This document shows positions 1-64,000 of a stretch of 64,000 nt of DNA, in pieces. The notes beneath the pieces were generated by a model. That model ran no database searches and was not told where the DNA came from. It saw only the letters and a list, made by a program, of their open reading frames with translations. The DNA lies in the NCBI GenBank assembly GCA_015272195.1, contig JACYMC010000173.1:28642-92641 (forward strand), read 5' to 3'. The DNA comes from Candidatus Sericytochromatia bacterium. Lineage in GTDB: Bacteria; Cyanobacteriota; Sericytochromatia; UBA7694. The translations under genes were made by a program, and so were the position numbers. The number at the start of each line of letters is the position of its first letter. Within the stretch, counting starts at the first letter, position 1.

Positions 1-55
1 CTCAGAACAATCCCTTCCAGACAGGTCAAATGTCCGTTTTGCCGAGCGTTACAGT

Positions 56-2338
56 GTGGTCAAAAAATTGGCGGGTGGGAGTGATGGGGCAACGTATCTG
101 GTCTGGGACGAACAAACGGATGAGCACTGCATTTTAAAACAGATGCAGCTCAGCACCCTGGGCAACTGGAAGCGCCTGGAGCTTTTTAAGCGCGAAGCCC
201 GTACCCTGGCGCATCTGGATCACCCTCAGATTCCGGCTTTGCTGGACTATTTTGAAACCCGTCACGATGATCGGGTAGATTGTTGCCTGGTGCTGCAGCG
301 GGTCAGCGGACAAACTCTGGCGGAGCGGGTTTATCAGGGCCTGCATTTGCCTGAAGACTCCTGTTATCTGATTGCCGTACAGATTCTTAAGATTCTGAGC
401 TATCTGCACCGCTTTAACCCGCCGGTGATTCACCGCGATATCAAGCCCTCCAATCTGATTCTCAACGATCAGGGGGTGGTCTACCTGATCGATTTTGGCG
501 GGGTGCAGGAAGCCCTGGCCCTGGCCGGCGCCGGTGGATCGACCATGATCGGCACCTATGGTTATATGGCCCCGGAACAGTTTTCAGGGCGGGCTTTGCC
601 AGCTTCTGACCTGTATGGTCTGGGGGCCACGCTGGTGTTTCTGCTCTCGGGCCGTGAGCCGGCCAATTTGCCCCAGCAGAATCTCCTGCTCAACTTCAGG
701 CCCTTTGTTGAGTGCTCCGCGCCTTTTGCCAACTGGATTGAACATTTGTTGCTGCCCACACCTGAGCAGCGCTTTCAGGGTGCTGACGAAGCCCTCGAAG
801 TGCTGGAGGCCATTATGCCCCAGTACCGCGTGCTGAGCCTGCCTGCGATTCAGGAGCGTGTTTCGCGGGCCATTCAGCTGGAGTGGCAGACCCTTAATAA
901 ACCCGCGCAAGAGGCTGAAGATGACAGCGTGGTACCGGCCAGCCATGTTTTGCCACCGGGGGCCCTGATTGACGGGCGTTACCGTGTGGAAGCGGTTCTG
1001 GGCCAGGGCGATATTGCCGTGACCTATGCCGTAACCGCTCTGGCCGATCAGCAAAAATGTGTGGTGCGCGAACTGCATTTTGAACGCATGACCAACTGGA
1101 AGAGCTTTGAGCTCTATGAGCGGGAGGTCAGTACGCTGGAACGGCTGAAACATCCTGGACTGCCCCGGCTGGTGGAGCATTTTGAAGTCAAAAACGATCA
1201 GCTGCACCGCTTTTATGTGGTGTCAGAGCAGATTGATGCCCGCAATCTGGAAGAACATCTGCGCCAGGGCTGGCGGCCGACGGAGGCGGAGGTCCGCCAG
1301 GTGGCTGCACAATTGCTGGCGCTGGTGGCTTTTTTGCAGGAACTGGATCCGCCGCTGATTCACCGGGATATCAAGCCCTCCAATATTTTGCGCGATGGTG
1401 CAGGGCAGATTTACCTGATTGATTTTGGTGCGGTGCAGGACGCTTTTCGTCCCCAGGGGGGCGGAGGCTCCACGGTCATTGGCACCTATGGCTATATGGC
1501 GCCCGAACAGTTTGTCGGCAAGGCTGTGCCCCAGTCCGATCTGTATGGCATTGGTACCACCCTGATTCATTTGCTGGCCGGGCGCTCACCTTCTGAGATG
1601 CCCCAGCAGGAGCTTAAAATTCAGTTTGTGGATCAGGTGCGCTGCAGCCAGCCTTTTTATTACTGGCTCGAAAAAATGGTCGCACCGCGCCCGGAAGAAC
1701 GCTTTGCTTCGCCCTGGGAAGCGTCTGAAAGCCTGCGTAAACTGGACAATATGCCCCTGATTTCGGCTGAACTGCTGGCCGAAGCGGAGCGGATTCTGGG
1801 TCCCGGCGATCCAGCCATTGTGATTCAGGAAGGCGTTGATGGTCTGCAGCTGCAGTTAAAGCCCATGCTGCATGATTATCGCAGCCTGCTGGTTCTGCTG
1901 CTGGGGGGCAATGTGGTGGGGCTGCCTGTTTTGCTCAGCATGCCCCAGATTGGCTTGCTGCTGGCATTGGCTTTGCCGCTGGGCAGCGGACTGGCTCTGG
2001 CCGCCATGAAGCAGCATGGTCAGCGTTACCAGACCCAAATCACCGTTGATCCAGACTTTTTTTCTTACCGTACGATCCAGCATCATCTGGGGCAGCCAGA
2101 GGAGGTGATTGAGGATTTGCGCTACCCAACCTTTGCAGTGGCTTCACTTTATCTGGAACAGTATGAGATTCCCAACCGACTGGTGATTCGGGTGCAATAC
2201 TCCCTGGCGGAACGCCCCATTGTCAAAACCACCCGCTATCCGATTGCCAGCTCCGCCAAAAAGGCCAATTATCTTTTAAAACGTCTGCGTGAAACGGTGG
2301 CGTTTTATCAGAAACAGCAGCGTCAGCGCGCTGACTGA
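56..2338 (+). CDS. Membrane-anchored Hanks-type Ser/Thr protein kinase with two tandem kinase domains; the 5' end may extend upstream of the window
   Basis: There are two copies of the catalytic loop HRDIKPSN, of DFG and of GTYGYMAPEQ (residues ~125-175 and ~425-475). The Gly-rich loop LAGGSDGATYLV starts at residue 5 and the frame is open back to nt 2 (GTG at 56). A predicted TM stretch (LLVLLLGGNVVGLPVLLSM...LALAAM) follows the second kinase domain. The C-terminal ~110 aa are unassigned. Confidence 0.85.
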   Translation: MVKKLAGGSDGATYLVWDEQTDEHCILKQMQLSTLGNWKRLELFKREARTLAHLDHPQIPALLDYFETRHDDRVDCCLVLQRVSGQTLAERVYQGLHLPEDSCYLIAVQILKILSYLHRFNPPVIHRDIKPSNLILNDQGVVYLIDFGGVQEALALAGAGGSTMIGTYGYMAPEQFSGRALPASDLYGLGATLVFLLSGREPANLPQQNLLLNFRPFVECSAPFANWIEHLLLPTPEQRFQGADEALEVLEAIMPQYRVLSLPAIQERVSRAIQLEWQTLNKPAQEAEDDSVVPASHVLPPGALIDGRYRVEAVLGQGDIAVTYAVTALADQQKCVVRELHFERMTNWKSFELYEREVSTLERLKHPGLPRLVEHFEVKNDQLHRFYVVSEQIDARNLEEHLRQGWRPTEAEVRQVAAQLLALVAFLQELDPPLIHRDIKPSNILRDGAGQIYLIDFGAVQDAFRPQGGGGSTVIGTYGYMAPEQFVGKAVPQSDLYGIGTTLIHLLAGRSPSEMPQQELKIQFVDQVRCSQPFYYWLEKMVAPRPEERFASPWEASESLRKLDNMPLISAELLAEAERILGPGDPAIVIQEGVDGLQLQLKPMLHDYRSLLVLLLGGNVVGLPVLLSMPQIGLLLALALPLGSGLALAAMKQHGQRYQTQITVDPDFFSYRTIQHHLGQPEEVIEDLRYPTFAVASLYLEQYEIPNRLVIRVQYSLAERPIVKTTRYPIASSAKKANYLLKRLRETVAFYQKQQRQRAD

Positions 2339-3402
2339 GGGGTGGTTGTTTCGGGGGGCTGTGCCGGTGTGGGGAGCTGTCCGCTGGCCAGATACTCACG
2401 CACCACGCTGAGACTCTGCTCAGGCTGCTCCCAGAAGAGATCATGACTGCTCTGGGGCACAATGCGCAGCGCGGCCCGTGCAAAGAGCCGCTGCTGGCGC
2501 GACTGAAAACGGGGACCGGTGATCTGGTTGCATTCGCCGCTCAGCAGCAGGACGGGGATCTGAATCTTGTCGAGGCCTTTTAAAAAGTCCAGCTGAATTT
2601 TACCCTGGCCATCGACCACGGCCTGGGTTTGCATCTTCCAGGCCCGAAAGCCGCCACGCCAGCTGCGCTCAGACAGGTCAGCCGGCAGCTGCTGATCACA
2701 ATAATAAGCGGCCTGCGTGCGGATCTGACCAAAGACAAAGTCGCGCCGGGCATCCGGGTCGATGGCGGGGACATGAAAGGATCGGCCCCAGCTGCTGGCG
2801 GTTCGCAGCAGCTGGCTGCTGGCCCCACGCTGGCCGGCAAACAGAACCTGTGCGGCCATCTCGGCGTTTAAAAATCCGGGCTCAGCCAGTACCAGGCGCG
2901 TTACGCGCTGCGGGTGCTCTGCAGTATAAGCGGCGGCCAGCATGCCGCCCCAGCCGTGGCCAAGCAGCTGTACCGGCTTTGTGCCGGCGTGCTGATCAAT
3001 GACGGCGGCCAGATCCTGCCGGGCCTGTTCCAGGGTCAGTTCGGTATCGGCTACCCGCTCTGAGAGGCCGCTGCCCCGCTGATCATAAAACAGGATAAAA
3101 TGCTGATCAGACAAAGCTTTGAGCGGCAGCAGACTGCGATAATCGCCGCCAGGCCCGTCATGCACCACGACCACAGGCGGCAAATGGCTGGCGCCAAAGG
3201 TCTCTGCATGCAGTGTGGTGTCTTTGAACGCAATTCGGGGCAGCGCAGGCTGGCTGCTGACGGTTTCCTGCTGGCTGTAATCGCCCCGGCTGCTGAACCA
3301 CAGCAGCGCAAAAGCCAGTACAGGCAGACAAAAAGCGGCCAGCAGGCCCAGTAAAAAGCGTTTGATTTTGGGTGGCATAGGGATCAACTTAGCAGAAGCC
3401 AC
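2323..3402 (-). CDS. Alpha/beta-hydrolase fold protein (proline iminopeptidase/epoxide hydrolase-like) with an N-terminal membrane anchor; the nucleophile-elbow Ser is replaced by Gly (GHGWGG)
   Basis: It carries the HGxP-type motif VVVVHDGPGG and the nucleophile elbow LLGHGWGGMLAAAY. The Gly codon at the Ser position is nt 2953-2955. There is an N-terminal hydrophobic segment (FLLGLLAAFCLPVLAFALLWF). It overlaps the convergent kinase gene by 16 nt. Confidence 0.7.
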   Translation of the reverse strand: MASAKLIPMPPKIKRFLLGLLAAFCLPVLAFALLWFSSRGDYSQQETVSSQPALPRIAFKDTTLHAETFGASHLPPVVVVHDGPGGDYRSLLPLKALSDQHFILFYDQRGSGLSERVADTELTLEQARQDLAAVIDQHAGTKPVQLLGHGWGGMLAAAYTAEHPQRVTRLVLAEPGFLNAEMAAQVLFAGQRGASSQLLRTASSWGRSFHVPAIDPDARRDFVFGQIRTQAAYYCDQQLPADLSERSWRGGFRAWKMQTQAVVDGQGKIQLDFLKGLDKIQIPVLLLSGECNQITGPRFQSRQQRLFARAALRIVPQSSHDLFWEQPEQSLSVVREYLASGQLPTPAQPPETTTPQSAR

Positions 3403-3420
3403 GCTGTGCGGCTACGGGAT

Positions 3421-3735
3421 TCACAGCTCTGGGTAAGACTTGCTGCGCAGGGTACCCGTTTCGGGATCATAATCCAGATCTTCGGGGTGGTGTACCGCTT
3501 TCAGATCGAGATCCTGGAGTTTGGCCGGATATTTGCCGTGCTGCAGATGGTAGCTTTGCAGAGCCGCCGTCAGCAGGGTGAGATCTGAGAGCGCTTTGGA
3601 GCGGTCAATTTGCTGAACCGTTCTTTTTGCACCCTCAGCGACGGTTTCCTGGCTTTCCTGGGCCATCTCACAGCCGCTGCTGAAACATATCAGCACAATC
3701 AGCAGGGCTTTTGGGGCCCACGAGAAGCTTTGCAT
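3421..3735 (-). CDS. Small secreted lipoprotein, hypothetical
   Basis: A signal peptide with lipobox FSSGC is present. A GGGGG Shine-Dalgarno lies 5 nt before the ATG at 3735, and a TATAAT (minus strand) lies ~25 nt upstream. The longer ORF to 3756 starts with GTG and lacks an SD. Confidence 0.5.
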   Translation of the reverse strand: MQSFSWAPKALLIVLICFSSGCEMAQESQETVAEGAKRTVQQIDRSKALSDLTLLTAALQSYHLQHGKYPAKLQDLDLKAVHHPEDLDYDPETGTLRSKSYPEL

Positions 3736-3821
3736 GCATACCCCCTTGAAGAACACTTGTTATTATTATACTGTGCCCTGTGCCATCCGACAAAAAATCC
3801 TTGTGAGGCCAACATTACTTT

Positions 3822-4544
3822 ATGCAGACCGTGTCCGTTACCCTGATTGAAAAACAGATTGAAACCCCCACAGTCTGCCGTCTGAGCCTGGCTGTAGAGG
3901 CCCCCTTTACTTATTATCCGGGGCAGTGGATTGACCTCTTTGTGCGCCGTGAGCAGCACCAGGAAGTGCTGGGGGTTTCACTGACCTCGGCGCCGGCAGC
4001 TGATCCCGGCCAGAATACCCGGCTTGAAATTGCCGTCAAGCGCTCAGCGCATCCCGTGACCGGCTACCTGCACGATCAGGCCCAGCCGGGTGATCGTTTT
4101 GAAATCTCTCCCCAGGGTATGGGAAGGGTCTATTTTGAGCCCCGTCTGGGCGATGAAGTGGTGCTGATGGCCGGAGGCATTGGCGTCACGCCCTTGCTGA
4201 GCATGTTTCGGGCCATTCGCGATCGCTTTACAGATACCCGTGTGACGCTGCTTTACAGCGCCAGCACGGCAGATGAATTTGCTTTTGGCCGCGAACTGCG
4301 CGAGAGCGCTGCCGCCGACGCCCGCCTGCAGGTGCATTTCTTTGTACGTGCTGACGCTGCAGAGCCGATCCCCGACTGGGTGCAGCAGCGCGGCCGCATC
4401 GATGCGGCCGCGCTGGAACGGTTGGATCTGCCCGTGCTGGCGCATTACTTCTTGTGCGGCCCCCAGCAGATGCTGACTGACTTACATGCGCTGCTGCGCC
4501 AGCGGGGCGTGCTGCGCGAATGCATTCATTATGAATCCTGGTAG
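3822..4544 (+). CDS. FAD/NAD(P)-binding oxidoreductase (ferredoxin-NADP reductase-like fold)
   Basis: It has an FNR-like beta-barrel region (RLEIAVKRSAH.. GYLHDQAQPGDRFEI) and the NAD-binding motif VVLMAGGIGVTPLLSMF. Confidence 0.7.
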   Translation: MQTVSVTLIEKQIETPTVCRLSLAVEAPFTYYPGQWIDLFVRREQHQEVLGVSLTSAPAADPGQNTRLEIAVKRSAHPVTGYLHDQAQPGDRFEISPQGMGRVYFEPRLGDEVVLMAGGIGVTPLLSMFRAIRDRFTDTRVTLLYSASTADEFAFGRELRESAAADARLQVHFFVRADAAEPIPDWVQQRGRIDAAALERLDLPVLAHYFLCGPQQMLTDLHALLRQRGVLRECIHYESW

Positions 4545-4571
4545 TGCTCAGCGCCAGTTTTACGGCTGCTG

Positions 4572-5615
4572 TTACTGTCCCTGAAGAAAGCGTTTTTCAA
4601 ACTCCTGCCGATAAGCAGCTGCCAGATCGCGATGGTGCAGAATCAGCACATTTTCATCGTTGCTTTGATCCGCATTCCGGCTGAAATTATATGAGCCGGT
4701 GATCACCGTTTGTTGATCGATGATCATCACCTTGTGGTGCATCGCACCCGGATTGCCGTCCCGGCGCAGATCCAGGCCGGCCCGCTGAAGCGGGCCGTAG
4801 CTGCTGTAGCGGCTGCCTGCTCCCCGGCTTTCGTACAGACCCCGCACCGATACACCCTGCTGGTGCTTTTGCAGCAGCACCTCCTGCATGGCTTTATCGG
4901 TAAAGGCAAACGCCATAAACACAATCTCCTGCCGGGCCGCTTTCAGCAGATCCAGTATCCGCTCACGCACCGGGTCTTCGGGTGAAAACAAGACTTCGAC
5001 TTCCAGCGCCCCGGTTGTGCCAGGCAGGCTGAAGAGTGCTGGCAGGGGCTGACGCGGTGAACGCGGTCCAAAAGCCTGCTTCAGGAACATTTCTTCAAAT
5101 TCAGCGGTGTACAGGGCAGCCATCTCTTGGTGTTCGAGGATGATCACGTTGTTGTTATTGCGCTCCACACCATTGGGGGTCAGGTTCAGGGAGCCGCTCC
5201 AGACGCTCTGGCCGTCGCGCACCATAAACTTATGATGCATAAAAGCTGAGCGCTGATCTTCAATCACAGGCACCTGCCCCGCTTTAAGAGCCTGTATGAC
5301 CGGGGTGTCGGCATGGTCGCTGTCGGTGACCACCCTGATCTGAACCCCGGCGGCCTGGCGCGCCAGCAGCACTTCACCCAGACAGGGCAGGCTGATCTCA
5401 AAGGCGGCAATATCCAGACTGCGCTGGCTCTGGGCTACCCAGCTGCAGATCTGGTCGCTCTGTTCAGCGACAATCGTTTCCTGAGCGGGTTCGGTGAACC
5501 AGACCATATAGGGCGCTGTTGCCGGTGGTTGCTGATGCTGCCACCAGAACCAGCAGGCGCTGAGCAGACCCAGCGTTAGACTAATCAGCAGCAGGCGAAA
5601 CATCCAGGATTTCAT
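4572..5615 (-). CDS. Phospholipase D-family protein with two HKD motifs and an N-terminal signal/anchor
   Basis: The HxKxxxxD motifs are HHKFMVRDGQSVWSGSLNLT...N and HHKVMIIDQQTVITGSYNFS...N. The N-terminus is hydrophobic (LLLISLTLGLLSACWFWW). Confidence 0.8.
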   Translation of the reverse strand: MKSWMFRLLLISLTLGLLSACWFWWQHQQPPATAPYMVWFTEPAQETIVAEQSDQICSWVAQSQRSLDIAAFEISLPCLGEVLLARQAAGVQIRVVTDSDHADTPVIQALKAGQVPVIEDQRSAFMHHKFMVRDGQSVWSGSLNLTPNGVERNNNNVIILEHQEMAALYTAEFEEMFLKQAFGPRSPRQPLPALFSLPGTTGALEVEVLFSPEDPVRERILDLLKAARQEIVFMAFAFTDKAMQEVLLQKHQQGVSVRGLYESRGAGSRYSSYGPLQRAGLDLRRDGNPGAMHHKVMIIDQQTVITGSYNFSRNADQSNDENVLILHHRDLAAAYRQEFEKRFLQGQ

Positions 5616-5657
5616 GGGGGTATTATACCCTTTCCGGCAGTCTGGCTGTGCGGGAGC

Positions 5658-6608
5658 CTAAGCTTTCAGCCCTGCCTGATGGGCTATCGCAGGGGCTTCG
5701 CTTTCAGCAGGGTTCAGCAAAGCCTCAATCTGGGCATCTTTGTGCTGCCAGAGGCTGTTGACCCAGTTCTGGATTTCGCTGCGAAAGGTCTCGTCGTTCA
5801 GGTAATCACGGTCCATCACGCCCGCCGGTACCGGCAGGGCCCGGACCCGCACCACCACTTCGGGAATTTTGCCGCTCAGCAGACACCAGAAAATATTTTT
5901 GGGCCGGTTCTGGGGGTAGAGAATCGTAACGTCCAGTACCTGCTGCAGGTAGTCGCCCAGGCTGGAGAGAGTCAGGGCCACCCCGCCGGCTTTGGGGTTC
6001 AGGAGATGCTGATAAACCGATTGGCGTGCTTTCTGCTTGGCCGGGGTAAAGCGGCTGCCCTCTAAAAAGTTGATCACCGAAACCGGGTAGTGTTTGTAGC
6101 GGGCGCAGTACTTCTGGGTGGTTTCCATATCTTTGCCGCGCAGGTGGGGATGTTTTTCCAAAAAGGCCCGTGAGTAGCGCTGCATAAACGGAAAGTCCAG
6201 CGCCCACCAGGCCAGGCCCAGCAAAGGCACCCAGATCAGCTCCTTTTTTAAAAAAAACTTCAAAAAGGGAATCCGACCTTGAAAAATATGCTGCAGCACA
6301 AAGATATCGGTCCAGGAGCGGTGGTTGCTGATCACCAGATAGGAGGCCTTCGGATCGAGGTTTTCAAGGCCCTGAACGTCCCAGCGGGTCTGCTGGGTCA
6401 GGTGCAGAATCAGGCTGTTGCAGCGCACCCAGCTTTCGGCCAGGGGGATCAGGCCACGGGCGCAGAAGGTCTGCAGCGCCTTGATGGGCAAGAGTTTCAG
6501 CAACATAAAGGGCAAAAACAGGCTGAACCAGAACGCTGTATTGAGACAGATCAGGGCGGCAGTGAAGAGCCCCAGCAGCGGGGAGGGCAGAAATGACAGC
6601 ATAAGCAC
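5658..6608 (-). CDS. Lysophospholipid (1-acyl-sn-glycerol-3-phosphate-type) acyltransferase-family membrane protein
   Basis: It has the HX4D acyltransferase motif (ISNHRSWTDIFVL) and an N-terminal TM region. Confidence 0.7.
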   Translation of the reverse strand: MLMLSFLPSPLLGLFTAALICLNTAFWFSLFLPFMLLKLLPIKALQTFCARGLIPLAESWVRCNSLILHLTQQTRWDVQGLENLDPKASYLVISNHRSWTDIFVLQHIFQGRIPFLKFFLKKELIWVPLLGLAWWALDFPFMQRYSRAFLEKHPHLRGKDMETTQKYCARYKHYPVSVINFLEGSRFTPAKQKARQSVYQHLLNPKAGGVALTLSSLGDYLQQVLDVTILYPQNRPKNIFWCLLSGKIPEVVVRVRALPVPAGVMDRDYLNDETFRSEIQNWVNSLWQHKDAQIEALLNPAESEAPAIAHQAGLKA

Positions 6609-6779
6609 ATATATCCTTTGGATCAGTCAGGGTGACATGCATCTATTTTAGGATATGCTGCAGACCGGTCGCTGTCAAATTGTCACAGAACGGTCAAAGC
6701 CGGGTCAAGTGGCTGTATTTTTTGCCGTTTACCCTGATTCTGGCGTAAGCTGAAGCAATATCTGAAACGAGGCGTATTC

Positions 6780-8078
6780 ATGTCCAGCGCTCTGACACTC
6801 CAGCCCGGCGGCCCCCTGCGAGGGCAATTGACCGTTCCGGGCGATAAATCCATTTCACACCGTGCCCTGATTTTTGGTGCCCTGGCCGAGGGGACGTCTT
6901 CTTTTGAAGGACTTTCGGATGGCGCCGACGTGGCGGCTACCCGGCATTGTCTGGCAGCCCTGGGGGTGGGCTTTGAAGACCATTCTGAGGGTTTAAGGGT
7001 TCAGGGTGTTGGGCTGCAAGGCCTGAAAGCCCCTGCTGAAGCCCTTGATTGCGCCAACTCCGGCACCACCCTGCGTCTGCTGATGGGCGTGCTGGCGGCC
7101 CAGTCCTTTGCCAGCCGCCTGATCGGAGATGTTTCCCTTTCGCGACGTCCCATGGGCCGGGTGGCTGAGCCCCTGCGTCAGATGGGTGCAGAGATCGGCC
7201 TGACTTCAGAGCGCTTTGCACCGGTGCAGCTGCAGCCGGCGCGCCTGCGGCCGCTGGATTATGTGCTGCCCGTGGCGTCGGCCCAGGTTAAATCGGCGCT
7301 TTTGCTGGCTGGTCTCTGTGCGGGTGTACCCGTCAGCCTCAGTGGCGCGCTGGCCAGTCGCGATCACAGTGAACGGCTGCTGCCTGATTTTGGTGTGCAG
7401 CTTTTGCAGCGCCCCGACCAGATTGGCTTGCAGCCTCAGCCTTTGCAAGCTTGCGCCTTAAAGATTCCGGGGGATTTTTCGTCGGCGGCCTTCTGGCTGG
7501 CCGGGGCTTTGCTCTTGCCCGGCAGTGAACTCCTGCTGGAAGGGGTGTCACTGAACCCGACCCGCACGGGCCTTTTGCGGGCCTTGCAGCAGATGGGCGC
7601 TTCCATTGAAGTGCAGTCACAGAGCCAGCAAAGCGAAAGCTGGGGCAGCCTGCGCGTGCGTTCAGGCCCCCTGCAGGGTATTCAGCTGGACGAAGCCGAA
7701 ATCCCCTTTATTATCGACGAGCTGCCCCTGCTGATGTTGCTGGCCACCCAGGCTGAAGGCGAAACGCTGGTGCGCGGGGCGGCTGAGCTGCGCGTCAAAG
7801 AAAGTGATCGTCTGGCGGTGATGGCCGATAACCTGCAGCGCATGGGCGTGCAGCTTGAGCTGTTTGAAGATGGCTTTGCGATCAGGGGCCCACAGCCTTT
7901 GCAGGGTGCTGCACTGCTGGCCCATCACGATCACCGCATTGCCATGACCATGGTGCTGGCTGCCCTCAGTGCCAGGGGCCCTTCACGGCTTCAGGGTGCT
8001 GAGGTCATGGCGGTGTCTTACCCAGGCTTTCTGGCCGATCTGAGCCGCTTACAATTATCTGAGGAGCCTTTATTATGA
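6780..8078 (+). CDS. aroA: 3-phosphoshikimate 1-carboxyvinyltransferase (EPSP synthase)
   Basis: EPSPS signatures are present: LTVPGDKSISHRALIFGALAEG, LDCANSGTTLRLLMGVLA, and RVKESDRLAVMADNLQRMG near the C-terminus. Confidence 0.92.
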   Translation: MSSALTLQPGGPLRGQLTVPGDKSISHRALIFGALAEGTSSFEGLSDGADVAATRHCLAALGVGFEDHSEGLRVQGVGLQGLKAPAEALDCANSGTTLRLLMGVLAAQSFASRLIGDVSLSRRPMGRVAEPLRQMGAEIGLTSERFAPVQLQPARLRPLDYVLPVASAQVKSALLLAGLCAGVPVSLSGALASRDHSERLLPDFGVQLLQRPDQIGLQPQPLQACALKIPGDFSSAAFWLAGALLLPGSELLLEGVSLNPTRTGLLRALQQMGASIEVQSQSQQSESWGSLRVRSGPLQGIQLDEAEIPFIIDELPLLMLLATQAEGETLVRGAAELRVKESDRLAVMADNLQRMGVQLELFEDGFAIRGPQPLQGAALLAHHDHRIAMTMVLAALSARGPSRLQGAEVMAVSYPGFLADLSRLQLSEEPLL

Positions 8079-9391
8079 AGCAACCCTGTCTGCTACTGAG
8101 CCTTTTATTGTTGCTGGCCTGCCAGGGCGGTGAACCCGCCGATACGGCGTCGGCTTCAGTGCCGGATGCTTTGCTGCCCACACAGGACCCGGACGCCCCT
8201 GCCACAGCCGGGGTGGATGGTATCAGCGTGCCAGCCGGCTTTGCGGTCAGTCTTTTTGCTGAAGGGGTCGGCCGTGCGCGTCATCTGGCTGTGCGCGCTA
8301 ACGGGGATGTTTATGTGCGCCTGCAGTCGCCGCAGGCTGGCCATTGTGCGGTGGCCCTGCGTGACGATAACGGTGACGGCCAGGCCGATACCATCACGCC
8401 CTTTGACAGCGGTGAATGCGGTACGGGCATGCGGGCGACCGCTGACTATCTCTATTTTTCTTCAGATACCACCGTCTACCGGGCACCTTTTGTAAACAAT
8501 CAGTTGCTGCCTGGTCCCCGTGAAACCCTGGTTGAAAACCTGGGTGATCTGCCTTCGCACCAGGCCCGCTCTCTGGCACTCGACGGGAAGGGCGGGCTTT
8601 ATGTCAACGTTGGCGCGCCCTCCAATGCATGTCAGGTCGACGACCGCCAGCCCGGCTCACCCGGTCAGGATCCCTGTCCGCTGCTGGAAGCCTATGGCGG
8701 CATTTACCGCTTTGATGCGGCCAAAGCCGGTCAGGACAAAATCCGCGATGGCCAGCGTTATGCCACGGGGATTCGCAATGCAGTGGCTTTAAACTGGCAC
8801 AGCGATCTGAACCAGCTGTATCTGGTGCAGCATGGTCGTGATCAGCTCAATACCCTCTACCCTGATCTCTATAGCGCCGAGCAAAATGCCAGCCTGCCGG
8901 CAGAAGAGTTTTTACAGGTGAGTCAGGGCGATGATTTTGGCTGGCCGTACTGTTATTATGACCCCTTTGCCCAGCAGCGGGTGCTGGCACCTGAATATGG
9001 TGGCGATGGCAAAAGTGTGGGCCGCTGCGCGCAGTATAAAGCGCCAGCGCTCGACTTTCCGGCCCATTATGCCCCCAATGACCTGCTCTTTTATCAGGGT
9101 AGTCAGTTTCCCGAAAGTTATCGCCAGGGGGCATTTATTGCCTTTCACGGCTCCTGGAATCGCCAGCCTCTGCAACAGGAAGGTTATCAGGTGGTTTTTG
9201 CGCCCTTTGCTGAGGGCAAGCCCAGCGGCAAATGGCGCGTCTTTGCCGATGGTTTTGCCGGCCCCGGTCCCATTCAGCGATCCGGTGATGCCCGCTACCG
9301 GCCCATGGGTGTGGCCGAAGGCCCCGACGGCAGTTTGTATGTGGCTGACAGCAAACAGGGGCGGATCTGGCGGATTACCTATCCGGGCTGA
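8075..9391 (+). CDS. Lipoprotein with a soluble PQQ-dependent aldose/sorbosone dehydrogenase-like beta-propeller
   Basis: The signal peptide with lipobox LLLACQ starts in an ATGA overlap with the aroA stop. The C-terminal motif GPDGSLYVADSKQGRIWRITY is typical of the glucose/sorbosone dehydrogenase propeller family. Confidence 0.6.
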   Translation: MKQPCLLLSLLLLLACQGGEPADTASASVPDALLPTQDPDAPATAGVDGISVPAGFAVSLFAEGVGRARHLAVRANGDVYVRLQSPQAGHCAVALRDDNGDGQADTITPFDSGECGTGMRATADYLYFSSDTTVYRAPFVNNQLLPGPRETLVENLGDLPSHQARSLALDGKGGLYVNVGAPSNACQVDDRQPGSPGQDPCPLLEAYGGIYRFDAAKAGQDKIRDGQRYATGIRNAVALNWHSDLNQLYLVQHGRDQLNTLYPDLYSAEQNASLPAEEFLQVSQGDDFGWPYCYYDPFAQQRVLAPEYGGDGKSVGRCAQYKAPALDFPAHYAPNDLLFYQGSQFPESYRQGAFIAFHGSWNRQPLQQEGYQVVFAPFAEGKPSGKWRVFADGFAGPGPIQRSGDARYRPMGVAEGPDGSLYVADSKQGRIWRITYPG

Positions 9392-9550
9392 TGCTGTCCG
9401 GGGCCTTTTTGCGGCTGGGCTGGCCTTTGCGTTTTGTTAAAATTGTATGTGCAAAGGGCACAAGTGGCGTCTGAACCTGTAAAATGCTTCTTTGGCGTTA
9501 ATTGTCTGACAATTTAAACTGCCCAATGATTGTTTTAATTTAGAGGTCCC

Positions 9551-10579
9551 ATGTCAAAAACACTGGATGTATTGGCTATCTGCAACGTACTCAAAGATAT
9601 TGTAATCAAAGTCAGTGAAGCAGAGCTGGCGGAGCTGGGAGTCGCCAAAGGCATGATGCATCTGGTGTCTGAAGAACAGCAGCAGCAGATTCTCAACCGC
9701 TTTGAAAACCACGAAAAAACCCTTGAAATGGGTGGCTCAGGCCCCAATATGATGCGTACGCTGGCCCTGCTGGGCCAAAAAGTCAGCCAGGCCGGTATGG
9801 TCGGCGAAGATCTCAACGGCGAGCGCTACCGTCAGCGCGTGGAGCAGCTGGGTATTCTGAACAATATCCGTCAGTCGCCGCTGGGCGCGACCGGTACCTC
9901 GATCGTGCTGATCACCCCCGACGGCGACCGCACCATGAACACCTGCCTGGGTATGAGCCGCTGTTATACGGCCAAAGATATTCCTGATGCTGATATTGCC
10001 CGCTCCAGATACCTTGTGGTCACCGGTTATCAGTGGGACACCGATAATCAGATTGAGGCCATCAACCACGCCATTCGTGTGGCCCGTCAGCACAATACCC
10101 GGATTGTTTTTGATCTGGCCGATCCTTTTTGCGTCAAACGGCACCGCGAAACCTTTCTGAATATTCTCGAAGAATATGTTGATATTGTCTTTTGCAATCG
10201 CAATGAAGCCCAGATGCTGACCGAGCGCGATGTAGAGGGCAGTCTTGAAGCCCTGGCTGGCCTGGTCGATACGGTGATTCTCAAAACCGGCGCCAAAGGC
10301 TCCTGGATTCGTCAGGGCGACGAGGCCTGTTTTGTGCCCTGTAACCCCGTTGACGTGGTGGACACCACGGCGGCGGGCGACATGTATGCCGGGGGCTTTT
10401 TATACGGACTGCTGAACGGTTACAGCCTCAAAGATGCGGGCCAGATCGCTACTTTTTGTGCCGAAACCGTGATTCAGCATGTTGGTGCCCATGTGCCTGA
10501 CAATTTGCATGAACTGTTGCAGCAGCACCTCAAAAAAATGCAGATTCAGTCACCGTCTGCGCTGCTGACGCAGGCCTGA
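9551..10579 (+). CDS. PfkB-family carbohydrate/nucleoside kinase (ribokinase superfamily)
   Basis: The PfkB signature DTTAAGDMYAGGFLYGLLNG is present. A GAGG SD lies 6 nt upstream of the ATG. Confidence 0.85.
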   Translation: MSKTLDVLAICNVLKDIVIKVSEAELAELGVAKGMMHLVSEEQQQQILNRFENHEKTLEMGGSGPNMMRTLALLGQKVSQAGMVGEDLNGERYRQRVEQLGILNNIRQSPLGATGTSIVLITPDGDRTMNTCLGMSRCYTAKDIPDADIARSRYLVVTGYQWDTDNQIEAINHAIRVARQHNTRIVFDLADPFCVKRHRETFLNILEEYVDIVFCNRNEAQMLTERDVEGSLEALAGLVDTVILKTGAKGSWIRQGDEACFVPCNPVDVVDTTAAGDMYAGGFLYGLLNGYSLKDAGQIATFCAETVIQHVGAHVPDNLHELLQQHLKKMQIQSPSALLTQA

Positions 10580-10584
10580 ACGCT

Positions 10585-11220
10585 TTAAGACCTGCTGCTG
10601 CCCAGGTGTGTGTGAATACCCTGCAGCTCTGCCTGAATCTGCCCCCAGTCTTCGGCCTGAAGGGCCGCGGCTGACACCAGCCGGGTGCCCTGACCGACAG
10701 CCAGGGCGCCGGCCTGCAAATAGGCAGGAACTTCGTTCAGACCAATGCCGCCGGTCGGCAGCCATTGGATTTCCGGAAAGGGGCCGCGCAGGTGCTTCAG
10801 ATGTGCCGGGCCACCAATACTGGCCGGAAAGAGCTTCAGGGTCTGAATGCCGTGGCTCAGGGCGAGTAAGACTTCTGTGGGCGTCCAGACCCCCGGAAAA
10901 TAAGGTGTTTGGGCGTGCTGTGCCCGTCGGGCAATTTCCAGACTCAGGCCGGGTGAAACCAGAAACTGTGCGCCAGCGGCCAGCGCCCGGTCGGCGTCTG
11001 CCAGATGCTTCAGGGTGCCGGCGCCCGTGATGGCGCCCATCGCATTCAGTTGGCGGATGAGTCGCGGTGCCTCCGGGGTGTCGAGGGTGATTTCGAGCAC
11101 CTTAAAACCGCATTCAAATAAGGTTTGGGCCAGTTTGAGACAGCGCCTGGCGTTATCCAGACGCAGGATAGGCAAAATCTGTTGCTGGCCCAGGGCCTTC
11201 AGAAAATCATCTGAAACCAT
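10585..11220 (-). CDS. eda: KDPG/KHG aldolase (2-dehydro-3-deoxy-phosphogluconate aldolase)
   Basis: It aligns colinearly to Eda: VLEITLDTPEA, GAGTLKHLADADRALAAGAQFLVSPG, PGVWTPTEV, KLFPA, PTGGI. Confidence 0.88.
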   Translation of the reverse strand: MVSDDFLKALGQQQILPILRLDNARRCLKLAQTLFECGFKVLEITLDTPEAPRLIRQLNAMGAITGAGTLKHLADADRALAAGAQFLVSPGLSLEIARRAQHAQTPYFPGVWTPTEVLLALSHGIQTLKLFPASIGGPAHLKHLRGPFPEIQWLPTGGIGLNEVPAYLQAGALAVGQGTRLVSAAALQAEDWGQIQAELQGIHTHLGSSRS

Positions 11221-11222
11221 GC

Positions 11223-12437
11223 TCAGGGCATTTGCTCAGGAATCACAGCACCCTGGGCAATCCACTGACCCAGCAGCTGGCGCTCTTCAAGCGTCATGCC
11301 CGTTTTGTTGCCGAGGGGCATGGTCTGGGTGTCCACACTGCGGCTTTTGATCAGCTGGGCGTAATTTTTGATTTGCTCAGGGGTTTCAAAAATCGCACCC
11401 TGGGGAGCGGTCTTAAAGACGTCGTCCGTGGGGTTGCTGCTGTGGCAGCTCACGCAGCGGTTGTGCATAATGGTCTGTACAGTCTGAAAATCGACGGTTT
11501 CAGCAGCCATGGCATTTTGTGAATTATTGTTCTGCGCAGCAGGTGGACTGGCCGGGGCGGTATAAAAGAACAGGGCAAAAGCGCCTGCCACGGCGGCCGC
11601 AAACGAAAAGCGGCTGAAGGTGTTTTGCACGTTCATAAAGTGTCGGATGCCAGCACCCACCAGAATCATGCCGGCCAGCACCAGCCAGTTGAGATCCTGG
11701 CCATAGGTGCTGGGAAAGTGGTTGCTGATCATCATAAACAGCACGGGCAGGGTCATGTAGTTGTTATGCATGGAGCGTTGTTTGGCCTGTTTGCCCTTGT
11801 TATAATCCGGGGTTTCGCCGCGCTGCGTGGCGTCCAGCATTTGCTGCTGGGCCGGCAGAATGCGCATCCAGACATTGGCCACCATCAGGGTGCCAAACAT
11901 GGCGCCGATATGAATAAACAGAGCCCGCCCGCTCAGAATATGGCTCAGGCCGAAGGCCAGCCCGGTGGCCAGCACAAATGATACCATGGCCCCGATTTTG
12001 GCCTGGGCTGCAAAAACATATTTCCAGAGCAGGTCGTACACCAGCCAGGCCACGGGCAGCATCAGCAGGCCAATCGCCATAATGGCATGGCGGTGCAGGC
12101 TGGCTTCAGGATGAATCAGGTAAACGGCTCCGCCCATATAATAAACCACGCCGAGCAAAAAAAAGCCCGTAATCCAGGTAAAGGTGGCTTCCCACTTAAA
12201 CCAGTGCAGTTTTTCGGGAATCCAGCCCGGCTTGATCAGGTGCTTTTCAACCAGATAAAAACCGCCGCTGTGGACCATCCAAAGCTCCCCTTCGACGTCG
12301 GGCTTGTGTTCTTTGGGGGCTTCGAGCCGGTTGTCGAGCCAGACAAAGAAAAACGAGGAGCCAATCCAGGCAATGCCGGCCAGCAAATGCATCCAGCGTA
12401 GAATCAGGTTCAGCCATTCGTTCAGATGGGGGCTCAT
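11223..12437 (-). CDS. Integral membrane protein with a C-terminal mono-haem cytochrome c domain (PuuD-like putative urate hydroxylase family, DUF989-type N-terminus)
   Basis: There are ~8 predicted TM helices starting WLNLILRWMHLLAGIAWIGSSFFF. The C-terminal CVSCH is a CxxCH haem-c motif. It is separated by 2 nt from the eda stop. Confidence 0.55.
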   Translation of the reverse strand: MSPHLNEWLNLILRWMHLLAGIAWIGSSFFFVWLDNRLEAPKEHKPDVEGELWMVHSGGFYLVEKHLIKPGWIPEKLHWFKWEATFTWITGFFLLGVVYYMGGAVYLIHPEASLHRHAIMAIGLLMLPVAWLVYDLLWKYVFAAQAKIGAMVSFVLATGLAFGLSHILSGRALFIHIGAMFGTLMVANVWMRILPAQQQMLDATQRGETPDYNKGKQAKQRSMHNNYMTLPVLFMMISNHFPSTYGQDLNWLVLAGMILVGAGIRHFMNVQNTFSRFSFAAAVAGAFALFFYTAPASPPAAQNNNSQNAMAAETVDFQTVQTIMHNRCVSCHSSNPTDDVFKTAPQGAIFETPEQIKNYAQLIKSRSVDTQTMPLGNKTGMTLEERQLLGQWIAQGAVIPEQMP

Positions 12438-12736
12438 CGTGTGTCAACTCCTTGGTCCGGATGCCTTTTAAAGGGAATTATACCCAAGCCAGCGCCTTTA
12501 TGCCAGTCAGGGTGATTGCCATGATGCATATCAAGTTTTTATTTGATTGATCATAAGCGGGCTTTATGAGACGGATCAAAGACAAAGTCCGGGTGAAAGA
12601 CTATGCTGAACCTTAGAGTGCCCTTAGGTACTCTGAGGACCAAGCGAGTGCCTGTTGGTCTGTATAGACCGGCAGCAGCGTTTGTTTCGTGACAGCTCTG
12701 CGTGGAGAGGGCTTTATGCCCTCTCTTTTTTGTGTT

Positions 12737-13657
12737 TCAGCGGTTTTCACGCAGGGCTTTGAAGCGCTCGAGCAGTTCGCGTTCTTCATCTTTCAGGTTT
12801 TTAGAGATTTTGATTTCCAGAGTCGCCAGAATATCGCCGCGCAGATCCGGGTTTTTCAGATCGGGCAGGCCCTGGCCACGAATGCGGAAGGTCTGTCCTG
12901 CCTGGCTGCCGGGTGGGATTTTCATCTGTACATTGCCGCTGAGGGTCGGCACGGTTTTGGTGCAGCCCAGCAAAGCTTCATACTCCATCACGCTCAGACT
13001 GCAGCGCAGGCTGTTGCCGTCTACGCTGAAAACCGGGTGTGGCTTGATGCGAATCAGCAGCTGCAGATTGCCGCTGCTGACACGCACTTTGGAGCCATCT
13101 TTGACGCCGGGTGGAATTTTGACCTCAATGGTTTTCAGGGTTTCCTCGCGAATCTGAATGCGGCGTTTGGTCCCTTTGAGGGCTTCTTCCAGGGTGATTT
13201 CAGCGCTGTACTGAATTTCCTGGGGAGCCTGACGCTGCTGGCGAAAATGTCCCCCAAATCCGCCACCTGAATCGTGGGTGTGAGGACCGCGCTGATCCCA
13301 GAAGGCGTTGGCCTGCTCACCAAAAAAGGTTTCAAAGAAGTCCGAAAAATTCAGATCAAAAATGCGCGAGCCGGATTCGCCCCGGCTGTGATGACGGCTC
13401 TGACCGCCAAAGATATCACCCAGATCGCTGTACTGCTGCCAGTTGGCGCCCAGCTGATCGTAGCGACTGCGTTTGTCTTTGTCACTCAGCACTTCATAAG
13501 CTTCGTTGATTTCTTTGAAGCGCTTTTCGGCCACCGGATCATTGGGGTGGGTGTCCGGGTGATAATCCTTGGCCAGCTTGCGGTAGGCCTTGCGAATCTC
13601 CTGCTCAGAGGCGTCTTTATTGACGCCCAGGCTGGCATAATAATCGGTGTATTTCAT
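12737..13657 (-). CDS. CbpA-like DnaJ-class co-chaperone (J domain plus DnaJ C-terminal domains, no zinc-finger region)
   Basis: The J domain reads KYTDYYASLGV...IRKAYRKLAKDYHPD. A Gly-rich linker follows, then two C-terminal beta domains. No CxxCxGxG repeats are present. The start is chosen at MKYTDYY (ATG 13657); the ORF is open to 13696. Confidence 0.8.
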   Translation of the reverse strand: MKYTDYYASLGVNKDASEQEIRKAYRKLAKDYHPDTHPNDPVAEKRFKEINEAYEVLSDKDKRSRYDQLGANWQQYSDLGDIFGGQSRHHSRGESGSRIFDLNFSDFFETFFGEQANAFWDQRGPHTHDSGGGFGGHFRQQRQAPQEIQYSAEITLEEALKGTKRRIQIREETLKTIEVKIPPGVKDGSKVRVSSGNLQLLIRIKPHPVFSVDGNSLRCSLSVMEYEALLGCTKTVPTLSGNVQMKIPPGSQAGQTFRIRGQGLPDLKNPDLRGDILATLEIKISKNLKDEERELLERFKALRENR

Positions 13658-13881
13658 TTGAGCGCACATTTTTCCGCCTGTGCCACTGCCGGGCATTTGG
13701 TGTCAAAGCGATCGAGCCGCATACTGCAGCCACCCATGGCCTGCAGGTCACAGCGCAGCAACTGCTGTGCGGTGATTTTGCTGCCGAGCAGTTTTTTTTC
13801 TTCTTCACTCTGAACGTCAAGTGAAACCTTCTTTTTGACATGCGAACATTTGTAGATCACTTTTCTGACTTTGCTGGCCAT
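13654..13881 (-). CDS. Small basic Cys-containing ORF (75 aa), hypothetical
   Basis: Its stop TGA overlaps the cbpA-like start (ATGA at 13654-13657). It has a Lys-rich N-terminus and 5 Cys. It fills the 300 bp gap upstream of the chaperone gene. No family was recognised. Confidence 0.3.
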   Translation of the reverse strand: MASKVRKVIYKCSHVKKKVSLDVQSEEEKKLLGSKITAQQLLRCDLQAMGGCSMRLDRFDTKCPAVAQAEKCALK

Positions 13882-13966
13882 GTCTCAACCTCTGTGTCAT
13901 TCGGTTGATTTTATTGTAAAGAAATACGAAGTGCTCCCGCAAGCGCTTGCTGTGCAATTTTGTTTC

Positions 13967-15013
13967 TCAGGGGCGCAACAGAGCTTCCCGGATAAAGTTA
14001 TAGCTGCGCTGACTGAACATAATGGTCAGATGACCGGTCCAGGGGACGGCGTGTACCGTGGCGCCAGGCATGATCGCGTTACTGGGCGGAATCACAATTT
14101 CATCGGTATTGGACCAGATGGCCGTATAGCGTACCGGTGGGTAGATATAGCCCCTGGCGTTCAGCTTTTCGAGAAAGTCTGAACCCGGTCGCAGCTGGAC
14201 AGCACTTTCTCCGGGTCCGAGGTAAGCCGTGTAGGTGCCGTGGTGGGGGGTGGCAATGGTGACCAGATTGCGCACCTGGTGCTGGCCGCCCAGTTCCTGA
14301 ATATAATAGCGACTGATCAGACCGCCAAAGCTGTGCACCACCAGCTCGATCTTATCGGTGCCATAGCGCTGCAGCATCTCTTCAACTTTGGTTTTGACCT
14401 TGCGGGCCTGTTCCTCAGCCGGGGCAAAGTTCGGGAAGAGGTTAAGGCCTTCGACAGCCCAGCCAGCCTGTTTGAGTTCACGGTAAATACCGTACATAAA
14501 ATACCAGCTGGGCTCGGCATAACCTGGCACCAGCAGTACCGGGTAAGTCTGGCGACGGGCTGCTGGATTCTCAGGCTTGTCAGTCAGGCTCTCGCGAAAG
14601 CGCTGAATTTCTGCCGGGGTCGGCATATTGACCAGCGGATCCGCGTCACCACGTACAGTCTGGGGGCTGCGAGTCAGCAGATCCACCATCAGACTGAAGT
14701 AACGGGCTTCAGGCAGGGCCTCTGCCGGGCTCAGTGCGCCGTCGCGGTTGCGGTCCAGCTGTGCCAGTCCGCGGGGGGCGTGGGCGATTTCGCTGGCCTC
14801 AATCTGGCCGCTCTGGTTGGGGTCATGTTCGGCAAACACGTCCTGGTAAGCGGCACGGAAGGTAGGCTCCCAGAGCTGAGCCTGCTGGCTGCTCTGGGCG
14901 CGCTGGAGGGAGGGAGGTCGCGTACCCGCAGGCAGATAAGGCCTCTGGCAAGCACTCAGAAGCAGCAGCAGGGCGATGAAAAAAAGACCAGAACGTCGCA
15001 GAAGCATAGACAA
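13967..15013 (-). CDS. Secreted lipoprotein lipase/esterase (alpha/beta hydrolase) with two N-terminal EF-hand calcium-binding loops
   Basis: The lipobox is LLLSAC. Canonical EF-hand loops are DPNQSGQIEASE and DRNRDGALSPAE. The lipase pentapeptide VHSFGG is present. Confidence 0.7.
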   Translation of the reverse strand: MSMLLRRSGLFFIALLLLLSACQRPYLPAGTRPPSLQRAQSSQQAQLWEPTFRAAYQDVFAEHDPNQSGQIEASEIAHAPRGLAQLDRNRDGALSPAEALPEARYFSLMVDLLTRSPQTVRGDADPLVNMPTPAEIQRFRESLTDKPENPAARRQTYPVLLVPGYAEPSWYFMYGIYRELKQAGWAVEGLNLFPNFAPAEEQARKVKTKVEEMLQRYGTDKIELVVHSFGGLISRYYIQELGGQHQVRNLVTIATPHHGTYTAYLGPGESAVQLRPGSDFLEKLNARGYIYPPVRYTAIWSNTDEIVIPPSNAIMPGATVHAVPWTGHLTIMFSQRSYNFIREALLRP

Positions 15014-15088
15014 AACACCAGATCGTTGCTTTTAATCATATTTTAACAGCTGAAGTAGCTAAAGCAAAGTTTAATTAAGCATTAAACA

Positions 15089-15958
15089 TCAGTCAGCCTG
15101 CCGGCTGCCAAGCATCACCCCGGCGACAATCAGGCCCATACCCAGCAAGGCCAGCAGGCTGATTTGCTCGCCAAAAACCAGCCAGCCCAGCAGCAGGGCG
15201 TAGATTAAGCCGGTATAGTTGAGGCCGGCCACCAGCGCCAGCCGTTTGTTGCCCTGATAGGCCCAGGTCATCAGGACCTGGGCGCTATAAGTGCTCAGTC
15301 CCAGCAGGCCAATCCAGAGCCAGTCCAGCCCTATGGGCCAGACCCAGTTCAGCAGGGTATAAGGTCCCAGCAGCACCAGGCTGAAACTGGCAAACCACAG
15401 GATCACCTGATTGGGGGCGGCCCGGCCGCGCAGCTTGCGCACATACGTGTACGAAAAACCAGAGCAGGCGGCGGCAAAAATACCCACACCCAGCGCAAAG
15501 CCACTGATTTGGCCGTTGAAACCTCTGATCAGCAGGACGCCGCTGAAAGAAATCCCAAAAAACAGCCACTGCCGGGCACGCACGGGCTCGCTCAGCAAAA
15601 ACAAAGCCACCAGACTGGCAAAAATGGGGTTCAGATACTGCAGAGATACGGCTGAGGCCAGCGGCATGGCCTTGAGCGTATAAAAATAAGCAATCAGGCC
15701 GAGTGTGCCAAAAAAAGCACGCAAAAAAAGATCTTTCTGAATACTTTGATCCAGCTTTCTGACGGGCAGCTTGTGTAGACCGGGCAGACACAGCAAAGCC
15801 AGGCCCAGTGAGCGGAAAAAGACCACTTCATGGTTGGGCAGGCCGGGTAAAAGTTTGACGCAGAGATTCATCAGGGCAAAACAAAAAGCCGAAAGCAGCA
15901 TGGCCAGAAGGGGACGCTGTTGCACCCAGTACAGACCTGAAATAACAGATTGGCGCAT
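15089..15958 (-). CDS. EamA/DMT-superfamily permease (10 TM)
   Basis: The protein is ten hydrophobic segments arranged as two EamA-like halves. Confidence 0.7.
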   Translation of the reverse strand: MRQSVISGLYWVQQRPLLAMLLSAFCFALMNLCVKLLPGLPNHEVVFFRSLGLALLCLPGLHKLPVRKLDQSIQKDLFLRAFFGTLGLIAYFYTLKAMPLASAVSLQYLNPIFASLVALFLLSEPVRARQWLFFGISFSGVLLIRGFNGQISGFALGVGIFAAACSGFSYTYVRKLRGRAAPNQVILWFASFSLVLLGPYTLLNWVWPIGLDWLWIGLLGLSTYSAQVLMTWAYQGNKRLALVAGLNYTGLIYALLLGWLVFGEQISLLALLGMGLIVAGVMLGSRQAD

Positions 15959-16270
15959 AATGCTTTGCAGGTTATCACAGTTTTTGCGTTCCTGAGCTGC
16001 TAAAATAGAGCGTCGGGTTTGCTGGCAAGTTTAAAAGCTGTATCAAAGATGAGTCTTCAGGCAGTTTTTTCTGACGCTTTCTGATGCAGATCAATGTTTT
16101 TTGGCTTTATACACGCTTCAATACAGAAGCATCAAAGCTTGGTCAGCAGAGACAATACAAACAAGCTAGCCAGTGCTGATCCCGGCTTCCATTTTGGAAA
16201 TGCTAACGATAGTTTAAATTCGTGATATGGTGTAATTACCTAGAAAACTAATTGAATACGGGAAATCTTT

Positions 16271-17011
16271 ATGCAACAAGCAGACAAACAAATGTCCAGG
16301 CCAGGGGTGTTAAGCGCGGTTTTGTCCATCTTTAATACCTCTGTTGGACGTAAGGTGATTACCGGCCTGACCGGATTGGGACTGGTGGTATTTATTCTGG
16401 GGCATCTTGCAGGCAATCTGTCGCTCTTTATCGGTGCGGAAGCCTTCAATGCCTACGCACACAAGCTCGAAAGCCTGGGGCCCTTGCTCTACGTGATAGA
16501 AATTGGTCTGCTGGCTGTGTTTGTGTTTCATATTGTCTATGCCATTGCGGTCACCAGTCAAAACAAAGCCGCTCGTAAAGCAGGTTATGTTCAACATGGT
16601 GATGCAGGCAAACCCAGTCAAAAAAATCTCTCTTCACAGACCATGATTTACACCGGTCTGATTCTGGCTGTTTTTATTGTGGTGCACGTGGTGATGTTTA
16701 AGTTTGGTCCCGGTATGGGTTCAGGCTACGCCTATGAGCTTCACGGTGAGCAGGTGCGCGATCTGCACCGCCTGGTGGTAGAGAGCTTTAAAAATATCTG
16801 GATCGTGCTGGGCTATTGTGCGGTGATGCTGCTGATGGGTGTGCATATCCGTCATGGTTTCTGGAGCGCTTTTCAGTCTCTGGGCGCCTACCATCCCCGC
16901 TATACCCGCCTGATTCAGAGTGCAGGGGTTCTGCTTGCCGCCGCCCTGGCCCTGGGCTTCTTTGTTTTGCCCATCTACATCTATCTCTTTGTTGAGCTGC
17001 CGACAGTCTAG
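16271..17011 (+). CDS. sdhC: Succinate dehydrogenase/fumarate reductase di-haem cytochrome b subunit (type B, b558 family)
   Basis: It has 5 TM helices with conserved His (GHLAGNLSLF, VFHIVYA, MGVHIRHGFWS). It is the first gene of the sdhCAB order. Confidence 0.85.
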   Translation: MQQADKQMSRPGVLSAVLSIFNTSVGRKVITGLTGLGLVVFILGHLAGNLSLFIGAEAFNAYAHKLESLGPLLYVIEIGLLAVFVFHIVYAIAVTSQNKAARKAGYVQHGDAGKPSQKNLSSQTMIYTGLILAVFIVVHVVMFKFGPGMGSGYAYELHGEQVRDLHRLVVESFKNIWIVLGYCAVMLLMGVHIRHGFWSAFQSLGAYHPRYTRLIQSAGVLLAAALALGFFVLPIYIYLFVELPTV

Positions 17012-17031
17012 CCAGAAAGGTCAATTAAACT

Positions 17032-19011
<1,980 letters not shown>

Positions 19012-19022
19012 GGAGAATATTT

Positions 19023-19790
19023 ATGTCGAATCTGAATTTGACACTCAAAATCTGGCGTCAGCCTTCGCCCGATGCCCCGGGTGCCATGCACACCTACAAA
19101 GTCGATAATATTTCGACCCACATGTCTTTTCTTGAAATGCTGGACGTGCTGAACGAGCGTCTCGTCAAAGAAGGCAAAGAGCCGGTTGAATTTGACTATG
19201 ACTGCCGCGAAGGCATCTGTGGCACCTGTGGTCTGGTCATCAACGGCGTGGCCCACGGCCCGCGTAAACTGACCGCTACCTGTCAGCTGCATATGCGTGA
19301 GTTCAAAGATGGTGATGTTATTACCATTGAACCCTGGCGTGCCAATGCTTTCCCCGTGATCAAAGACCTGGTGGTGGATCGGGGGGCTTTTGACCGCATT
19401 GTGGCCAAAGGTGGCTATACTTCCGTCAACACGGGCAATGCCCGTGATGCCAACGAGATCCCGATCGGCAAAGAAGACGCCGACAAAGCCTTTGACGCGG
19501 CGGCTTGTATTGGTTGCGCGGCCTGTGTGGCTGCCTGCCCCAATGCCTCGGCCTCTCTGTTTGTGAGTGCCAAAGTGGCCCAGTACGCGCATCTGCCTCA
19601 GGGTCACCCTGAGCGTGAGCGCCGGGTGCTCAAAATGGTACAGCAGATGGATGCTGAAGGCTTTGGCAACTGCTCCAATCACGGCGAGTGTGAAGCGGTC
19701 TGTCCCAAAGGCATTTCGATTTCAAACATTGCTCTGATGCGACGTGAATATATGAAAGCCGCTCTGAAAACCGGCGCGGCGGTTGTTTAA
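19023..19790 (+). CDS. sdhB: Succinate dehydrogenase/fumarate reductase iron-sulfur subunit
   Basis: Three Cys clusters are present: 2Fe-2[24 protein letters not shown] and [14 protein letters not shown]. Confidence 0.92.
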
Positions 19791-19799
19791 ATCTGGATC

Positions 19800-19853
19800 G
19801 GTTCCTTCAGGCATGTTATGATGCCTGCATCATTGATTTCTGAAGGAACCCAG
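19800..19853. promoter_or_regulatory. Nested inverted repeat (11 bp arms GGTTCCTTCAG/CTGAAGGAACC, with inner 7 bp ATGATGC/GCATCAT) between sdhB and malQ
   Basis: Read directly from the sequence. No U-tract follows, so it is not a canonical intrinsic terminator. It covers the malQ ribosome-binding region. Confidence 0.4.
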
Positions 19854-19856
19854 CCT

Positions 19857-21359
19857 ATGTTTCCACGCGCCAGCGGTATTCTGATGCACCCCACTTCTCT
19901 CCCCGGTCCTTATGGTATAGGCGACCTGGGAGAGTATGCTTATGACTTTATTGTCTTTCTGGCGGCCACGGGCCAGAAGCTCTGGCAGGTGATGCCTCTC
20001 GGCCCCACGGGCTATGGCGATTCTCCTTACGCCTGCCTGTCAGCCTTTGCCGGTAATCCGCTGCTGATCAGTCCCGAAAAACTGGTGGAAGCAGGCGACC
20101 TGCCCCGTCATGCTGAATCGTTGCAGAACTATCCCCAGTTGCCTGCCGATCAGGTGGATTTTGAGCAGGTCGCTGCGGCTAAAAAGGCTGGTTTTGAAGA
20201 AACCTATGCCTTTTTTAAAGCCCATGGCCGCAGCGTGGAGCAAAAGCGCTTTATGAATTTCTGCGACTGCGCCCAGAATGAAAGCTGGCTGCACAATTAT
20301 GCCTTGTTTGCGGCTCTCAAAGAGGCCCATGCAGGCGAGCCCTGGACCAAATGGGAGGCCGGCCTGGTGCAGCGCGATCCGGCAACCCTGGCAAAGTATG
20401 AGCAGGCCCTCAGTGACCGCATTGACTACCACAAATACCTGCAGTACCAGTTCCACAAACAGTGGAACGCTCTGCGCAGTTTTGCCCGCCTGAATGGGGT
20501 ACAGATCATTGGCGATATGCCGATTTTCCTGGCGCACGACAGCGCCGATGTCTGGGCTTACCAGCCCCTGTTTCATCTGGATGAAAGTGGCCAGCCCCTG
20601 GTGGTGGCGGGCGTGCCGCCAGACTACTTTTCGGCCACCGGTCAGCTCTGGGGCAACCCCTTGTATAACTGGGAGGCCATGGCCAAAAATGACTATGCCT
20701 GGTGGGCTGAACGCTTTCGCGTGATGCTGACCCTGGTGGACATTGTGCGTCTGGACCATTTCAGGGGCTTTGAAGCTTACTGGGAAGTCCCCGCTGGCGA
20801 GGAAACCGCCATCAACGGCAAATGGGTGCCCGGTCCGGCCCAGGCCTTTTTTGCTGCGATGCAAAAAGCGCTGGGCCATCTGCCCTTTATTGCCGAGGAT
20901 CTGGGCGTGATTACGCCGCCGGTTGAGGCCCTGCGGGATGGTTTTGGCTTTCCGGGCATGAAGGTGCTGCAGTTTGCTTTTGACGATACCTCAGCCAATG
21001 CATTTTTGCCGCACCAGCACGTTAAAAACGCCGTGGTGTATACCGGCACCCACGACAACCAGACCACGGTCAGCTGGTTTGAAAGCCGCAGTGCTGATGT
21101 GCAGCAGTTTGTGCTCAATTATCTGGGCAGTCACAACAGCAATTACATTCACTGGCAGCTGATTCGCCTGGCTCTGTCTTCGGTGGCCAATACGGTGCTG
21201 ATCCCGATGCAGGATCTGCTTGGCCTGCGCGACGAGATTGGACGCATGAACACACCGGGTAAGGCTGAAGGCAACTGGAGCTGGCGTTTGCGTGACGAGG
21301 ATATTTCGCTTGAAATCATTGAGTCGCTCAAGCACTGGACCCAGCTGTATCAGCGCTAG
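19857..21359 (+). CDS. malQ: 4-alpha-glucanotransferase (amylomaltase, GH77)
   Basis: The N-terminal MFPRASGILMHPTSLPGPYGIGDLG and GH77 motifs are present throughout. The start is taken at ATG 19857 (the ORF is open to 19818). Confidence 0.9.
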   Translation: MFPRASGILMHPTSLPGPYGIGDLGEYAYDFIVFLAATGQKLWQVMPLGPTGYGDSPYACLSAFAGNPLLISPEKLVEAGDLPRHAESLQNYPQLPADQVDFEQVAAAKKAGFEETYAFFKAHGRSVEQKRFMNFCDCAQNESWLHNYALFAALKEAHAGEPWTKWEAGLVQRDPATLAKYEQALSDRIDYHKYLQYQFHKQWNALRSFARLNGVQIIGDMPIFLAHDSADVWAYQPLFHLDESGQPLVVAGVPPDYFSATGQLWGNPLYNWEAMAKNDYAWWAERFRVMLTLVDIVRLDHFRGFEAYWEVPAGEETAINGKWVPGPAQAFFAAMQKALGHLPFIAEDLGVITPPVEALRDGFGFPGMKVLQFAFDDTSANAFLPHQHVKNAVVYTGTHDNQTTVSWFESRSADVQQFVLNYLGSHNSNYIHWQLIRLALSSVANTVLIPMQDLLGLRDEIGRMNTPGKAEGNWSWRLRDEDISLEIIESLKHWTQLYQR

Positions 21360-21374
21360 CGGCGTTTTTGCCTG

Positions 21375-21383
21375 TGATATAAT
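21375..21383 (+). promoter_or_regulatory. Candidate extended -10 promoter element TGATATAAT upstream of the MshEN-repeat gene
   Basis: It is an exact TGnTATAAT match 20-30 nt upstream of the AAGGA SD and the start. Confidence 0.3.
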
Positions 21384-21403
21384 AAGCCAGAGCCACAAAA
21401 AGG

Positions 21404-22048
21404 ATGCAAACCGTGTTTGGGGATAAAATCAAAGAGTTATTTCAACGCTTCTGGCCGGTCTCACCCAATGAGCCGGTAGAACCTTATCGTCTGGGACAAA
21501 TTTTGCTGCGCATGTCGGCCCTCAGCGAAGAAGACCTGCAACAGGCTCTGGCAATCAAAGAAAAACAGCCCCACAAATTACTGGGGCAGATTCTGATTGC
21601 TGAGGGGCTGTGTACCCGCGAACAGGTCTCGCGGGCAATTGAACAGCAGCAGGAAGAAACCCGCCTGGGCCAGGTGCTTTTGCGCAGCGAAATCTTAACG
21701 GTTGAGCAGTTAAACGACGCCCTGGCTGAGCAGCAACGCAGTGGGCGTTTGCTGGGTTTTATCCTGGTGGAGCGCGGTCTCTGTACCACGGATGAGTTGA
21801 AAGAGGCGCTGCGCCAGCAGCGTCACGATAATCGTCTGGGTGCACTTTTGCTGCGCGAAGATAAAATTACTGAAAAGCAGCTCGAAAAAGCCCTGGCCCT
21901 GCAGAGCGAATCCCAGGTGCTGCTGGGTGAGATTCTGGTTCAGCTTGGGTATATCTCGGCTGAAGAGCTGGAAACCTTCCTGGCCAAACAAGAAGCGATT
22001 ATGATCAAACTGCCGCGTCAAAACGCTTCCGGTTCCACGGCAGAATAG
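21404..22048 (+). CDS. Protein built of three tandem T2SS-E N-terminal (MshEN-type) domains; candidate c-di-GMP receptor
   Basis: Six 24-aa motifs alternate between RLGxxLLxxxxLxxxxLxxALxxQ and LLGxILxxxGLxxxxxxxxAxxxQ (e.g. RLGQILLRMSALSEEDLQQALAIK / LLGQILIAEGLCTREQVSRAIEQQ). An in-frame GTG at 21413 with better SD spacing is an alternative start. Confidence 0.75.
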   Translation: MQTVFGDKIKELFQRFWPVSPNEPVEPYRLGQILLRMSALSEEDLQQALAIKEKQPHKLLGQILIAEGLCTREQVSRAIEQQQEETRLGQVLLRSEILTVEQLNDALAEQQRSGRLLGFILVERGLCTTDELKEALRQQRHDNRLGALLLREDKITEKQLEKALALQSESQVLLGEILVQLGYISAEELETFLAKQEAIMIKLPRQNASGSTAE

Positions 22049-22067
22049 TTATACTGTAGTTTGTATC

Positions 22068-22139
22068 GGGCGCTTAGCTTAGTGGTAGAGCGCTGCCTTC
22101 ACACGGCAGAGGTCACTGGTTCGAGTCCAGTAGTGCCCA
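22068..22139 (+). tRNA. tRNA-Val (anticodon CAC)
   Basis: A cloverleaf was read from the sequence: acceptor GGGCGCT/AGTGCCC, D-arm GCTTAGTGGTAGAGC, anticodon stem CTGCC/GGCAG with loop TTCACAC, T-arm ACTGG TTCGAGT CCAGT. There is no encoded CCA. Confidence 0.85.
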
Positions 22140-22143
22140 CTTC

Positions 22144-22923
22144 ATGAAAATACCCCCAGTTCAATGGCGCTTTATCGCGCTTGCTATTCTTATTTTTAGC
22201 CTGAGCGTTTCAGGCTGTGCCCGCACTGTGCGTGACCTCAGCGCCCTTTCACGCCGCATTGTGCTGCAGTTCTCCGTTCAGGGCCAACTGGCTCTTAACA
22301 ACCCCAATGTGACCTATTATGTCGTGGTGAATGCGCCGCCAGAGCCGGGGCGCACTCTGGATCCGGCCACCGAAGGTCCGCGGATTAACGGGACCTCCCT
22401 CAATGACCCCCCCACCTTCCTGATTGGTCGTTTGCCCTTTACGGGCCTGTTGCCAGGCGATATTGCGTCCCAGTGGACCCACTTTTATTATCTGCAGGGC
22501 AGTGCTGACGGTCAGGGTGTTGTGGGACGGGGTATCCGGCGTAGTGATGGTACCCCTGAAGTGATTCAGCAAAATTACCCCCAGGCCCTCTGGAGCAAAC
22601 CCAGTCAATCCACCGTCGAAATTCAGATGCTTTTTTCAGATCTCTTTGCCGGCAGCGAAAGCTTCCCTGAAAACGTGGTGGTGCACCTGGCCAGCTCTGA
22701 CAGCATTGATACCGGTCAGGGCTATGTCTATGACTGGTGGCGCGCCAACATTCCTTTTGAGGTCCGTACAGCCGCCAATAACACACCAATTCAGGATGAG
22801 GATCCCAATCCTGATCTGGTGATGCGTCAGATTCCGGGTAAACCTTTTCCCCAGCTGCCACCAGGTGTTAATCCAGCGGATGTGAATATTTTTTCGTATC
22901 AGTTTCGGGTGATTGAGCTCTGA
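22144..22923 (+). CDS. Secreted lipoprotein, hypothetical
   Basis: A signal peptide with lipobox LSVSGC is present. It starts 4 nt after tRNA-Val. No family was recognised. Confidence 0.5.
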
Positions 22924-22984
22924 GTTAAATTGCTGGCTGACAGAGCGCTTGGCAAACCCCCGTATTTTTTTGTATGCTGTAGCC

Positions 22985-24082
22985 ATGGCCATTATTCCAT
23001 CTGATCAACAACCCCCGCCCAGGCCCGGTACAAAACCACCGGCGCAACCCCGGCTGGTGGCTCCGCAGCAGCAGGCGCAGGATATTTCTGAAAACAGCCT
23101 GCGCCCGCGTGAGCTTAAAGATTATCTGGGTCAGAGCGAGTTAAAGCAAAGCCTGGGTATTGCGGTGGCGGCGGCCCGCCAACGGGCTGAGGCGCTCGAT
23201 CATATGCTGTTTTATGGGCCGCCGGGGCTGGGTAAAACCACCATTTCGATGCTGATTGCTTCCGAAATGGGGACCCAGATCCGTATCACCTCAGCCCCCG
23301 CTTTGGAGCGTCCCCGTGATATTGCGGGCTTGCTGGTCTCTCTGCAGCCGGGTGATATTCTGTTTATTGACGAAATCCACCGGCTGAACAAAGTGGCCGA
23401 AGAGATTCTTTACCCGGCCATGGAAGATTTTATGCTGGATATCACCATTGGCAAAGGCCAGGCGGCCCGCATCAAACGCCTGCCGCTGAAGCCCTTTACC
23501 CTGATCGGCGCTACCACACGCGCCGGCGCCATTTCAGCCCCGCTGCGCACCCGCTTTGGTCTGGTACAACGCCTGCGTTTTTATACTGCTGAAGAAATGC
23601 AGGCTATTCTGCTTAAAAATGCTCAGATCCTGCAGATTCAGCTTTTACCCGACGGGGCTGAAGCCATTGCCCGCCGGGCGCGGGGCACGCCGCGCGTGGC
23701 CAATCGCCTGCTGAAGTGGGTGCGTGACTATGCTCAGGTGCATGCCGCAGCAGCCATTGACGCCCAGGTCGCCGCAGCGGCCCTTGACATGCTGCAGGTG
23801 GATCACGCCGGTCTCGACCCTGTAGATCGACAGATTCTGAGCACGCTTTTGCTGAATTATCAGGGGGGGCCGGTGGGGATCGACACCCTGGCGGCGGCCA
23901 TCAGCGAAGATGTCGCCACCATCGAAGACATGATCGAGCCTTTTTTGATGCAGTGCGGCTTTTTGCAGCGCACGCCGCGTGGCCGGGTGGCCACAGCGCT
24001 GGCTGCTGAACATCTGGGGCTGGATCCCCGCCTGGCTGCAGCGGCGACCCTGCCTTTATTTGAAGATCTCAGCCTGGAATAA
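22985..24082 (+). CDS. ruvB: Holliday junction branch-migration helicase RuvB
   Basis: Conserved motifs are [12 protein letters not shown], Walker [10 protein letters not shown] and [10 protein letters not shown], plus the C-terminal winged helix. The start is taken at ATG 22985 (the ORF is open to 22913). The N-terminus is Pro/Gln-rich. Confidence 0.88.
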
Positions 24083-24521
24083 GCTGCAATTTTTGGGCCA
24101 GGGCCTGCAGAGCCAGACTGTAGCTGAGCGGGCCAAAGCCTGAAATCTGTCCCCAGACATGGGGGGTCAGTCGTGAATGATGCCGGAAGGACTCACGGGC
24201 ATGAATATTGCTTAAATGCACTTCAATCACGGGGTAAGCGATCACTTCCAGAGCATCTGCCAGGGCAATGCTGGTATGGGTATAAGCGCCGGCGTTCAGA
24301 ATCAGACCCGCTGTGCCGTCGCGCAAGCTTTCGTGCAGCCAGTCCAGCAACTGGCCCTCGTGGTTGCTCTGCTGGCACAGGAGCTGGATACCGAGTGTCA
24401 GGGCCTGGCTTTGCAGCTGGGATTCCAGCTCACTGAGGCTGAGCTGCCCGTAGTGCTGACCAGGGCGCTGCCCCAGCAGATTGAGATTGGGTCCGTTGAT
24501 GACCCGGATCAAAGCAGCCAT
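24069..24521 (-). CDS. aroQ: Type II 3-dehydroquinate dehydratase
   Basis: Conserved motifs are [37 protein letters not shown] and FRHHS. It is convergent with ruvB, overlapping by 14 nt. Confidence 0.9.
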
Positions 24522-26332
24522 CGGGTGTAATGCTCCTGATTCTCGGCCAGCAGATGACCGTATTGCTGACAGGCCTGGCTGATCATATCAAAGGCTCGGG
24601 CCCGGTCGTGTCCTGCCCGCACCAGCAGCACCTCGCGGGCTTCATCGGGCTCTTTATCGGCTACATAGCGCAGGATCAGCGCCGTGGTTTTGACCGGGTT
24701 ATGTATCTGAATGTATTTGAGCAGAACGGCCAGCTTGCGTGGGCTGATGTTCAGCGGGGCCGGAAAGTCGTTGGCAGCATGAAAGATAAACTCCATATAA
24801 TCTTCGACCGCCTCATTGCGGCTGGCGGCGTCCACTTCCTGCATGACCGTTACCAGCTTGTATTTTTTTTCGTCGCCCACCCATTTGACGGCGGTTTTGG
24901 ATTCAATCCTGGCCGAGTAATCTGCCATCAGATTGCCCTCCATGCGGTTGCCACGGTAGTCAAAAATCTTGTCACGAAAGGCATACATGCCACAAAGCCT
25001 TAAGACCACCATGTCCACAGGGCTAAAGGAGTAGCGAGAGCCGTGGCGCGGGGGTTCTGCACTGACAAAGCCCAGCATAAAGCGTTCGCCAGTCCATTCG
25101 GCGTAATTGCGGATAGGCTCAATCAGGAGCGGGGGCAAAATCGGATGCATGGCGTCATCCAGCTCAAATAAATTGGTATGAATCTGGGTGATTTTTTCAA
25201 GGGCCCGCACGACATTTTGCACGGTGCAGTAGTTTTGATTCAGTGGGTCGTTCTGGCCGCGGGTATGTACGTTTAACAGCACCCGTGTGCTGGACTCCGC
25301 AATTTTAAAAGACGATTGCTGGGCTGCCGCCACGGCAAAGTTGCTGAGGGCCTGGGCGTGGCTGCGAATCAGCCGCAGGGTTTCTTCATCAAAGATGATG
25401 TCTTTGCGGTTGCGCACAGAGCCAATATCCTGGGTGCCGGCATGAATCAGTTTGGCGGTGATTTCTTTCAGCTTCTGGTTTTTAATATCCACCTCCTGAC
25501 TGTGCTCCCGGATGCGGCTTAAAATATTGATCACCTGCTCGGCGTAAGCGTCCATATCCTGGCCCAGGCGACGGTATGTTGGATCTGAAATCACCTTGCT
25601 GATTTCTTCGCGTTCTTCGGGCTGGGGATCACGGGCAGCAATCAGGCGATTGTAGTGGCGGGCCTTGCTGAGGGTTTCCTGCAGGGCCGGCACCTGCTGC
25701 ACATAGCGAAAATAAGAGTCAAAAAGCTCTTCAAGCTGGCCAAAGAGATCCCGGCTCTGGTGCAGCAGAGCATAATAGGTGTTGTTGAGAATGGTGGTCT
25801 GTTCACGTGAGACGTCACTCTGGTGTTCCAGGCTGCGGGTGGCGCGGAATTTGGCCAGGTGTTTTTTGTTGAGTCCCTCCGGCTCCAAAACCCCCAGCGC
25901 AATGGCGTTAAACTGATCCTCACTGCGATAAATGCTGTGGCTCCAGCGGGGCAGCTCGGCCTCAGGCAGATTGAGTACGCTTTCGCGCAGGGCCTGATAA
26001 ATGCTGGTGTCGAGCAATTGCATTTCAAAGCGCTGGCCTTCAGCATCTTCAAATACAACCGTATCGGCAATGGCACCGGTATTGATAAACAGGCGCTGTG
26101 CATCGTTCAGTGACTCCAGGCGGTGTTCGATCAGATAGCTTAACAGGGCCATATAGGCATGGCGCACGGTGGCCACCCGCTCGCTGATGCTGATTTTTTC
26201 ACTGTCCGGATTGAGGCTTGCTTCGCCACTCAGAATCGCCAGGGCATCGATCACGATCGAGGCAATATCATCCGGTATGCCGGCCAGGCATTCGTTCAGA
26301 TAATGGTTGATGTCAGGCGATGTGGGCTGCAC
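24509..26332 (-). CDS. Hypothetical cytoplasmic protein (607 aa), co-transcribed upstream of aroQ
   Basis: It is a long ORF with good coding periodicity and no TM or signal peptide. Its stop overlaps the aroQ start by 13 nt. No family was recognised. Confidence 0.5.
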   Translation of the reverse strand: MQPTSPDINHYLNECLAGIPDDIASIVIDALAILSGEASLNPDSEKISISERVATVRHAYMALLSYLIEHRLESLNDAQRLFINTGAIADTVVFEDAEGQRFEMQLLDTSIYQALRESVLNLPEAELPRWSHSIYRSEDQFNAIALGVLEPEGLNKKHLAKFRATRSLEHQSDVSREQTTILNNTYYALLHQSRDLFGQLEELFDSYFRYVQQVPALQETLSKARHYNRLIAARDPQPEEREEISKVISDPTYRRLGQDMDAYAEQVINILSRIREHSQEVDIKNQKLKEITAKLIHAGTQDIGSVRNRKDIIFDEETLRLIRSHAQALSNFAVAAAQQSSFKIAESSTRVLLNVHTRGQNDPLNQNYCTVQNVVRALEKITQIHTNLFELDDAMHPILPPLLIEPIRNYAEWTGERFMLGFVSAEPPRHGSRYSFSPVDMVVLRLCGMYAFRDKIFDYRGNRMEGNLMADYSARIESKTAVKWVGDEKKYKLVTVMQEVDAASRNEAVEDYMEFIFHAANDFPAPLNISPRKLAVLLKYIQIHNPVKTTALILRYVADKEPDEAREVLLVRAGHDRARAFDMISQACQQYGHLLAENQEHYTRWLL

Positions 26333-26435
26333 TGAAGTGCTCCTTGCAGTGATCGCCTGTATTTTAACACGGCTCCTGGCCGTTACAACGCGCTTTTGCT
26401 TGTTTTTCAGGCCTTTGACATGTCAGAATAAAAGA

Positions 26436-26885
26436 ATGAAAGCTTCTGTTTTGTGGCGTATACTCTGCCTGGCCTGGCTGGCGCTGACTGCGAGTGCTCT
26501 GGCTCAGCAGCGCTCGCCTGCAGAGAGTCTGCTGTATCCTGTAGCACCGGTCAGGCAACTGCAGTACGCGAAGGGCCAGACCGTTTATGCGCAGTATCTG
26601 TCTTTGCCGGTTGAGCAGGTCCTCTTGCACTTTTTGCGTCAGGCGCGTGAGCCAGCCTGGCAACTGACCTTTCCTGATGCACTGGAGGCCGAAGCCTGGC
26701 TGCGTGCCTTGCAGCAGAAACCCCAGGAACCTCCTGTCTTTATTTTAAACTTATACCATCTAAAAACAGATGTTAATGTTCACTTAACAATTGGCGGGGT
26801 TCCTGGCACAAGCCCTTCCCGGCCCCGGTCTATAATTACGGTGTACAGTACCAAACACCCTTTGGGTGGGCGTCAGGGAGGATGA
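26436..26885 (+). CDS. Small secreted protein, hypothetical
   Basis: An internal ATG at 26436 gives a signal peptide MKASVLWRILCLAWLALTASALA. The long ORF from 26307 overlaps the divergent gene. Confidence 0.4.
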   Translation: MKASVLWRILCLAWLALTASALAQQRSPAESLLYPVAPVRQLQYAKGQTVYAQYLSLPVEQVLLHFLRQAREPAWQLTFPDALEAEAWLRALQQKPQEPPVFILNLYHLKTDVNVHLTIGGVPGTSPSRPRSIITVYSTKHPLGGRQGG

Positions 26886-28203
26886 GCCAATGGCTTCAAT
26901 GGACAATCTGAGAGATAAAATCCGCTCCAGGCGTGCCAACACCAGCGAGCTGGACGGACAAAACCCCTTCAGTCAGCATTTTGAGTCTGTACCTGAGGTT
27001 GAAGCGCCTGTGCATGACAGCACAGGTCAGACGGACTCCCTGATTTCAGAGATTTTTGCAGAACCTGCTGCAGCGCCTTCGTCCGATGAGTCCAGGGCCG
27101 CCAGACCCACATCCCCTTCTGCAGAGACGGGCTTTAAGCTGTCTCTGGGTGGTCGCTTTAAGCAACTGGAGGTCAACCGCAAAATGCTGTTGATTTCGCT
27201 GGGTGTGGCGGCTTTGGCCAGCTTTCTGTCGATGGCTTACCTTAAGGGCATTGCCGAACCGCTCAAAGGCCAGTCTAAACTGGTCAAAGTGGTCACGCTG
27301 ACCCAGGATGTGCCAGCCAGAACGACCCTGAGCGAAGAGATGTTGACCATTAAAGAGGTGCCCGCAGCCTATCTGCCCGAGGGTGCCATGGTCTATGAAC
27401 CTGATATGAAGTTGCTGGGCCAGGTTGCTGTGACTTCTCTGTATAAAGGCGAAGTCCTGCACGGTAAACGCGTGTCCATGCCCAACAGCAATATGGGAAT
27501 CTCTGCTTTGACGCCAGCCGGTCATCGTGCCTTTACCATTCGCATTGATAATGCCCATCAATTTCTGCCTTCCACCCTTGAACGCGAAGAGTTTGCTGAC
27601 GTGGTGGCAACGGTCCCGGATCCCAATCCTGTGCGTCGCGGTCGCCTGATTACCATTCCGATTTTACAGAAAGCCAAAGTGCTGGCTGTCGGGGGAAGTT
27701 TTTCACCTGCTGAGCTGGCAGAGCAGACCGCACAGCCGACAGACATTACCCTGGCTGTACCTGAAGACCGGATCAATCTGATGGTGATTTTAAAAGACAA
27801 AGGTGATTTTACTGTGACTTCCCGCCCCTTTGGTGATGACAGTCTGCAACGTGAAAAATACACCATTGAAGAAATTGAAAATGCTCTGCAGGGCAAATTT
27901 GAAGCTGAAAAAGCGGAAGCCCCTGCGCCTCCTGAGCCGAGGGCTCAGTCCGTAAAAGACGAAGAGCCGGCGCCGCCGGCTCCCCTGGTCGATCTTTCTC
28001 AGCCCGCTGCACCCGCTTACCGGGCGCCTGTTCGCCGGGCGCCCGTGCAGCGCGCACCCGTACGCCGGGCGGCACCACCTCCGCGCGCCGCAGCACCCAA
28101 GCCCGCAGCCCCCAAAGCGGCGCCACCCAGGCCGGCAGCACCGCCGCCACGCCGTGCACCGGTTGTGATCAATGGTGGCGTGGTCACCCAGGGCGGCAAT
28201 TGA
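26866..28203 (+). CDS. CpaB/RcpC-family (SAF domain) pilus-assembly-like protein with a long cytoplasmic N-terminus and a Pro/Ala/Arg-rich C-terminal tail
   Basis: The TM segment is LLISLGVAALASFLSMAYL. A SAF domain follows (VTLTQDVPARTTLSEEML...GEVLHGKRV), then a CpaB C-domain (GHRAFTIRID...ADVVATVP). The tail is APVRRAPVQRAPVRRAAPPPRAAAPKPAAP. An alternative start is ATG 26890. Confidence 0.65.
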   Translation: MGVREDEPMASMDNLRDKIRSRRANTSELDGQNPFSQHFESVPEVEAPVHDSTGQTDSLISEIFAEPAAAPSSDESRAARPTSPSAETGFKLSLGGRFKQLEVNRKMLLISLGVAALASFLSMAYLKGIAEPLKGQSKLVKVVTLTQDVPARTTLSEEMLTIKEVPAAYLPEGAMVYEPDMKLLGQVAVTSLYKGEVLHGKRVSMPNSNMGISALTPAGHRAFTIRIDNAHQFLPSTLEREEFADVVATVPDPNPVRRGRLITIPILQKAKVLAVGGSFSPAELAEQTAQPTDITLAVPEDRINLMVILKDKGDFTVTSRPFGDDSLQREKYTIEEIENALQGKFEAEKAEAPAPPEPRAQSVKDEEPAPPAPLVDLSQPAAPAYRAPVRRAPVQRAPVRRAAPPPRAAAPKPAAPKAAPPRPAAPPPRRAPVVINGGVVTQGGN

Positions 28204-28307
28204 TTTTAATGTGACGGGCTCCGCTACGGCAGGCAAAAATTTTGTGCTAGAATGGACATGATTTTACCGTAATCGGGACTTATTTTGATGTCGCAAAGGA
28301 ACCCGTC

Positions 28308-31300
28308 ATGAGCAAGTTAGCCAAGCGTTGCAGTGCCCTTTTTATCGCTTCCAGTCTGGGCGGTCTTTTATCTGCCTGTCCTTCTGATCCTCCGCCCAAC
28401 ACCAATGTTCGCCCCATTCCTTCGACACCGCCGGGCCTGATCACACCCACTCCGCCCCCAGGATCGGTGATCCAACCGCCTTCACCGGGTCCGGGTTTGC
28501 CGGGTGACCCTTCACCTTTACCAACCAGCACGCCGGGCACTTCAACGGGCCTGGCCATTGCCACAACGGGCTTGCCGACAGCCGTACTCAACTTTAACTA
28601 CAGTTTTGGCCTGCAGGCCAGCGGCGGCAGCGGCTCTTATAATTGGTCGATTGTATCGGGTAACCTGCCCCGTGAACTGGGTCTGGACCCCAATACAGGC
28701 CAGATTTTTGGCCGTCCTACCCAATCGGGTTCCTTTGAATTTGAGGTCCAGGCGCTCGACAATCAAAGCGGTCAGGTCGCGCGTCAGCGCCTGTTTATTC
28801 TGGTGGCTGACAGTGATGCAGGTGTTAATACCCTCTCTGTTCTGACCAGCACCCTGACTTCGGGCGTGGTGGATCGGGGTTACTCACAGCGTCTGGAAGT
28901 GACCGGTGGGGTAGCCCCTTTCAGCTGGACCATTTCTGCAGGGGCCCTGCCGGACGGCCTGAGCCTCAATACCAACACGGGTGAAATCTCCGGCACACCC
29001 ACCCTGCGTGGCGAAGAAACCTTTACCGTACGTGTAACCGACGGTCAGGGGCGCACCCAGACCCGTACCCTGAGTATTACCATTAACCGAACTGATTCAG
29101 ACATCACGGTGCTTACGGCCAGCCTGCCGCCCGGTGTCAGCGGTACCGCCTACAACCGCACAGCCTGTGGTCAGACTTTTTCAGGTCAGCTGAGCGCGAC
29201 GGGTGGTGACGGTGATTACCGCTGGAGCGTTTCACGCGGTAATCTGCCGCCAGGTCTGACCATGAACAGCAACGGCAGTATTACGGGCACGCCAACGCAG
29301 GTAGGCTCTTATACCTTTACGGTCCGTGTGGATGACGGCGAGGAAAACTCCGCCAGCAAAGTCTTTACGGCTGAAATCAGCCAGGTACTGATTCATAATT
29401 TTACCCCGGATTCCGGTGGTAAAGGGCTGCGCATGACCATTTTTGGCGAAGGCCTCAGCAGCATGGGCGGTGGCACCCAGGTGCGTTTCGGTGATGTGCA
29501 GTCTGTACCGGGCGCTGTGAACACTGTGGTTGACTGTCAGCAGTTTCAGACCAACATTCCTGAAAACGCCAAAACGGGTCTGATTACCCTGCGCAACGGC
29601 ACAACGGATCTGGGCAGCAGCAGCAAGCCTTTTGTGGCTGAGGATGTGGTGATCAACGAGGTCTTTGTCAGTCCCGATGGTTCAGGCAATCAGTTTGTGG
29701 AACTCAAAAACCGCAGCTCAGCCTCTGTCAGCATTGCCGGTTGGTACCTGCACTATACGGGTGAAGATGGCAGTCTGGTCAGTTTCCCTATTCCTCCTGA
29801 AACACCGCCTTTGGCTACCGGCGCGCTGACTGTGATCAACATCGGTCGCAATGGCGGAACTTCCGCGACAGATATTTATACGGGCACGGGCGTACAAGAG
29901 ATGCGCTTTGATCCGCTCAACGGTACGGCCGCCGATGCCCTGACCCGCGTGGCGCTCTGTAAAGACAACCCGGTCAATCCTGGCGAAGTCTGTGCCACTA
30001 GCGCCACGGATACCAAGTACCGTGACTACCTGCAGTTTGGGGGCGCCGCTGTAGATGGCCAGGACCTGGAAAATAACGCGGTCAGCGTGGGTATCTGGTC
30101 CGACGATGCGACCCTGAGTACCACAACACTGGTTGCGCCGCTGAGTGCCGTTTCAGACGATTTTGCCGATGATAACGCAGCCCAGTTTGGTGTGGCCGAA
30201 GCGGGCAACGATAAATCGGGTCTGCTTGTGGATGACGGCAATACAAAGTTTGCGGATTATACAGGTGAAGCTGTGCTTTATTACACCCCCGAGACCGGTA
30301 CCCTGGCTAACCAGCAGCAACGCATCCGCCGCACAGTCACAGGGGTAGGTACTGGTGTTCAGGAAGACCGTGTGCGTTTGAGTGCCCCGATTTTTGAAGC
30401 CAAAATTCAGGCCACCAATACGGGTGATGGCGCTGTGGGCAACGGCATTCTGGTGGATACGGTTGAAATGCTGGGGGCACCTCGCACCACGGCACCGACT
30501 TATGCAGGTGACCTGGTCAATGTGGTTGCCGGTACGGTCCTGCGCACGGTGCTGGGACTGCAGGCTGGCCCCAGAGTTGAGCTGAGTGAGGTGCCCTTTT
30601 CTCCGACAGTGGCTGGTAATGTCAGCGATGGTGTGAATGTCGGTGGCTTTGAAGTGGCTGCGGGCAGCGTCGACCTTGTGACGGGTGCGCAGACGGTCAA
30701 TGTGACCTATGTGCGCAATCCGGGTGATCTGAGCTCTACGCAAAACTTTTCTGTGGTGCGCACGGTCTCTGGACTGAATTCTGCCACCAATCGGATTGCC
30801 ATTACCCAGGCGCTGGCTTCTGCGGCGGTGAGTGCTGACAATGAAGGCGACGGTCTGCCTGGCAGCGAGATTGAACTGACGGCCACGACCAATTTTGCTA
30901 CGGGTGACCGGGCCTTGTTTAACGGTCTGAATTGTGCCAATGCAGCACCCTGTGAATTGACGCTGGGTGGTAATCTGGTGCGTCTGGCTTCTCCGCTGGC
31001 TCAGCTTCAGATTTCAAATGACAATACGGGCAACGGTGAAGAAAGCAGCCGTTTACAGGTAACGCTAGCAAATGCTGATCGTTTCCCGGTTGATGCCAGC
31101 GTGCGTATTAATGGTCAATTACGTCAGATTCAGCAAATAACTCCGTCTTTTGGCGGTACAGAACCTTTGTTTCAGCTGAGCGCGCCTTTTCAGATGACGC
31201 TTAACAATGGAACGCCGCAGGGTGACGGCACCTCAGGCCAGGGTATTGGTGTCACGAGCACTGATGGCTTCCTGGTCAACAACCGTGTCCGGCTGGGTAA

Positions 31301-32063
31301 TGAAGTGCGCCGGATTACGGCGATTGTACCGGGTACACCGCCCCGGATTGAGTTGGATAACCACTTGGGTAACATGACTGTGGCTACGGCCAATGCGGGC
31401 AATGGCTCATCAGCAGCGCCTCTGACCGTAGCTGACGCCACCGGGTTTAGCAGTGGCAATACCGTTCGCTTTGCCGGGTTGAATCAGGTGCGGACCATTA
31501 CTTCAGTGAATGGCAATAACCTGGTGCTCAGTGCACCGGTTTACCGTTCCCTGCAGACCACTGTGGCCCCCGGTAGTCCTGCCGCAAACCAGATTAACCT
31601 GGTCAGTGTGGCTGGCTTGACCGCTGGTGCTAATGGTGACTGGCTTCACTTTGCTGGTGATAATATCCGGCAGATTACGGGCATTGCAGGCAATCAGGTG
31701 ACACTTAATGCGGCTTTGCCGGCGATTCCTGCCGACAATAGCGAAGTGCGCGTTTTGCTCAATGGTGGCGAGCTGAACCGTGTTCCAACGATAGGTAACC
31801 TGACGCCTGTGGGTGTGGGTGGTGACGGTGCGGCGGTGCCTTATAATATCAATTTGGTGCCAACAGCCGGTACCTTTACCCTGGTGCCTTATGATGATGC
31901 GGGCGCCCGTCAGGCCCGCATCAGCCGCATTCCAACCAGTGGTTCGATTTATCTCGCACCCCGGGCGGGCTTTCTGCGCAAGTACCTCTCGATTAAGCTG
32001 ACGGGAGACAATCTGGCTGTGGGCGGTTACACCACCACAACCGCGCCTTCTCCCCGGCAGTAA
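28308..32063 (+). CDS. Giant (1251 aa) surface lipoprotein with a Pro-rich linker, four putative-Ig (He_PIG-like) repeats, an IPT/TIG domain and a lamin-tail (LTD) domain, followed by a ~750 aa Gly/Asn/Thr/Val-rich region
   Basis: The lipobox is LLSAC. Repeats read ...[34 protein letters not shown] / [33 protein letters not shown] / [32 protein letters not shown]. The IPT begins [10 protein letters not shown]. The LTD is [34 protein letters not shown]. Confidence 0.75.
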   Translation: [1251 protein letters not shown]

Positions 32064-32080
32064 GATCCTGTATTAACCTA

Positions 32081-32110
32081 AAAAGCACCCGCATTTTGCG
32101 GGTGCTTTTC
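32081..32110. terminator. Bidirectional rho-independent terminator (AAAAGCACCCGC-attttg-GCGGGTGCTTTTC)
   Basis: A perfect 9 bp GC-rich stem (32084-32092 / 32098-32106) is flanked by an A-run on one side and a T-run on the other. It lies between the convergent 1251 aa gene and the methyltransferase gene. Confidence 0.8.
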
Positions 32111-32136
32111 TATAGTTAAAGTAAAGCAGGTGGCTC

Positions 32137-32811
32137 TTAACCGCGTTCGCGGGGCTGTGGCCGAGCTGCCGGTTCTTTTTCGGCGTCGTTTTCAAAATCA
32201 ATAAAGGGAAAGGTGTTGATTTTACGGCCAATCATAATAAAGCTGAGGATATTGAGATAAGGGTTTTTCATCAGCTGGGACAATTGCCGGCTCAGGGTGG
32301 GGACTTGCTGGAGCTGGTAGACCACTTCGTCAATAAACTCAAAGCCACTTTGATCCAGCAGACGCCGCAGCGACTCGTTTGAAAAGTAGCGGATGTGGTT
32401 TTCACGCAGCGCACCGTCATCCTGATACGCCCAGCCTTCACTCATCAGATTGAGGATGGTTGAAATATGCCCGATATTATAGGTGACGGCATAAATCTGG
32501 CCCTGAGGCTGTAAAAACTTGCGCAGCGCCAGTAAGAGCCGGTCAGGATCCAGGGCCTGCTCCAGTGCGTGATACACAATCAGCAGATCATAACTTTTGG
32601 GCGGCAGGCTGAAATCCAGTTCAGGCTGTTCGCGACAGATATCCTGCCATTGTGTGCTTAGCTCATTGAGATAGACAAACTCTTTGCCTTCTGCTGCACA
32701 GAGTGCTGCCAGTTCAGGCAAAGGGTCTCCCAGGCAAAGAATTTTTTTCTGCTCGGGTTTGAGCATGGATTTCAGTTTGGCTTCCATATGCTGACGGTAT
32801 TGCGTATGCAT
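32137..32811 (-). CDS. Class I SAM-dependent methyltransferase, paralogous to the C-terminal domains of the two upstream rSAM-type proteins
   Basis: Motif I is KILCLGDPLPELAALCAAEG. Post-motif II is YDLLIVYHALEQALDPDRLLLALRKFLQPQGQIYAV, compare ILLSHALEKLRDPIALLQSLHAYLKPEGHILCI in the 645 aa protein. The start is taken at internal ATG 32811, 1 nt after the upstream stop. Confidence 0.65.
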   Translation of the reverse strand: MHTQYRQHMEAKLKSMLKPEQKKILCLGDPLPELAALCAAEGKEFVYLNELSTQWQDICREQPELDFSLPPKSYDLLIVYHALEQALDPDRLLLALRKFLQPQGQIYAVTYNIGHISTILNLMSEGWAYQDDGALRENHIRYFSNESLRRLLDQSGFEFIDEVVYQLQQVPTLSRQLSQLMKNPYLNILSFIMIGRKINTFPFIDFENDAEKEPAARPQPRERG

Positions 32812-32812
32812 T

Positions 32813-34768
32813 TTATAACTTCCTTGCAAGCAATTTGATTTCACTCGTATAGAGCAGGTGCTGGGGGACATGACGGGCACTGAAGTGTTCAATGTGCTGA
32901 CTCAGATTCTGCACCAGGGTGCGCATGCTCTCGATTTCCTCGATTGGGGCATGACCTATACTCAGTATTTCCATCTGACAGGCTTTGACCATATCTTCCA
33001 GCTGGGGCTGGGTGATCCAGCGCAGAACCGGGTAGTGTTGCTGGCTGTATTTGACGGGCCAGTCTAGAAATTTCAGCAGGAGGTAAATACACAGCGGATT
33101 CACCACGCTCAAAAAGACTTTACCCCCTGGCTTCAGGCTCTGACTGAGTCGCCGCAGTATTTCAAGTGGGCGACGCAAACCGTTCAGGCTGCCGGGCAGC
33201 AGCAGCATATCCAGTGGTTTTTGCGGCCATTCGCCGTGCAGATGGCCCTGACGAACGTGTAATTGCTGGATGTGATAGCCTTCCAGAAAGGGTTTACAGG
33301 CGGTCTCTGGTTGCAGGACCACTTCCAGCACCTGATCTTCGGGTGTAAAGTGTTCCCTGGCCAGGCTGCGCGCCACAACGGCGCGCCCCCAGTAGATAAT
33401 GTCCCCTTTATGTGGGCCCATAAAGCCCTGCTTTTCTTTGCCCAGGCGGGCAAAGGCATCATAAATTTCATGAAAGACCGCACCGCGCAGCTGGGTGTGG
33501 TAAAGGGGCAATTCCGGTGAAACATTTTCCCAGTCCATGGCATGCCATGGCATGCGCTCCAGAGTGGCGCTATCGGGCTTGTGCTTTTTGGCGTAAGCAT
33601 CCCACATGGGTGTGCCAGGAATCGGGGCCATCAGCGTGGTCTGCAGACGTTCAAACAGATGGTGGTGATCCTGCAGGTAAAGGTAAAACGCTGCCATTTG
33701 CTGGCGTGATGTCTGAGGTTCAGGGTTGAGAAAAACCAGGCCCAGGACATCAATCTGGATTTCTTTACAGGCCAGCAAAACCTGGCTCAGACGTTCCGGG
33801 CTGGCCTGTGACAACAGTTTGTTCTGGTGGCCAAAAGGCGCCAGCTGAAACATGAGTTTACGCACGTTCATGGCTTTGAGCTGTTTTAAAATGCCAGGTG
33901 TCAGCTGTTCCGGAGCGGCTGAAAGAATAAAAAAGATCTGCTGGTGTAATTTGCGCTCCACAATCAGGGCTTGAAGCTCTTTGAGGCGTTCAGGAAAAGC
34001 CAGTAACTGCTGATCGGCAATAAAAACCGGTGAAAAATACATGCGCTGGTGGGCTTCCAGGGGCAAAGACTGAAACAAAAAAGTATAATTGGCCACGATT
34101 TGCTCCAGCTGCTTCAGAAGGCTGACGCTGCTGAGCTGACGTGGCTTACGGGTCGGTGCGTAGGCCAGCGTTGTCAGCAGGTTATCCTGAATCCGGGCGG
34201 TCCGAATCACAGGGGCGCTGAAGCCCGGAAAGTCCAGCCAGAAACGGTAGTTGGGTGTGGGCAACTGGTTAAGGTCGGCAATCATCTGGCCCGGTGTGCC
34301 TGAATACATGCGCCCCTGACTCTGGTAGACAATGCCGGGGATCCGGCGGTAATGGGCACTTGTGGCATCGGGCTGTTTCAGATAGAGTTCCAGCAACTGC
34401 TTCAGCGGTACTTCCACTTCGCCAATAATACCAACGTCTACAGCGGGTGGCAGGCTTTGGGGCAGATATGAAATATGCGGGCCCGCCAGCCAGACAGGAA
34501 TATCCAGATAGGCTTTGATATTTTCGGCCATCGCGCTGGCCAGCTCAAAGCAGGCGCTGGTGGACCACAGCAGAATGACATCCGGGTGTTTGCTGGCCAG
34601 GCTTTTAAGCTCCAGCCCGATCACCGGGGAGACATTGTCGAAGGTCTGCTGAATAAACGGCACGATTTCCGATAGCGCGTGGGCGGCAAAATACTCCAGC
34701 CCACTGGCTTGTATGGCACCTTTTTTAAAGTGCTCTGGTTTAAAAAGAGGAAGCAGTCCTAGTTTCAT
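32813..34768 (-). CDS. Cysteine-less paralogue of the adjacent B12-binding radical-SAM/methyltransferase fusion (B12-like N-domain, degenerate rSAM core, MTase-like C-domain)
   Basis: The architecture is colinear with the 645 aa protein. The B12-domain region IGIIGEVEVPLKQLLELYLKQ matches IGVLGEGEETLFELMQLYQRN. The FTARGCPYKCTFCAS position reads IRTARIQDNLLTTLA, so no CxxxCxxC is present. Confidence 0.6.
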   Translation of the reverse strand: MKLGLLPLFKPEHFKKGAIQASGLEYFAAHALSEIVPFIQQTFDNVSPVIGLELKSLASKHPDVILLWSTSACFELASAMAENIKAYLDIPVWLAGPHISYLPQSLPPAVDVGIIGEVEVPLKQLLELYLKQPDATSAHYRRIPGIVYQSQGRMYSGTPGQMIADLNQLPTPNYRFWLDFPGFSAPVIRTARIQDNLLTTLAYAPTRKPRQLSSVSLLKQLEQIVANYTFLFQSLPLEAHQRMYFSPVFIADQQLLAFPERLKELQALIVERKLHQQIFFILSAAPEQLTPGILKQLKAMNVRKLMFQLAPFGHQNKLLSQASPERLSQVLLACKEIQIDVLGLVFLNPEPQTSRQQMAAFYLYLQDHHHLFERLQTTLMAPIPGTPMWDAYAKKHKPDSATLERMPWHAMDWENVSPELPLYHTQLRGAVFHEIYDAFARLGKEKQGFMGPHKGDIIYWGRAVVARSLAREHFTPEDQVLEVVLQPETACKPFLEGYHIQQLHVRQGHLHGEWPQKPLDMLLLPGSLNGLRRPLEILRRLSQSLKPGGKVFLSVVNPLCIYLLLKFLDWPVKYSQQHYPVLRWITQPQLEDMVKACQMEILSIGHAPIEEIESMRTLVQNLSQHIEHFSARHVPQHLLYTSEIKLLARKL

Positions 34769-34814
34769 GCCGGCATGATATCCGCAGGGGTCAGATCTTA
34801 AAAATTACCCTGTA

Positions 34815-36752
34815 CTATAGCACAGGGGCGGGCTTTTCTGAAGCCCGCAGTATGCGTCCGGCGCTTGTTGACGGGCTTTGTAAAACGCTGAGACAGGTCA
34901 CAGGAATTTCCTGCTGGCTCTGCCCCTCTGCATTCAGTAACTGCAAGGCCTGCTGCATTTTGTCTGACATCTGTACCGGGCTGGCGAGAAGCACCTGAGA
35001 CTGGCTTTCGTGCCAGCGGCTGCGTTTCAGCAGCGGCTGCAGACTCTGGTGACTGATAAAGCGCAGGGCATGGTGGTGGTTGACGCCAAAGGGGCTGGCT
35101 TCCCATTTGCCGCGCAGCAGTTGCTCCATCAGGGCCGGGTGACGGGCGTTATAGTAGATACACAGAATGTGTCCCTCGGGCTTTAGATACGCATGCAGGC
35201 TTTGAAGCAGGGCGATCGGATCGCGCAGTTTTTCGAGGGCGTGGCTGAGCAGAATCGTGGCGTATTGCTGTTTTGCTTCAATGGGCGTGAGTTCCGCTTT
35301 CCCTGAGGCAATGAGGATTTTGGTGACTTTCAGATCGGGCTGCAGATCGGCCAGGCAAAACGCTTCAAAGCCAATTTCGAGAACGGGTCCTTTGATGCTG
35401 ATATCCTCGAGCAGGGTTTTGTAGAGATGCTCAAAGTATTTGCGCTTGGTCAGCCAGGCATGCAGTTGCTGCTTACCGGCCTGCAGTGTGGTCTGAAAGA
35501 CCTGAAAGCGGTCGTAAATGCTTTCAAAGGTCTCTGGTCTCAGGTGCTGATTCATATACACAGAGCGTCCCCGCTCAAAACTGAGGTTAAGGGCATCCCA
35601 GTTTTCAAAGTTGGGGGGCAGAGCACCCAGATCCTGGGCTTGCTTCCAGAGTTCAGTGCCTGGAAAGGGCGTGGCATAGGCGATGGTGGGCTGGGCAAAA
35701 CGGTAGTGATTGCTTTGAATAAACCAGTAGGATCTGGCCATATCCTCTTCGGTTTCTTCGGGTACACCGATCATCATATTGCTGACCACGGGCAAATTAA
35801 AGCGCTCACAAATTTCCAGGGCCCGCTGGTTGTCACGGGCAGAGGTTTTGCCTTTGAGGGCGGTTAAAATGCGATCGCTGGCTGACTCCAGGCCAAAGCA
35901 AACCACCAGCCCGTTCATTTGCACGATCATCCGGGCAATTTCTTCATCAAAGACGCTGGCACGTGCGTTCAGCGAAAAGCCCACTTTTTTGTGCAGGCCT
36001 TTGGCCCGGATGGCATCTACAATGGCCCGCATGCGCTTTTTATTCAAGGGGAAGAGGTCATCATTGATGGGAATAATGCTTTGATCCGGAAAATGGCTGA
36101 CGATGTACTCGATTTCCTGAATCACTCGCTCCACTGAGTGGTAGCGGGTGCGCTGCCAAAAGCGGGTAGAGGCGCAAAAGGTGCACTTGTACGGGCAGCC
36201 CCGTGCGGTAAAAATGGGTTGCTGCCACTGGGTGTCTTTCAGCAATAGCTCCCGATTGGGCATGGGGATGCTGTCCATGTCTTCGATCCAGGCGCGTGGG
36301 GCAGTAATGATACGTTCGCCTTTGTGCCAGAATACCAGGCCATTGATTTTGCTCAGGTTTTCGGGGGTGGCTTCATTGCGCTGGTACAGCTGCATCAGCT
36401 CAAACAGGGTTTCTTCGCCTTCGCCCAGCACGCCAATGTCTACTTCGGGGGGCAGGGTTTCGGGGGCTGCTGAAATATGTTCACCGCCAACGATCAGGGG
36501 CACGCTGGCATCCAGTTGTTTAAAGTGCCGGGCGTGGTGAATGACGTCCTCAAAGGTTTCGGTAAACGAAGACAGACCAATGATATCCGGGCTCTGACGC
36601 AGCAGCGCGTCACGGTTATCGACTTCGAGAATGGTGTCATGAAAGTTGAGGTGGGTTTCAAGATAGGCCGACAGATAGCCGAACGACAGCGGCGCGATAA
36701 AACCCCGATCTTCGTAGTCTTCGCCTTTGAGATACATCATTCCCAGTCGCAT
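34815..36752 (-). CDS. B12-binding radical SAM protein (class B) fused to a C-terminal class I methyltransferase-like domain
   Basis: The N-terminal cobalamin-binding-type domain reads PLIVGGEHISAAPETLPPEVDIGVLGEGEET. The radical-SAM cluster motif is TARGCPYKCTFCAS. The C-terminal ~200 aa are homologous to the stand-alone MTase. A GGAGG SD lies 6 nt upstream. Confidence 0.8.
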   Translation of the reverse strand: MRLGMMYLKGEDYEDRGFIAPLSFGYLSAYLETHLNFHDTILEVDNRDALLRQSPDIIGLSSFTETFEDVIHHARHFKQLDASVPLIVGGEHISAAPETLPPEVDIGVLGEGEETLFELMQLYQRNEATPENLSKINGLVFWHKGERIITAPRAWIEDMDSIPMPNRELLLKDTQWQQPIFTARGCPYKCTFCASTRFWQRTRYHSVERVIQEIEYIVSHFPDQSIIPINDDLFPLNKKRMRAIVDAIRAKGLHKKVGFSLNARASVFDEEIARMIVQMNGLVVCFGLESASDRILTALKGKTSARDNQRALEICERFNLPVVSNMMIGVPEETEEDMARSYWFIQSNHYRFAQPTIAYATPFPGTELWKQAQDLGALPPNFENWDALNLSFERGRSVYMNQHLRPETFESIYDRFQVFQTTLQAGKQQLHAWLTKRKYFEHLYKTLLEDISIKGPVLEIGFEAFCLADLQPDLKVTKILIASGKAELTPIEAKQQYATILLSHALEKLRDPIALLQSLHAYLKPEGHILCIYYNARHPALMEQLLRGKWEASPFGVNHHHALRFISHQSLQPLLKRSRWHESQSQVLLASPVQMSDKMQQALQLLNAEGQSQQEIPVTCLSVLQSPSTSAGRILRASEKPAPVL

Positions 36753-36816
36753 GGCCAGCCTCCTGTCTTATCTTATCAGACCCCATGGCAGAGGGGCTTG
36801 TCAAGCTCGGCTTGCA

Positions 36817-37431
36817 CTAAAGATCCGGTAAAATATTTTTGAGCGGATCAATGCGGATGGCTGACATAGACAATTTGGGATCCAGACCAAACTCTGCCCG
36901 CCGCTCAACATCGTCCGCTTTCAGGCTGACTGTTACGGGGACATTTTTTTGTTTTGGAAACACCAGCTCCTGACTTTGATTGGCCTCCAGCCGGTCAATG
37001 ACTTTTTTAAGTTGACCATATTGAATCACAATGTTTTCGATGGTTTCATCCGATTGATTCACAATAAAAATTGAAGCGCTGTTCTGGCTATGTGGAAAGT
37101 AGCTGTATTGTATAAAGAAGAAGATGCCTGTCAGATTTAACAGCAAAATGGCAGCAGCTAGCGTTAGGGGTTTAGTGAAGCTGTGCTGGGGCCTTTTGGC
37201 TTCAGGCAGCTCGCTGATACGGTTCATTTGTTGATTGAACTGGTTCAGCAAATGCAGGGCAAAAAACCCCCCCAAAACGCTGACTCCCAAACCAAGCCAG
37301 GCCAGCCAGAGATTGGTGCTCAGTTTTAAGCCGAGCCAGAGAAGTATGGGAGCAAAAACAAAAACAAGGTTTTTTCGTTTGAAGGGTTCTGGTTTGAATG
37401 GGTCTGTAGATGTGCTCATGCTAACCGACAA
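36817..37431 (-). CDS. Small membrane protein (3 TM plus a soluble C-terminal domain), hypothetical
   Basis: The TM segments are LVFVFAPILLWLGLKL, LAWLGLGVSVLGGFFALHLL and LTLAAAILLLNLTGIFFFI. It sits between the pilin-like genes and the rSAM genes on the same strand. Its GC is lower than its neighbours. Confidence 0.5.
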   Translation of the reverse strand: MSVSMSTSTDPFKPEPFKRKNLVFVFAPILLWLGLKLSTNLWLAWLGLGVSVLGGFFALHLLNQFNQQMNRISELPEAKRPQHSFTKPLTLAAAILLLNLTGIFFFIQYSYFPHSQNSASIFIVNQSDETIENIVIQYGQLKKVIDRLEANQSQELVFPKQKNVPVTVSLKADDVERRAEFGLDPKLSMSAIRIDPLKNILPDL

Positions 37432-37455
37432 AGATTTGATGTGATGAAAAGGGCT

Positions 37456-38583
37456 TTACAGGTCTCTGGCGTAAGCGGTGTGCAGGTAGGTGATGTCCAC
37501 AAAGCTGTTATGGCTGCTTTGACCCACGGCTGTTGTGCGAATCAGAATCGAGCGGCCGCTGCTGTGGCCCACAATGGCTGTTTCAAATCCCCTCGGAAAG
37601 GTTCCCAGGCTCAGGGCGGGCGTGGTATCGCTGGCCGGTATCACGTCCTGCGCGTTGGGGGGGCATGAGGGCACGGTGGGGTTATAAAAGCCAGGCACGG
37701 GGTTTCTGAGATTCATGGTCTGGCCGCCGTTTCCACTTTGTGTTTGATTGTAGGCAATGCTGTAGCGGGTATCAGATGAGCTGGGGAAGCGAAACACACT
37801 GGTGTGGCGTGCCTTGGGAATCTGAAAAGAAGCCCCTGCGCTGCTCAGACTGGTGCCAGCCCCTGCAACATTATAAAATGCGGTATTGGCATTGGCTGAA
37901 GACCGTTCCCAGGCAAAGTTAATGTTGTTGCTAATCAAGTCGCTGCGAATCGTGGACGCACTGCCCGGGAACAAGGTCAGCAGGCGTTCAAGTTGTTCTG
38001 CAGAGACGAAGCGCACACTTCGCCACTCAATCAAACGCTGACCCTGAAACACATTGTTCCCCTGATAAATGTCGTAGTCTGTATCATCGCTGATATAAAT
38101 ATATTTAAAGACATAGACATCAACCCGGGCGTCTATGCCGCCGCTGAAATCTCTGAAGGTGTCATCCAGTTCAGCGTACAGCAGCGCATTGCCCACACTG
38201 TTGGCCCGAAAAAAGTTCTCTGGCGACACAGCGCAGGTTTTTTCAATAGCCAGTGAACCAGACACCCGAATCGTTGGCAAGGTTGAGTCAGGGATAATGG
38301 CGGGTGAATCGCTCAGGCTGATTTTATTGCGATAGGCATTCCCCAGGGTGTCGTTGCCAAAGACCGCTTTGGCCTGGTTGAGGCCTTTGCTGAGGCGAAT
38401 GCTGCCTGACTGGAGCTCACTTTTAACCACAGCATACAGCTGTGTCACGTTATGTGAGCGCCAGCTGGTTTGCAGAAAGCTTACGCAGAGGGCGACCAGC
38501 GTAACCAGAATGGCCATGGCAATCATCAGCTCGACCAGTGAAAAACCTTTGGACCTTTTGAGGGTGTTTATGGTTTTACTCAT
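37456..38583 (-). CDS. Type IV pilin-like (minor pilin/pseudopilin) protein, 375 aa
   Basis: The prepilin N-terminal cleavage/methylation motif is KGFSLVELMIAMAILVTLVAL (Gly-1, Phe+1, Glu+5). Its start overlaps the upstream stop (ATGA). Confidence 0.8.
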   Translation of the reverse strand: MSKTINTLKRSKGFSLVELMIAMAILVTLVALCVSFLQTSWRSHNVTQLYAVVKSELQSGSIRLSKGLNQAKAVFGNDTLGNAYRNKISLSDSPAIIPDSTLPTIRVSGSLAIEKTCAVSPENFFRANSVGNALLYAELDDTFRDFSGGIDARVDVYVFKYIYISDDTDYDIYQGNNVFQGQRLIEWRSVRFVSAEQLERLLTLFPGSASTIRSDLISNNINFAWERSSANANTAFYNVAGAGTSLSSAGASFQIPKARHTSVFRFPSSSDTRYSIAYNQTQSGNGGQTMNLRNPVPGFYNPTVPSCPPNAQDVIPASDTTPALSLGTFPRGFETAIVGHSSGRSILIRTTAVGQSSHNSFVDITYLHTAYARDL

Positions 38584-41500
38584 CGGTTGATGGTCACCAG
38601 CACATCGTGATAGCCATAGCCCATTTCAGGAAAGCCTGCTCTGTAAACCTCTGCGCGCAGCAGATAGTTACCTTGCGGCAAGGTGCTGACGTCCCAGTTT
38701 ACAGTCGGTTGGGCTTTTTCAGACGCATCCAGTGTGTAGGGGCTAAACAGGCTTTTGGCTGGGTTGTACTGGTCTACCATTTCACGCGGCACTTCAGTAC
38801 CGTCATCGGCATAGCGCCAGGTGCGGCCGTTGTCGACGGAATACTTCAGGTTATAGACCAGGGGCGTGGTGTCCCACCAGTTGTCTGGGTAAGCCTGGGA
38901 GTATTTTTCGTTATCCCAGCGCTTCCAGGCCGTGGTGAAGTTGACCTCAATGCTGGCGGGATCGTCATAAGCGCGTTGTGCAGTGGGTGAGGTGATCTCA
39001 ATACGCGGTAACTGAACCGTACGGCCCGGGGCATCCCCTGGTATCGAAAGGTCACCCGCATCCATAAAGGTCTGCAGCGTACCGGCCTGTGACATGCGGG
39101 CCATCAGCATGACCCCTGTACCCGAGGTATTGGCAAAGCCATTGAGTAAGACATAGCCTGCCATTTCGTCACGCCCGCTGCGGGTCATTTTGACCATGCC
39201 GCTGGCAGTATTGGAGCTGCTGGAGTGGCGGTAATAGGTGTTTTGTCTGTTGGCCGTGCTGTCTACTGTGCCTGCACCGCTGTTAACAAAGCCCAGGGTA
39301 TTGCGCAGGCTGCTGATTTCAGGGTCGCCGTAACCACCAATCCCGCCGGTTGCGCCAGAGTCGATGGTAAAAGGGCGATTGGACGTGACGGTGTCAGGCA
39401 GGGTCAGGTTAAAGGCCCGGACCAGCAGGCGGCCCGCTTCGCCGGCGTCACCGTTTAAGACCGCATTGCCACCGGTGAAGCTGTGATTCACACGGCGATT
39501 GCCGCTGCCCGTGGGGTTACCGTTCATAAAACCACCTGAGCCAGTATGTTTCATGCGTCGCCGCCGGGTGCCGCTCAGCGCATAGGGGCCATTATCGACC
39601 GGTGATCTGAAGAAGCGGCGGTTATTCGTGGGCTCTGCGCTGGAGCGGTTGTGCGTTCCACTGACATATGAATGGTTGGGTAGGTTGCCGTTATCCACCC
39701 AGAACTGATAATCCTGATCCGGAAACAGCTCCTTTTGGGTGGGTTGAGCCCGCCAGCGCTCGTTGCCGCCGCCGGGAGTCGTATCGTCGGTGCTCAGGAT
39801 CGTGCGCCGTTCATCCCCTGTAATCTCGTTGATCAGGTTGTTGCTATTCGCCACGCTGCTGCCATCGGGACTTTGGCTCCAGGGCTGGCGACGAATCTGA
39901 AAGACTGCGTTGGTGCCGTCTGTACCCAGCTCCCCGCCAAGGGCGTGGTAATAATTGCTGTAACCGGAAACACTGTTGTAAATAGCGTTAGAGCGCAACA
40001 GGCCATGGTTAAAGAACTGAAAGTACCAGTTGAGATCCGTATCAATGCCTGAGAAGCTGGGGCCGCTGTTGCGGCTGAAGCCTTCTACACCTTTGTTGTT
40101 GGGGCCGCCCCAGTGGCGGCTGTAGCGATGGCGGACCTTGACATCGAGGTAAGGGGTATACAAAGCATCGCCGAGGTACTGGGCCTGCTCCACCTGGGGG
40201 ACCAAAAGGCTGTTGGCCGGCGGTGTGGTGGCTTCGAGAGTGAAAATATGCCCCATATAAGTGTAGGTTCGCGATACGTTATACAGGTGCGGGCGCATAT
40301 CCCGCTCATTTTCGTTGACGGGTGTTGCAGGGTTATTGGGCACATGCACATCACCGTCTCCCCAGACACCATCACAAAGCTCACGAATGGTGAGCGGACA
40401 GCCCAGCTCGTCGCTGTCGGGGGCGTTGCGATAAGGCGCTTCCCGGCGGGAAGCTGCCGGCGCGTCAGGATCAGCATCATTATGAACGATGCGGGTTTCA
40501 AGGGTCAGCTGCTGGCTGTTAAAATTGCTGCCCAGCACGCTGGCGCCTGTGTCAAGTGCCACGCGCCAGCGCGCGGTGTTTTTATAGCGGTCGCTATTGC
40601 CCTCTCTCAGATCGCGATCGTCAAAAGAGTCTGTGCCGTCATCTGCAACGGGTGCGGGAATGTATTCCAGTCCGTACAAGCGGCGGTCCTTGCGCAAGCC
40701 CGTGTTGCTGGGGCCGATAGGATGGCGTGTAGGCGTATCGTACAGCATCACCCGATAGCCACGCTGGGGAGCTCCCATCATCGTTTCGTCAATGGCTTCA
40801 ACGCTGAAGTCGCGATGACGCGTGACCGTCACCCCTGCAGGGACGGAGAGTGCTTGATTGGTTTGAATAACGGCTGTGGGTCCTGAGATGGCATTCACCT
40901 CGTTAATTCTGACGATCTGCTCATTGGCTCCGCCGGGATCGAGCACGATCAGCTGACCTCTGAGGTCGTCTCTGGCATCTGTGAGGCTGGCGCCCGCCAG
41001 GTCAGAGCTCCAGGTATTCAGCGTCAGGGTGGTGCCTGTTGCGGGCGCGGACGTCTGGCCCAGGATGCGGGCGGGGTAAAGGCAATCTGTTTCAGTCGCA
41101 CCAGGGGTGCAGCTCGGATCGTGGTTATCGGTAATCCGGCTGACGTTGGTACGCCCCTCATGCCGGCTGCTGTCGGTGCTCCAGCGCCGGTAGCGCACGT
41201 TTTCGCCGCCCACAATGCGTTCAATTTTGAGGGGGTTATTGGTAGACGTAAAGTCTGCGGGCGTAAAATTGGGGTAACGCAGGTAGCCGGGTCGGGTGAA
41301 GTCGTTATAGTTAGGCCCCTGACCGATGGTGGGAATAAAGAGTGAGGTTTTGGGAATCGAGTGGTCTTCTGGACTAACGGAGCTGCTGTAGCCTGTGTCG
41401 CCAGGGTTGCTCAGACGGTTTTCGCCAGGGTTAAGCTGCTCGTATGCATAGACACGCCAGGCGACTTCTGCGCCATTGTCGTAACGCAGATTTTCTGGAT

Positions 41501-42908
41501 GACTGACCACGCGTTTGTTTTGCAGTGAAACGTAGTTGGGGTCTATTTCGGTATCGCCGTTGCTTTGTTTGGCGGCAGGGAGGCTGGCCACATCGGGTGC
41601 GGGCGTACCGTTCAGTTTGAGAGCGATCTGATCGGGCTGCTTGGCCGGGTCAGAGTAGTTGCGGATCGGGGGCAAAGGCAGCAATTCGCCGTGCAGATTG
41701 ATGACAATCGCGTTGCGATAGCGCATTTCACCGCCCTGCATGGGGTCACCGTTATCGTTTAAGGGTGTGTTGAGATCTTCCAGGAAGTTGACCAGTGAGG
41801 GGTTGCGCGCAAAGAAGGGATCTGTAGTGGACAGACGTTTTTCCATGGCCAGTTGTTCGGGCCAGCGCATGACGTGGTTAAACTGGTCGGCCATGGCGTA
41901 GGGGCGGTAACCTGTAGCGTGTCCGGGCACATTAAATCCATTCACGTCATAGTGAGGGTGGTTGTTATTGACATGGGGAAAACGGGTGGTGTCGTCAGTA
42001 CGCACCCGTCCGCGAATGGCTGCCAGGGGGTAGTTCTCGTTGATGCTGCTATGGTTGATGCGCCCAGGATACAGGTAGATCCAGGGTAAAGGCTGATCAT
42101 TGGCTTCGTCAGCATCGTTGATGTAGGGCATATAATAAGGGTCGCGTCCATATCCCAAACGTGTGACAAAATGGCGGCGATAACGTAAGCCAGGGTTGCG
42201 TTGCTCCAAATCGGTCAGGGTCCGCTCAAAACTGGGGCGTAGATCCGCCAGGTCAACCCACCAGCTGGGGGCGTTTTCCATGGCAAGAATAAAGACATCA
42301 ACCACCTGGGTTGGGGGGGCGGCGGTCAGGTTGGTTTTGAGGATACCAGCCACAGATGCCAGGGGTTTGGGCAGGTCTTCGTTACTGTTGGGATCATAAC
42401 CAACCGGCAAATCGTTATTGTTGGGATCGGCATACCAGACAGACACTTTGACAAAGCGGGCAAACTCGTCGTTAGGTACCGGGTTGACCTGAACCTGGCG
42501 TACAAACTTCCACTTACCGCTGTTGCGCTGGTTGGCGCTGATCGGATCCCCCGGATCGTCAATCGATCTGGAAACCAGACCGTCAGGGCTATCGACCTCT
42601 TTGCGTTCGGTACTCAGAACATTGTTAAAGCGGGAACCGTCACTGAAGTTCTGCAGTTTGCTGATATCCGTTTCACGGTTGGCCTGAACAAAGGAACGCA
42701 GCTCCTCGAACATTTGTGTGGCTTTCTGAGCAGCAAAGGTGCGATCATTAACGCTGGTGGTGCGCTGCATGACCGTGGTTTGGACCGCCACAGCGCCGCC
42801 CACAGCCACCGAGAGCATGGCACTTGCCACCAGGACTTCCATCAAAGAAAAACCGCGTTGATTGCGGGTTTTGGTCCCTTTTTTCTTGTTTCGCTGGATC
42901 ATACTCAC
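38580..42908 (-). CDS. Giant (1442 aa) pilin-fused protein; candidate pilus tip adhesin/minor pilin
   Basis: Its N-terminus QRGFSLMEVLVASAMLSVAVGGAV is a class III prepilin signal with Glu+5. The body is long and Asn/Asp/Gly/Pro-rich with no further TM. ATGA overlaps lie at both ends (42905-42908 and 38580-38583). Confidence 0.75.
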   Translation of the reverse strand: MSMIQRNKKKGTKTRNQRGFSLMEVLVASAMLSVAVGGAVAVQTTVMQRTTSVNDRTFAAQKATQMFEELRSFVQANRETDISKLQNFSDGSRFNNVLSTERKEVDSPDGLVSRSIDDPGDPISANQRNSGKWKFVRQVQVNPVPNDEFARFVKVSVWYADPNNNDLPVGYDPNSNEDLPKPLASVAGILKTNLTAAPPTQVVDVFILAMENAPSWWVDLADLRPSFERTLTDLEQRNPGLRYRRHFVTRLGYGRDPYYMPYINDADEANDQPLPWIYLYPGRINHSSINENYPLAAIRGRVRTDDTTRFPHVNNNHPHYDVNGFNVPGHATGYRPYAMADQFNHVMRWPEQLAMEKRLSTTDPFFARNPSLVNFLEDLNTPLNDNGDPMQGGEMRYRNAIVINLHGELLPLPPIRNYSDPAKQPDQIALKLNGTPAPDVASLPAAKQSNGDTEIDPNYVSLQNKRVVSHPENLRYDNGAEVAWRVYAYEQLNPGENRLSNPGDTGYSSSVSPEDHSIPKTSLFIPTIGQGPNYNDFTRPGYLRYPNFTPADFTSTNNPLKIERIVGGENVRYRRWSTDSSRHEGRTNVSRITDNHDPSCTPGATETDCLYPARILGQTSAPATGTTLTLNTWSSDLAGASLTDARDDLRGQLIVLDPGGANEQIVRINEVNAISGPTAVIQTNQALSVPAGVTVTRHRDFSVEAIDETMMGAPQRGYRVMLYDTPTRHPIGPSNTGLRKDRRLYGLEYIPAPVADDGTDSFDDRDLREGNSDRYKNTARWRVALDTGASVLGSNFNSQQLTLETRIVHNDADPDAPAASRREAPYRNAPDSDELGCPLTIRELCDGVWGDGDVHVPNNPATPVNENERDMRPHLYNVSRTYTYMGHIFTLEATTPPANSLLVPQVEQAQYLGDALYTPYLDVKVRHRYSRHWGGPNNKGVEGFSRNSGPSFSGIDTDLNWYFQFFNHGLLRSNAIYNSVSGYSNYYHALGGELGTDGTNAVFQIRRQPWSQSPDGSSVANSNNLINEITGDERRTILSTDDTTPGGGNERWRAQPTQKELFPDQDYQFWVDNGNLPNHSYVSGTHNRSSAEPTNNRRFFRSPVDNGPYALSGTRRRRMKHTGSGGFMNGNPTGSGNRRVNHSFTGGNAVLNGDAGEAGRLLVRAFNLTLPDTVTSNRPFTIDSGATGGIGGYGDPEISSLRNTLGFVNSGAGTVDSTANRQNTYYRHSSSSNTASGMVKMTRSGRDEMAGYVLLNGFANTSGTGVMLMARMSQAGTLQTFMDAGDLSIPGDAPGRTVQLPRIEITSPTAQRAYDDPASIEVNFTTAWKRWDNEKYSQAYPDNWWDTTPLVYNLKYSVDNGRTWRYADDGTEVPREMVDQYNPAKSLFSPYTLDASEKAQPTVNWDVSTLPQGNYLLRAEVYRAGFPEMGYGYHDVLVTINR

Positions 42909-44131
42909 TCCACCTCAATGATTGAATAGGAAAGGTTGTTTTCGCGGTATAGACCCAGTCTGTTCTGGGTGTTGCGCACAATATTGTGATTGTATTCGAT
43001 ACTGGTATTGCCGGACGTGGCATTACAGTTCATGCGACCGGTGATAACGGCCCCACTGAGGGAGTTATCGCGCCCAACAGTCAGTTGGCCAGTAACATAA
43101 ATGATGCCGGTGAACAGGGAGTTGCTGTTGTTTTTCAACGTCAGGTTGCCATTGACATAAAGCAAGCCCTCTCCTGCCAGAGGCTTTTCTGGTGTAAAGG
43201 TAAAATTGCCCTGCAGATAGGTGATCGAAAAGGGCAAGCGTTCGGGCAGGCTGTTGACATTGGTGTAAACACGGTCTGATAAGCCTCTCAGCTCATTGTC
43301 TGTCACCCCAAAAAAGACTTCGGTTGTGAGCTGTTCTGGGTTTGACTCCCGCATGGCAAGGCCGCCGGGTGTAATTAAGGTTGCTGAAGGCAAAGAACCA
43401 CCTGAAAAATAATTGATGGCGCTGGTTGCATCATCGTCACCAATCAGATGGCAGCGGCTGCCAAAAGTATGGCCGCCACTGGATGCAGTCACGCTGACGG
43501 GCGAAGTGGGGGCGCGCATGGCAATACGCACAATTTCGCTTTTAACAGCAGCACGGCTTAAAATGCGGTTGGGCGCGTCTTCAGGGCCGGTATTAAAGCT
43601 GTAGGAATCACTGTTTTTGGTGAAGTCGTTGCGTATATAAACAATGCCTTCGCTGAAAATTGACCATACCGTGCCGTTGGGAATGCTGCTGCCGGCTGTT
43701 TTGGCACGTTGCACGCTGACATCCCGAACCAGCTGTGTACTGGCTGTGCTGCAGTCGCTGCGGGGAACAATATAGCGTCCATAAATATTGCCGGAGATCT
43801 GATAATCCCGCACAATACCCTGGCTCTCATCGATCGTTTCAGAAACCAGCTCGTCATCACTGTAAACCGGAGCAAAACCTTCATCTGCACAGCTGGAAGA
43901 AGCAGGAGCCTGAACGGGTTGTTGATCCTGATTCTTGAACCAGCCAATGGCATCCTGAAGACCGGCTTGCGCCACGTTACTGGCCTGGGCGTGGTCTGTA
44001 AATTCTTTGCTGGTGTCTTTGAGTGATTGAATGACCAGCCGCGTTGAGGCTGCACCCAGCAAAAGCATAACGGTTGTTAACATGAGCACGGTTGCGATGG
44101 CCAGGCCTGATTCATGATGGTGCTTGCGCAT
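42905..44131 (-). CDS. PilX-like minor pilin-family protein (PilX N-terminal domain)
   Basis: The N-terminus is MRKHHHESGLAIATVLMLTTVMLLLGAASTRLVIQSLKD. A GGGGAAAGAG SD lies upstream of ATG 44131; the ORF is open to 44197. Confidence 0.65.
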   Translation of the reverse strand: MRKHHHESGLAIATVLMLTTVMLLLGAASTRLVIQSLKDTSKEFTDHAQASNVAQAGLQDAIGWFKNQDQQPVQAPASSSCADEGFAPVYSDDELVSETIDESQGIVRDYQISGNIYGRYIVPRSDCSTASTQLVRDVSVQRAKTAGSSIPNGTVWSIFSEGIVYIRNDFTKNSDSYSFNTGPEDAPNRILSRAAVKSEIVRIAMRAPTSPVSVTASSGGHTFGSRCHLIGDDDATSAINYFSGGSLPSATLITPGGLAMRESNPEQLTTEVFFGVTDNELRGLSDRVYTNVNSLPERLPFSITYLQGNFTFTPEKPLAGEGLLYVNGNLTLKNNSNSLFTGIIYVTGQLTVGRDNSLSGAVITGRMNCNATSGNTSIEYNHNIVRNTQNRLGLYRENNLSYSIIEVE

Positions 44132-44410
44132 GCATCTCTTTCCCCACATCGTCTGTGCGCGTTCACCTGCTGACGAAAGCGTGTGGGAAAAGGCCATGCA
44201 GGAAGCCTGGCATTCATGATTTAGCTATCGCGTGCACAGGATAAGCAGGTGGGTTCCTGCGACCTGTTGCGATAATCATCGAACTGTCCTGAGAGAGAAA
44301 GACAGCCGGGTTCCACTTACACTAACGACATCTGAGAGAACAAACACATGGATTCGTTTGATGATCTTATTATAGGCGCAGGGTTTAAGTTTTGTAAATA
44401 GGTGTTCAGC

Positions 44411-44447
44411 TTAAAAAAAATAAAGCTGATGCTTTGAACATCAGCTT
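44411..44447 (-). terminator. Rho-independent terminator downstream of ftsZ (stem AAGCTGATG/CATCAGCTT, loop ctttgaa, followed on the minus strand by a T8 tract)
   Basis: A perfect 9 bp stem at 44423-44431/44439-44447 has its A-run at 44413-44420 on the plus strand, which is the U-tract for the minus-strand transcript. It lies 33 nt after the ftsZ stop. Confidence 0.8.
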
Positions 44448-44479
44448 TAATCAGGGTTTAAGCTTGCTAAGGTGTCAGC

Positions 44480-45841
44480 TTAACGTCGGGGCTGCAAAAA
44501 GGGGGGCAGCTCCAGCTGATCCGGTGGCGGATTATTATTGGGCGGTGTGGCTTGCACGGGTGGCGGCGCAGGCTGCTGCACCGGAGGGGGTGGCGGCGGA
44601 GCCTGAACCGGCGGCGCCGGAGCGGCAACCGGTGGCGGTGCTTGCTGCACCGGTGGTGTGGCTTGTTGTACAGGGGCCGACGCCTGTACGGGTGGCGGGG
44701 CTGCCGGCTGGGGGTGCTGCGCCACGGGCGCCGGGGCTGAGCCATTGCCTGATGCCGGCGCAGCAGGGGGTGCTGCGGGTTGAGCCGGTGGTGCCGGGGG
44801 CGGTGTATAGCTGGCAGCCGGTGGATTGGGGCGTGGCTGAGGCGTGGGTGCCGGACGGGCTTTTTCGGCCTGGCGGTTGAGGGGATGCTTCTGATCTTTA
44901 AAGCCGGTGGCAATCACGGTGATTTTGAGCTCGCCGTGCAGCCGCTCATCAATCACGGCGCCAAAGATAATGTTGGCGTCAGGGCTCGCCACGCCATAGA
45001 TCACTTCAGCAGCTTCATTAACCTCAAACAGGGTCAAATCGGAACCGCCTGTGACGTTAAAGATAATGCCGTTGGCGCCTTCAATCGACGCTTCCAGCAG
45101 CGGGCTGGCAATGGCCGCTTTGGAGGCGGCAGCAGCTCGGCCTTCGCCACTGGCGTGACCAATGCCCATCAGGGCGGAGCCCGCGCTGGCCATCACGGCT
45201 TTGATATCGGCAAAGTCAACGTTGATCAGGCCCGGAATGGTGATGATGTCTGAAATGCCCTGCACGCCCTGGCGCAGCACGTCGTCGGCCACCTGAAAGG
45301 CTTCCTGGATCGAGGTGCGCTTTTCGACCACGGTCAGCAGCCGATCGTTGGGGATCACAATCAGGGTATCGACCTGCTCGCGGAAGCTCTTGATGCCTTC
45401 TTCGGCCTGGCTCCAGCGGCGGCGGCCCTCAAAGGTAAAGGGGCGGGTGACAACACCGACGGTCAGTGCGCCCTGCTGGCGCGCAATTTCGGCCACAATC
45501 GGGGCACCACCGGTGCCTGAACCGCCGCCCATGCCGCAGGTAATAAAAACCATATCGGCACCCTCAAGGGCTGCGGCGACTTCATCGCGGCTTTCGTCGG
45601 CGGCTTTTTGCCCCACGACAGGGTTGCCCCCTGCACCGAGGCCACGGGTCACCTTCTGGCCGACCTGGATTTTGTATTCGGCCTGGGAGAGCTCCAGGGC
45701 CTGAGCGTCGGTGTTGATCGCAATGAACTCAACGCCGTTCAGACCGGCTGAGACCATGCGGTTAACGGCATTGCCGCCGCCGCCGCCAACACCGACGACT
45801 TTGATGTTTGCGACTGATGATAATCTGTTCATTGCATCCAT
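44480..45841 (-). CDS. ftsZ: Cell division GTPase FtsZ with an unusually long Pro/Ala/Gln-rich C-terminal linker
   Basis: The tubulin signature is GGGTGTG-type ([18 protein letters not shown]) with an N-terminal [16 protein letters not shown] ~125 aa Pro-rich linker ends in the conserved C-terminal peptide [13 protein letters not shown]. Confidence 0.95.
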
Positions 45842-45991
45842 GCCAGGATTTTACCTTCTCTTTCGCTCATTCGCTGTGGGCTGTGTTGCAGGAGGCCATG
45901 CACAGCTCTGGGCTAGCGCTTGTTCCACTGGTTGATTTGTTTTTCAGTACTGGCAATTATACTATAAATTGTGGGGTTTCGCAGTGGGATT

Positions 45992-46720
45992 TCAGCGTGT
46001 TTTGATAACCGGGTGTTTCCAGAAACGCAAATCCAGATAGGCAATGTCGGCCTGTTCTTTTTCGGCTGTTTTGAGACTGGCTTCAATCAGTTGCAGCTTG
46101 ACCGGCAGATCTTCTGCCCGGCCCAGCCACACTTTTAAATTGCGCTCATTCAGATGCAGAATCAGGTTTTGGGGATTACTGATATTAAAAACGCCGTCAA
46201 CCTGGAGGCGCCCCTGAGACTGCAGGGTTTCGAGCTGGCGCAGCAAGTCCAGGTTTGGGGTGGGTAGTACGGTTTGCAAAAGCCCCGGGTCGGCACTGAT
46301 TTGTAAGAGGCTTTTGGGTGCATGGCTGGCCGGTAGCGGCAGCACCACCCCTTCATGATCGATGACGCTGCTGGCGTTGACGCTGTAGGCGTAATGCTTT
46401 TTTTCATGCAGAATCAGATAAGCGGCCTTGCGTTCCTGCACTTTGATCACCAGCCGCGTGGGCAACAGCTCTCTTTCAAACTGGGCGGTCTGGACCAGCG
46501 GGTTTTGTTCAGCCAGGTCTTTAAGGGTCAGCGGATTGAGTCTGAGGACATGCTGACCCTTGATGTTTTGCGCGCTGACAAGCTGCTCGAGCCAGGCCTG
46601 GGTGTGGGGGCTGCTGCCGCGAATCTCGATATTCTGAATCCACCAGAAGTGGGCCGTCCAGATCATCCACAGGCACGAAGCCATCACCATGGCGGCCATG
46701 ATGCCCAGATAGTCGGGCAT
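45992..46720 (-). CDS. ftsQ: Cell division protein FtsQ/DivIB (POTRA domain)
   Basis: The TM segment is IMAAMVMASCLWMIW and is followed by POTRA-like IQNIEIRG...LKDLAEQNPLVQTAQFERELLPTRLVIKVQER. The start is taken at ATG 46720 (the ORF is open to 46816, which would overlap murB by 65 nt). Confidence 0.75.
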   Translation of the reverse strand: MPDYLGIMAAMVMASCLWMIWTAHFWWIQNIEIRGSSPHTQAWLEQLVSAQNIKGQHVLRLNPLTLKDLAEQNPLVQTAQFERELLPTRLVIKVQERKAAYLILHEKKHYAYSVNASSVIDHEGVVLPLPASHAPKSLLQISADPGLLQTVLPTPNLDLLRQLETLQSQGRLQVDGVFNISNPQNLILHLNERNLKVWLGRAEDLPVKLQLIEASLKTAEKEQADIAYLDLRFWKHPVIKTR

Positions 46721-46751
46721 GTGTCTGGCTGAAGAACGCCGGGGCACGGCC

Positions 46752-47756
46752 TCAGAACTCGCCCAGAAAAATGGCTTCGGGCTCCAGCAGAATCTGGTTT
46801 TTGTGCCAGACCTCATGCTGCAGATTGCGAATCAGCTGACAGGCATCCTGGGCCGAAGCTTTGCCCAGGTTGACAATAAAATTGGCGTGGCTGGGTGAGA
46901 CCTGTACTTTGCCCTGAACACGCCCTTTGGCGCCCAGCTGTTCAATCAAACGTCCGGCATAATCGCCGGGCGGATTGCGAAAAACAGAGCCGCAGTTGGG
47001 CTGGCGGATATCGTGCTGGGGTTTGCGGCGGGCGTCAGCAGCGTCAAAGCGTTCCTGAATGGCTTCTGCAGCGGCGGGCTGCAGTCGGATCGTGGCTTCC
47101 AGGACAATTTCAGCATTGAATTTATAATCACTCCAGCGGTAGCCGTGCTGAATCTGATCGCGTCGCCGCACCACCTTCTGACCCGAAGGGGTGAGGCTGG
47201 TGATGCTTTCGACCACGTCAAAAAATTCGGTCTGGCAAGCACCGGCGTTCATCGTGACCGCACCGCCCACGGTGCCCGGAATACCCCAGAGCTGCTCAAT
47301 ACCGCTGAGTTCCATGCTGATGGCTTTTTTGATCAGGGTACCCAGCCTGACGCCGGCCTGGGCCCGTACACGGCCATCGGGTAAAAAGGCAAAGTCTGCA
47401 AAACGATGGGTAATATGCATCACCAGTCCCGGCAACCCCTGATCAGAGATCAGAACATTGGAGCCGCCGCCCAGGATAGTCAGTGGTATGCCCTGGGTCT
47501 GGGTCAGCTTCAGAATCTGCTGGATTTCACTTTCGCTGCCCGGTGCAACATACCATTCGGCAGGCCCACCAATTCGCCAGGAAGTAAAAGGGGCAAGAGA
47601 CTTCCCGGATATAAAACTGTCAGACAACCTGGCGCTGGGGCCCGCGCTGAATGGGTGCGTAAACAATATTGTTTTCCTGTTCAGTTTTTGAATTGGGGGC
47701 CGCTGGCTTTCCCGCCAGCAAAAGTCCTGAAAGCTCTGTGATATTCCCTGCCCCAA
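46752..47756 (-). CDS. murB: UDP-N-acetylenolpyruvoylglucosamine reductase
   Basis: The FAD-binding MurB motifs are FTSWRIGGPAEWYV, ILGGGSNVL and GIPGTVGGAVTMNAGA. The ORF as given overlaps murC by 137 nt, so the true start is probably a downstream non-ATG codon near 47600. Confidence 0.8.
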   Translation of the reverse strand: MGQGISQSFQDFCWRESQRPPIQKLNRKTILFTHPFSAGPSARLSDSFISGKSLAPFTSWRIGGPAEWYVAPGSESEIQQILKLTQTQGIPLTILGGGSNVLISDQGLPGLVMHITHRFADFAFLPDGRVRAQAGVRLGTLIKKAISMELSGIEQLWGIPGTVGGAVTMNAGACQTEFFDVVESITSLTPSGQKVVRRRDQIQHGYRWSDYKFNAEIVLEATIRLQPAAAEAIQERFDAADARRKPQHDIRQPNCGSVFRNPPGDYAGRLIEQLGAKGRVQGKVQVSPSHANFIVNLGKASAQDACQLIRNLQHEVWHKNQILLEPEAIFLGEF

Positions 47757-49095
47757 TGGTCAGTATCAGTTCCTGCTCATGCAAATTGGCCAGCAGGTAT
47801 TGGCTGATGCATTCAAGATCAGGAAAGTACAGGACGGTTTTGTCAGGATTCAGCGCCCGGGTCTGGCTGACCAGATCATGAATATCGATCACAAAATCAG
47901 CCGGGTTTTCAGACGCCGCATAGATATCGGTCAGAATAATCCGATCGGCCTGTTCAAAGGAAGCCGCAAAGTCATGCAGTAAAGCAGCCGTTCGGCTATA
48001 GCGGTGAGGCTGAAATACAGCGGTGACAGGGCGTTGCTGTAAGCGTGCCGTGGTCAGGGTGGCTTTGATCTCAGACGGGTGGTGGCCATAGTCATCAATG
48101 ACGCTTACGCCGCCGGGCAGATCCCCGATGTGCTGGAAGCGTCGCTTGACGCCCTGATAAGCTTTCAGGGTCTGTGCCAGCTGGTTGAGATCCAGGCCCA
48201 GATAATGGCTGCAGGCCAGAGCGCCCAGGGCGTTGGCAATATTGTGCAGGCCCGGGATGCCGATTTCAAAATTGCCCAGGCTCTGGCCCTGGTAAGCAAT
48301 GCTGAAGCGTGAGCCCCTGGTCAGCAGTTCGGGCGGGGCGCTCAGACGGTAGTCAGCATCCGGGTGCTTGAGTGCAAAGCTGATACACTGGGCGCGTTTG
48401 TGTTCAGGCAGGGCTGCCAGCAGGGCCTGCACGCCGGCATCATCCAGGTTGACAAAAATCCGGGCCGCCGGGGGCTGGTTGTTGAGGAACTCCATCACGG
48501 CTTCAATGATTTCGTCCAGACCCTTGTAATGGTCCAGGTGATCCACTTCCAGGTTGGTGATCAGCACCATTTCACTGCTGAGCTGTCGCAGAGACTGATC
48601 GCTTTCGTCAACTTCTGCGACAGTGAAAGCGCCCTGACCGGCGCGTGCGTTGGTTCCCAGCTGGGGCACTTCGCCACCGATCACAATGGTTGGATCCAGG
48701 CCCTGATCATAGAGAATCAGCGACATCAGGGCAGATGTGGTGGTTTTGCCGTGGGTACCGGTAATGGAAATGCCGCGGGATTTTGCCAGCAGATGGGCCA
48801 GCACGGCAGAACGGTGAATAATGGGAATACGGTGCGTTTGGGCTGCGATATACTCAGGGTTGTGCTCTGAAATGGCGGTGGAAACCACAACATAGTCAGC
48901 GTCTGCTGGGACCTGCTCGGCGCTGTGGGCCGTGTAAATGGTTGCGCCCTGGGCTTGCAGCTCCTGGGTCAATCGGTTGTGCTTCAGATCTGAGCCACTG
49001 ATGGTGGCACCCTGACTGAGTAAAATGCCAGCCAGGCCGCTCATGCCAATGCCACCAATACCGATGAAGTGGAGCTTTTTAAAGGGTTTCAGCAT
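47620..49095 (-). CDS. murC: UDP-N-acetylmuramate--L-alanine ligase
   Basis: The N-terminus is HFIGIGGIGMSGLAGILLSQG. The Mur ligase P-loop is GTHGKTTTSAL. Confidence 0.9.
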   Translation of the reverse strand: MLKPFKKLHFIGIGGIGMSGLAGILLSQGATISGSDLKHNRLTQELQAQGATIYTAHSAEQVPADADYVVVSTAISEHNPEYIAAQTHRIPIIHRSAVLAHLLAKSRGISITGTHGKTTTSALMSLILYDQGLDPTIVIGGEVPQLGTNARAGQGAFTVAEVDESDQSLRQLSSEMVLITNLEVDHLDHYKGLDEIIEAVMEFLNNQPPAARIFVNLDDAGVQALLAALPEHKRAQCISFALKHPDADYRLSAPPELLTRGSRFSIAYQGQSLGNFEIGIPGLHNIANALGALACSHYLGLDLNQLAQTLKAYQGVKRRFQHIGDLPGGVSVIDDYGHHPSEIKATLTTARLQQRPVTAVFQPHRYSRTAALLHDFAASFEQADRIILTDIYAASENPADFVIDIHDLVSQTRALNPDKTVLYFPDLECISQYLLANLHEQELILTIGAGNITELSGLLLAGKPAAPNSKTEQENNIVYAPIQRGPQRQVV

Positions 49096-50192
49096 GGTAA
49101 TGCCTCTTGCGTGGAATGGAGGGTCTTGCGGATCAGGGAGACAATCTGTTCAGCTGCATTGCTGGGGTTCAGCTGACCACAATGATGCCGCATGGTGTTT
49201 AACCTTTCTCTGTTGCCTATCACGTCCTGTATCTGTGCAGACAGGCTGCCCGGCGTGAGAGCTTTTTCTTCAAGCAAAAGGCCTGCGCCAGCCCGTTTGA
49301 CGGCGAGGGCGTTATCGTACTGATGACCGCCACCAAAACTTCCGGGAATCAGGATGGCCGGCACATGGCAAACCATCAGTTCTGCTATCATCGAGGCGCC
49401 TGCCCGGGATACAGCCAGATCAGTACAAGCCAGCAACGCAGGCATATTATCTACATATTTTAGCAGACGATACCGTGGCTGGCCAGCAGATAAAGGGCTT
49501 GTCTGCCTGATTTGGTCATAGTTTGATGCGCCGCATACATGCACAATCTGTAGCTTTGGGATGGCCAGCAGGGCCTCGAGATCAGTGGTGACAGCCTGAT
49601 TGATGCGCTGCGCCCCCTGGCTGCCGCCGATAATGCTCACAACAGGCGCTGCCGGATCAAGATCAAAGAGCTGTGCGCCTTCTGCCCGGCTGTAGCTGCC
49701 AAATTCAGGGCGCACCGGACTGCCCGTGACGTGGGTGGGGGTTTTGCCAAATGATGCAGCACTTTCGGCATGGGCCAGGGCCACCCATTGGGCCAGCCTG
49801 GCCAGCCATTGATTGGCTTTGCCGGGCACGATGTTGGTTTCCACCAGAAACACAGGTATTTTCAGCCGGGCGGCAGCCAGCAGGGTGGGCACGGTAATAT
49901 AAGAGCCCAGTCCGACCACGGCGGTGGTCTGATGCTGTTGTAACAGCTGCTGGGCTTGCTGGGTACAGCGCCAGAGGTTGCGCAGGGATTTCAGTGGTTT
50001 CTGTCTTTGCAGAGGGGCAATGGGCAGGCCCGCAAAAGCAAAGCCTGCGGCTGGAATCAGGTCTTTTTCCATGCGCAGGCTGGAGCCAATAAACAAAATA
50101 TCGGTGGGGCTTTGCGCCTCCAGGGTCTGGGCAAGGGTTATCCCGGGATAAATATGGCCTCCGGTACCGCCGCAGGCAATCACAATATTCAT
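49089..50192 (-). CDS. murG: UDP-N-acetylglucosamine--N-acetylmuramyl-(pentapeptide) pyrophosphoryl-undecaprenol N-acetylglucosamine transferase
   Basis: The N-terminus is MNIVIACGGTGGHIYPG. The C-terminal GT-B glycosyltransferase motifs include GGSQGA. Confidence 0.9.
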   Translation of the reverse strand: MNIVIACGGTGGHIYPGITLAQTLEAQSPTDILFIGSSLRMEKDLIPAAGFAFAGLPIAPLQRQKPLKSLRNLWRCTQQAQQLLQQHQTTAVVGLGSYITVPTLLAAARLKIPVFLVETNIVPGKANQWLARLAQWVALAHAESAASFGKTPTHVTGSPVRPEFGSYSRAEGAQLFDLDPAAPVVSIIGGSQGAQRINQAVTTDLEALLAIPKLQIVHVCGASNYDQIRQTSPLSAGQPRYRLLKYVDNMPALLACTDLAVSRAGASMIAELMVCHVPAILIPGSFGGGHQYDNALAVKRAGAGLLLEEKALTPGSLSAQIQDVIGNRERLNTMRHHCGQLNPSNAAEQIVSLIRKTLHSTQEALPC

Positions 50193-51409
50193 GTCTGATG
50201 CCTCGCTTGTTCGCCAGTCGTCTTAAAGGGTGCATGGCGTGAAATATTCAGCAGCAGGCCCATGGCTGCCAGGTTGACCGCCACGGAAGAGCTGCCATAG
50301 CTGATAAAAGGCAGCGTCAGGCCGGTGGTGGGTATAGAGCCTGTGACCACGGCCAGATTGACAAAGGCCTGAATCGAAATCATGCAGGCCAGGCCCATGG
50401 CCATCAGCTTAAGATAGGGTGTCGGACTTTTACAGGCGATGCTGACGCCCCGCTGGGTCAGCAGCACAAAAAGGCCCAGCAGAATACAGACGCCGATAAA
50501 ACCAAACTCTTCGGCCATTACGGCAAAAATAAAGTCGGTGTGTTGTTCGGGCAGATAAAAAAGTTTTTGCACACTCTGGCCAAAGCCGCTGCCCACGAGG
50601 CCGCCGGAGCCAATGGCAATCATGGACTGAATCAGGTGAAAGCCGGTGCCCTGGGGGTCAGCCCAGGGGTCCAGCCAGGAGGTAATGCGGGCTTGCTGGT
50701 AGGGTGTGCTCCAGCTGAAGATGCCAAATGCTGTGAAGCCCGCGCCCAGTACGCCCAGAATTTTCCAGTAGGCGGTACCCGCCGTGAAATACATCACCAT
50801 CACAATGGCGCCGATGACCATGGTGGTGCCCAGATCGGGCTGTTTCAGAATGATGGCCATCATGGCTCCAACGGGTAAAAAGGCGATCAGTTTATCCAGC
50901 AGTGCCAGGCGGCTGAACTGGGGATTGCTCAGAATGCTGGCCAGATAAATCACCACCATGGGTTTGGCCAGCTCAGAAGGCTGTAAACGAATCAGCGGCA
51001 GGTTGAGCCAGCGTGAGGAACCTTTAATCGTCAGGCCCAGACCGGGAATATGGGTACAGATCAGCAGAATCAGGGTGATGGCCATCAGGGGTTTAAGCCA
51101 GTAAGGCAGGTCGTAGATATTGATGCGCAGCGCCAGCAGCAAGCCCACCAGCCCCAGGCCGATGCCGATCAGCTGCTTTTTAAAATAAAAGCTGGCGTCA
51201 CCAATCTGCGCCTGAGCGACGTGTGCGCTGGCGCTGAGAATGGCAATCAGGCCCATGACACTCAGAATAAACAGGAGCCAGACCAGAACATAATCCACGT
51301 GCTGAAGCGACGGCTGGGGACTGGTTTTACGTCGGGTAAGTTTTGCCGGAGCAGCATCGGGAACTTTTTGCTGGGCCATATGCCGTTTTTTCAGACTATG
51401 ACTGGGCAT
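50189..51409 (-). CDS. ftsW: Peptidoglycan glycosyltransferase FtsW (SEDS family)
   Basis: It is a 10-TM SEDS protein with conserved DFIFAV and GLTLPFISYGGSS-like motifs. The start is uncertain: ATG at 51409, 51379 or 51493. Its 3' end overlaps murG by 4 nt. Confidence 0.8.
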   Translation of the reverse strand: MPSHSLKKRHMAQQKVPDAAPAKLTRRKTSPQPSLQHVDYVLVWLLFILSVMGLIAILSASAHVAQAQIGDASFYFKKQLIGIGLGLVGLLLALRINIYDLPYWLKPLMAITLILLICTHIPGLGLTIKGSSRWLNLPLIRLQPSELAKPMVVIYLASILSNPQFSRLALLDKLIAFLPVGAMMAIILKQPDLGTTMVIGAIVMVMYFTAGTAYWKILGVLGAGFTAFGIFSWSTPYQQARITSWLDPWADPQGTGFHLIQSMIAIGSGGLVGSGFGQSVQKLFYLPEQHTDFIFAVMAEEFGFIGVCILLGLFVLLTQRGVSIACKSPTPYLKLMAMGLACMISIQAFVNLAVVTGSIPTTGLTLPFISYGSSSVAVNLAAMGLLLNISRHAPFKTTGEQARHQT

Positions 51410-52751
51410 GGTCTTCAGGCCTTTCTGAAACCCATGCCGCAACGTGCTTTCTGAAGTCGTCTCCTCGTTCTTCGAAGTTCTGGTAGGCATCATAGCTGGC
51501 TGTGGCTGGCGAAAGCAGAATCACATCCCCCGGCTGAGACACTGCACAGGCCTGTGCAAGCGCTGCCTGCATGCCCTGTACCAGGCTGACTTGATTATAA
51601 CCGTTTTGTTGCAGCTGGTGTTGAAATAAAGGGCCGGACTCGCCCATTAGCACCACATGACGGGCACGCGCTGTAATGCAGTTCGCTAGAGGGCCAAAGT
51701 CACCGCCTTTGTCCTGGCCGCCCGCAATGAGCACCACCGGCTGTGTGAAGCTTTCGAGCGCTTTCTGGGTGGCCAGATAATTGGTGGATTTGGAATCATT
51801 GATCAGGATGCGCCCGGCCCAGCTGCCCAGCCCCTCCAGACGGTGCGGGATGCCGCTGAACTGGCTGAAGGTCTGACGCAGAGCTGTTGCTGGCAGGTTC
51901 AGAATTTCAGCGGCCTGCATAACGGCCTGGATGTTTTCAAGGTTATGGGCACCGGGTAACTTGATCTCGCTCAGATCCATCAGATGCTGGCCCTGGTAGA
52001 TCAGTGCTTCGGCCTGAGGCTCAAACCAGTGGACCTGGGCTTTCAACTGCGGTGCCAGCAGCTGGCACCAGACGGATCCGGCGTTTAAAATCGCATGATC
52101 TTCAGGTCCCTGGGCCTGAAACAGACGGGCCTTGGCAGCAAAGTAGCTGGGCATATCGCCGTGACGGTCGAGGTGGTTTTCATAGAGGTTCAGTAAAATA
52201 CCAATCTGTGGCTTGAGGCTATAGGTGCTTTCGAGCTGAAAAGAACTGACTTCCAGAACCAGGTAATCCAGCTTTTTTTCGGCATAGCTGATCAGGGGTG
52301 TGCCTAAATTGCCGCAGGCCGCGCTGCGATAACCTGCCTGGTTCAGCAGGGCCTGCAGCAAAGAAACAGTCGTGCTTTTGCCATTGCTGCCGGTGATAGC
52401 CAGAATGGGGGTCTGGATAAAATGGCTGGCCAGCTCAATTTCGCTGACGACCGGAATCTGGTGCTGCCGGGCAAAGGTATAGGGCATGGCCGTCAGCGGA
52501 ATGCCCGGACTGGCCACCATCAGATCTGCCTGACGCAGTGTTTCGCTGGTATGGCCGTTACATTCCCATTCGATCTGCAGTGCAGCCAACTCATTCTGAT
52601 ACTCAGGCTTTAAGGGGCCTGAGTCACTGAGCACAACCTGATACCCACGTTCTTTTAAAAAGCGCGCAGCGGCCATGCCACTGCGGGCAATGCCCAGAAT
52701 CACAACGCGCTGACCCGGTTGAAGATGGCTAAGTGAAGTTGACATATGCAT
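51396..52751 (-). CDS. murD: UDP-N-acetylmuramoylalanine--D-glutamate ligase
   Basis: The Mur ligase P-loop is ITGSNGKSTT. The N-terminal Rossmann motif is VVILGIARSGMAAARFL. Confidence 0.9.
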   Translation of the reverse strand: MHMSTSLSHLQPGQRVVILGIARSGMAAARFLKERGYQVVLSDSGPLKPEYQNELAALQIEWECNGHTSETLRQADLMVASPGIPLTAMPYTFARQHQIPVVSEIELASHFIQTPILAITGSNGKSTTVSLLQALLNQAGYRSAACGNLGTPLISYAEKKLDYLVLEVSSFQLESTYSLKPQIGILLNLYENHLDRHGDMPSYFAAKARLFQAQGPEDHAILNAGSVWCQLLAPQLKAQVHWFEPQAEALIYQGQHLMDLSEIKLPGAHNLENIQAVMQAAEILNLPATALRQTFSQFSGIPHRLEGLGSWAGRILINDSKSTNYLATQKALESFTQPVVLIAGGQDKGGDFGPLANCITARARHVVLMGESGPLFQHQLQQNGYNQVSLVQGMQAALAQACAVSQPGDVILLSPATASYDAYQNFEERGDDFRKHVAAWVSERPEDHAQS

Positions 52752-52758
52752 GACCCTT

Positions 52759-53769
52759 TTATCCTGTTACAGGCAAATGGGTAGCATAATAAATGAAAAC
52801 AGAGCCAAACGCCAGCAGAAAACCAACAATGCCAAAACGGTTGACAATCTGGGTTTCTTTCCATCCACCCAGCTCAAAGTGGTGATGCAGGGGGCTCATG
52901 CGAAAAATCCGTTTGCGCGTACGCTTAAAATACGCGACCTGAATAATCACCGACAGGGTTTCGGCAACAAACACCAGACCAATAATGGCAAACCACAGCT
53001 CCAGGCCGCCCAGCATGCACAGCACGGCCAGAATGCCGCCCAGCGCCAGTGAGCCCGTATCGCCCATAAAGACCTGGGCTGGATGGCTGTTGTACCACAA
53101 AAACCCAATACAAGCGCCCAGGGTACTCAGGCCCAATACAATGCCCGGATAGACGGTGTGATTATCCAGTCCGCCCTGCAGGATCAGGATGCTGACCACG
53201 GCCCCGAGGCTGATAATCGCCAGCGTGGTGGCCAGACCATCCAGGCCGTCGGTCAGGTTGACCGCATTGGTGCTGGCGCTGAAAAAAAACATCGCAAACA
53301 CAGGGTAAAACCAGCCCAGACTGAGGCTGTGGCTGCTGAAGGGGATTTGCAGAGCGGGACTGAAGTCGGGAACACCCAGCATCAGATACAGACCCAGCCC
53401 TCCGCCGATGGCGAGCTGGCCGGCCATTTTCTGGCGGGGGGTGATGCCTTTGTTGTTTTTAAGCACCACTTTTTGCCAGTCATCGATCCAGCCCAGGCCC
53501 GTGATCAGCAAAACGCTCAGCAGCAGCACCAGGGTGTGCAGACTGAAAGTTGCCAGCAAAAGTGTCAGTGCCAGGGCCGGTAATAAGAAGATAGTGCCGC
53601 CCATCGTTGGCGTGCCACCTTTGCTCAGATGGGACTGAGGGCCTTCTTCACGGATATGCTGTCCCAGTTTCAGGCGGCGCAGAAATTGCAGGGCGTAACG
53701 TCCAAAAAAAAGGCTCAGACAGGTACCGGCAGGCAGGGCCAGCATGGCGAGGAGGGCTTTGTTTATCAC
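52759..53769 (-). CDS. mraY: Phospho-N-acetylmuramoyl-pentapeptide transferase
   Basis: It is a 10-TM protein with MraY motifs KGGTPTMGG and NAVNLTDGLDGLA. It is the first gene of this cluster; the next gene upstream is on the opposite strand. Confidence 0.9.
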   Translation of the reverse strand: MINKALLAMLALPAGTCLSLFFGRYALQFLRRLKLGQHIREEGPQSHLSKGGTPTMGGTIFLLPALALTLLLATFSLHTLVLLLSVLLITGLGWIDDWQKVVLKNNKGITPRQKMAGQLAIGGGLGLYLMLGVPDFSPALQIPFSSHSLSLGWFYPVFAMFFFSASTNAVNLTDGLDGLATTLAIISLGAVVSILILQGGLDNHTVYPGIVLGLSTLGACIGFLWYNSHPAQVFMGDTGSLALGGILAVLCMLGGLELWFAIIGLVFVAETLSVIIQVAYFKRTRKRIFRMSPLHHHFELGGWKETQIVNRFGIVGFLLAFGSVFIYYATHLPVTG

Positions 53770-53907
53770 GGGTTTGGAGGACTCCAGCGCATTGATTGCT
53801 TTGAATTCAGGCGCTATTATAGCGCCTTCCGGCTTGGTTTATCTGTGATAGATGTGGTCTAATGTGTGCTAAAGTGCGTTGCGCTGACGAGTTATGGGGA
53901 GGCTTGC

Positions 53908-56127
53908 GTGTCACAGCTCCGGCGTTGGGAAACTGTTTTGCTGGCCTTGTTGCTGTTTTTTGTTCTGGGCTGGTCTGCGTTTAATTATGGTGGGCGTTAT
54001 CTGCACGCCCAAACCATTGTGCAAGTGGCGGCTGCCGCTTTACTGCTCAATGTGACCTGGCTGCTCTGGCGCTATCAGCGCGCCCGGTTGGTACCAGATT
54101 TTCCGCTGCTGCTTGTGGGTTTGTTCTGGTTGTTGGCGCTGGCGCTGAGCTGGATCTTTTCGGTTAACCAGCTGGCCAGTCTCGAAGAAGTCCTGCGTCT
54201 GGCCATGTACATGGCTTTGACGCTGTCTGTATATCTGGCCTTGCGTCTGCAAAAGGACCCTGAGCGTGCGACGTACTTTGTGCTGTCTGGTATTGTTGTG
54301 CTGGGCTGTCTGATGGTGGCCATGGGCTGGTGGCTTCGTTCTGATGGTCAGGCGCTCAGTGGCACCTTTTACCGCACCAACGATTTGGCGGGTTATCTGC
54401 TTTTGCTGGTGCCTTTAAGCCTGCACCTTGGCTTGCAGGCCCGGCACATGCGCGCCCGCCTGTATTATTGGCTGGCTTTTACCTATCTGCTGGCGGCCCT
54501 GGTGATGACCAATTCCCGCAGCAGCTGGCTGGCCGGTGGCATTGCGGTCTGCATGGTTATGCTGTTTAACCGCAGTGCGTTTCGGCAGCGTGCAGTCTGG
54601 CTGGTTTTTGCGGCAGGTGGCTTGCTGGCTGGCATCCTGGTTCTGCTCAACCTGGAGCTGATCCTGCCCCGACTGCAAACCCTGCTGGATCTGAGCATCT
54701 TCAAAGAAAGTGCTGCCCGCTGGCGCATGGATCTGTTACTGGCCGCCTGGGATATTTTTCGCGATGATCCGCTGGTGGGTACTGGACCCAATACTTACGC
54801 CAAAGTCCTGCCGGCCTATCAGCAGACGGCGGGTTATTATTCGATTAATCCCCACAATTATTACCTGCAGACTCTTGCTGAAGTCGGTGTGCTGGGGTTT
54901 TTGGCCCTGGGGCTCTGGATCAGCCAGGGGCTGCGGTCTCTCTGGCGTCAGCCGAACCCCTTCAGTCTGGGCGTGCTGGGCGCTTTGAGTGCTTCTCTGA
55001 TTCATATTGCCTTTGATATTGACTGGAGCGTCAGTGCCATTCCGATTCTGTTTTTTGTTTTGCTGGGTCTGGGTCTGGTGCCATTAGAGACCGCATCCAG
55101 CGCACAGAGCGAGCCTGAGCCTGCTGACAGTTTGTCAGAGCCTGCGATAAAGCCTGGCCAGCAGCGTGTCACGGCGGTAACGCTGGCCTTTGTGGCTGTG
55201 CTGCTGGGCTTGATTCCTCTGCTGAATCTGGCGTCTGCCCAGGCTTATGCCCGGGGAGCCCAGGCCCTTGAATCACAAGATTATGAGGCGGCTTTGCCTT
55301 TGCTGGAGCGTGCCCGTCGTCTGGCACCCTGGCCTTCTGCACGGCACTATTACAGTCTGGGACGCTGCTGGCAGGCCCTCGAAGAGTCTGAAACAGCCTA
55401 TCAGATGGCGCTGCGGGCGATTGAGCTGGATGCCTATAACGGTGAATATTATGGTTTTGCCAGTGGGCTTCTGCTGCAAAAGAATCAGACGGCTGAGGCG
55501 CTGGCCCTGCTGCTGCGCCGCCAGACGCTGAACCCTTACCGCTACCCGGTCTATTACACCCAGCTGGGTGATGTCTATCTCAATCAGATGGATCAGCCCC
55601 AGCAGGCTTTAAAAACGTATCTTCAGGGTGCGGCGGCATTTCCGCCTGAGCAGCTGGCGCGCTATGAGCGTTATTTACCCCAGCACCGCTATGAGGTGTT
55701 TAATCTGTATCAAAAGCTGGCCGCTGTCTATACGCAGCTGAATCAGCTGCCAGAAGCCCAGCAGTGGCAGGTTCAGGCTCAGCAGCTTGTTCGCTCAGGC
55801 GTGCGTGATCTGTACGTGCAAACGGGTTATCCCTACCCTGTGGCGGCACTGAAAGCCTACTGGGACGCTGTGCCCCAGCACCTGAAAAATCCGGCCCATC
55901 GTTTTGACAGCTTGCATCCTGAAGCGCCTATGATTCCACCGCCGCCCTGGCCGGTACGTTTTGAGCAGTTGCGCTTTGTAGAGGTGGAACGTGATTTGAA
56001 CGCGGCCCGTTTGCGTTATGCCATGCCGCGCCAGGAGGCCCAGTCCGCCTGGATTTTGCTGGAAGATCGTCTGGTGGGCTCTGCCCAGGGCTGGCATCTG
56101 GTCAGCCGCCAGGTGATCGAGCCGTGA
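53908..56127 (+). CDS. O-antigen ligase (Wzy_C) family membrane protein fused to C-terminal TPR repeats
   Basis: The N-terminal half is polytopic with the Wzy_C-type motif SRSSWLAGGIAVCMV and NPHNYYLQTLAEVGVLGF. The C-terminal ~300 aa are TPR-like. The start is chosen at GTG 53908 with a GGGGAGG SD 5 nt upstream; the ORF is open to 53866. Confidence 0.7.
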   Translation: MSQLRRWETVLLALLLFFVLGWSAFNYGGRYLHAQTIVQVAAAALLLNVTWLLWRYQRARLVPDFPLLLVGLFWLLALALSWIFSVNQLASLEEVLRLAMYMALTLSVYLALRLQKDPERATYFVLSGIVVLGCLMVAMGWWLRSDGQALSGTFYRTNDLAGYLLLLVPLSLHLGLQARHMRARLYYWLAFTYLLAALVMTNSRSSWLAGGIAVCMVMLFNRSAFRQRAVWLVFAAGGLLAGILVLLNLELILPRLQTLLDLSIFKESAARWRMDLLLAAWDIFRDDPLVGTGPNTYAKVLPAYQQTAGYYSINPHNYYLQTLAEVGVLGFLALGLWISQGLRSLWRQPNPFSLGVLGALSASLIHIAFDIDWSVSAIPILFFVLLGLGLVPLETASSAQSEPEPADSLSEPAIKPGQQRVTAVTLAFVAVLLGLIPLLNLASAQAYARGAQALESQDYEAALPLLERARRLAPWPSARHYYSLGRCWQALEESETAYQMALRAIELDAYNGEYYGFASGLLLQKNQTAEALALLLRRQTLNPYRYPVYYTQLGDVYLNQMDQPQQALKTYLQGAAAFPPEQLARYERYLPQHRYEVFNLYQKLAAVYTQLNQLPEAQQWQVQAQQLVRSGVRDLYVQTGYPYPVAALKAYWDAVPQHLKNPAHRFDSLHPEAPMIPPPPWPVRFEQLRFVEVERDLNAARLRYAMPRQEAQSAWILLEDRLVGSAQGWHLVSRQVIEP

Positions 56128-56831
56128 CCCACCCCCGGCTGGCTGAGGCCGTTCTGGGGTGGGATACCCTGAACTGGCAGCGTGCGCTGGAATTTTGGGA
56201 CCAGCATTTGCCCCGTCGTCTGACGGATTGGACCGCGCTTGAACTGGGTGCCGCTGGCGGCGGGCTGTCGCTGTATCTGGCGCTTAAGGGAGCCCGTGCC
56301 ATTTACTCCAATCTGCGCCTGCCTGATGCGCAGGTCTGCCAGTTGCATCAGGATTATGGTGTGAAAATGCTCTACGATACGGTTGATGCCCGCGCTTTGC
56401 CCTATGCCGACCAGAGTCTGGATCTTGTCTGCTGCAAATCCGTGCTGGGGGGGATTCGCAAAAATGCGCAGGAAGACCCCAAACCGCTGATTATCAATGA
56501 AATCCGGCGGGTACTGAAGCCGGGCGGCTGGTTTTTGGCCGCTGAAAACCTGCAGGGCCACCCGTTGCACGGCTGGCTGCGCCAGCGTTATGTGCCCTGG
56601 TCAGGTGGCTGGGAGTATTTGCCGGCCAATGACTGGCTGGCCCTGCTGAAAGATTTTACAGACTGTCACCAGACCAGTTTTGGTCTGACAGGCTTGCTGG
56701 GTCGGACGGTTGCACAACGCAGGCAACTGGCGCAGCTGGATCGTTGTCTGGATGCTTATATGCCGTCTCACTGGCATTATGTTCTGGCCCTGGTGGCCCG
56801 TAAACCTGAAACTGAAGGAGTTGAATCATGA
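56124..56831 (+). CDS. Class I SAM-dependent methyltransferase
   Basis: Motif I is LELGAAGGGLSLYLALKG. Post-motif II is LKPGGWFLAAEN. The GTG start lies in a GTGA overlap with the upstream stop. Confidence 0.7.
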   Translation: MTHPRLAEAVLGWDTLNWQRALEFWDQHLPRRLTDWTALELGAAGGGLSLYLALKGARAIYSNLRLPDAQVCQLHQDYGVKMLYDTVDARALPYADQSLDLVCCKSVLGGIRKNAQEDPKPLIINEIRRVLKPGGWFLAAENLQGHPLHGWLRQRYVPWSGGWEYLPANDWLALLKDFTDCHQTSFGLTGLLGRTVAQRRQLAQLDRCLDAYMPSHWHYVLALVARKPETEGVES

Positions 56832-58675
56832 CTGAAGTCCCCTTGATCCCCCGTGAGGTTCTGTTTGGTAACCCGCGCTATCTTTCACCCCGGCTGTCAC
56901 CGGATGGGCGTTTGCTGGCCTATGTGGCACCCGATCAGGGGGTGCTGAATGTCTGGATTCGTACAGTTGGCGAAAATGATGACCGTGTGTTAACCCGTGA
57001 CCGCGATCGGGGTGTGCGCAGCTATTTCTGGGCGCCTGACGGCACGCGGATTCTGTATTTGCAGGACAGTGGCGGAAACGAAAACTGGCGGCTTTATGGG
57101 GTCAGTCTGGCGGATGGCAGCGTGCAGGACTATACCCCTTTTGAAAATGTCCAGACCCAGGTGATTCAGCGCGACAGACACCGGCGCGATGAGCTGCTGA
57201 TTGCCATGAACCTGGATAACCCCCAGGCCCACGATATCTACTGCCTGAATCTGCAGAACGGCGCACTCGAAAAACGCGCCGAAAATCCGGGCAATGTGCT
57301 GGGCTGGGTGGCTGACAGTCATTTTGATGTGCGTGCGGCGCTGGCGGCAACGGAAGATGGCGGGATGGCGCTCTGGTACCGCGACAGTGCGCAGGCGCAG
57401 TGGCAGACCTTGCAGACCTGGGGCATGGAAGACAGTCTTAACAGCAGTCCGTCGCATTTTTCGCGTGATGGCCAGACCCTGTTTATGATGGACTCTCAGG
57501 GCCTGAACACCACCGCTTTGGTGGCCCTGGATCTGGCCACACAGACCCGTACCGTGCTGGCTGCTGACCCAGACTATGATCTCAGCCAGCTGTTTGTACA
57601 TCCCGATACCTACGCGGTACAGGCGGTTTGCTTTACACGGGCCCGCGAAGAGTGGCAGGTGCTGGACCCGGCGGTGGCCGACGATTTTGCTTTTTTAAAG
57701 GCCTTTGCCGCGGGTGATTTTCAGGTGATGAATCGCGATGATGCAGACACGATCTGGCTGGTGGCCTATGATTTTGACAATGCCCCTTTGCACTATTATG
57801 CTTACGACCGCCAGCAACAGACAATGACCTTCTTGTTTGCCCATCAGCCGGCCCTGGCCGATTATACGCTGGCTCACATGGAGCCGATTCAGCTACAGGC
57901 CAGCGATGGCCTGCCCTTGCAGGGCTATATCACCTTTCCGCCGGGTATGCCGTGCGAAAAGCTCCCACTGGTGCTGAACGTGCATGGCGGGCCCTGGTGG
58001 CGTGATACCTGGGGTTATAGTGCAGAGGCCCAGTGGCTGGCCAATCGGGGATATGCCTGCCTGCAGCTGAACTTTCGTGGCTCTACCGGCTATGGCAAAG
58101 ATTTTTTAAATGCCGGCGATCGCGAGTGGGGCGGCAAAATGCATCAGGACCTGCTCGATGCAGTCGACTGGGCGGTGGCCCAGGGCTGGGTGGATCCGCA
58201 GCGCGTGGCCATTTATGGCGGCTCTTATGGCGGCTATGCCGCTCTGGTTGGTGCGACCTTTACGCCAGATCGCTTCTGCTGCGCGGTGGATATGGTGGGC
58301 CCCAGCAGTTTGCTGACCCTGATTGCCTCCTTTCCGCCTTACTGGTCTGCCATGCTCGATAACTTTAAGCGCCGGGTGGGGGATCCCGATACTGAGCCCG
58401 AATTTTTGCAGTCGCGTTCGCCGCTGTTTTTTGTAGACCAGATTCAGATTCCGCTGCTGATTGCCCAGGGGGCCAACGATCCGCGCGTGACCCTGCAGGA
58501 AGCCGAGCAGATTGTGGCAGCCCTTCAGGCCAAAGGGCTGGACCATGAGTACCTGCTTTTTGAGGATGAAGGTCACGGTCTGGCCAAGCCAGATAACCGC
58601 ATGCGTTTTTATGCGGCAGTTGAGGCCTTTCTGGCACGCTGTCTGGGCGGACGCGCTCAGGAGATTGCGCTGTAA
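56828..58675 (+). CDS. S9-family serine peptidase (prolyl oligopeptidase/dipeptidyl aminopeptidase-like; beta-propeller plus alpha/beta hydrolase)
   Basis: The C-terminal catalytic domain has nucleophile GGSYGGYAAL, then QGANDPRV (Asp) and EGHGL (His). An AAGGAG SD lies 7 nt upstream. An ATGA overlap joins it to the MTase. Confidence 0.85.
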   Translation: MTEVPLIPREVLFGNPRYLSPRLSPDGRLLAYVAPDQGVLNVWIRTVGENDDRVLTRDRDRGVRSYFWAPDGTRILYLQDSGGNENWRLYGVSLADGSVQDYTPFENVQTQVIQRDRHRRDELLIAMNLDNPQAHDIYCLNLQNGALEKRAENPGNVLGWVADSHFDVRAALAATEDGGMALWYRDSAQAQWQTLQTWGMEDSLNSSPSHFSRDGQTLFMMDSQGLNTTALVALDLATQTRTVLAADPDYDLSQLFVHPDTYAVQAVCFTRAREEWQVLDPAVADDFAFLKAFAAGDFQVMNRDDADTIWLVAYDFDNAPLHYYAYDRQQQTMTFLFAHQPALADYTLAHMEPIQLQASDGLPLQGYITFPPGMPCEKLPLVLNVHGGPWWRDTWGYSAEAQWLANRGYACLQLNFRGSTGYGKDFLNAGDREWGGKMHQDLLDAVDWAVAQGWVDPQRVAIYGGSYGGYAALVGATFTPDRFCCAVDMVGPSSLLTLIASFPPYWSAMLDNFKRRVGDPDTEPEFLQSRSPLFFVDQIQIPLLIAQGANDPRVTLQEAEQIVAALQAKGLDHEYLLFEDEGHGLAKPDNRMRFYAAVEAFLARCLGGRAQEIAL

Positions 58676-60510
58676 GCCTGCTGGGCTGCAGCGGCAATCT
58701 GCGGATCGCGGGCACTCAGGTGCCCCTGCAGCGCTTGCTGTAAACCCTGCTGGGGGGTGCGGCGTAATTGCTCCAGAACGGTGATCAGCACATTGCGGTC
58801 ACTGTCCTGCAGCAAGGTCTGAAATTGGCTGAGCTCGGCAGGCAGCCCCTGCTGGTGGAGCTGAAACAGGCTGCGAGCGGCCTGTACCCTTACGCTCGGT
58901 TTATCGTCTGTGAGCGCCTGGTTCAGGCCCTGCCAGCTGGCCTGACTGATGTGTTTGCCCAGGGCTTCGGCTGCCCGTGCCCGGACCAGAAAGTCACTGT
59001 CTTCTGCCAGGCATGTGAGCAGGTTTTCGGTGGCCTGGGGGTCGAGATGCTGCTCCAGACCTGCGACTGCAGCCTGGCGTACCCAGCTGTCTTCATCTGC
59101 TGTGCCCTGTATTAAAAAGGGCAGGCAGTTGGCATAAGGCATTTTGCCAATGCTCATCATGGCAGCCTCGCGCACATCGCTGCTGCTGTCATGCAGCAGG
59201 GTCTGAAAGCTTTCGCAGCTCTGGTCCAGAATGTGTTCGGGCAGATAATGCAGATGACTGGCAACGCTGAGACGTTGCCAGTCGGCTTCGGCCTGAGCAA
59301 AAGTGGCCATTTCCTGGATGCTTTGATCGGGGTGATAGCGCATCAGCTGTTCCAGAGCGGCTGTTTGCAGATCCTGCGGTTGTGCTGCGCTCAGAAGGTT
59401 TTTTAAGCGGTCGGCAGGTGCTGCTACTTTGCGTCCAGATAAGCTGAGCAGGGCCACGGTGCGCACCCAGCTGTCGCTATGCTCCAGGGCTTTCAGCAAA
59501 ATCGGGTGACAGTCTTCAGTGGGTAAGTGATGCAGGACCTCGATGGCCCGTTGGGCGTAATGTCTATTATCCGAATCCAGCCAGTCGGACAGGGCCTGCA
59601 GCGTTTTGTTCAGGCTCAGCTGCTGGGCATCCAGCAGGGCTTGCTCGCGCAAATGGGCCAGTTCAGTAAACAGCGCAGTTTCAACCAGCGCGGGGATCAC
59701 AAGCGGGTCGTGAAACTGCTGAAGGGTTTTCAGAACCTCGGGAGTCAGTTCCGGTGCGTCTTTAAGCATGCGTACCAGTGCCGGAATCGCGCGCCGGTCC
59801 AGCAGCTTGCCCAGGGCCTGAATGGCGTTCAGACGTGCGGTCGTGTCTTTGCTGTTGGCATCCATTAACAGGGGCCAGATCTCTTCTTCAGGGGCAATCT
59901 GGTGCAGGCTTTCGGCGGCGCTGAAGCGCACCCACTGATCGCTGTCCAGCAGACGGTCTTCGAGCGCAGGGCTGGCCAGAAAGGCGTTCTGGGCGCCCAG
60001 AGCCTCTGCGGCAGTGGCCCGCACCACGGCGTTTTTATCGGTCAGGACACCAATCAGAGCTTCCAGTGCCTGGGGGGGGAGCTGCGGCCGGTTGCCCAGG
60101 GCTTCTGCTGCGGTTGAGCGCACCAGATAATCGCTGTCTTGCAGGCGCTCCAGCAATACCGGCAGCACGCTGGCATCATCGCTGAAATGACTGAGGCTGC
60201 TGACGGCAGGCAGGCGGACTTCTGGTGCCGGATCGGCTGAAAGACGTTGTAGAGCGGCCAGACTCAGGGCCGTCTGGTGCTCGGCCAGCATCTCAGCGGC
60301 CTGCTGGCGTAGGCTCAGATCCGGATGCTCTGTTAAAGCCAGCAGGGCCTGATGGCGAAAAATCTGACCCTGTTGACCGTCAGCAGTGGCTTCACTGCTG
60401 TGGCTTGTGTTTGTCAATTCAGGGGCTTGACCGATCAGCGCATCAATCAGGGCGTTGACATCATCCATTGCTTGCACTCCCTCAGCGGCCGCACTTGAAT
60501 CTGGTCGCAT
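58657..60510 (-). CDS. HEAT-repeat (PBS-lyase type) protein
   Basis: There are at least 10 repeats of the D-x-D/S-x-x-VR-x-x-A-A-E-A-L-G type (DSDYLVRSTAAEALG, DKNAVVRATAAEALG, DEDSWVRQAAVAGL, DSDFLVRARAAEALG, DDKPSVRVQAARSL). It overlaps the convergent peptidase gene by 19 nt. Confidence 0.8.
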   Translation of the reverse strand: MRPDSSAAAEGVQAMDDVNALIDALIGQAPELTNTSHSSEATADGQQGQIFRHQALLALTEHPDLSLRQQAAEMLAEHQTALSLAALQRLSADPAPEVRLPAVSSLSHFSDDASVLPVLLERLQDSDYLVRSTAAEALGNRPQLPPQALEALIGVLTDKNAVVRATAAEALGAQNAFLASPALEDRLLDSDQWVRFSAAESLHQIAPEEEIWPLLMDANSKDTTARLNAIQALGKLLDRRAIPALVRMLKDAPELTPEVLKTLQQFHDPLVIPALVETALFTELAHLREQALLDAQQLSLNKTLQALSDWLDSDNRHYAQRAIEVLHHLPTEDCHPILLKALEHSDSWVRTVALLSLSGRKVAAPADRLKNLLSAAQPQDLQTAALEQLMRYHPDQSIQEMATFAQAEADWQRLSVASHLHYLPEHILDQSCESFQTLLHDSSSDVREAAMMSIGKMPYANCLPFLIQGTADEDSWVRQAAVAGLEQHLDPQATENLLTCLAEDSDFLVRARAAEALGKHISQASWQGLNQALTDDKPSVRVQAARSLFQLHQQGLPAELSQFQTLLQDSDRNVLITVLEQLRRTPQQGLQQALQGHLSARDPQIAAAAQQAYSAIS

Positions 60511-60574
60511 TGTTCAGCTTGATTGTAGCACTTGTCAGACCAAAAAGGCAGCCGGGGCAGGATGATCCAAACGC

Positions 60575-63049
60575 TTAATTTCCATTCATGAGGGCGTCCA
60601 GACTGCGCTCAAACTCCAGTACTTCGAGAACTTTTTCGAGGGTTTCGCGGGTGGCCCGGGGATCAGGCAGATAGCGCCCCTGGTCGCCTGAGGCTGCCTG
60701 AATAAAGCGTTTGTCCTGCAGCAGCGCCTGAAAGTCTTCGGGCAATTGATCCCAGATCTCAGGAAGGGCCTGGGCGGGATTCTGTGACAGACGGTCAAAA
60801 AACTGCAGGGTTTTGCTGACCTTGCGTTCTTCAGGATTAAAGACCTCGTTGCCCAGACCGCGCAGATAATTCCAGGTATGCCCAAAAGTTTGTGTGCTCA
60901 GTGCGGCGCTGGGCTGGGCCATGACGGTATTAAAAAAGCTGCGGGCCTGCTGATAATCGCGTTGATCTTTGAGGTCTTCATTGCGCAACTGGTTGAGATA
61001 ATAAGCATGACCGCCGATTTCGCCCAGGGCCAGCATCATGGCTGAAAACGCCGGATCTTTGAGCTTTTCGCGCAGGGCCGGGCTGGCATCAGGAAAGAGA
61101 CTATCAATTTCGCGTGGGTTACGGAACTGCTGAAAAAAGCGTTTGGCGCCGGGGGCCTGGCCGTCACCGACAATCAGGTTGCGGGTGTGCTCGTTGAGCT
61201 GGCGAAAGACCTGATAGTCAGGATCACCCTGCTGGTAAATTTTTTCGGTCGGAATATAGGGCATATCCACCCGCTCCAGCAGGGAGCGGTGGGTCTCGAC
61301 GACGGCCAGGACGGTTTCGGGCTGTAAATACAGCGGCCGTTCTGATGCGTTGAGGCCCATCAGATTTTTAAACTCATCGCGGATAAAAGCTTTGACGTGT
61401 TCCTGTGTGGGGCTGATCTGAAAGCGTTGCTGCAGTGCTTCGCGGGCAAAACGCTCCACTTCTGAGGGCTGGTAATGGGTGCTTTCGCGAGCGCCAGAAC
61501 CCGTTTTGCGGGCCTGAATACTTGGCAGCGCGTTGATAAAAAAGAACTTGGCGGGTGAGCTTTGCATCAGCCCCCCGGGATCCAGCACAAAGGCTTTATA
61601 CGATTCGGCAAAATCTTCCATCGGATCCGTGGCCGCGTAGGCCGAGACAAATTTTTGGCTGCGGGCTGCGGGCTCCAGCTCAGCACGGTAGTTTCCGGCG
61701 TCCATCTTGCCGTCTGAAGCCAGTACATTATAAACGTCGATCAGGTCTTCACCGCTGTAAGCGCCCTGTATATAGCCATCGGCCCGGCCTTTATCGGCAG
61801 TTTCGCGCCAGTTTGAGATTTTGGCGAATTCAGCGATATAGTATTGTTCATTTTTAAGGCCCAGCTGAAAGTGATGGCCCATTTCGTGCACCAGGATTTC
61901 TTCTGCGCGCGAGACCTGGCTGCCGCTGTGGGCGCGAAAATCATTGGCAATGTCTTGCATTACAAAGCGCAGGCTGGCCTCGCCAAAGTCGCTGCGCGCA
62001 AATTCTTCGAGCAGTTGTTTCATGGCCGGATCGGGCAGCAGACTGAGGTTTTCCATACGACTCCTGATATCCGTCATGCGGCTGATCATATCAAACTGGG
62101 GTGAGCTGGCCAGCAGGGCCAGCTGTTGCAGTTCCTGACTTTGTTGCGGACTCAGCTTGTGTTTCTGGGCCTGACGGCTGAGCAGCTCAACCTGCACGGT
62201 GCGAACAGCCTGAGCTGTTTTGGGGCCCCAGACCCCATCGGTTGTCAGCGGGGTTTTGTTCAGACTGACCAGGTAAGCATTTAGCATTTCCTGGACCTGC
62301 CGGGTACTGGTGTTTTGGCCCGCCTGCCCGACCTGTCGCAAACTGTTTCGCAGGCTGCTGTTGAGTTCGGGAATGCTGTCCCGCAAGCCTGCATCATAAA
62401 GGATTACGGATTTGTTGGCAATGTCATAATGGCCGGCAATACTCTGAGCGGCAATCTGATGCAGCATACTGCCAGAGGGCATTTCTGCGTGCGCGGCCCG
62501 CACAAAGTTTACGCCATCCAGCTGCTTGCGCTGGGCAATGGGCAGACGCTGAATGGCGCTGGTCAGACTCAGCAAAGCGTCCAGCTCCCATTGTTTGCCC
62601 TGCTGACCGCTGAAAACCACACGGTCAGTCTGTACCAGTTGTTTGATCACTTGCTGTGCATTGGCTTTGATCTGGGCGCGGGCCTGTGCCACGGGCTGGG
62701 TGCTGTTGATATTTAAAATGCGTCGCTGCAAATGTTCAGGAATATTCTGAATTTGCTGCAGTTCTTCAGCGTTGAGATAGTGACTGGCGTCGGTCAGTTG
62801 ACCGCTGGCGTCCTGAACCATCAGGTTGGGCTGGTTTTTGACCGCTGAAGGCATCTGGCGCGAAAAAGACTGAACGGAAGCGAAGGAATCCACGACCAGT
62901 GGGGCGGATTTACTTTGCGATGCGCTGCCCGCAACGCTTTGTGCCTGGTTCAGACTGGACTGGCTGCTGATGGGGCCTGCAGAGACTTTGCCGGGCACGA
63001 CGGGTTGGGGGTAAAAGCGTTCAATGGCTGTTTTGAACAGATTTCCCAT
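60575..63049 (-). CDS. Large signal-less protein with a peptidoglycan-binding-like motif and an HExxH zinc-metallopeptidase motif; hypothetical
   Basis: There is no N-terminal hydrophobic segment. The PG_binding_1-like motif is DGVWGPKTAQAVRTVQ. VHEMGHHFQ is followed ~60 aa later by DPMEDFAESY, a candidate third zinc ligand. Confidence 0.55.
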   Translation of the reverse strand: MGNLFKTAIERFYPQPVVPGKVSAGPISSQSSLNQAQSVAGSASQSKSAPLVVDSFASVQSFSRQMPSAVKNQPNLMVQDASGQLTDASHYLNAEELQQIQNIPEHLQRRILNINSTQPVAQARAQIKANAQQVIKQLVQTDRVVFSGQQGKQWELDALLSLTSAIQRLPIAQRKQLDGVNFVRAAHAEMPSGSMLHQIAAQSIAGHYDIANKSVILYDAGLRDSIPELNSSLRNSLRQVGQAGQNTSTRQVQEMLNAYLVSLNKTPLTTDGVWGPKTAQAVRTVQVELLSRQAQKHKLSPQQSQELQQLALLASSPQFDMISRMTDIRSRMENLSLLPDPAMKQLLEEFARSDFGEASLRFVMQDIANDFRAHSGSQVSRAEEILVHEMGHHFQLGLKNEQYYIAEFAKISNWRETADKGRADGYIQGAYSGEDLIDVYNVLASDGKMDAGNYRAELEPAARSQKFVSAYAATDPMEDFAESYKAFVLDPGGLMQSSPAKFFFINALPSIQARKTGSGARESTHYQPSEVERFAREALQQRFQISPTQEHVKAFIRDEFKNLMGLNASERPLYLQPETVLAVVETHRSLLERVDMPYIPTEKIYQQGDPDYQVFRQLNEHTRNLIVGDGQAPGAKRFFQQFRNPREIDSLFPDASPALREKLKDPAFSAMMLALGEIGGHAYYLNQLRNEDLKDQRDYQQARSFFNTVMAQPSAALSTQTFGHTWNYLRGLGNEVFNPEERKVSKTLQFFDRLSQNPAQALPEIWDQLPEDFQALLQDKRFIQAASGDQGRYLPDPRATRETLEKVLEVLEFERSLDALMNGN

Positions 63050-63167
63050 CTTGCCTTCTCCTGTTTGTGTGCTTGCTTTAAACTATAGTATAGGTACAGT
63101 CAGGGGTAAAGCTGACGCCATTTTACGCAGTTTTAACGAAGGCTTGAGGTCTGAACGGTAACACAAC

Positions 63168-64000
63168 ATGAAAAGTGTGACAGCAAAGTCTGGCGTCAAG
63201 GTGCGTCTGGCCCAGATCAGCCAGCAGGTGGGTGAGGGTTTTTATTTGCCCTACTCTGTTGGCCTGCTGCAGGCTTATGCAGCCTCTAAAATGCCCGAAC
63301 ACTTTCAATTTTTGCCGCCGGTGTACCAGCGTCTGCCGGTGTCTGAAGCGCTCAGGACCTTTTCTGACGTGATGATTATTGGGCTCAGCCTCTATGTCTG
63401 GAATACCCGCCGTTCCCTGGCCTGGGCTGAAGCGCTGAAAGCTGAAATGCCAGAGCGTCTGATCATTGTGGGCGGGCCTCAGGTGCCCGATCGGGCGGAA
63501 AGCTTTTTACGCCAGCATCCCTTTATTGATGTCTGCGTGCACGGACCGGGTGAAGCTGTTTTTTTAGCCTTGCTCGAGGCCTGGCCAGAGCGCAAAGCTG
63601 AAGCCTGGCAGCAGATTTCGGGACTGTCGTATTTAAACGCCGCGGGTGACTTCTGTCATCTGCCACCAGCCCCCCGTCTGGCTGATCTTACCGTTTATCC
63701 TTCACCCTATCTCAACGGTGTTTTTGATCCGTTGCTTTCTGATCCTGTGCGCTGGCATGCCATTCTCGAAACCAATCGGGGTTGTCCTTTTTCGTGCACC
63801 TATTGTGACTGGGGTTCTGCCACGGCCAGCCGTGTGAACCGCTTTGATGAGGCGCGGGTGCTCCAGGAAATGGAATGGATAGCCCGGCAGCAGATTTTTG
63901 ATGTTTTCTGTGCCGATGCCAACTTTGGCATGCTGAAACGGGATTTGCACTTTGCGCAGCAGATGGCTTTGCTGCGTCAGCGGTATCAAGCTCCCCAGGC
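63168..64000 (+). CDS. B12-binding radical SAM protein, 3'-truncated by the window end
   Basis: The N-terminal cobalamin-binding-type domain reads LIIVGGPQVPDRAESFLRQHPFIDVCVHGPGE. The radical SAM motif is ETNRGCPFSCTYCDWG. It has no stop within the window, so it is absent from the ORF track. Confidence 0.75.
   Translation, partial: MKSVTAKSGVKVRLAQISQQVGEGFYLPYSVGLLQAYAASKMPEHFQFLPPVYQRLPVSEALRTFSDVMIIGLSLYVWNTRRSLAWAEALKAEMPERLIIVGGPQVPDRAESFLRQHPFIDVCVHGPGEAVFLALLEAWPERKAEAWQQISGLSYLNAAGDFCHLPPAPRLADLTVYPSPYLNGVFDPLLSDPVRWHAILETNRGCPFSCTYCDWGSATASRVNRFDEARVLQEMEWIARQQIFDVFCADANFGMLKRDLHFAQQMALLRQRYQAPQ

Follow-up and report, generated by a model that had tools for sequence, protein, structure and literature searches.

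We report a membrane-anchored tandem Hanks-type Ser/Thr kinase, as judged from its sequence, in which a canonical kinase domain is fused to a second kinase domain that is, by sequence definition, a pseudokinase of the mild, KSR-like 'VAIR' type. Pseudokinases are defined at the sequence level by the loss of the VAIK-Lys, the HRD-Asp or the DFG-Asp (PMC4718504). The second domain falls under this definition because its VAIK-Lys is lost, being replaced by arginine, in every member of the clade to which the protein belongs (hereafter the Arg clade). The protein is encoded at the left edge of a 64,000-nucleotide stretch of DNA (the window) from a Candidatus Sericytochromatia bacterium. Sericytochromatia are non-photosynthetic relatives of cyanobacteria.

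The gene occupies positions 1..2338 of the forward strand. Its frame is open from base 2 and ends with a stop codon at 2336-2338, giving a product of approximately 780 amino acids. The first-pass annotation had started the reading frame at GTG 56 (~760 aa), a start which does not hold, as the frame stays open up to base 2 of the window. Because a 95%-identical homologue begins with ATG AGC TCA, the true ATG is placed 5 nt before window base 1; the first five nucleotides (ATGAG) thus lie off the left edge, as seen in the alignment with L080 (ATG AGC|TCA). The homologue P0001 has 780 aa and is 95% identical at 100% coverage. The Pfam family Pkinase (PF00069) matched two stretches of the protein (E 3.6e-66, 223.7 bits; gathering threshold used 31.7 bits), in agreement with the two kinase domains on one polypeptide that had been described before, and the best solved relatives are StkP, PknB and PknA. 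The motifs HRDIKPSN, DFG and IGTYGYMAPEQ occur in two copies each, so that the earlier assignment of all three (the last as GTYGYMAPEQ) to both domains stands. The identity between the domains had been given as ~35% and has to be raised to 43% over 256 aa in a gapless BLASTP alignment.

The canonical kinase domain 1 (Pfam Pkinase, 41..823, forward strand; domain HMM match at residues 14-274) carries the β3 Lys (AAA) at 137-139, the αC Glu at 194-196, HRDIKPSN at 431-454 and DFG at 491-499 of the same strand. It is followed by a poorly conserved, partly helical inter-domain linker (824..967, forward strand) with a mean pairwise identity of 0.31 in the Arg clade and a dN/dS of 0.087; linker residues 282-314 have a pLDDT below 50 in the AF2 model. 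Domain 2, with Arg at the β3 Lys position, extends over 968..1750 on the forward strand (Pfam; domain HMM match at residues 323-583). Its remaining sites are intact on that strand, namely the αC Glu (1124-1126), HRDIKPSN (1361-1384) and DFG (1421-1429), leading to the signature R-E-D-N-D. With one canonical kinase-fold domain and one that lacks a key residue on the same chain, the protein has the features of tandem kinase-pseudokinases, which are a class and not a homologous family.

The arginine is encoded by CGC at 1067..1069 (forward strand) and corresponds to R356 in window numbering, R358 in the full protein and R338 in the first-pass annotation, which had read the Lys of CILKQ in domain 1 against the Arg of CVVRE in domain 2; both residues and the codon were confirmed. 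The domain 1 lysine, formerly K28, is K48 in full-protein numbering. A β3 Lys is present in domain 1 only (CILK), the aligned column of domain 2 reading CVVR. The Arg pairs with the domain 1 Lys in the gapless BLASTP alignment; phmmer alignments put it opposite the VAVK Lys of S. pneumoniae StkP, and one of lower rank, to TLK2, has a shifted register. The αC Glu, raised previously as the residue to be paired, is present as the Glu of YEREV. It had also been considered that a different lysine might occupy the catalytic position of domain 2, and none is placed there by the top PDB alignments. A WNK-type relocation of the catalytic Lys to β2 was excluded: the Gly-loop of domain 2 (GQGDIAVTY) contains no compensating Lys, and a column scan of the Arg clade returned no clade-specific Lys gain anywhere in the protein. 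The Gly-rich loops are degenerate in both domains and family-wide, and judging by this feature the family may already use ATP in an unconventional way.

To what extent the substitution is a property of this one sequence can be seen from its homologues. Arginine occurs in 15 out of 15 full-length closest homologues (49-95% identity) as well as in two fragments, the clade samples being independent, while 44 out of 44 more distant tandem homologues have Lys. The 15 closest homologues probably belong to Candidatus Sericytochromatia. Among 349 kinase-domain matches (homologous proteins and their loci, partly redundant) Arg appears in the β3 column only in domain 2 of the Arg clade. Eleven genes use four different codons for it (CGC, CGT, CGG and AGG), which shows that the Arg as such is under selection; a single step separates AGG from AAG (Lys). 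The monophyly of the Arg clade is moderately supported (138/200 bootstraps), and the change from Lys to Arg in the lineage of the present genome probably happened once. The αC Glu, the HRD Asp, the catalytic-loop Lys and Asn and the DFG Asp are invariant in both domains over 59 tandem homologues. Domain 2 has a dN/dS of 0.044 compared to 0.022 for domain 1, indicating strong purifying selection that almost matches that on domain 1, with synonymous sites (dS) saturated within the Arg clade. Setting the conservation of domain 2 against that of domain 1 yields a ratio of 0.92 for the Arg clade and 0.87 for its Lys-bearing sister, and therefore no relaxation is apparent in the Arg clade.

These numbers bear on the notion that the Arg is a sequencing error or a strain polymorphism, or that domain 2 has lost its function and is decaying. 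Only the single-residue difference itself speaks for error or decay. A sequencing or strain variant, which the first-pass annotation had tied to Lys being found in homologues, is ruled out by the 15/15 conservation over independent samples, the two fragments and the four codons. Decay is ruled out by the dN/dS and the conservation ratios; in addition, 73 of the 256 columns of domain 2 are invariant in the Arg clade. We regard the probability of this notion as negligible.

A column scan for clade-specific positions revealed how little else has changed. Besides the Arg, a single domain 2 substitution, His393 on β4 (1178..1180, forward strand), is shared by all Arg-clade members and missing from the sister clade; Arg403 occurs in 13 of 15 Arg-clade members. 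His393 was considered as the regulatory-spine residue RS4 and rejected, since the HPxxxxL register puts it three residues past RS4. It probably faces away from the core, its position relative to RS4 being derived from the HPxxxxL motif. The coincidence of the Arg with this histidine, together with selection for Arg itself through four codons, could be taken to mean that domain 2 has been repurposed, either for another nucleotide or small molecule or for AMPylation or glutamylation in the manner of SelO or SidJ, with the Arg as an adaptive change. There are kinase folds whose chemistry has changed (cited in PMC13519141). Such folds have extensively remodelled pockets, however, whereas the whole of domain 2 shows only three clade-specific changes and its active site is otherwise the same as in the Lys sister clade, which makes repurposing quite improbable.

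The reading we prefer is that domain 2 could be an ATP-binding, poorly or non-transferring regulatory partner of domain 1. Catalysis needs the β3 Lys, whereas nucleotides can often be bound without it (PMC4718504, PMC13519141). Domain 1 would be the catalytic kinase and domain 2 would have been born by internal duplication; in the present lineage its β3 Lys was replaced by an Arg that selection has preserved, the nucleotide pocket and the activation loop staying intact. Domain 2 may bind ATP-Mg with poor or absent phosphate transfer, as in engineered K-to-R mutants and KSR2. It could regulate domain 1 in a nucleotide- or phosphorylation-dependent way by activating or inhibiting it allosterically, by offering a docking platform or by serving as a substrate, and it may do so inside a single chain or between the chains of a dimer. 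In the full-length AF2 model the domains are individually well modelled, without a confident interface between domain 1 and domain 2 (pTM 0.51). The C-terminal PH-like domain and membrane hairpin might tether the assembly to the membrane and could interact with a partner there. We infer ATP binding, loss of catalysis and a regulatory role for domain 2, and likewise the membrane topology, and give the model as a whole an even chance.

One must keep in mind that the same conservation can be read in favor of catalysis, and the step from K-to-R to lost phosphotransfer, taken in the first-pass annotation, goes further than the sequence data. Both domains might be active, with the domain 2 Arg replacing Lys, pairing with the αC Glu and contacting the ATP phosphates in an RSK/MSK-like dual-kinase relay, where one domain phosphorylates the other or each has its own substrates. 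All other catalytic residues of domain 2 are invariant in the clade, and so are its activation-loop Ser/Thr and P+1 loop; its dN/dS is 0.044, and its conservation shows no relaxation when compared with the Lys sister clade. In pseudokinases of long standing some of these features, among them the purely catalytic HRD Asp and the catalytic-loop Lys, have usually been lost, and their retention here despite saturated dS is what would be expected of a working kinase. Phosphotransfer has also been reported for KSR2, which has the same substitution (PMC4718504, PMC13519141). Against this, the β3 Lys or a spatially equivalent Lys was called absolutely required in multiple canonical kinases (PMC4718504), and what activity is reported for KSR is low, its significance being uncertain (PMC13519141). 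Relatives also tolerate second domains that have lost far more. Activity of both domains is therefore possible but in our view rather doubtful.

The relatives offer a further hint towards the regulatory reading. Two or more kinase domains are carried by 86 out of 241 sampled relatives, and among these 86 the N-terminal kinase domain is almost always canonical. Both domains are canonical in 55 of them, 14 have the Arg form, and in approximately 15 the second or third domain is more heavily degraded, following at least eight different patterns. This repeated degradation of downstream domains indicates that downstream catalysis is dispensable in the family, and a regulatory role of the second domain is thereby favored. 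The first-pass annotation had called the arrangement a possible kinase plus pseudokinase tandem that is rare in bacteria. The first part is borne out in the sense of the sequence definition, by the Lys-to-Arg change in domain 2 next to a canonical domain 1. The second part needs qualification: tandem forms are uncommon overall, a scan of GTDB genomes finding them only in Sericytochromatia, but they constitute a coherent family, as the share of multi-kinase relatives shows. The GTDB scan returned no member of the Arg clade itself, its best match being a Lys sister with 48% identity.

The C-terminus is predicted to be a PH-like domain that is split by a two-helix membrane hairpin. In the AF2 model the first two β-strands of the split domain (strands 606-611 and 614-619; 1814..1861, forward strand) precede the hairpin (1874..2026, forward strand), which consists of two hydrophobic helices at residues 625-645 and 651-675 with a turn of approximately five residues. 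Six further β-strands and a C-terminal helix finish the predicted fold (2027..2335, forward strand), which has the features of a PH/PTB-like β-sandwich with a C-terminal helix. The hairpin is the sole region with a Kyte-Doolittle 19-residue mean above 1.6. Two assignments made previously are thereby replaced: the single transmembrane segment becomes a hairpin, and the unassigned C-terminal ~110 aa become a stretch of ~103 aa that is predicted to complete the PH-like domain. With such a hairpin the soluble domains would all face the same side of the membrane, presumed to be the cytoplasmic side because kinases need ATP. The order of elements, as predicted here, is shared with EROS/CYBC1, of which Ycf4 is a reported orthologue. 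The C-terminal module gave no Pfam match at E <= 1 in 22 members, to PH, bPH, Ycf4 or any other family, the hhalign comparison with Ycf4 was negative (probability 0.09), and a profile search of a 5.8-billion-protein database returned only two fragments of the same family. The combined proposal that domain 2 is a working 'VAIR' protein kinase kept by selection, and the protein a dual-kinase relay on an EROS-like split PH/hairpin module, appears unlikely to us.

Downstream, a convergent gene for an alpha/beta hydrolase overlaps the end of the kinase gene by 16 nt. It is followed by genes for an NAD-binding oxidoreductase, a PLD-like protein, an acyltransferase, EPSP synthase and others. A scan of 20 window proteins found neither a PP2C nor an FHA partner.

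In eukaryotes, kinase-pseudokinase tandems have a central place in signalling (JAK, GCN2, plant immune tandem kinases). In the literature searched, including recent surveys of Ser/Thr kinases and pseudokinases in bacteria, we found no description of a bacterial one. For the residue that is most conserved in the kinase fold, the Arg clade offers a natural experiment of unusual clarity: one Lys-to-Arg change was fixed and maintained with the rest of the active site untouched and an active paralogue on the same chain, and the Lys-bearing sister proteins provide a ready-made control for reciprocal swaps. The clade also bears on the question of whether 'VAIR' of the KSR type has a meaning for catalysis. 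The split PH and predicted membrane-hairpin module might be an uncharacterised way of anchoring a bacterial kinase that has no extracellular sensor.

A conserved β3 Lys-to-Arg change as in domain 2 is known from two groups of bacterial Hanks-type domains, ActPs2 and DYD, for which ATP binding was proposed from AlphaFold3 models (PMC12599244; bioRxiv 10.1101/2025.01.12.632604). ActPs2 additionally has an HRD Asp-to-Asn change and a DFG deletion, and DYD lacks the αC Glu and has a DYD motif (PMC12599244); domain 2, with HRD, DFG and αC Glu in place, belongs to neither. Both groups are single-domain proteins of actinobacteria or firmicutes, in contrast to the present tandem, and the words 'tandem' and 'two kinase' are absent from the papers describing them (PMC12599244; bioRxiv 10.1101/2025.01.12.632604).

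In the state of its active site domain 2 resembles KSR1 and KSR2, in which the β3 Lys is likewise changed to Arg (VAIK to VAIR) and the HRD Asp, the catalytic-loop Asn and the DFG Asp are kept. KSR2 binds ATP-Mg; its activity is weak at best, and it serves another kinase mainly as scaffold and allosteric partner (PMC4718504, PMC13519141). The resemblance is not one of close homology: KSR has one kinase-fold domain and meets its partners RAF and MEK in trans, whereas the partner kinase here is on the same chain and is domain 2's own paralogue. In the KSR2 structure αC is out. Two kinase folds per chain, one of them without a canonical catalytic residue, are likewise found in JAK (JH2-JH1), GCN2 and the plant tandem kinases (WTK1/Yr15), and in JAK and GCN2 the pseudokinase regulates the active domain (PMC4718504, PMC12867742, PMC6170490). 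Unlike these eukaryotic tandems, the present one would be of independent origin through an internal duplication in bacteria, its order is kinase then pseudokinase, and its degeneration consists of a single residue, domain 2 keeping the HRD Asp that JAK JH2 is also without.

The kinase gene at the left edge of the window had been annotated as an open reading frame at 56-2338 (+), starting with GTG and translating into two kinase-like halves. Its frame is free of stop codons from window base 2 to 56, and as the residues upstream of GTG 56 (RFAERYSVV...) resemble the beginning of the second kinase domain (LIDGRYRVE...), the gene does not begin at GTG 56. P0001, the closest homologue, has 780 aa and is 95% identical with full coverage of the query. 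Its DNA locus L080 begins ATG AGC TCA GAA..., and window base 1 corresponds to the final base of AGC, so that only 5 nt of the gene are missing at the window edge. Residue numbers given here count from window base 2 (+2 for the full protein, −18 for the numbering of the first-pass annotation).

Pfam finds two Pkinase stretches in the protein. Domains 1 and 2 align without gaps over 256 residues with 43% identity, where ~35% had been estimated, and Arg356 of domain 2 stands opposite Lys46 of domain 1; its codon, CGC at nt 1067-1069, was found as annotated. In phmmer alignments to solved StkP structures Arg356 is matched to the VAVK Lys and Glu375 to the alphaC Glu; in one lower-ranked case (TLK2) the register was shifted. 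Throughout the tandem family the Gly-rich loops of both domains (with the beta3-alphaC region, window 41-200 and 968-1130) are degenerate, often having just one or two Gly, and a W-K pair directly ahead of alphaC (NWKRLELF.RE) is invariant in both domains. This suggests a somewhat unconventional handling of ATP in the family, even by domains that have the beta3 Lys.

To follow the Arg we aligned 59 tandem-kinase homologues. The window protein and its homologues P0001-P0014 carry Arg in the beta3 column of domain 2 (15/15, 49-95% identity), and the remaining 44 all carry Lys. Across all 59 sequences, neither domain varies at the alphaC Glu, the HRD Asp, the Lys and Asn of the catalytic loop, or the DFG Asp. 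The Arg codons of 11 clade genes are CGC (5), CGT (3), CGG (1) and AGG (2), the last being one step away from the Lys codon AAG. The four codon types show that the Arg has been maintained through synonymous turnover, and the conservation the annotation had asked about holds throughout the clade. Among 349 kinase-domain matches, taken from partly redundant proteins and loci, Arg at this column is confined to this clade's domain 2.

In a neighbour-joining tree all the Arg sequences group together and a Lys clade (P0015-P0022) is their sister, with moderate bootstrap support when the Arg site is excluded (138/200 overall, 68/100 for domain 2 alone, 22/100 for domain 1 alone). A common origin is supported by shared synteny: the same divergent gene for a predicted lipoprotein lies upstream of the kinase in 10/10 fetched Arg-clade loci and is absent from the Lys sister locus L001. 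This lipoprotein (176-204 aa, loci L080-L090, e.g. L084:5413-5943(-)) has an MKKQ...LL[ST]ACP lipobox, an invariant CCW motif and no Pfam match; in the window its gene would sit just beyond the left edge. In most loci it is followed by DUF4442 and a ~500-aa PG_binding_1 protein. At its 3' end the kinase gene overlaps by 16 nt with a convergent alpha/beta-hydrolase gene (2323-3402 (-)), an arrangement shared with L080; in other clade members a thymidine kinase gene takes this place.

Further genes were noted in the window: a 607-aa open reading frame without Pfam match (24509-26332 (-)); an RcpC/CpaB-like pilus assembly protein (26866-28203) preceding a predicted lipoprotein of 1251 aa with He_PIG and PKD-like Ig repeats and a lamin-tail domain (28308-32063 (+)); and two neighbouring paralogues of ~650 aa each (32813-36752 (-)), of which the second (34815-36752 (-)) has a B12-binding radical SAM and a C-terminal methyltransferase domain, the first a detectable methyltransferase domain alone. 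A cluster with type IV pilin N-methylation motifs (36817-44197 (-)) includes a 1442-aa protein (38580-42908), with no other Pfam domain, that may be a giant pseudopilin-like protein.

Domain 2 is not decaying. Between the window and L080 (dS about 0.4-0.5), dN/dS is 0.022 in domain 1, 0.044 in domain 2, 0.087 in the linker, 0.113 in the segment with the membrane helices and 0.036 in the C-terminal domain. For mean pairwise identity, the ratio of domain 2 to domain 1 stands at 0.92 for the Arg clade and 0.87 for the Lys sister clade. Over its entire length the protein has just four positions that are peculiar to the Arg clade: R356; H393, which lies on beta4 of domain 2 and is invariant; R403 (13/15 members, beta4-beta5 turn); and T678. 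A scan of the whole protein found no Lys gained specifically in the clade, and there is no Lys in the Gly-rich loop of domain 2; this excludes relocation of the Lys in the manner of WNK.

The last 189 residues, modelled by AF2 with 22 homologues, gave a confident prediction (pLDDT 90.9, pTM 0.81): an initial helix and a pair of strands are followed by two long hydrophobic helices (625-645 and 651-675), after which come six more strands and finally, at the C-terminus, a long helix. The full-length model has the same elements. EROS, described as a Ycf4 orthologue, likewise has two antiparallel membrane helices, then a PH domain formed by six strands and a helix (bioRxiv 10.1101/2023.09.11.557130). 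The C-terminal ~110 aa formerly left unassigned are thus predicted to make up most of a PH-like domain that a membrane hairpin interrupts. The module has no Pfam match and no sequence evidence of homology to EROS/Ycf4 (hhalign probability 0.09 against a Pfam-validated Ycf4 sequence). The protein has no strongly hydrophobic stretch apart from the two hydrophobic helices, and with a turn of ~five residues between them there would be no extracytoplasmic sensor domain. We infer that the PH-like domain shares its side of the membrane with both kinase domains.

Named close relatives come from Candidatus Sericytochromatia, Blackallbacteria and, in one case, Obscuribacterales. In a GTDB scan loci with two full kinase domains came only from Sericytochromatia, the relatives from photosynthetic cyanobacteria being single-domain; clustering at 50% identity, in a library of 1.84 billion representatives, reduces the entire Arg clade to one representative and fragments. 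At least two kinase domains occur in 86 of 241 collected proteins, 55 being canonical in both and 14 canonical followed by Arg-type. In about 15 of the 86 the second or third domain is more heavily degraded, in at least eight patterns (e.g. DFG-to-NFG with Asn-to-His, HRD-to-HRN, or several residues gone at once), and the N-terminal domain is nearly always canonical. In loci L085 and L088, from two genomes, the Arg-clade gene has another tandem kinase directly upstream, one of whose domains is badly degraded. This second kinase has 755 aa (L085:2447-4714(+), L088:1-243(+)), one domain lacking the alphaC Glu, HRD Asp and DFG Asp, and a cNMP-binding protein comes after it. Losing catalytic residues from one of the domains is thus something that has recurred in this family, and the window protein shows it in its mildest form.

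In those canonical kinases that have been tested, catalysis requires the beta3 Lys or a spatially equivalent Lys, but nucleotide binding often does not; KSR2, with VAIK>VAIR and intact HRD and DFG, binds ATP-Mg, its phosphotransfer being at most low and of uncertain significance (PMC4718504, PMC13519141). Given this literature and the recurrent degradation of downstream domains in relatives, the best explanation, to which we would give roughly an even chance, is that domain 1 would be the catalytic kinase and domain 2 a regulatory partner that binds nucleotide but is impaired in catalysis, with both kept at the membrane by the split PH and hairpin module. The main rival, that domain 2 is still a working kinase using the Arg, predicts what is observed for the catalytic base, catalytic-loop Lys, activation-loop Ser/Thr and P+1 loop, all of them conserved without a break; we consider this rival possible, though less probable. 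The full-length AF2 model (pTM 0.51) has no confident inter-domain geometry and is neutral on an intramolecular interface. Of the kinase plus pseudokinase tandem first suggested, the pseudokinase assignment stands by sequence definition; impaired catalysis is part of the proposed explanation.

Domain 2 does not fit the described bacterial Arg-bearing families, from which it is set apart by their descriptions: ActPs2 has also lost the HRD Asp and DFG, both kept here, and DYD is missing the alphaC Glu, which domain 2 has (PMC12599244; bioRxiv 10.1101/2025.01.12.632604). The terms "tandem" and "two kinase" appear in neither survey, and a targeted literature search found no published work on bacterial tandem kinase domains. 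The window protein offers a testable natural Lys-to-Arg experiment, in a bacterial kinase-pseudokinase tandem so far undescribed, though not a new principle. In function, the residue pattern of domain 2 is most like that of KSR, and its architecture most like those of JAK, GCN2 and plant tandem kinases, to which the arrangement is not homologous because domains 1 and 2 are each other's paralogues.

Follow-up and report, generated by a model that had tools for sequence, protein, structure and literature searches.

Gene content and boundaries of the locus

The window, i.e. the whole stretch of 64,000 nt that was analysed, comes from a MAG of Candidatus Sericytochromatia, a non-photosynthetic relative of cyanobacteria. 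Seven ORFs (A to G), all on the minus strand, are framed by the ftsZ terminator and a bidirectional terminator, and the original prediction of one seven-gene block was borne out, coordinates included. The features are as follows, with positions counted in the window:

44421-44449, minus strand: intrinsic terminator of ftsZ (13-bp stem and T8 run), upstream boundary of the block
44369-44398, minus strand: candidate sigma-70-like promoter (TTTACA-18-TATAAT, 11/12 matches, by consensus match only), about 170 nt 5' of gene A
42905-44197, minus strand: gene A, PilX/GspK-like minor pilin, 430 aa as ORF, assigned from sub-threshold profiles, topology and position
38580-42908, minus strand: gene B, giant modular pilin, 1442 aa from GTG or 1440 aa from ATG
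37456-38583, minus strand: gene C, PilW/GspJ-like minor pilin, 375 aa, leader ...KRSKG/FSLVEL, assigned from profile matches
36817-37431, minus strand: gene D, membrane protein of about 200 aa with about three transmembrane segments, without family match
36753-36816, minus strand: conserved non-coding element 5' of E, with CTTGACA invariant in 6 loci
34815-36752, minus strand: gene E, cobalamin-binding domain, radical-SAM core and C-terminal Methyltransf_23-like domain, 645 aa
34808-34827, minus strand: stem-loop over the E stop codon, CCCTGTGC-TATA-GTACAGGG, from folding
32813-34768, minus strand: gene F, full-length paralogue of E, 651 aa, 22-28% identity to E
32137-32811, minus strand: gene G, stand-alone Methyltransf_23-like protein, 224 aa
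32081-32110, bidirectional: terminator that closes the block downstream, from direct reading of the sequence, shared with a convergent He_PIG/LTD lipoprotein gene

The junctions were read from the sequence. B and C overlap by ATGA (38583-38580) and F and G are separated by a 1-nt gap at 32812, both as first described, whereas the A/B junction at 42908-42905, for which ATGA had been claimed, reads GTGA. The other gaps are 24 nt (C-D), 64 nt (D-E) and 46 nt (E-F), and the GC content of the block is 0.52-0.57 with no anomaly. Both bounding terminators that had been proposed were found, with the ftsZ stem placed at 44449-44421; the downstream element, AAAAAGCACCCGC-ATTTT-GCGGGTGCTTTT, is a GC-rich hairpin with A and T runs on its sides, which was read by eye and is absent from the list of the terminator scanner. 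Promoter-like sites in the region (9 vs 8.0 +/- 3.0 in shuffles) are not above shuffles and terminator-like sites (23 vs 15.4 +/- 4.1) were taken as not above shuffles either; the ftsZ terminator and the promoter candidate at 44398-44369 are the sole motif sites individually strong enough to carry weight. Assembly ATPase, platform and secretin genes are absent from the window, and glycosyltransferase, flippase and sugar-nucleotide genes from block A-G.

The minor-pilin cassette A-B-C

A, B and C were assigned as pilins because B and C exceed the Pfam N_methyl threshold of 21.2 bits (26.2 and 30.3 bits, respectively), the model of B shows an N-terminal helix and a sheet, and each of the three proteins has a single N-terminal hydrophobic segment. 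The class III signal peptides originally predicted were confirmed for B and C, both with G/FSLxE; gene A matches PilX_N (17.4 bits) and DUF7305 (19.5 bits) below threshold, the latter at its C-terminus, and is without Glu+5. The true start of A is probably M17 or M23; every cassette, also in other phyla, has a homologue of A at the corresponding place. Gene C has weak ComGE and GspJ matches, the latter at its N-terminus.

For gene B, the ATG at 42902, preceded by a GAGGTGGAG ribosome-binding site, is the better start and gives 1440 aa, the same as the NCBI call MBF2054385.1. The leader (...NQRG/FSLMEV) opens a PilV/GspI-like pilin module, with a weak PilV/GspI match at the N-terminus, and in the structure model this module consists of a 55-residue helix (22-76) and a five-stranded sheet (102-191) with pLDDT > 90. 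The second module, of about 1,240 residues, was confidently modelled and includes Ig/FN3-like sandwich domains; no Pfam domain and no overall match in PDB were found for it, and its predicted overall fold appears to be novel. A PilY1-like propeller, for which a structure prediction of this protein had been advised, was found neither by domain search nor in the model. The size and the fusion of the giant pilin were rightly described, but it is not unusual in itself: its family counts 259 matches at E <= 1e-5 in Elusimicrobia, Planctomycetota, Thermoanaerobaculia and others. Genes in the order A-B-C are found again in Elusimicrobia, Planctomycetota and another lineage, there without radical-SAM genes, and A-B-C of the window is one allele of a three-gene minor-pilin cassette spread over several phyla.

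The trio E-F-G

Pfam and NCBIfam profiles upheld the earlier gene and domain calls for the B12 radical-SAM/methyltransferase fusion, its Cys-less paralogue and the stand-alone methyltransferase. Gene E matches B12-binding (46.3 bits), Radical_SAM (64.2 bits) and Methyltransf_23 (42.7 bits), carries the cysteine motif C186-x3-C190-x2-C193, and has CysS, TokK and AprD4 as its closest solved relatives, with a C-terminal domain resembling 3cc8; it is predicted to be an intact class-B radical-SAM enzyme and is the candidate for the catalytic methylase. No NCBIfam subfamily matched E above cut-off, and its best matches there, BchE and HpnJ, are generic (120 vs a cut-off of 481 bits and 109 vs 578 bits). 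Gene F is collinear with E and keeps weak B12-domain and Methyltransf_23-like signals; it has neither a Radical_SAM match nor the Cys motif, CxxxCxxC being absent in 9/9 F orthologues examined, and it is presumed to be a non-radical partner or pseudoenzyme. Gene G passes the Methyltransf_23 threshold (39.9 bits) and shares homology with the C-terminal domains of both E and F; at 57-89% identity it is conserved better than any other protein of the block, and so is its acidic tail, FPFIDFE(D/N)D, conserved. Among 1.84 billion representatives, G-like proteins fall into only 3 clusters at 50% identity; those with a name are Sericytochromatia, and E-F-G is specific to this lineage. Motif I is degenerate in all three methyltransferase-like domains (ILCLGDPLPE in G), which makes it doubtful that they carry out ordinary SAM-dependent methyl transfer. 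The trio is probably cytoplasmic, because E and G are without transmembrane segments and F has one marginal stretch only (residues 551-569, within the methyltransferase-like domain).

Gene D and the non-coding elements around E

Profile searches gave no family match for gene D, which had been counted as part of the set. It is present only in the window and in its closest relative, the 88%-identical L039 (D 56% identical, adjoining genes 74-89%), and absent from all other loci; D is a lineage-specific insertion between C and E and no conserved part of the system.

The element 5' of E is composed of an invariant CTTGACA (TTGACA at 36804-36799), an 18-nt partly palindromic spacer, TnnGAT and an AGGAGG ribosome-binding site. 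CTTGACA is invariant in 6 loci although E is just 59-89% identical there; other clades have a different conserved motif 5' of E, TGTAAAGA. The element may serve E-F-G as an internal promoter or operator and suggests separate transcription or regulation. A single transcription unit, as originally proposed, agrees with the bounding terminators and short gaps, but is not assured because this conserved element precedes E. The stem-loop over the E stop codon lies in a 72-nt stretch of -19.8 kcal/mol (z = -1.9), with a T-rich tract 3' of it in the window; since L039 keeps the hairpin but not the T-tract, it is probably no conserved terminator.

Linkage and cassette swapping across Sericytochromatia loci

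Synteny of pilin and radical-SAM genes in related genomes, as anticipated, was found in about 14 Sericytochromatia loci. A-B-C is followed by E-F-G in L001, L004, L007, L010, L011, L014, L015, L020, L023, L038 and L039, and partly in L009, and in all E-F-G loci with visible upstream DNA a minor-pilin triad lies directly upstream; the C-E gaps are short (roughly 20-140 nt), and none of the loci showed a terminator between C/D and E. In L012 an E gene (62% identity) stands without F or G downstream. The loci have two different downstream contexts and three upstream ones, namely ftsQ-ftsZ, S9 peptidase/OmpA/MT (L020, L038) and histidine kinase/membrane protein (L005). In most loci ftsZ, too, is conserved upstream; it was lost in two events (L020/L038 and L005/L037), and both times pilins still adjoin E-F-G. 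L005/L037 (Blackallbacteria CG17 type) share 72/66/84% identity with L007 in E-F-G and encode upstream, on the same strand and about 100 nt off, three unrelated small pilins, which are PilX-like (358 aa), PilV-like (201 aa) and PilW-like (254 aa); chance juxtaposition with another pilin triad is improbable. As the original prediction held, no described T4P or T2SS locus with such an enzyme set was found in the literature, and the link between a pilin cassette and a B12 methylase has no earlier description.

Among L014, L015 and L023, E, F and G are 96-100% identical and A, B and C only 34-63%. At the nucleotide level, L014 and L015 share 84% identity as far as gene A begins, no detectable identity over A-B-C and 93% from 108 nt 5' of E on; the crossover points fall where A begins and some 100 nt 5' of E. 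Within E-F-G the identity matrices correlate with r = 0.87-0.97, as against a poor r = 0.16 for B vs E. A-B-C is a hypervariable recombination hot spot between conserved flanks, replaced as a unit in Sericytochromatia. Because of this hot spot, and because ftsZ is conserved upstream too, conserved adjacency is weaker evidence; because of where the crossovers fall, E-F-G could be a mere conserved flank. The C/E junction is unbroken, but with only 3-4 border rearrangements observed this is not statistically compelling.

Interpretation

Gene and domain content, synteny, cassette swapping and fold results, all directly observed, would be best explained by two modules. Module 1 (A-B-C) would be the subcomplex that sits at the tip of a type IV filament or primes it, with A as PilX/GspK-like cap, B as PilV/GspI-like pilin displaying the novel surface module of about 1,240 residues, and C as PilW/GspJ-like pilin. 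Module 2 (E-F-G) would be a conserved, clade-specific cytoplasmic methylation set with E as the active cobalamin radical-SAM C-methylase, F as its cluster-less paralogue and G as a third copy of the methyltransferase-like domain. We infer that the three proteins form a complex and that module 2 is a filament accessory gene set, comparable to the tfpO-type accessory genes beside pilin alleles. Functional coupling of any kind between the two modules is plausible without being probable; its case is weakened by the hot spot and the TTGACA element, and the cassettes of other phyla apparently need no E-F-G. The missing glycosyltransferase, flippase and sugar-nucleotide genes, the degenerate motif I and the solitary E gene of L012 speak against it as well.

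A realistic alternative is that there is no functional coupling: E-F-G would be an independent cytoplasmic methylation system that by chance forms the conserved downstream border of a hypervariable pilin island, in the way that ftsZ borders it upstream, and homologous recombination in the flanks, which drives cassette replacement, would keep the adjacency. The protein identities of L014, L015 and L023, the L014/L015 nucleotide identity lost over A-B-C only, the B vs E correlation, the conserved CTTGACA-N18-TnnGAT element, the cassettes of other phyla and the E paralogues found alone in unrelated contexts all agree with this. It is opposed by the shared strand, short gaps and missing terminators, by the retention of pilins beside E-F-G on both occasions when ftsZ adjacency was lost, and by the non-orthologous pilins of L005, which are unexpected under a flank-only model.

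If the modules are coupled, the substrate may be a cytoplasmic sugar or lipid-linked glycan precursor, methylated by E-F-G and later attached to filament subunits or surface. This route, which falls within the estimate for coupling, is somewhat unlikely when taken alone but is favoured over direct pilin methylation; of the modification readings originally offered, glycan tailoring gained more circumstantial support. Among the loci examined, the closest E relative outside Sericytochromatia (L026, 36% identity) stands in the order GT4, B12-rSAM, GT2, class I MT, PMT_2, PMT_2, B12-rSAM, GT4, GT4, and the context of L027 is similar. E paralogues in the same genomes lie beside a TPR-GT41 or a Glyco_trans_1_2 protein. 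The probably cytoplasmic location of the trio, and its near-identity over widely differing pilin alleles, also fit this route. In L038, a GspG/PilA-like pilin followed by an O-antigen-ligase-like Wzy_C protein and a methyltransferase is encoded directly upstream of A-B-C, and orthologues of these genes lie at 53866-56831 of the window.

Direct C-methylation (possibly N- or O-methylation) of pilin polypeptides by E-F-G is distinctly unlikely. Recognition would have to proceed via the conserved class III signal peptide and N-terminal helix, the sole conserved pilin part, which faces the cytoplasm before cleavage, or act on unfolded pre-export proteins; the N-terminal segment is indeed the only feature common to the swapped cassettes and the L005 pilins. 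Type IV pilins are inserted co-translationally with their globular domains in the periplasm, and the few N-terminal residues accessible in the cytoplasm count against this reading. Pairs of a radical-SAM enzyme and a cluster-less paralogue occur in peptide-maturation systems, a resemblance in its favour. No candidate substrates other than the pilins are encoded in the block, E has sub-threshold NCBIfam matches to ApyD (1e-32) and MCR glutamine methyltransferase (1e-26), one paralogue family adjoins a peptide deformylase and a DnaJ-domain protein, and class-B radical-SAM enzymes are known to methylate proteins and peptides (Mmp10, PMC8828468; MCR glutamine C-methyltransferase, PMC9401015; polytheonamide enzymes, reviewed in PMC9692996). 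Conversely, an RRE-like domain and a precursor peptide are both absent, all NCBIfam matches are far under cut-off, and the closest outgroup context (L026) is glycan synthesis. The variable pilin surface is an unlikely substrate, because practically one E-F-G (96-100%) goes with A-B-C alleles at 34-63%.

Small molecules, hopanoids or tetrapyrroles are the substrates of many class-B radical-SAM enzymes, and with BchE and HpnJ as the generic best matches E-F-G might belong to a natural-product/RiPP-like, lipid or tetrapyrrole pathway that includes D or an unannotated small ORF. This is highly improbable: both scores are far below cut-off, the block holds no other biosynthetic genes, D is missing outside the closest relative and no precursor-like ORF was seen. 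A role like that of BchE is implausible in Sericytochromatia, which to our knowledge are not phototrophs.

Comparison with known systems

The Hps (hormogonium polysaccharide) loci of filamentous cyanobacteria, where pseudopilin genes cluster with carbohydrate-modifying genes, resemble the locus in this pairing and in cyanobacterial lineage. The block is, however, without glycosyltransferases, and Hps family membership was rejected: the only match was C to HpsC (13.8 bits vs a cut-off of 200), and B did not match HpsA.

With GspI-GspJ-GspK of T2SS and PilV-PilW-PilX of T4aP (the latter with PilY1), the cassette shares three pilin-like proteins encoded together, an expected role in filament priming or capping, and weak PilV/GspI and GspJ matches of B and C. 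GspK and PilX are without Glu+5, as is A. All equivalog scores are far below cut-off, the window holds no assembly ATPase, platform or secretin genes, and instead of a PilY1-type propeller protein being present, the PilV-like subunit itself carries a large fused module.

Modular type IV pilins (S. sanguinis PilB and PilC, ETEC CofB) are widespread, many of their added modules are without database signatures, and the most extreme pilin cited has 860 residues in total (PMC8179133, Raynaud et al. 2021). B likewise joins an N-terminal pilin module to a grafted functional module, presumably shown at the filament tip, but it is far larger, its extra module alone exceeding that total and having neither Pfam domain nor overall PDB match, and it comes with a PilX-like and a PilW-like partner in a fixed cassette of three genes.

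E shares the N-terminal B12 domain and CxxxCxxC core of class-B methyltransferases (CysS, TokK, Mmp10, MCR glutamine C-methyltransferase, GenK, Fom3), CysS and TokK being among its best solved-structure matches. It differs in carrying a fused class I methyltransferase-like domain whose SAM motif is degenerate, in its pairing with a full-length cluster-less paralogue and a stand-alone methyltransferase-like copy, and in fitting no NCBIfam subfamily.

In the pilin-allele groups of P. aeruginosa, pilA occurs with tfpO, tfpW, tfpY or tfpZ. The pilA-tfpO/PglL pairs serve pilin O-glycosylation (PMC9829042, PMC3643930), and the pilin and Wzy_C gene pair upstream of the block in L038 is alike. As in these islands, variable pilins are exchanged between conserved flanks with modification genes directly beside them; here, however, the accessory set is conserved and the pilins vary, minor rather than major pilins adjoin, and a cytoplasmic B12 radical-SAM set takes the place of a periplasmic oligosaccharyltransferase.

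Organization and boundaries of the block

The seven minus-strand open reading frames of the original prediction were confirmed, and the genes and the sites bounding them are as follows.

42905-44197 (-): gene A, PilX-like protein
38580-42908 (-): gene B, giant PilV-like modular pilin
37456-38583 (-): gene C, PilW/GspJ-like protein
36817-37431 (-): gene D, small membrane protein
34815-36752 (-): gene E, B12 radical-SAM/methyltransferase-like fusion
32813-34768 (-): gene F, Cys-less paralogue of E
32137-32811 (-): gene G, stand-alone methyltransferase-like protein
44449-44421: ftsZ terminator, upstream boundary
44398-44369: promoter-like site, rated good, just past the ftsZ terminator
32081-32110: bidirectional hairpin, downstream boundary

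E and B were 100% identical to MBF2054382.1 and MBF2054385.1, respectively, both from a Candidatus Sericytochromatia MAG. The ATGA overlap of B and C (38583-38580) and the 1-nt gap between F and G (32812) were found in the sequence as predicted, whereas the ATGA claimed for the junction of A and B (42905-42908) reads GTGA, and the ATG at 42902 is a better start of B than the GTG of the 42908-42905 junction. The other intergenic gaps were 24, 64 and 46 nt. Both proposed boundaries, the ftsZ terminator and the bidirectional hairpin, held. Promoter and terminator motif counts across the region were not above those of shuffled sequences, and therefore only the individually strong boundary sites carry weight. 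The dcw cluster (mraY, murD, ftsW, murG, murC, murB, ftsQ and ftsZ) lies upstream of the block.

An internal terminator at the stop codon of E was considered and rejected, with its hairpin kept in the closest relative (locus L039) and its U-tract not, and with E-F gaps of only 12-45 nt elsewhere. A riboswitch or other known RNA within the block was likewise rejected, the Rfam search at gathering thresholds giving only a tRNA-Val elsewhere in the window, as was horizontal transfer judged by composition, the GC content of the block not being anomalous. D, of about 200 aa, has about three transmembrane segments, ends in a small soluble domain and matched no family. It is inserted between C and E in the window and in L039 but in no other locus, and diverges fast (56% identity between the two, vs 74-89% for its neighbours); on these grounds it was rejected as a component of the system. 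At 56-2338 (+), the window also encodes a 760-aa protein in which two Ser/Thr protein-kinase domains stand in tandem.

Minor-pilin cassette A-B-C

B and C are predicted to carry the class III signal peptide of type IV pilins, with the leaders NQRG|FSLMEV and RSKG|FSLVEL, Pfam N_methyl scores of 26.2 and 30.3 bits (threshold 21.2), respectively, and TIGR02532 scores also exceeding the cut-off. A is PilX/GspK-like, has no Glu+5 and did not qualify as a pilin by N_methyl or TIGR02532, its matches to PilX_N (17.4 vs 25.5) and DUF7305 being below threshold. Each of the three proteins has a single hydrophobic segment, at the N-terminus. In the AF2 model of B residues 1-600, a helix of 55 residues (22-76) is followed by a five-stranded sheet (102-191) with pLDDT > 90, after which a large module begins. 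Nothing significant was found by Foldseek of this N-terminal model against the PDB (EpsI, 2ret_C, E = 1.4), and the large module, confidently modelled, was without an overall PDB counterpart. The PilY1-like propeller envisaged for the 1442-residue protein was not recovered, either as a Pfam match (Neisseria_PilC) or as a structural match.

Assignment to the T2SS GspI/GspJ/GspK or T4aP PilV/PilW/PilX equivalogs of NCBIfam was rejected, every score being far under the cut-off (PilV 36.8 vs 52.2, GspI 16.9 vs 44.4, GspJ 17.3 vs 64.9). The hormogonium polysaccharide pseudopilins HpsA-D were also rejected (sole match, C to HpsC, 13.8 bits vs 200). No prepilin peptidase or assembly gene was found in the window, and neither a major pilin nor a further GFxxxE protein was found elsewhere in it.

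The B family gave 259 matches at E <= 1e-5 in several phyla, including Elusimicrobia, Planctomycetota, Thermoanaerobaculia and others; among the matches listed, members were of 1,000-1,660 residues and many were annotated as prepilin-type. The conserved stretches of B were residues 15-490, 717-810 and 877-1442. At three loci of other phyla, the order of the A-like, B-like and C-like genes was retained, with duplications in some cases, and none of these three cassettes had a radical-SAM gene nearby. Many polar positions of the large module did not vary across phyla in the family alignments (A3 and A4). The invariant motifs, which include LGYGRDPYY, NLHGELLPxPPxRNYSD, GDPRHxPYxD and GYNWYF, point to a site for binding or catalysis more than to a passive adhesin stalk. 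The cassette defines a widespread, uncharacterised family of giant modular pilins with a putative active or binding site at the filament tip.

B12 radical-SAM/methyltransferase-like trio E-F-G

E scored 46.3 (vs 32.1) for B12-binding and 64.2 (vs 29.5) for Radical_SAM, its CxxxCxxC cysteines (C186, C190 and C193) were invariant in 22 sequences, and its closest solved relatives were the class-B methylases CysS and TokK, together with AprD4 (E-values 4e-15 to 1e-10). By these defining sequence features, E is a class-B radical-SAM enzyme; no curated NCBIfam subfamily was matched. F, predicted to be a Cys-less paralogue of E, proved to be so, being collinear with E end to end and missing the cluster cysteines in 9 of the 9 orthologues examined. 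With no Radical_SAM match, no Cys motif and a B12-binding score of 20.5 vs 32.1, F is judged not to be a radical-SAM enzyme.

Methyltransf_23 scores were 42.7, 39.9 and 25.2 bits for E, G and F, respectively (cut-off 27); the HMM does not reach beyond the C-terminal half of the domain. Motif I (hh[D/E]hGxGxG) was degenerate in E (VLEIGFE) and G (ILCLGDP) and absent in F. G is the counterpart of the C-terminal domains of E and F, and aligned to 3cc8 only at residues 64-165. After the methyltransferase-like domain, all G orthologues end in an acidic tail, (I/V)N(T/S)FPFID(F/Y)E(D/N)D, which may be a docking motif. No transmembrane segment was found in E or G, F had one marginal hydrophobic stretch within its methyltransferase-like domain, and the trio appears to be cytoplasmic. 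A RiPP maturation system was considered and rejected (ApyD 111 bits vs 750, rSAM_ocin_1 72 vs 282); the block had no RRE or PqqD Pfam match, and no precursor-like ORF was noted.

Full-length E-type fusions were found almost exclusively in Sericytochromatia MAGs, and, in a set of 1.84 billion representatives, G-like proteins fell into only 3 clusters at 50% identity, the named members being Sericytochromatia. These B12-rSAM/methyltransferase-like fusions are regarded as a lineage-specific expansion in Sericytochromatia, which are sister to the oxygenic cyanobacteria. At least two more paralogue families of the fusion are present in Sericytochromatia (L002/L003, L017-L019, L021 and L022; L006 and L008). 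One type, with about 50% identity to E, adjoins a TPR-GT41 (OGT-like) protein, and the other, with about 37% identity, adjoins a DnaJ-domain protein and a cytidine/tRNA deaminase and lies downstream of peptide deformylase in L006.

Linkage of the cassette and the trio

Among the compared loci, A-B-C was followed directly by E-F-G on one strand in L001, L004, L007, L010, L011, L014, L015, L020, L023, L038 and L039, and partly in L009, with identities to the window of 52-89% for E and 30-79% for A, B and C. The synteny of pilin and radical-SAM genes on which the original prediction depended was therefore conserved in these Sericytochromatia loci. Upstream neighbours were ftsQ-ftsZ in most loci, S9 peptidase/OmpA/methyltransferase genes in L020 and L038, and genes for a histidine kinase and a membrane protein in L005/L037. 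Downstream, two convergent contexts were found: Glyco_trans_1_2, a KedN5-like B12 radical-SAM enzyme, a zinc-ribbon protein and FtsH in one, and a He_PIG/LTD lipoprotein with an RcpC-like protein in the other, the latter represented in the window by an operon.

26307-32063 (+): 192-aa protein without assigned function, SAF/RcpC (CpaB-like) protein of 445 aa, and 1251-aa predicted lipoprotein with He_PIG Ig and lamin-tail domains

The RcpC and He_PIG/LTD genes lie beside G in L001, L004, L009, L010, L011 and L039, He_PIG/LTD also in L038, and both are absent in the group-2 loci.

The most informative locus is L005/L037, whose G protein (P0255) was named as from a Blackallbacteria CG17 genome and whose E-F-G were 72/66/84% identical to those of L007. 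Upstream of this E-F-G lie three small PilX-, PilV- and PilW-like genes, unrelated to A-B-C beyond the N-terminal helix. The PilX-like protein of this small-pilin variant (L005, 7129-8205) contains long GGSKDS-type repeats and a Cys/His-rich ICHVPPGNP segment. A metagenome scan with the F profile gave the single locus L037, of the L005 type, and no new contexts. One exception to the linkage was L012 (1-1848): its E orthologue (62%) is cut off by the contig end, and the genes after it encode biotin carboxylase, MurJ and a secretin instead of F and G. The locus may have been rearranged, the gene may be a fourth paralogue, or the assembly may contain a join.

Cassette swapping, the element upstream of E and possible independence

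In L014, L015 and L023, E, F and G shared 96-100% amino-acid identity, and A, B and C only 34-63%. At the nucleotide level, L014 and L015 were 84% identical to the start of A and unalignable over A-B-C, and identity resumed, at 93%, from 108 nt before E. This places the recombination break points where A starts and about 100 nt ahead of E; L014 and L023 were mosaic within B. Because of this pattern, A-B-C is a hypervariable cassette swapped by recombination between conserved flanks, and in this clade it behaves like an antigenically variable, swappable surface locus.

E-F-G might then be a mere conserved flank, completely independent of the filament, which is the main rival explanation. It is favoured by the exchange itself, E-F-G being one of the flanks, and by a promoter/operator-like conserved element directly before E.

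36753-36816 (-): conserved non-coding element, with TTGACA at 36804-36799

The element, CTTGACA-N18(partly palindromic)-TnnGAT, stands just before the RBS of E and was invariant in six loci (the window, L039, L001, L004, L010 and L011); an alternative motif, TGTAAAGA, was common to the same position upstream of E in the group-2 loci, L005, L038 and L020. The CTTGACA element looks like a candidate internal promoter or operator, though it could also be an RNA element. Because of this resemblance, the single transcription unit originally proposed is not assured; read-through into E-F-G is possible, since the element has no terminator ahead of it. Against independence, the contexts of L020/L038 and of L005/L037 indicate two events that parted the region from ftsZ, and both left a minor-pilin triad beside E-F-G. 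The coupling of E-F-G to the filament is a proposal from comparative genomics, drawn from few independent events.

Candidate substrate of the trio

If the two are coupled, the neighbourhoods point to sugars. Outside the clade, the closest E relative with a locus (L026, 36% identity) is surrounded by GT4, GT2 and PMT_2 genes and by the gene for a separate class I methyltransferase, L027 is similar, and E paralogues within the clade adjoin glycosyltransferases. The window also contains the following genes, divergent from mraY.

53866-58675 (+): Wzy_C/O-antigen-ligase-like protein with TPR (753 aa), class I methyltransferase (235 aa) and S9 peptidase (615 aa)

In L038, orthologues of the three (34%, 47% and 67%, respectively) immediately precede A-B-C-E-F-G in the same orientation, and a GspG/PilA-like 165-aa pilin gene comes before the Wzy_C gene; orthologues of the methyltransferase and S9 peptidase also stand upstream in L020. 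In the window, the Wzy_C and methyltransferase orthologues (53866-56831) lie beyond the dcw cluster. Two points speak against variable pilin surfaces as the methylated substrate: the trio appears cytoplasmic while the pilin globular domains are periplasmic, and the same E-F-G sequence accompanies very different pilins. For these reasons, together with the sugar-gene neighbourhoods, the favoured reading is that E-F-G would tailor, in the cytoplasm, a glycan precursor destined for the filament or the surface. Of the two functions originally offered, surface-glycan tailoring is thus preferred, and direct pilin modification is ranked behind it, methylation of the conserved pilin N-terminus by E-F-G being the main alternative if the trio is coupled to the filament. 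The most specific proposal, a first B12-dependent radical-SAM C-methylating system dedicated to a type IV filament, acting on the N-terminal segment of the tip pilins or on a decorating glycan and forming a constant module paired with interchangeable, antigenically variable tip cassettes, is put forward tentatively and is rather unlikely to hold in full.

Comparison with known systems

The association of the pilin cassette with the B12 radical-SAM trio is real and appears to be undescribed. As originally stated, no paper linking pilins to these enzymes was found, and literature searches on pilins with radical SAM or cobalamin, Sericytochromatia with pili or radical SAM, and the Verru_Chthon cassette gave nothing relevant. 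Known modifications of type IV filaments are N-terminal methylation by prepilin peptidase, O-glycosylation and phospho-form addition; cobalamin radical-SAM methylases tied to pilins would, if the coupling is true, be a chemically different filament modification, and would give the first functional lead for the Sericytochromatia-specific fusion expansion. The kind of locus, a pilin locus with adjacent accessory modification genes, is already known, and the order of pilin and Wzy_C genes in L038 recalls pilA-tfpO. By analogy, A-B-C may act as the GspIJK and PilVWX tip complexes do, with a grafted tip module in addition; the likeness is one of organization only, none of the equivalog thresholds having been reached. 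Modular pilins are a concept already described (PMC8179133), of which B is an extreme case.

Follow-up and report, generated by a model that had tools for sequence, protein, structure and literature searches.

A protein that has lost the cluster ligands and the probable SAM motif of the radical-SAM family, and has kept the fold of its intact paralog, is encoded directly beside that paralog in the 64,000-nucleotide stretch of DNA analyzed here (the window). A third, adjacent gene encodes a stand-alone relative of their C-terminal domain. Tentatively, we read the intact protein (A) as the only radical catalyst and the two others (B and C) as its non-catalytic partners in one B12-type radical-SAM system that would be a core trait of Sericytochromatia.

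All three genes lie on the minus strand, at the coordinates that the initial annotation gave. Gene A (34815..36752) encodes an intact 645-aa fusion of a B12-binding domain, a radical-SAM domain, and a methyltransferase-like domain, and gene B (32813..34768) encodes a colinear 651-aa paralog that lacks the cluster motif and the probable GGE-type SAM motif. Gene C (32137..32811) encodes a stand-alone methyltransferase-like protein whose length had been given as 251 aa. That length corresponds to an ORF open from TTG 32892, a start that overlaps B by 80 nt. The orthologs of C are 220 to 237 aa long and start at the position matching M28 (ATG 32811, 1 nt past the B stop), and therefore C is most likely 224 aa. 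The peptides quoted earlier from these proteins were located at A182 (TARGCPYKCTFCAS), B188 (IRTARIQDNLLTTLA), C74, counting from ATG 32811 (YDLLIVYHALEQALDPDRLL), and A500 (ILLSHALEKLRDPIALL). The third B12-type radical-SAM gene reported at 63168 to the window end is also present (B12-binding match, 8.6e-9, plus NRGCPFSCTYCDWG); it falls outside the A family and is located on the opposite strand at a distance of 26 kb.

Protein A has the features of a B12-type radical-SAM protein

A regex search found CxxxCxxC once in A, as had been noted, in the radical-SAM [4Fe-4S] ligand motif C186-P-Y-K-C190-T-F-C193 (36174..36197, minus strand). Of 62 A-type fusion sequences that were aligned, 61 have the motif, the exception being P0035, which reads CPYRYTYC, and it is invariant in a 70-sequence alignment of A from which P0035 was left out. 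These three cysteine ligands place A in the radical-SAM superfamily (PF04055; Radical_SAM E value, 2.2e-17), and its radical-SAM core has the partial TIM-barrel fold. The N-terminal Rossmann domain of the B12-binding type (aa 20 to 118; 36399..36695, minus strand) scored 46.3 bits compared to the Pfam cut-off of 32.1 (E = 4.6e-12). The methyltransferase-like C-terminal domain (about aa 455 to 625; 34878..35390, minus strand), which is without the glycine-rich SAM loop, matched Methyltransf_23 (E = 6.2e-11; 42.7 bits). With the definitions of the Gly-Gly (β4) and Gly-Glu (start of the next helix) motifs taken from PMC9204698, the cobalamin-domain motifs of A are G89-G90 and G112-E113; G89, G90, H92, E111, G112, and E113 are invariant in the 70-sequence alignment. 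A also carries FGLESASD, with G287 and E289 invariant in the same alignment, and FGLES, judging from its position, is probably the GGE-type SAM motif.

The curated NCBIfam models all scored far under their cut-offs for A. The best of them was BchE (TIGR02026), at 120.3 bits compared to a cut-off of 481, which argues against A being this anaerobic Mg-protoporphyrin IX monomethyl ester cyclase. Several A homologs are named BchE by JGI; this appears to be an automatic over-annotation, and the label is misleading for these proteins. Cobalamin use by A is putative. AprD4, the best structural match, is a radical-SAM enzyme that has a B12-like domain and is not known to use cobalamin, and for this reason a B12-binding-type domain is not proof of cobalamin dependence.

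Protein B has lost the cluster motif and a probable SAM motif and kept the fold

BLASTP aligned A and B over 625 colinear residues at 24% identity (E = 1e-31), so the colinearity described in the initial annotation holds and the two proteins are not unrelated. However, two motifs are missing from B. First, CxxxCxxC is absent from the window B and from all 27 B-family sequence clusters, and both the motif search and the alignment bear out that B is without radical-SAM cluster ligands. The description of B as cysteine-less was incorrect, since it has five cysteines (73, 334, 491, 560, and 597). An alternative Cys triad appears to be absent as well, there being no three conserved Cys columns among the 27 clusters; the only recurring ones are C334 (22/27), C218 (19/27; Leu in the window B), and C73 (17/27). 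Second, the FGLESASD of A is replaced by LAPFGHQ, a loss that had been missed earlier. In Pfam, B has no match to Radical_SAM (PF04055), and its scores for B12-binding (20.5 bits versus 32.1) and Methyltransf_23 (25.2 versus 27) are below the cut-offs.

Some residues are conserved in B. In a column-by-column alignment to A, the former cluster site is aa 188 to 210, IRTARIQDNLLTTLAYAPTRKPR (34139..34207, minus strand), which is rich in conserved Arg and Lys. R189, R192, R207, K208, and R210 of this site are invariant in a 22-sequence alignment, and R192 and R210 are present in at least 26 of the 27 sequences. R210, D252, and R261 are invariant in A as well as in B and are thus not new B-specific features. 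Conserved remnants of the cobalamin signature are G96, H98, I99, S100, G116, E117, and E119. In window-type B the Gly-Gly has become A95-G96 and the Gly-Glu has become V118-E119, and the deep B members retain GG and GEGE. Because B keeps part of this signature, it may still be capable of corrinoid binding and of some chemical function.

The AlphaFold model of B (pLDDT 89.7, pTM 0.84) retains the B12 Rossmann fold, even though the Pfam score for this domain is only 20.5 bits, and its methyltransferase-like C-terminal domain spans about aa 478 to 650 (32819..33337, minus strand). The top four solved structures are the same for the A and B models (AprD4, CysS, MgmA, and TsrM). A profile of B matched ordinary B12 radical-SAM proteins over positions 32 to 450, with E values of 1e-30 to about 1e-45.

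B is an old paralog under purifying selection

A non-radical role of B is considered real because B is under purifying selection, with dN/dS values of 0.073 and 0.055, compared to 0.071 and 0.071 for A and 0.066 and 0.032 for C. The earlier proposal that B is a probable non-catalytic or scaffold paralog stands as far as the lost cluster ligands, the loss of the probable SAM motif, and the purifying selection are concerned. A decaying duplicate without function, that is, a pseudogene in progress, might also have lost its catalytic motifs, and it could explain why B evolves the fastest of the three at long range (36 to 94% identity, compared to 46 to 88% for A and 57 to 89% for C) and why it is split into two ORFs at one locus (L020). 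However, the selection and conservation data refute this explanation, whose probability is close to nil: along with its low dN/dS and confident predicted fold, B is full length (651 to 672 aa) throughout its 27 clusters, even at 36% identity and lower, and 71 columns of the 22-sequence alignment are invariant. The dN values to loci L001 and L002 were 0.21 to 0.22 for C, 0.28 to 0.30 for A, and 0.52 to 0.58 for B.

In a neighbor-joining tree, the fusion clade was set apart from non-fusion outgroups (100/100) and B was monophyletic inside it (100/100). B formed a long, old branch, which argues against a recent tandem duplication of the neighboring A; the branch comes from neighbor joining only and has no resolved place within the fusion clade.

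The A-B-C order recurs, and B and C are tightly joined

The order A-B-C recurs in genomes of Sericytochromatia, which are non-photosynthetic relatives of cyanobacteria, and of Blackallbacteria; both groups are uncultured cyanobacterial relatives whose cell biology is almost unstudied. C comes after B in each of the 17 loci that reach past B, and in 12 of the 17 the gap between the B stop and the C start is 5 nt or less or the genes overlap. For the heteromeric complex that the initial annotation suggested, which is putative, the conserved A-B-C order and this close spacing are indirect evidence. Of the loci whose sequence continues upstream of B, all have A immediately before it except L004 and L019, where B-C is found without an adjacent A and a gene for an FNR-like FAD/NAD(P) reductase overlaps the C end. 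L008 has three intact copies of A followed by one B and one C. Stand-alone A-like fusions found elsewhere have no B or C adjoining. The triad seems to mark the lineage of Sericytochromatia and Blackallbacteria.

The two loci without an adjacent A mean that B-C may not depend strictly on A. A may sit elsewhere in those genomes, or B-C may work alone. One explanation along these lines is that B acts with C as an independent enzyme or carrier that performs non-radical chemistry, for example as a corrinoid-binding methyl acceptor or donor whose Arg/Lys patch binds an anionic ligand, and that A is a pathway neighbor and not an obligate partner. This would fit the gene content of L004 and L019, including the reductase gene that overlaps C, the invariance or near invariance of G96, H98, I99, S100, G116, and E117, the five invariant basic residues at the former cluster site, and selection as strong on B as on A. 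However, window-type B has Ala-Gly for Gly-Gly and Val-Glu for Gly-Glu, its Pfam B12-binding score is under the cut-off, and most of its invariant residues (R210, D252, and R261) are invariant in A too. In addition, the FNR-like homolog in the window (3822-4544) is 29 kb from the triad, so the linkage is confined to one lineage and the reductase was rejected as a general partner. An independent B-C enzyme or carrier is unlikely. The B-C pairs without an adjacent A and the cobalamin-signature residues kept in B count against the partnership of A, B, and C that we favor.

The methyltransferase-like domains have no canonical SAM loop

The methyltransferase-like domains have the seven-stranded Rossmann-like methyltransferase fold; structure models were made for the A and B monomers. 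C matched Methyltransf_23 (6.1e-10; 39.5 bits) and none of the curated NCBIfam models. At class-wide distances it is better conserved (57 to 89% identity) than either A or B, and it has an invariant C-terminal peptide, N-x-F-P-F-I-D. The initial annotation had aligned C with both C-terminal domains. BLASTP confirmed this for A (32% over 84 residues, E = 5e-12), whereas for B the pairwise match was weak (E = 0.017 only), and the homology of B and C therefore rests mainly on A as an intermediate and on profile and fold evidence. Taken together, the sequence comparisons support A, B, and C as true paralogs or domain homologs.

A second, SAM-dependent methyltransferase activity had also been proposed for the tails. 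It is not supported, because the glycine-rich SAM loop is missing in all three proteins. GxGxG is absent from A, B, and C, where motif I reads LEIGFEAF, LEVVLQPE, and LCLGDPLP, respectively. The Methyltransf_23 alignment covers only the C-terminal half of the model (profile positions 77 to 162 of 164) in all three, and the first half, which holds motif I, is unmatched. All of the fusion clade shows the same degenerate glycine loop. The β1-to-β4 stretch of A and B is only about 40 residues long and its flanking helices are nearly absent, and in C the acidic residue that ends β2 is not invariant. The B model also matches the anamorsin N-domain and SpnF, both of which have the methyltransferase fold and neither of which is known to be a methyltransferase. 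These observations weigh against the idea of a single pathway with three distinct, active methyltransferases, in which A would carry out a radical C-methylation and the class-I domains of A, B, and C ordinary SAM-dependent methylations. Methyltransf_23 scores above the Pfam cut-off in A and C (42.7 and 39.5 bits), and a partly kept hh(D/E)hG (LEIG in A, LCLG in C), would agree with that idea, but we regard it as very unlikely. The domains are most likely not methyltransferases, as far as their motifs tell, and the database label "methyltransferase domain-containing protein" is misleading for them. A degenerate glycine loop is no proof of lost SAM binding; the nearest solved relative, 3cc8, has a non-canonical GCSSG. 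The cobalamin-binding DxHxxG motif, which had been suggested as a check, is absent from A, B, and C. Such an absence is to be expected, given that cobalamin is bound His-off in the solved cobalamin radical-SAM enzymes (PMC9204698).

Genes and nucleotide elements around the triad

The 46-nt spacer between A and B lies within a stretch of about 120 nt that is 93% identical in the window, L009, and L010, where dS of the flanking genes is 0.56 to 1.1; the spacer is thus conserved far above synonymous sites. A hairpin search found a conserved hairpin in it that holds the A stop codon (34808..34827, minus strand). The hairpin is probably not a plain terminator, because its stem is invariant and its T-run is not.

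Upstream of A, a 204-aa ORF (36817..37431, minus strand) without a Pfam or NCBIfam match separates it from a pseudopilin gene; this ORF has a 199-aa counterpart in L009 and is absent in L001 and L002. Genes for a PilX-like protein (430 aa), a giant PilV-like prepilin-type protein (1442 aa), and a prepilin-type protein (375 aa) follow at 37456..44197 (minus strand), recognized by the N_methyl motif and by PilV/ComGE-type matches. Beyond these, a terminator-like hairpin after ftsZ (44449-44421) is followed by the region's best promoter-like site (44398-44369; both within 44369..44449, minus strand). Both elements were identified by consensus matches only, and the promoter-like site is likely the start of a transcription unit running through A-B-C. 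On the other side, a 1251-aa surface protein with He_PIG and lamin-tail domains (Pfam; 28308..32063, plus strand) is convergent with C.

Two features of this neighborhood recur. Genes with a prepilin motif sit immediately upstream of A in 10 loci, and in two lineages with otherwise different flanks they are upstream on the same strand; a homolog of the He_PIG protein is convergent with C in 9 loci. The neighborhood gives a weak indication that the substrate is a type IV pilus protein or a cell-surface protein, and the recurrent location of the triad after genes for minor pilins is a hint of a cell-surface modification not described so far. A more specific proposal, which is quite unlikely as it stands, is a three-subunit machine around a radical-SAM pseudoenzyme, in which B and C would recruit a type IV pilus subunit or a giant surface adhesin and A would install a radical, possibly cobalamin-dependent, modification. 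In a conceivable variant, B would still bind a corrinoid and shuttle methyl groups to A. If true, this would be a pilin or surface-protein modification of an undescribed kind, specific to a sister lineage of cyanobacteria. L008 has no pilin genes upstream, which counts against the explanation that we favor.

Discussion

In the favored explanation, A, B, and C would be subunits of one B12-type radical-SAM system. A alone would be fit for radical chemistry, having kept the ligands of the [4Fe-4S] cluster, the probable SAM motif, and the cobalamin Gly-Gly and Gly-Glu. B may have arisen once, from an ancestor that already had the methyltransferase-like tail, and would have lost the cluster and the SAM motif while keeping the whole three-domain fold. 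It would then have been retained as a non-catalytic partner in physical association with A, for example binding or presenting the substrate or stabilizing A. C would be a separate copy of the tail, produced in step with B. The tails probably act as a cap or interaction domain, the variable C-terminal part with which B12 radical-SAM enzymes bind their substrates; in the solved enzymes, the C-terminal domains bind substrate (PMC9204698).

The usual view of B12-type radical-SAM enzymes is that each is a catalyst complete in itself. In the triad, a full-length paralog without the cluster motif and the probable SAM motif has been maintained beside the active enzyme, under strong selection, throughout a bacterial class. 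B would clearly exemplify a radical-SAM pseudoenzyme whose dedicated role is that of a partner. In the literature searched, with most subscription journals outside its scope, no description was found of the triad family or of a cluster-less B12 radical-SAM paralog. For expression studies, the triad offers a target of three genes, and solved structures exist for relatives of each protein.

MgmA (9ccb), CysS (9n1b), TsrM (6wte), TokK (7kdx), and OxsB (5ul2) have the same N-terminal Rossmann cobalamin-type domain, a radical-SAM barrel, and a variable C-terminal domain, and A resembles them in its CxxxCxxC, its Gly-Gly on β4, and its Gly-Glu. However, they are only 15 to 23% identical to the triad proteins, and the C-terminal domain here has the class-I methyltransferase fold, unlike theirs. 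We know of none of the five that works with a cluster-less paralog. AprD4 (6fd2), a radical-SAM diol dehydratase, has 10 to 19% identity and is without a methyltransferase-like tail. By sequence, the C profile finds a single solved protein, BCE_1332 (3cc8; E = 4.6e-15), a putative Bacillus cereus methyltransferase from structural genomics. The two share the lid signature NvxHIS...LL.G.W.Y...G.L...HIRFF and differ in motif I, which is LDIGCSSG in 3cc8 compared to ILCVGDxLP in C. 3cc8 is neither fused to nor known to pair with a radical-SAM protein.

The closest parallels in concept are METTL3-METTL14 and the eukaryotic Dph1-Dph2, which are pairs of an active and an inactive paralog. Here too an impaired paralog is kept beside an active one, although no homology is claimed and the partnership of A and B is one that we infer. 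Dph2 retains an Fe-S cluster, whereas B is without any ligand set. Intrafamily hetero-oligomers of methyltransferases are reviewed in PMC10908127.

Gene organization and paralogy

The region from 32137 to 36752 consists of three consecutive open reading frames (ORFs) on the minus strand. The first, A (34815 to 36752), encodes a 645-aa protein with Pfam matches to B12-binding (aa 20 to 118), Radical_SAM (aa 182 to 340), and Methyltransf_23 (aa 492 to 577), and is 100% identical to a protein from a "Candidatus Sericytochromatia bacterium" MAG. The second, B (32813 to 34768), encodes 651 aa; B12-binding and Methyltransf_23 were detected by Pfam only below threshold, and Radical_SAM was not matched. 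The third, C, has its 3′ end at 32137; its reading frame extends back to a TTG at 32892, with an ATG at 32811, one nt past the B stop. Because C orthologues have 220 to 237 aa and begin at the position matching this ATG, C is most likely 224 aa long. All peptides cited in the initial annotation were found in A, B, and C; overall, its observations stood after two corrections, and its interpretation stood only in part.

Pairwise alignment bore out the proposal that A and B are colinear paralogues (24% identity over 625 residues, E=1e-31). The proposed homology of C to the methyltransferase-like C-terminal domains (tails) of both proteins held directly for A (84 tail residues, 32% identity, E=5e-12); a direct B-C comparison gave almost no signal (E=0.017), and their connection runs via A, Pfam, and profile scores. 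The B-family profile matches ordinary B12 radical-SAM proteins across positions 32 to 450 (E values between 1e-30 and about 1e-45), which shows B to be a genuine descendant of these enzymes. In a neighbor-joining tree, the tail-carrying radical-SAM proteins (fusion clade) split from non-fusion outgroups (100/100), and the B family was monophyletic within them (100/100), its exact sister group not being resolved. This nested, monophyletic position indicates that B had a single origin, after the tail fusion. On the same grounds, the idea that B is a recent copy of its neighbor A was rejected.

Loss of the radical-SAM cluster and retention of the fold in B

In A, the cluster motif is C186-x3-C190-x2-C193, and 61 of the 62 A-type fusion sequences aligned retain it. 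One A-family sequence, P0035, reads CPYRYTYC, with Tyr in place of the middle Cys; either a sequencing error or an independent second loss of the cluster could account for it. As first noted for the window protein, CxxxCxxC occurs nowhere in B, and it is also missing from all 27 B-family clusters (21 at 90% identity, five deeper representatives, and the window B). The label "cysteine-less" was incorrect, since B has five Cys residues. No three Cys columns are conserved across the 27 clusters that could form an alternative triad, and C218, the second most frequent Cys column of the family, is Leu in the window B. The FGLESASD sequence of A is LAPFGHQ in B. Deep B members still have T(S/A)RG ahead of the lost motif, which points to stepwise decay.

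Other features of B were retained. First, the AF2 models of A (pLDDT 92.6, pTM 0.91) and B (pLDDT 89.7, pTM 0.84) had the same top four solved structures, AprD4, CysS, MgmA, and TsrM; RimO, TokK, OxsB, and MiaB ranked next, ahead of class-I methyltransferases. These rankings indicate that B keeps the three-domain fold. Second, the cobalamin-domain signature appears to be partly kept. B12 radical-SAM enzymes have a Gly-Gly on β4 and a Gly-Glu where the following helix starts (PMC9204698). Both motifs are present in A and intact in deep B members, and window-type B has Ala-Gly and Val-Glu at these sites. DxHxxG was absent from A, B, and C, as expected from the His-off binding mode of solved cobalamin radical-SAM enzymes (PMC9204698). 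Third, B is under selection similar to that on A. Compared with two relatives, L009 and L010 (gene divergence dS 0.56 to 1.1), dN/dS was 0.073 and 0.055 for B, respectively, 0.071 and 0.071 for A, 0.066 and 0.032 for C, and 0.038 and 0.025 for RuvB, and it was 0.045 for ftsZ (L010 only). In a 22-sequence alignment of B, 71 columns are invariant, among them R189, R192, R207, K208, and R210 where the cluster site used to be. Given these dN/dS values and invariant columns, the possibility that B is a pseudogene was rejected.

Methyltransferase-like tails and C

The initial annotation had described the tail as a second, SAM-dependent methyltransferase-like domain; a second methyltransferase activity was not supported. 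A, B, and C match only the C-terminal half of Methyltransf_23 (profile positions 77 to 162 of 164), and GxGxG is absent from all three. Motif I reads LEIGFEAF, LEVVLQPE, and LCLGDPLP in A, B, and C, respectively, and its degenerate loop is common to every fusion-clade branch inspected. The models of A and B have a β1-to-β4 stretch of ∼40 residues, with the flanking helices almost gone; the domain is more complete in C, whose profile matched a single solved protein in sequence search, the uncharacterized 3cc8. Among B12 radical-SAM enzymes of solved structure, the C-terminal domain varies and has a substrate-binding role (PMC9204698). Taken together, the simplest reading is that the methyltransferase fold would act in these proteins as a cap or an interaction domain rather than as a second methyltransferase. 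The end of C (32137 to 32250) carries an invariant N199-x-F-P-F-I-D-(F-E) after the fold and then a variable tail rich in Lys, Glu, and Pro; the FPFID peptide looks like a short docking motif.

Distribution and gene order

Family HMMs were used to survey 21 loci. Besides the window, ten were obtained by looking up exact proteins, and a further ten came from GTDB at one genome per species; this GTDB set consists entirely of Sericytochromatia, Blackallbacteria, or "Cyanobacteria bacterium UBA7694." C follows B in 17 of the 17 loci reaching beyond B, with a gap of ≤5 nt or an overlap in 12 and a gap of 27 to 53 nt in the Blackallbacteria-type group (L012, L013, L014, L016, and L018). Among the loci reaching upstream of B, A lies immediately upstream of it in all but L004 and L019. 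In L008 (2242 to 10674), three intact tandem A-type genes precede one B and one C. A-like fusions of 33 to 38% identity are solitary, without B or C, and one shares a genome with L001. Long-range identity is 57 to 89% for C (the most conserved), 46 to 88% for A, and 36 to 94% for B. The triad is lineage specific and, it appears, a core operon. The L020 locus (1 to 1586; "Cyanobacteria bacterium UBA7694") has its B gene as two overlapping ORFs, owing either to a frameshift or to an assembly error.

We tentatively favor a model, somewhat short of even odds, in which A is the radical catalyst and B and C are its retained partners. A would bind [4Fe-4S] and SAM, possibly also cobalamin, and carry out the radical step, of which B would be incapable because both barrel cofactor sites are lost. 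B and C, probably co-translated, would associate with A, and the contacts may lie in the methyltransferase-like domains and in the invariant FPFID peptide at the end of C. The main rival, which we consider less likely, is that B and C have a non-radical, possibly corrinoid-based function of their own. The partly retained cobalamin signature of B favors this, as do the two loci without an adjacent A. There, B-C is followed by a gene for an FNR-like FAD/NAD(P) oxidoreductase overlapping the end of C (L004, 12648 to 13364; L019, 12654 to 13364) and an endonuclease I gene. The window has a homologue of this reductase at 3822 to 4544 (E=2e-51), 29 kb from the triad.

Genomic neighborhood

On the minus strand, mraY-murD-ftsW-murG-murC-murB-ftsQ-ftsZ lies upstream of a pilin cassette and A-B-C. 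Directly past ftsZ (44369 to 44449, minus strand), a strong terminator-like hairpin (13 bp, with a T-run) precedes the best promoter-like site in the region, which agrees with the sigma-70 consensus at 11 of 12 positions. Then come genes (36817 to 44197, minus strand) for a PilX-like protein, a 1,442-aa PilV-like protein, a 375-aa prepilin-type protein (pseudopilin), and a 204-aa ORF, followed by A, B, and C. The giant "minor pilin" (38580 to 42908, minus strand) has a prepilin-type N-terminal motif with a PilV-like start and no further domain match; it is conserved in other Sericytochromatia loci at 1,454 to 1,584 aa. The 204-aa ORF (36817 to 37431, minus strand), between the pseudopilin gene and A, has no Pfam or NCBIfam match; L009 has a 199-aa counterpart, and L001 and L002 lack it.

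In ten loci, genes directly upstream of A carry a prepilin motif; these loci include the Blackallbacteria-type ones, whose other flanks differ. A He_PIG/lamin-tail surface protein gene is convergent with C in nine. L010, whose B is 94% identical, has a different cassette at the same site, and L008 has no pilin genes upstream. A tie of the triad to pili or the surface of the cell is therefore suggestive only. The L010 cassette encodes a 666-aa DUF4900 protein and 127-, 152- (N_methyl), and 283-aa proteins; that of L009 is of the window type. The segment between ftsZ and A has been swapped among near-identical relatives with conserved flanks (window 36817 to 44197; L010 4224 to 7939).

The A-B junction (window 34768 to 34830, minus strand; L009 and L010 9940 to 10001) has a 46-nt spacer. 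Over an aligned stretch of ∼120 nt containing this spacer, the window, L009, and L010 share 93% identity, at a flanking-gene dS of 0.56 to 1.1. The A stop codon sits inside an invariant hairpin, CCCTGTGC-TATA-GTACAGGG, past which the T-run is not conserved, and the B start (ATGA or GTGA) shares nucleotides with a mini-ORF of three codons (ATG CCG GCx TGA). This element may act in translational or RNA-level control; it is absent from L001, where the gap is 12 nt.

The third B12-binding/radical-SAM gene reported initially is present at 63168 to 64000 (plus strand; NRGCPFSCTYCDWG), cut by the window end, and falls outside the A family. Further B12 radical-SAM genes occur near the triad in L002 and in the Blackallbacteria-type loci, where they adjoin genes for a Glyco_trans_1_2/TPR protein and a zinc-ribbon protein.

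Comparison with known systems

No curated sequence model gave a named family for A, B, or C, and the JGI name "BchE" was rejected (120 versus a cutoff of 481 bits). In the literature searched, which omits most subscription journals, we found no description of this family or of any cluster-less B12 radical-SAM paralogue. Alongside an intact B12-type radical-SAM fusion, the operon encodes a conserved paralogue that lacks the cluster and a tail-domain protein standing alone; the triad is a well-defined, testable case of a candidate radical-SAM pseudoenzyme. AprD4, CysS, MgmA, and TsrM, the nearest to A and B by fold, share 10 to 23% identity with them. METTL3-METTL14 and Dph1-Dph2 are pairs of active and inactive paralogues; they are not homologues of A and B, and the analogy is a conceptual one.

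Follow-up and report, generated by a model that had tools for sequence, protein, structure and literature searches.

The 64 kb stretch of DNA analysed here (the window) encodes a 1,440-residue protein (the giant, or G) that probably is a modular minor pilin of PilV/GspI type from a widespread new family, acting in a tip/priming complex and displaying a ligand-binding, possibly catalytic, module. Its gene lies between those of two pilin-like partners, K and J, with which it forms a trio (slashes mark cleavage positions of the prepilin motifs):

44421..44449, (-), hairpin plus T-run terminator past ftsZ, parting the trio from the dcw cluster (a pattern match only)
44369..44398, (-), promoter-like site 5' of the trio, 11/12 consensus matches (a pattern match only)
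42905..44197, (-), upstream partner K, 430 aa; pilin-like helix at the N-terminus (HHESG/LAIAT), no Glu+5; beta-solenoid-like repeat at the C-terminus
38580..42902, (-), giant pilin gene (G), 1,440 aa plus stop; the open reading frame reaches a GTG at 42908
42852..42902, (-), leader peptide of the giant, residues 1-17 (MIQRNKKKGTKTRNQRG), with Gly-1 at its end; passes the N_methyl and TIGR02532 cut-offs
42318..42851, (-), pilin module, residues 18-195, of PilV/GspI type; Phe+1, Glu+5, small beta-sheet, long alpha1 helix (residues 20-73)
37456..38583, (-), downstream partner J, 375 aa; prepilin motif RSKG/FSLVE with Glu+5

The gene, its signal peptide and its pilin head

The open reading frame fills positions 38580..42908 of the minus strand exactly, with 1,442 codons counted from the GTG. 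The start codon is likely the ATG at 42902, two codons past the GTG; a Shine-Dalgarno-like sequence, GGTGGAG, lies 8–14 nt 5' of it. Read from this ATG, the protein of 1,440 aa begins with MIQRNKKKGTKTRNQRG followed by FSLMEVLV, is 100% identical to NCBI MBF2054385.1 (a Candidatus Sericytochromatia MAG) and has a mature mass of ~158 kDa. The original prediction had raised the concern that a frameshift might have fused two genes. Full-length, colinear relatives with 34–74% identity to the giant were found in independent assemblies, which rules out a fusion artefact and confirms the giant pilin open reading frame as one real gene.

The N-terminus had been read as a class III signal peptide with Gly-1, Phe+1 and Glu+5, and this reading held when checked against curated HMMs. 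The prepilin motif occupies residues 16–25 (Gly17 at –1, Phe18 at +1, Glu22 at +5; cleavage site NQRG/FSLME), a hydrophobic stretch runs over residues 17–42, and the motif passes both the Pfam N_methyl model PF07963 (26.2 bits, curated cut-off 21.2) and TIGR02532 (21.8, cut-off 16.3). In an alignment of 62 relatives Glu22 does not vary and Gly17 is kept at 90% or more, and conservation of Gly-1 and Glu+5 extends to more than 100 relatives. A regular expression for the prepilin motif had just two matches in the six frames of the window, both at the N-termini of adjacent open reading frames, the giant and J.

In the predicted structure, residues 18–195 show the N-terminal hydrophobic half of a long alpha1 helix and an antiparallel beta-sheet, the hallmarks of a pilin. 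A fold search with the model returned GspI, XcpV and EpsI as the best solved-structure matches, and the head superposes best on GspI-type structures. Among named HMMs PilV scored best, at 36.8 bits versus a cut-off of 52.2, and GspI reached 16.9 versus 44.35 (TIGR02523 / TIGR01707 test), so that both scores lie below the curated cut-offs. PilV and GspI were also the commonest named family matches among 36 family members (35/36 and 20/36, respectively). The anchor of the giant is thus a PilV/GspI-type minor pilin specifically, not a generic pilin. Like GspI/XcpV/EpsI and PilV, which supply the 'I' subunit in priming/tip complexes (GspI-J-K or PilV-W-X), the giant has a class III signal with Glu5, and its gene adjoins one that is J-like and one that is K-like and Glu5-less. 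In contrast to known I subunits, which are the smallest minor pilins (~100–190 aa), the giant, at 1,440 aa, falls outside the size range of the type by ~1,250 residues; its HMM scores are lower than the cut-offs, and its locus has no H/FimU-type adaptor gene.

Body lobes and cassettes

The original prediction of a very large pilin-anchored protein was borne out: residues 18–195 form an N-terminal pilin module that is followed by ~1,250 residues (~140 kDa) of further domains, the arrangement that defines a modular pilin. For structure prediction the giant was divided into two overlapping halves, with alignments of 62 sequences, and each half was modelled by itself. The body consists of two strongly conserved lobes flanking two hypervariable cassettes:

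41433..42317, (-), conserved N-lobe, residues 196-490; motifs ENxPxWW, YGRDPYY, ADQFNH, NLHGELLPLPP, RNYSDPAK and SHPE
40752..41432, (-), variable cassette 1, residues 491-717; beta-rich, modelled with confidence, Cys598/Cys607 pair
40488..40751, (-), conserved C-lobe, first part, residues 718-805; motifs LYGLEYIPxPV and KNTARW
40281..40487, (-), variable site 2, residues 806-874; Cys835/Cys843 pair, conserved positions 0/69
39006..40280, (-), conserved C-lobe, main part, residues 875-1299
38583..39005, (-), C-terminal beta-sandwich, residues 1300-1440; Asp-box, extreme C-terminus conserved (last strand ends in VLVTINR)
38817-38840, (-), Asp-box SVDNGRTW, residues 1355-1362

About 120 of the 140 positions of the giant that are at least 90% conserved across phyla lie in the body, and many of the near-invariant ones, grouped in tight motifs, are D, E, H, R, N or Y. 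Body conservation equals or exceeds that of the pilin head, a level unusual for a plain adhesin. The description of the body as Asn/Asp/Gly-rich was mildly correct (N 8.2%, G 8.0%, D 7.2% in the giant); R (7.7%), T (7.6%), S (7.3%) and P (7.2%) are similarly high. Profile–profile comparison of six regions revealed no internal duplication.

Kinship with PilY1, proposed originally, found no support. N_methyl was the sole Pfam match to the giant at E ≤ 10, with no match to PilY1_C, vWA or a lectin domain even at that threshold; a regular expression for the calcium-binding DxDxDG loop had no hit, and no beta-propeller was detected by Pfam or by fold searches of the half models. The latter searches returned no solved structure resembling the body beyond small Ig-like or beta-barrel domains. 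Sequence searches of solved structures (the single sequence, and profiles of G, K and J) matched the pilin N-helix only, plus a weak beta-solenoid match for K, and neither the window protein nor 36 relatives matched HpsA, Verru_Chthon protein A or MshQ (E ≤ 0.05). The body forms a conserved family in its own right rather than a known adhesin joined to a pilin. In our models, its ~900-residue domain is predicted with confidence and has no solved relative.

What stands of the adhesin proposal is a plausible binding role. The cassettes of relatives hold PA14, CBM6/35 or LamG sugar-binding domains, with Laminin_G_3 occupying variable site 2 in the relative P0068; a Pfam search recognised no binding domain in the window protein's own cassettes. 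Judged from the domains of the relatives, the cassettes most likely bind a ligand, and their positions are natural insertion sites.

The K-G-J trio and its distribution

K's stop codon lies 2 nt ahead of the giant's ATG, and J's ATG overlaps the giant's TGA (ATGA); the three genes are translationally coupled. At 82 loci with orthologues of the giant, K was upstream in 73/82 and J downstream in 74/82, with order and strand kept, so that the trio recurs in ~90% of them. Glu+5 is present in G and J, whereas K has a hydrophobic residue at +5. The K relatives share this feature, Glu being found in just 1/73 regular-expression calls. A Glu5-less pilin has been described as the signature of a capping subunit (preprint 10.64898/2026.02.12.705559).

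Typing of the partners is weak. The scores for PilV, GspI, GspJ, GspK and PilX_N were all under the curated cut-offs; K scored 17.4 with PilX_N (cut-off 25.5) and 19.5 with DUF7305 (cut-off 27), and GspK matched weakly in 2/39 K members (E 0.015). A profile search with K returned 26 relatives without names and no tie to annotated PilX or GspK, and the K profile weakly matched ice-binding beta-solenoids (E 0.008). From these below-cut-off matches, K appears PilX/GspK-like and J PilW/GspJ-like.

The 64 kb window contains no gene for filament machinery, a prepilin peptidase, a major pilin or an adaptor of FimU/GspH type, and none lies within 10 kb of the trio at seven loci with Pfam-annotated gene calls; the exception was one small pilin-like gene ~6 kb from the trio at locus L083. 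Two other candidates for core parts were rejected: the downstream B12-radical-SAM and methyltransferase genes, because they accompany the trio in Sericytochromatia only, and the 204-aa membrane protein after J, because it was absent from every other locus examined.

Relatives of the giant, ~1,000–1,720 aa long, occur in at least 302 species-level genomes from several phyla. The trio was found in Elusimicrobia, Acidobacteriota/Thermoanaerobaculia, Planctomycetota (including anammox relatives), FCPU426, Eisenbacteria and Sericytochromatia, and it thus constitutes a defined three-gene module in poorly studied phyla. Curated family libraries name the family by its first 25 residues only, a gap that it could fill, and literature searches on giant pilins, on the Verru_Chthon cassette, on pili of Sericytochromatia and on pilins of Elusimicrobia yielded no account of it. 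Minor-pilin tip complexes decide the role of a type IV filament. To our knowledge, their passengers are known only from a few Proteobacteria, Firmicutes, Thermus and Cyanobacteria.

Models of function and known systems

Because its gene lies between those of two partner minor pilins, one Glu5-less and one with Glu5, the giant most likely resides at the tip of a type IV filament; the tip part of the original tip-adhesin proposal therefore remains plausible apart from PilY1. As its motif suggests, the class III signal peptide would put the giant into the inner membrane, where a prepilin peptidase encoded elsewhere would cut past Gly17 and methylate Phe18. If GspI-J-K and PilV-W-X(-Y1) are a guide, J would pair with the pilin module of the giant, and K, with its putative beta-solenoid, would cap the G-J pair; the K-G-J trimer would prime polymerisation of the filament and end at its tip. 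The ~140 kDa passenger would then ride the tip in a single copy, with its two conserved lobes, C-terminal Ig-like sandwich and two hypervariable cassettes. The lobes would act as scaffold or plug, perhaps with a conserved pocket for binding or catalysis.

If the two lobes were a catalytic domain, acting for example on polysaccharide, and the cassettes carbohydrate-binding modules, the filament would present an enzyme and not a simple adhesin. The tightly clustered, highly conserved polar positions of the body would suit this reading; PA14, CBM6/35 and LamG are typical accessory modules of carbohydrate-active enzymes, and a peptidase module is listed among modular pilins by Raynaud et al. However, Pfam, NCBIfam, PDB sequence and fold searches gave no enzyme match to the giant and no catalytic motif was recognised, and since each half was modelled alone, the conserved residues may equally be lobe–lobe or partner interfaces. 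We therefore regard a pilus-tip enzyme as rather improbable. A broader proposal, which we consider unlikely, is that K-G-J represents an undescribed, phylum-spanning class of tip complex in which a ~900-residue, two-lobed core of new fold serves as a catalytic or receptor machine, aimed by swappable sugar-binding cassettes. If true, the filament would be a retractable arm presenting an enzyme or a universal-ligand receptor, beyond a sticky tip.

The remaining alternatives place the giant differently or give it another origin. If the trio primed a short T2SS-like or Hps-like pseudopilus that stays in the envelope, the giant would cap it and serve as its piston head or as an adaptor for substrates rather than as a surface adhesin. 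The trio is unlinked to pilus genes, and family members show weak matches to HpsB and HpsC (polysaccharide-secretion pseudopilins) and to GspH/GspJ. The best structural matches of the head, T2SS GspI proteins, also point this way, but T4P PilV and T2SS GspI are structurally equivalent, so this match does not discriminate between the two systems; PilV moreover outscores GspI, and the sugar-binding cassettes of relatives suggest external ligands. There seems to be only a small chance that the pseudopilus reading applies. The absence of machinery genes nearby would also fit an envelope protein that borrows the class III signal as an anchor or export tag and forms no filament, for which archaeal bindosome sugar-binding proteins with class III signals (PMC3047682) set a precedent. 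The invariant Glu+5, the retention of a complete GspI-like head, and the presence of two pilin-like partners with the E5/no-E5 pattern in ~90% of loci make such a role very improbable. Least credible of all is a PilY1/PilC homologue fused to a pilin: its size is near PilY1's and a tip position is presumed for both, but as homology it is refuted by the searches above.

The giant can also be compared with the modular pilins (Raynaud et al. 2021), which include S. sanguinis PilB with a vWA module and PilC with a lectin module, and also CofB; bulky modules of this kind are expected at the filament tip (PMC8179133). The giant shares the combination of a pilin module with a bulky passenger expected at the tip, and its relatives carry lectin-type domains. 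Unlike in those proteins, the passenger is about 10 times as large as the pilin module, has no solved structural relative and belongs to a conserved multi-phylum family. It differs from PilB in that the passenger is without a database signature, and in this it resembles the CofB and ComZ cases.

In Thermus ComZ, cyanobacterial PilX/HpsA and Caulobacter CpaL/TadG, an enlarged minor pilin of the priming complex likewise assumes PilY1-like tip roles. There it is the Glu5-less cap (K/PilX type) that has grown large, whereas at the giant's locus the cap has ~400 aa and the Glu5-bearing PilV/GspI-type subunit is enlarged. A very large module can thus be carried by the I-position subunit, and not just by the K cap or by a separate PilY1. 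The gene order PilX-PilV-PilW reported for core minor pilin sets of cyanobacteria is matched by K-G-J, and the weak likeness of K's C-terminus to ice-binding beta-solenoids resembles what has been described for cyanobacterial PilX. PilY1/PilC and MshQ are similar to the giant in mass and in a presumed single tip copy beside minor pilins, but they lack a class III signal and attach through a C-terminal strand, with which PilY1 completes the sheet of PilX, and PilY1/PilC has a beta-propeller, which was not detected in the giant. The Verru_Chthon cassette (TIGR02596-02600) is another small, recurring cassette of pilin-like proteins, and by its TIGRFAM description it also encodes a very large protein A. 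J and K relatives weakly match, below cut-off, proteins B, C and D of that cassette.

A pilin-like giant with a probable I-type head

The open reading frame at 38580..42908 lies on the minus strand (1,442 codons counted from its GTG; the plus-strand translation has stops throughout), and its product opens VSMIQRNKKKGTKTRNQRGFSLMEVLV. An ATG at 42902, two codons inside the GTG frame, is preceded by a Shine-Dalgarno-like GGTGGAG, and a start there gives a 1,440-aa protein (G, the giant). NCBI lists an identical sequence, MBF2054385.1, for a Candidatus Sericytochromatia MAG and labels it only 'prepilin-type N-terminal cleavage/methylation domain-containing protein'. Mature G has a computed mass of ~158 kDa and a pI of 5.6; by composition, its body, originally described as Asn/Asp/Gly-rich, is so only to a mild degree. 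The predicted class III signal is genuine, with Gly17 (–1), Phe18 (+1) and Glu22 (+5) all in place, together with a hydrophobic stretch (residues 17–42) after the motif. Both Pfam N_methyl (26.2; cut-off 21.2) and TIGR02532 (21.8; cut-off 16.3) matched G, and among its aligned relatives Glu22 is invariant and Gly17 almost so. A prepilin motif regular expression applied to six frames of the window matched only twice, at the N-termini of the G ORF and its neighbour. G is very probably pilin-like and processed. A fusion artefact is excluded, as relatives in independent assemblies are colinear over their full length (34–74% identity), and an assembly or annotation artefact can practically be dismissed.

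The solved structures that best matched the pilin head of G were GspI, XcpV and EpsI, with no H-, J- or K-type minor pilin or major pilin in the list; Tt1218 is itself the pilin of GspI type in Thermus (PMC5131608). The best named family for G was PilV (TIGR02523, 36.8 bits, under the 52.2 cut-off). PilV was also best in 35 of 36 relatives, GspI was matched by 20 of the 36, and one relative is already called 'PilV family' by NCBI. We therefore assign the anchor, with good confidence, to the I-type (PilV/GspI) minor pilins by fold and best sequence match rather than by curated thresholds. Outside the pilin part no Pfam match was found at E ≤ 10, and the pilin helix was the sole match in PDB sequence searches with either G or the family profile. 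Neither a propeller nor a vWA domain, a lectin or a DxDxDG loop was detected in G; therefore the homology to PilY1 suggested in the original prediction is not supported.

Domain layout and family of the giant

G is too long for the 1,200-residue modelling limit and was therefore modelled as two separate, overlapping halves with 62-sequence alignments (residues 1–720, mean pLDDT 79, pTM 0.55; residues 700–1440, mean pLDDT 86, pTM 0.84). The layout was derived from BLAST against 120 relatives and per-column conservation.

Layout of G (in brackets, columns at least 90% conserved)
Residues 1–17: leader, ending in Gly-1 (1/17)
Residues 18–195: pilin module, helix 20–73 plus a small sheet (19/173)
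Residues 196–490: conserved N-lobe, with motifs such as ENxPxWW, YGRDPYY, ADQFNH, NLHGELLPLPP, RNYSDPAK and SHPE (50/292)
Residues 491–717: variable cassette 1, beta-rich, modelled with confidence (1/227)
Residues 718–805 and 875–1299: conserved C-lobe, interrupted by variable site 2 (56/513)
Residues 806–874: variable site 2 (0/69)
Residues 1300–1440: C-terminal beta-sandwich, with Asp-box SVDNGRTW at 1355–1362 (14/141)

No internal duplication was found in G, which has only four cysteines, as two close pairs. Its last ~25 residues are conserved to the final residue family-wide (consensus ...RVEAYR....LHYSYHQ....I.R; window ...YHDVLVTINR). Recent work describes PilY1 and CpaL as donating a C-terminal strand to the K subunit, and by analogy the extreme C-terminus of G may have a docking role; in the 700–1440 half-model it lies inside its own beta-sandwich.

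A word-indexed search returned 310 relatives, and searching 1.84 billion representatives exhaustively with a profile gave 435 clusters at E ≤ 1e-30, the best 150 of which were nearly all full-length (1,000–1,720 aa, starting at the pilin N-terminus), with few fragments. When one genome per species was scanned, 302 genomes contained relatives, some of them in two or three copies. Hosts include Elusimicrobia, Acidobacteriota/Thermoanaerobaculia (among them CP011806, 'Acidobacteria bacterium Mor1'), Planctomycetota (Brocadiia, Phycisphaerales), FCPU426, Eisenbacteria and others. Known domains were recognized at variable sites of several relatives.

Domains at variable sites of relatives of G
PA14: P0043, P0061, P0067
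CBM6/CBM35: P0107, P0077
Laminin_G_3: P0068, site 2
Baseplate_J-like segment: P0054

The long Sericytochromatia-type cassettes, the window's included, had no Pfam match. The picture is of a two-lobed, conserved chassis into which cassettes are swapped, several of them sugar-binding modules.

The K-G-J trio and its proposed role

G lies between K (430 aa, upstream, its stop 2 nt before the ATG of G) and J (375 aa, downstream, its ATG overlapping the TGA of G). A promoter-like site precedes K (11/12 consensus matches, a pattern match only). J is a prepilin (RSKG|FSLVE; N_methyl 30.3 bits) with weak N-terminal matches to ComGE, GspJ and ComGF. K has a pilin-like, hydrophobic N-terminus without Glu+5 (...HHESG|LAIAT), weak PilX_N and DUF7305 matches and a C-terminal repeat (G.L.V.GNLT....SNS.F.G.IYVTG); its profile weakly matched ice-binding beta-solenoids. 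Order and strand are kept in the compared loci, with a K orthologue flanking G in 73 of 82 and a J orthologue in 74 of 82, while the surrounding genes differ and are unrelated between loci. Across these loci G and J carry Glu+5 and K a hydrophobic residue there. K and J were typed by sub-threshold HMM matches, the Glu5 pattern and synteny. Absence of Glu5 marks the capping subunit (PilX/GspK), the gene order PilX-PilV-PilW(-FimT) has been reported for core minor pilin sets of cyanobacteria, and cyanobacterial PilX bears a beta-solenoid like those of ice-binding proteins (preprint 10.64898/2026.02.12.705559). Neither the window nor the 10 kb around the trio at the seven loci with Pfam-annotated gene calls contains a gene for an assembly ATPase, platform, secretin, prepilin peptidase or major pilin, or one of FimU/GspH type, except for a small pilin-like gene ~6 kb away in one locus (L083).

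Beyond the signal motif, GspI-like head, domain layout, family and coupled, conserved trio with its Glu5 pattern, which this analysis established, a mechanism can be proposed by analogy with the GspI-J-K and PilV-W-X-Y1 priming complexes. G would enter the inner membrane, be cut after Gly17 and methylated, and pair with J, with K as cap; the trimer would prime a type IV filament whose machinery is encoded elsewhere and would end up at the filament tip. G is placed at the tip because its ~140 kDa body would not fit along the shaft, an argument also made for modular pilins (Raynaud et al., 2021). The cassettes most likely bind ligand, presumably glycans in the relatives, and the conserved lobes may form a chassis or plug. 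We favour, with some reservation, this whole reading of an I-type tip or priming trio with ligand-binding cassettes, and hold its tip or priming component to be somewhat probable; a glycan or adhesin role for the window's G itself is a tentative suggestion.

An enzyme presented at the tip is suggested by how unusually well polar residues of G are conserved and by accessory modules in the style of CAZymes, but no catalytic similarity supports it, and we consider it unlikely. We judge equally unlikely a pseudopilus cap for secretion, although PilV and GspI are structurally indistinguishable. That G is an envelope protein merely borrowing a class III signal is hard to reconcile with the invariant Glu5 and the partner pilins, and is very unlikely; a PilY1 fusion, whose homology is not supported, is more improbable still.

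The concept of modular pilins is already known (Raynaud et al., 2021), as are the enlarged tip pilins ComZ, cyanobacterial PilX/HpsA and CpaL, and the large non-pilin tip proteins PilY1 and MshQ. Here, however, enlargement affects the Glu5-bearing I-type pilin, usually the smallest subunit, whereas elsewhere the large component is the K cap or else a protein of its own. The passenger is a conserved family of 1,000–1,700 aa without a curated model or solved structural relative. Its defined cassette sites set it apart from known enlarged pilins, and a self-contained trio that moves through several little-studied phyla sets it apart from known systems. We found no description of the family in the searched literature; public annotation covers the first ~25 residues only, or reads 'PilV family'.

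Neighbouring genes and other features of the window

Two or three complete trios per genome (loci L015/L019/L021, L013/L020 and L065/L068) occur in Elusimicrobia RIFOXYD2_FULL_34_15, UBA9627 and an unclassified MAG, recalling Myxococcus with its multiple minor-pilin/PilY1 sets.

Features of the window outside the trio
36817–37431 (–): 204-aa ORF, TTG start, about three hydrophobic segments, directly after J
32137–36752 (–): three genes after the trio, namely a 645-aa B12-binding radical SAM enzyme fused to a class-I methyltransferase domain, a 651-aa paralogue (B12-binding and methyltransferase matches, no radical-SAM Pfam match) and a 251-aa methyltransferase
26866–32063 (+): SAF and RcpC/CpaB-like protein (Tad-pilus type), then a 1,251-aa surface protein with He_PIG, PKD and lamin-tail domains
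44449–44421: strong hairpin terminator after ftsZ (pattern match only)
44480–53769 (–): cell-division/cell-wall cluster, mraY via murC, murB and ftsQ to ftsZ
56–2338 (+): 760-aa protein bearing two tandem protein-kinase domains
11223–12437 (–): membrane urate-oxidase-like protein (Urate_ox_N, E 7e-105), with a weak C-terminal haem-binding domain match

The 204-aa ORF had no Pfam or NCBIfam match and no tblastn match in the 82 related loci; it may be spurious or lineage-specific. The three B12-radical-SAM/methyltransferase genes also follow the trio in the Sericytochromatia loci L003 and L085 and not in other phyla, and were dropped as parts of the system since they accompany it only in Sericytochromatia. 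The SAF/RcpC and He_PIG/PKD pair also adjoins the trio in L003. Only ~150 nt separate ftsQ from ftsZ in the window, so no ftsA lies there; in L085 a 191-aa unannotated gene stands between the two.
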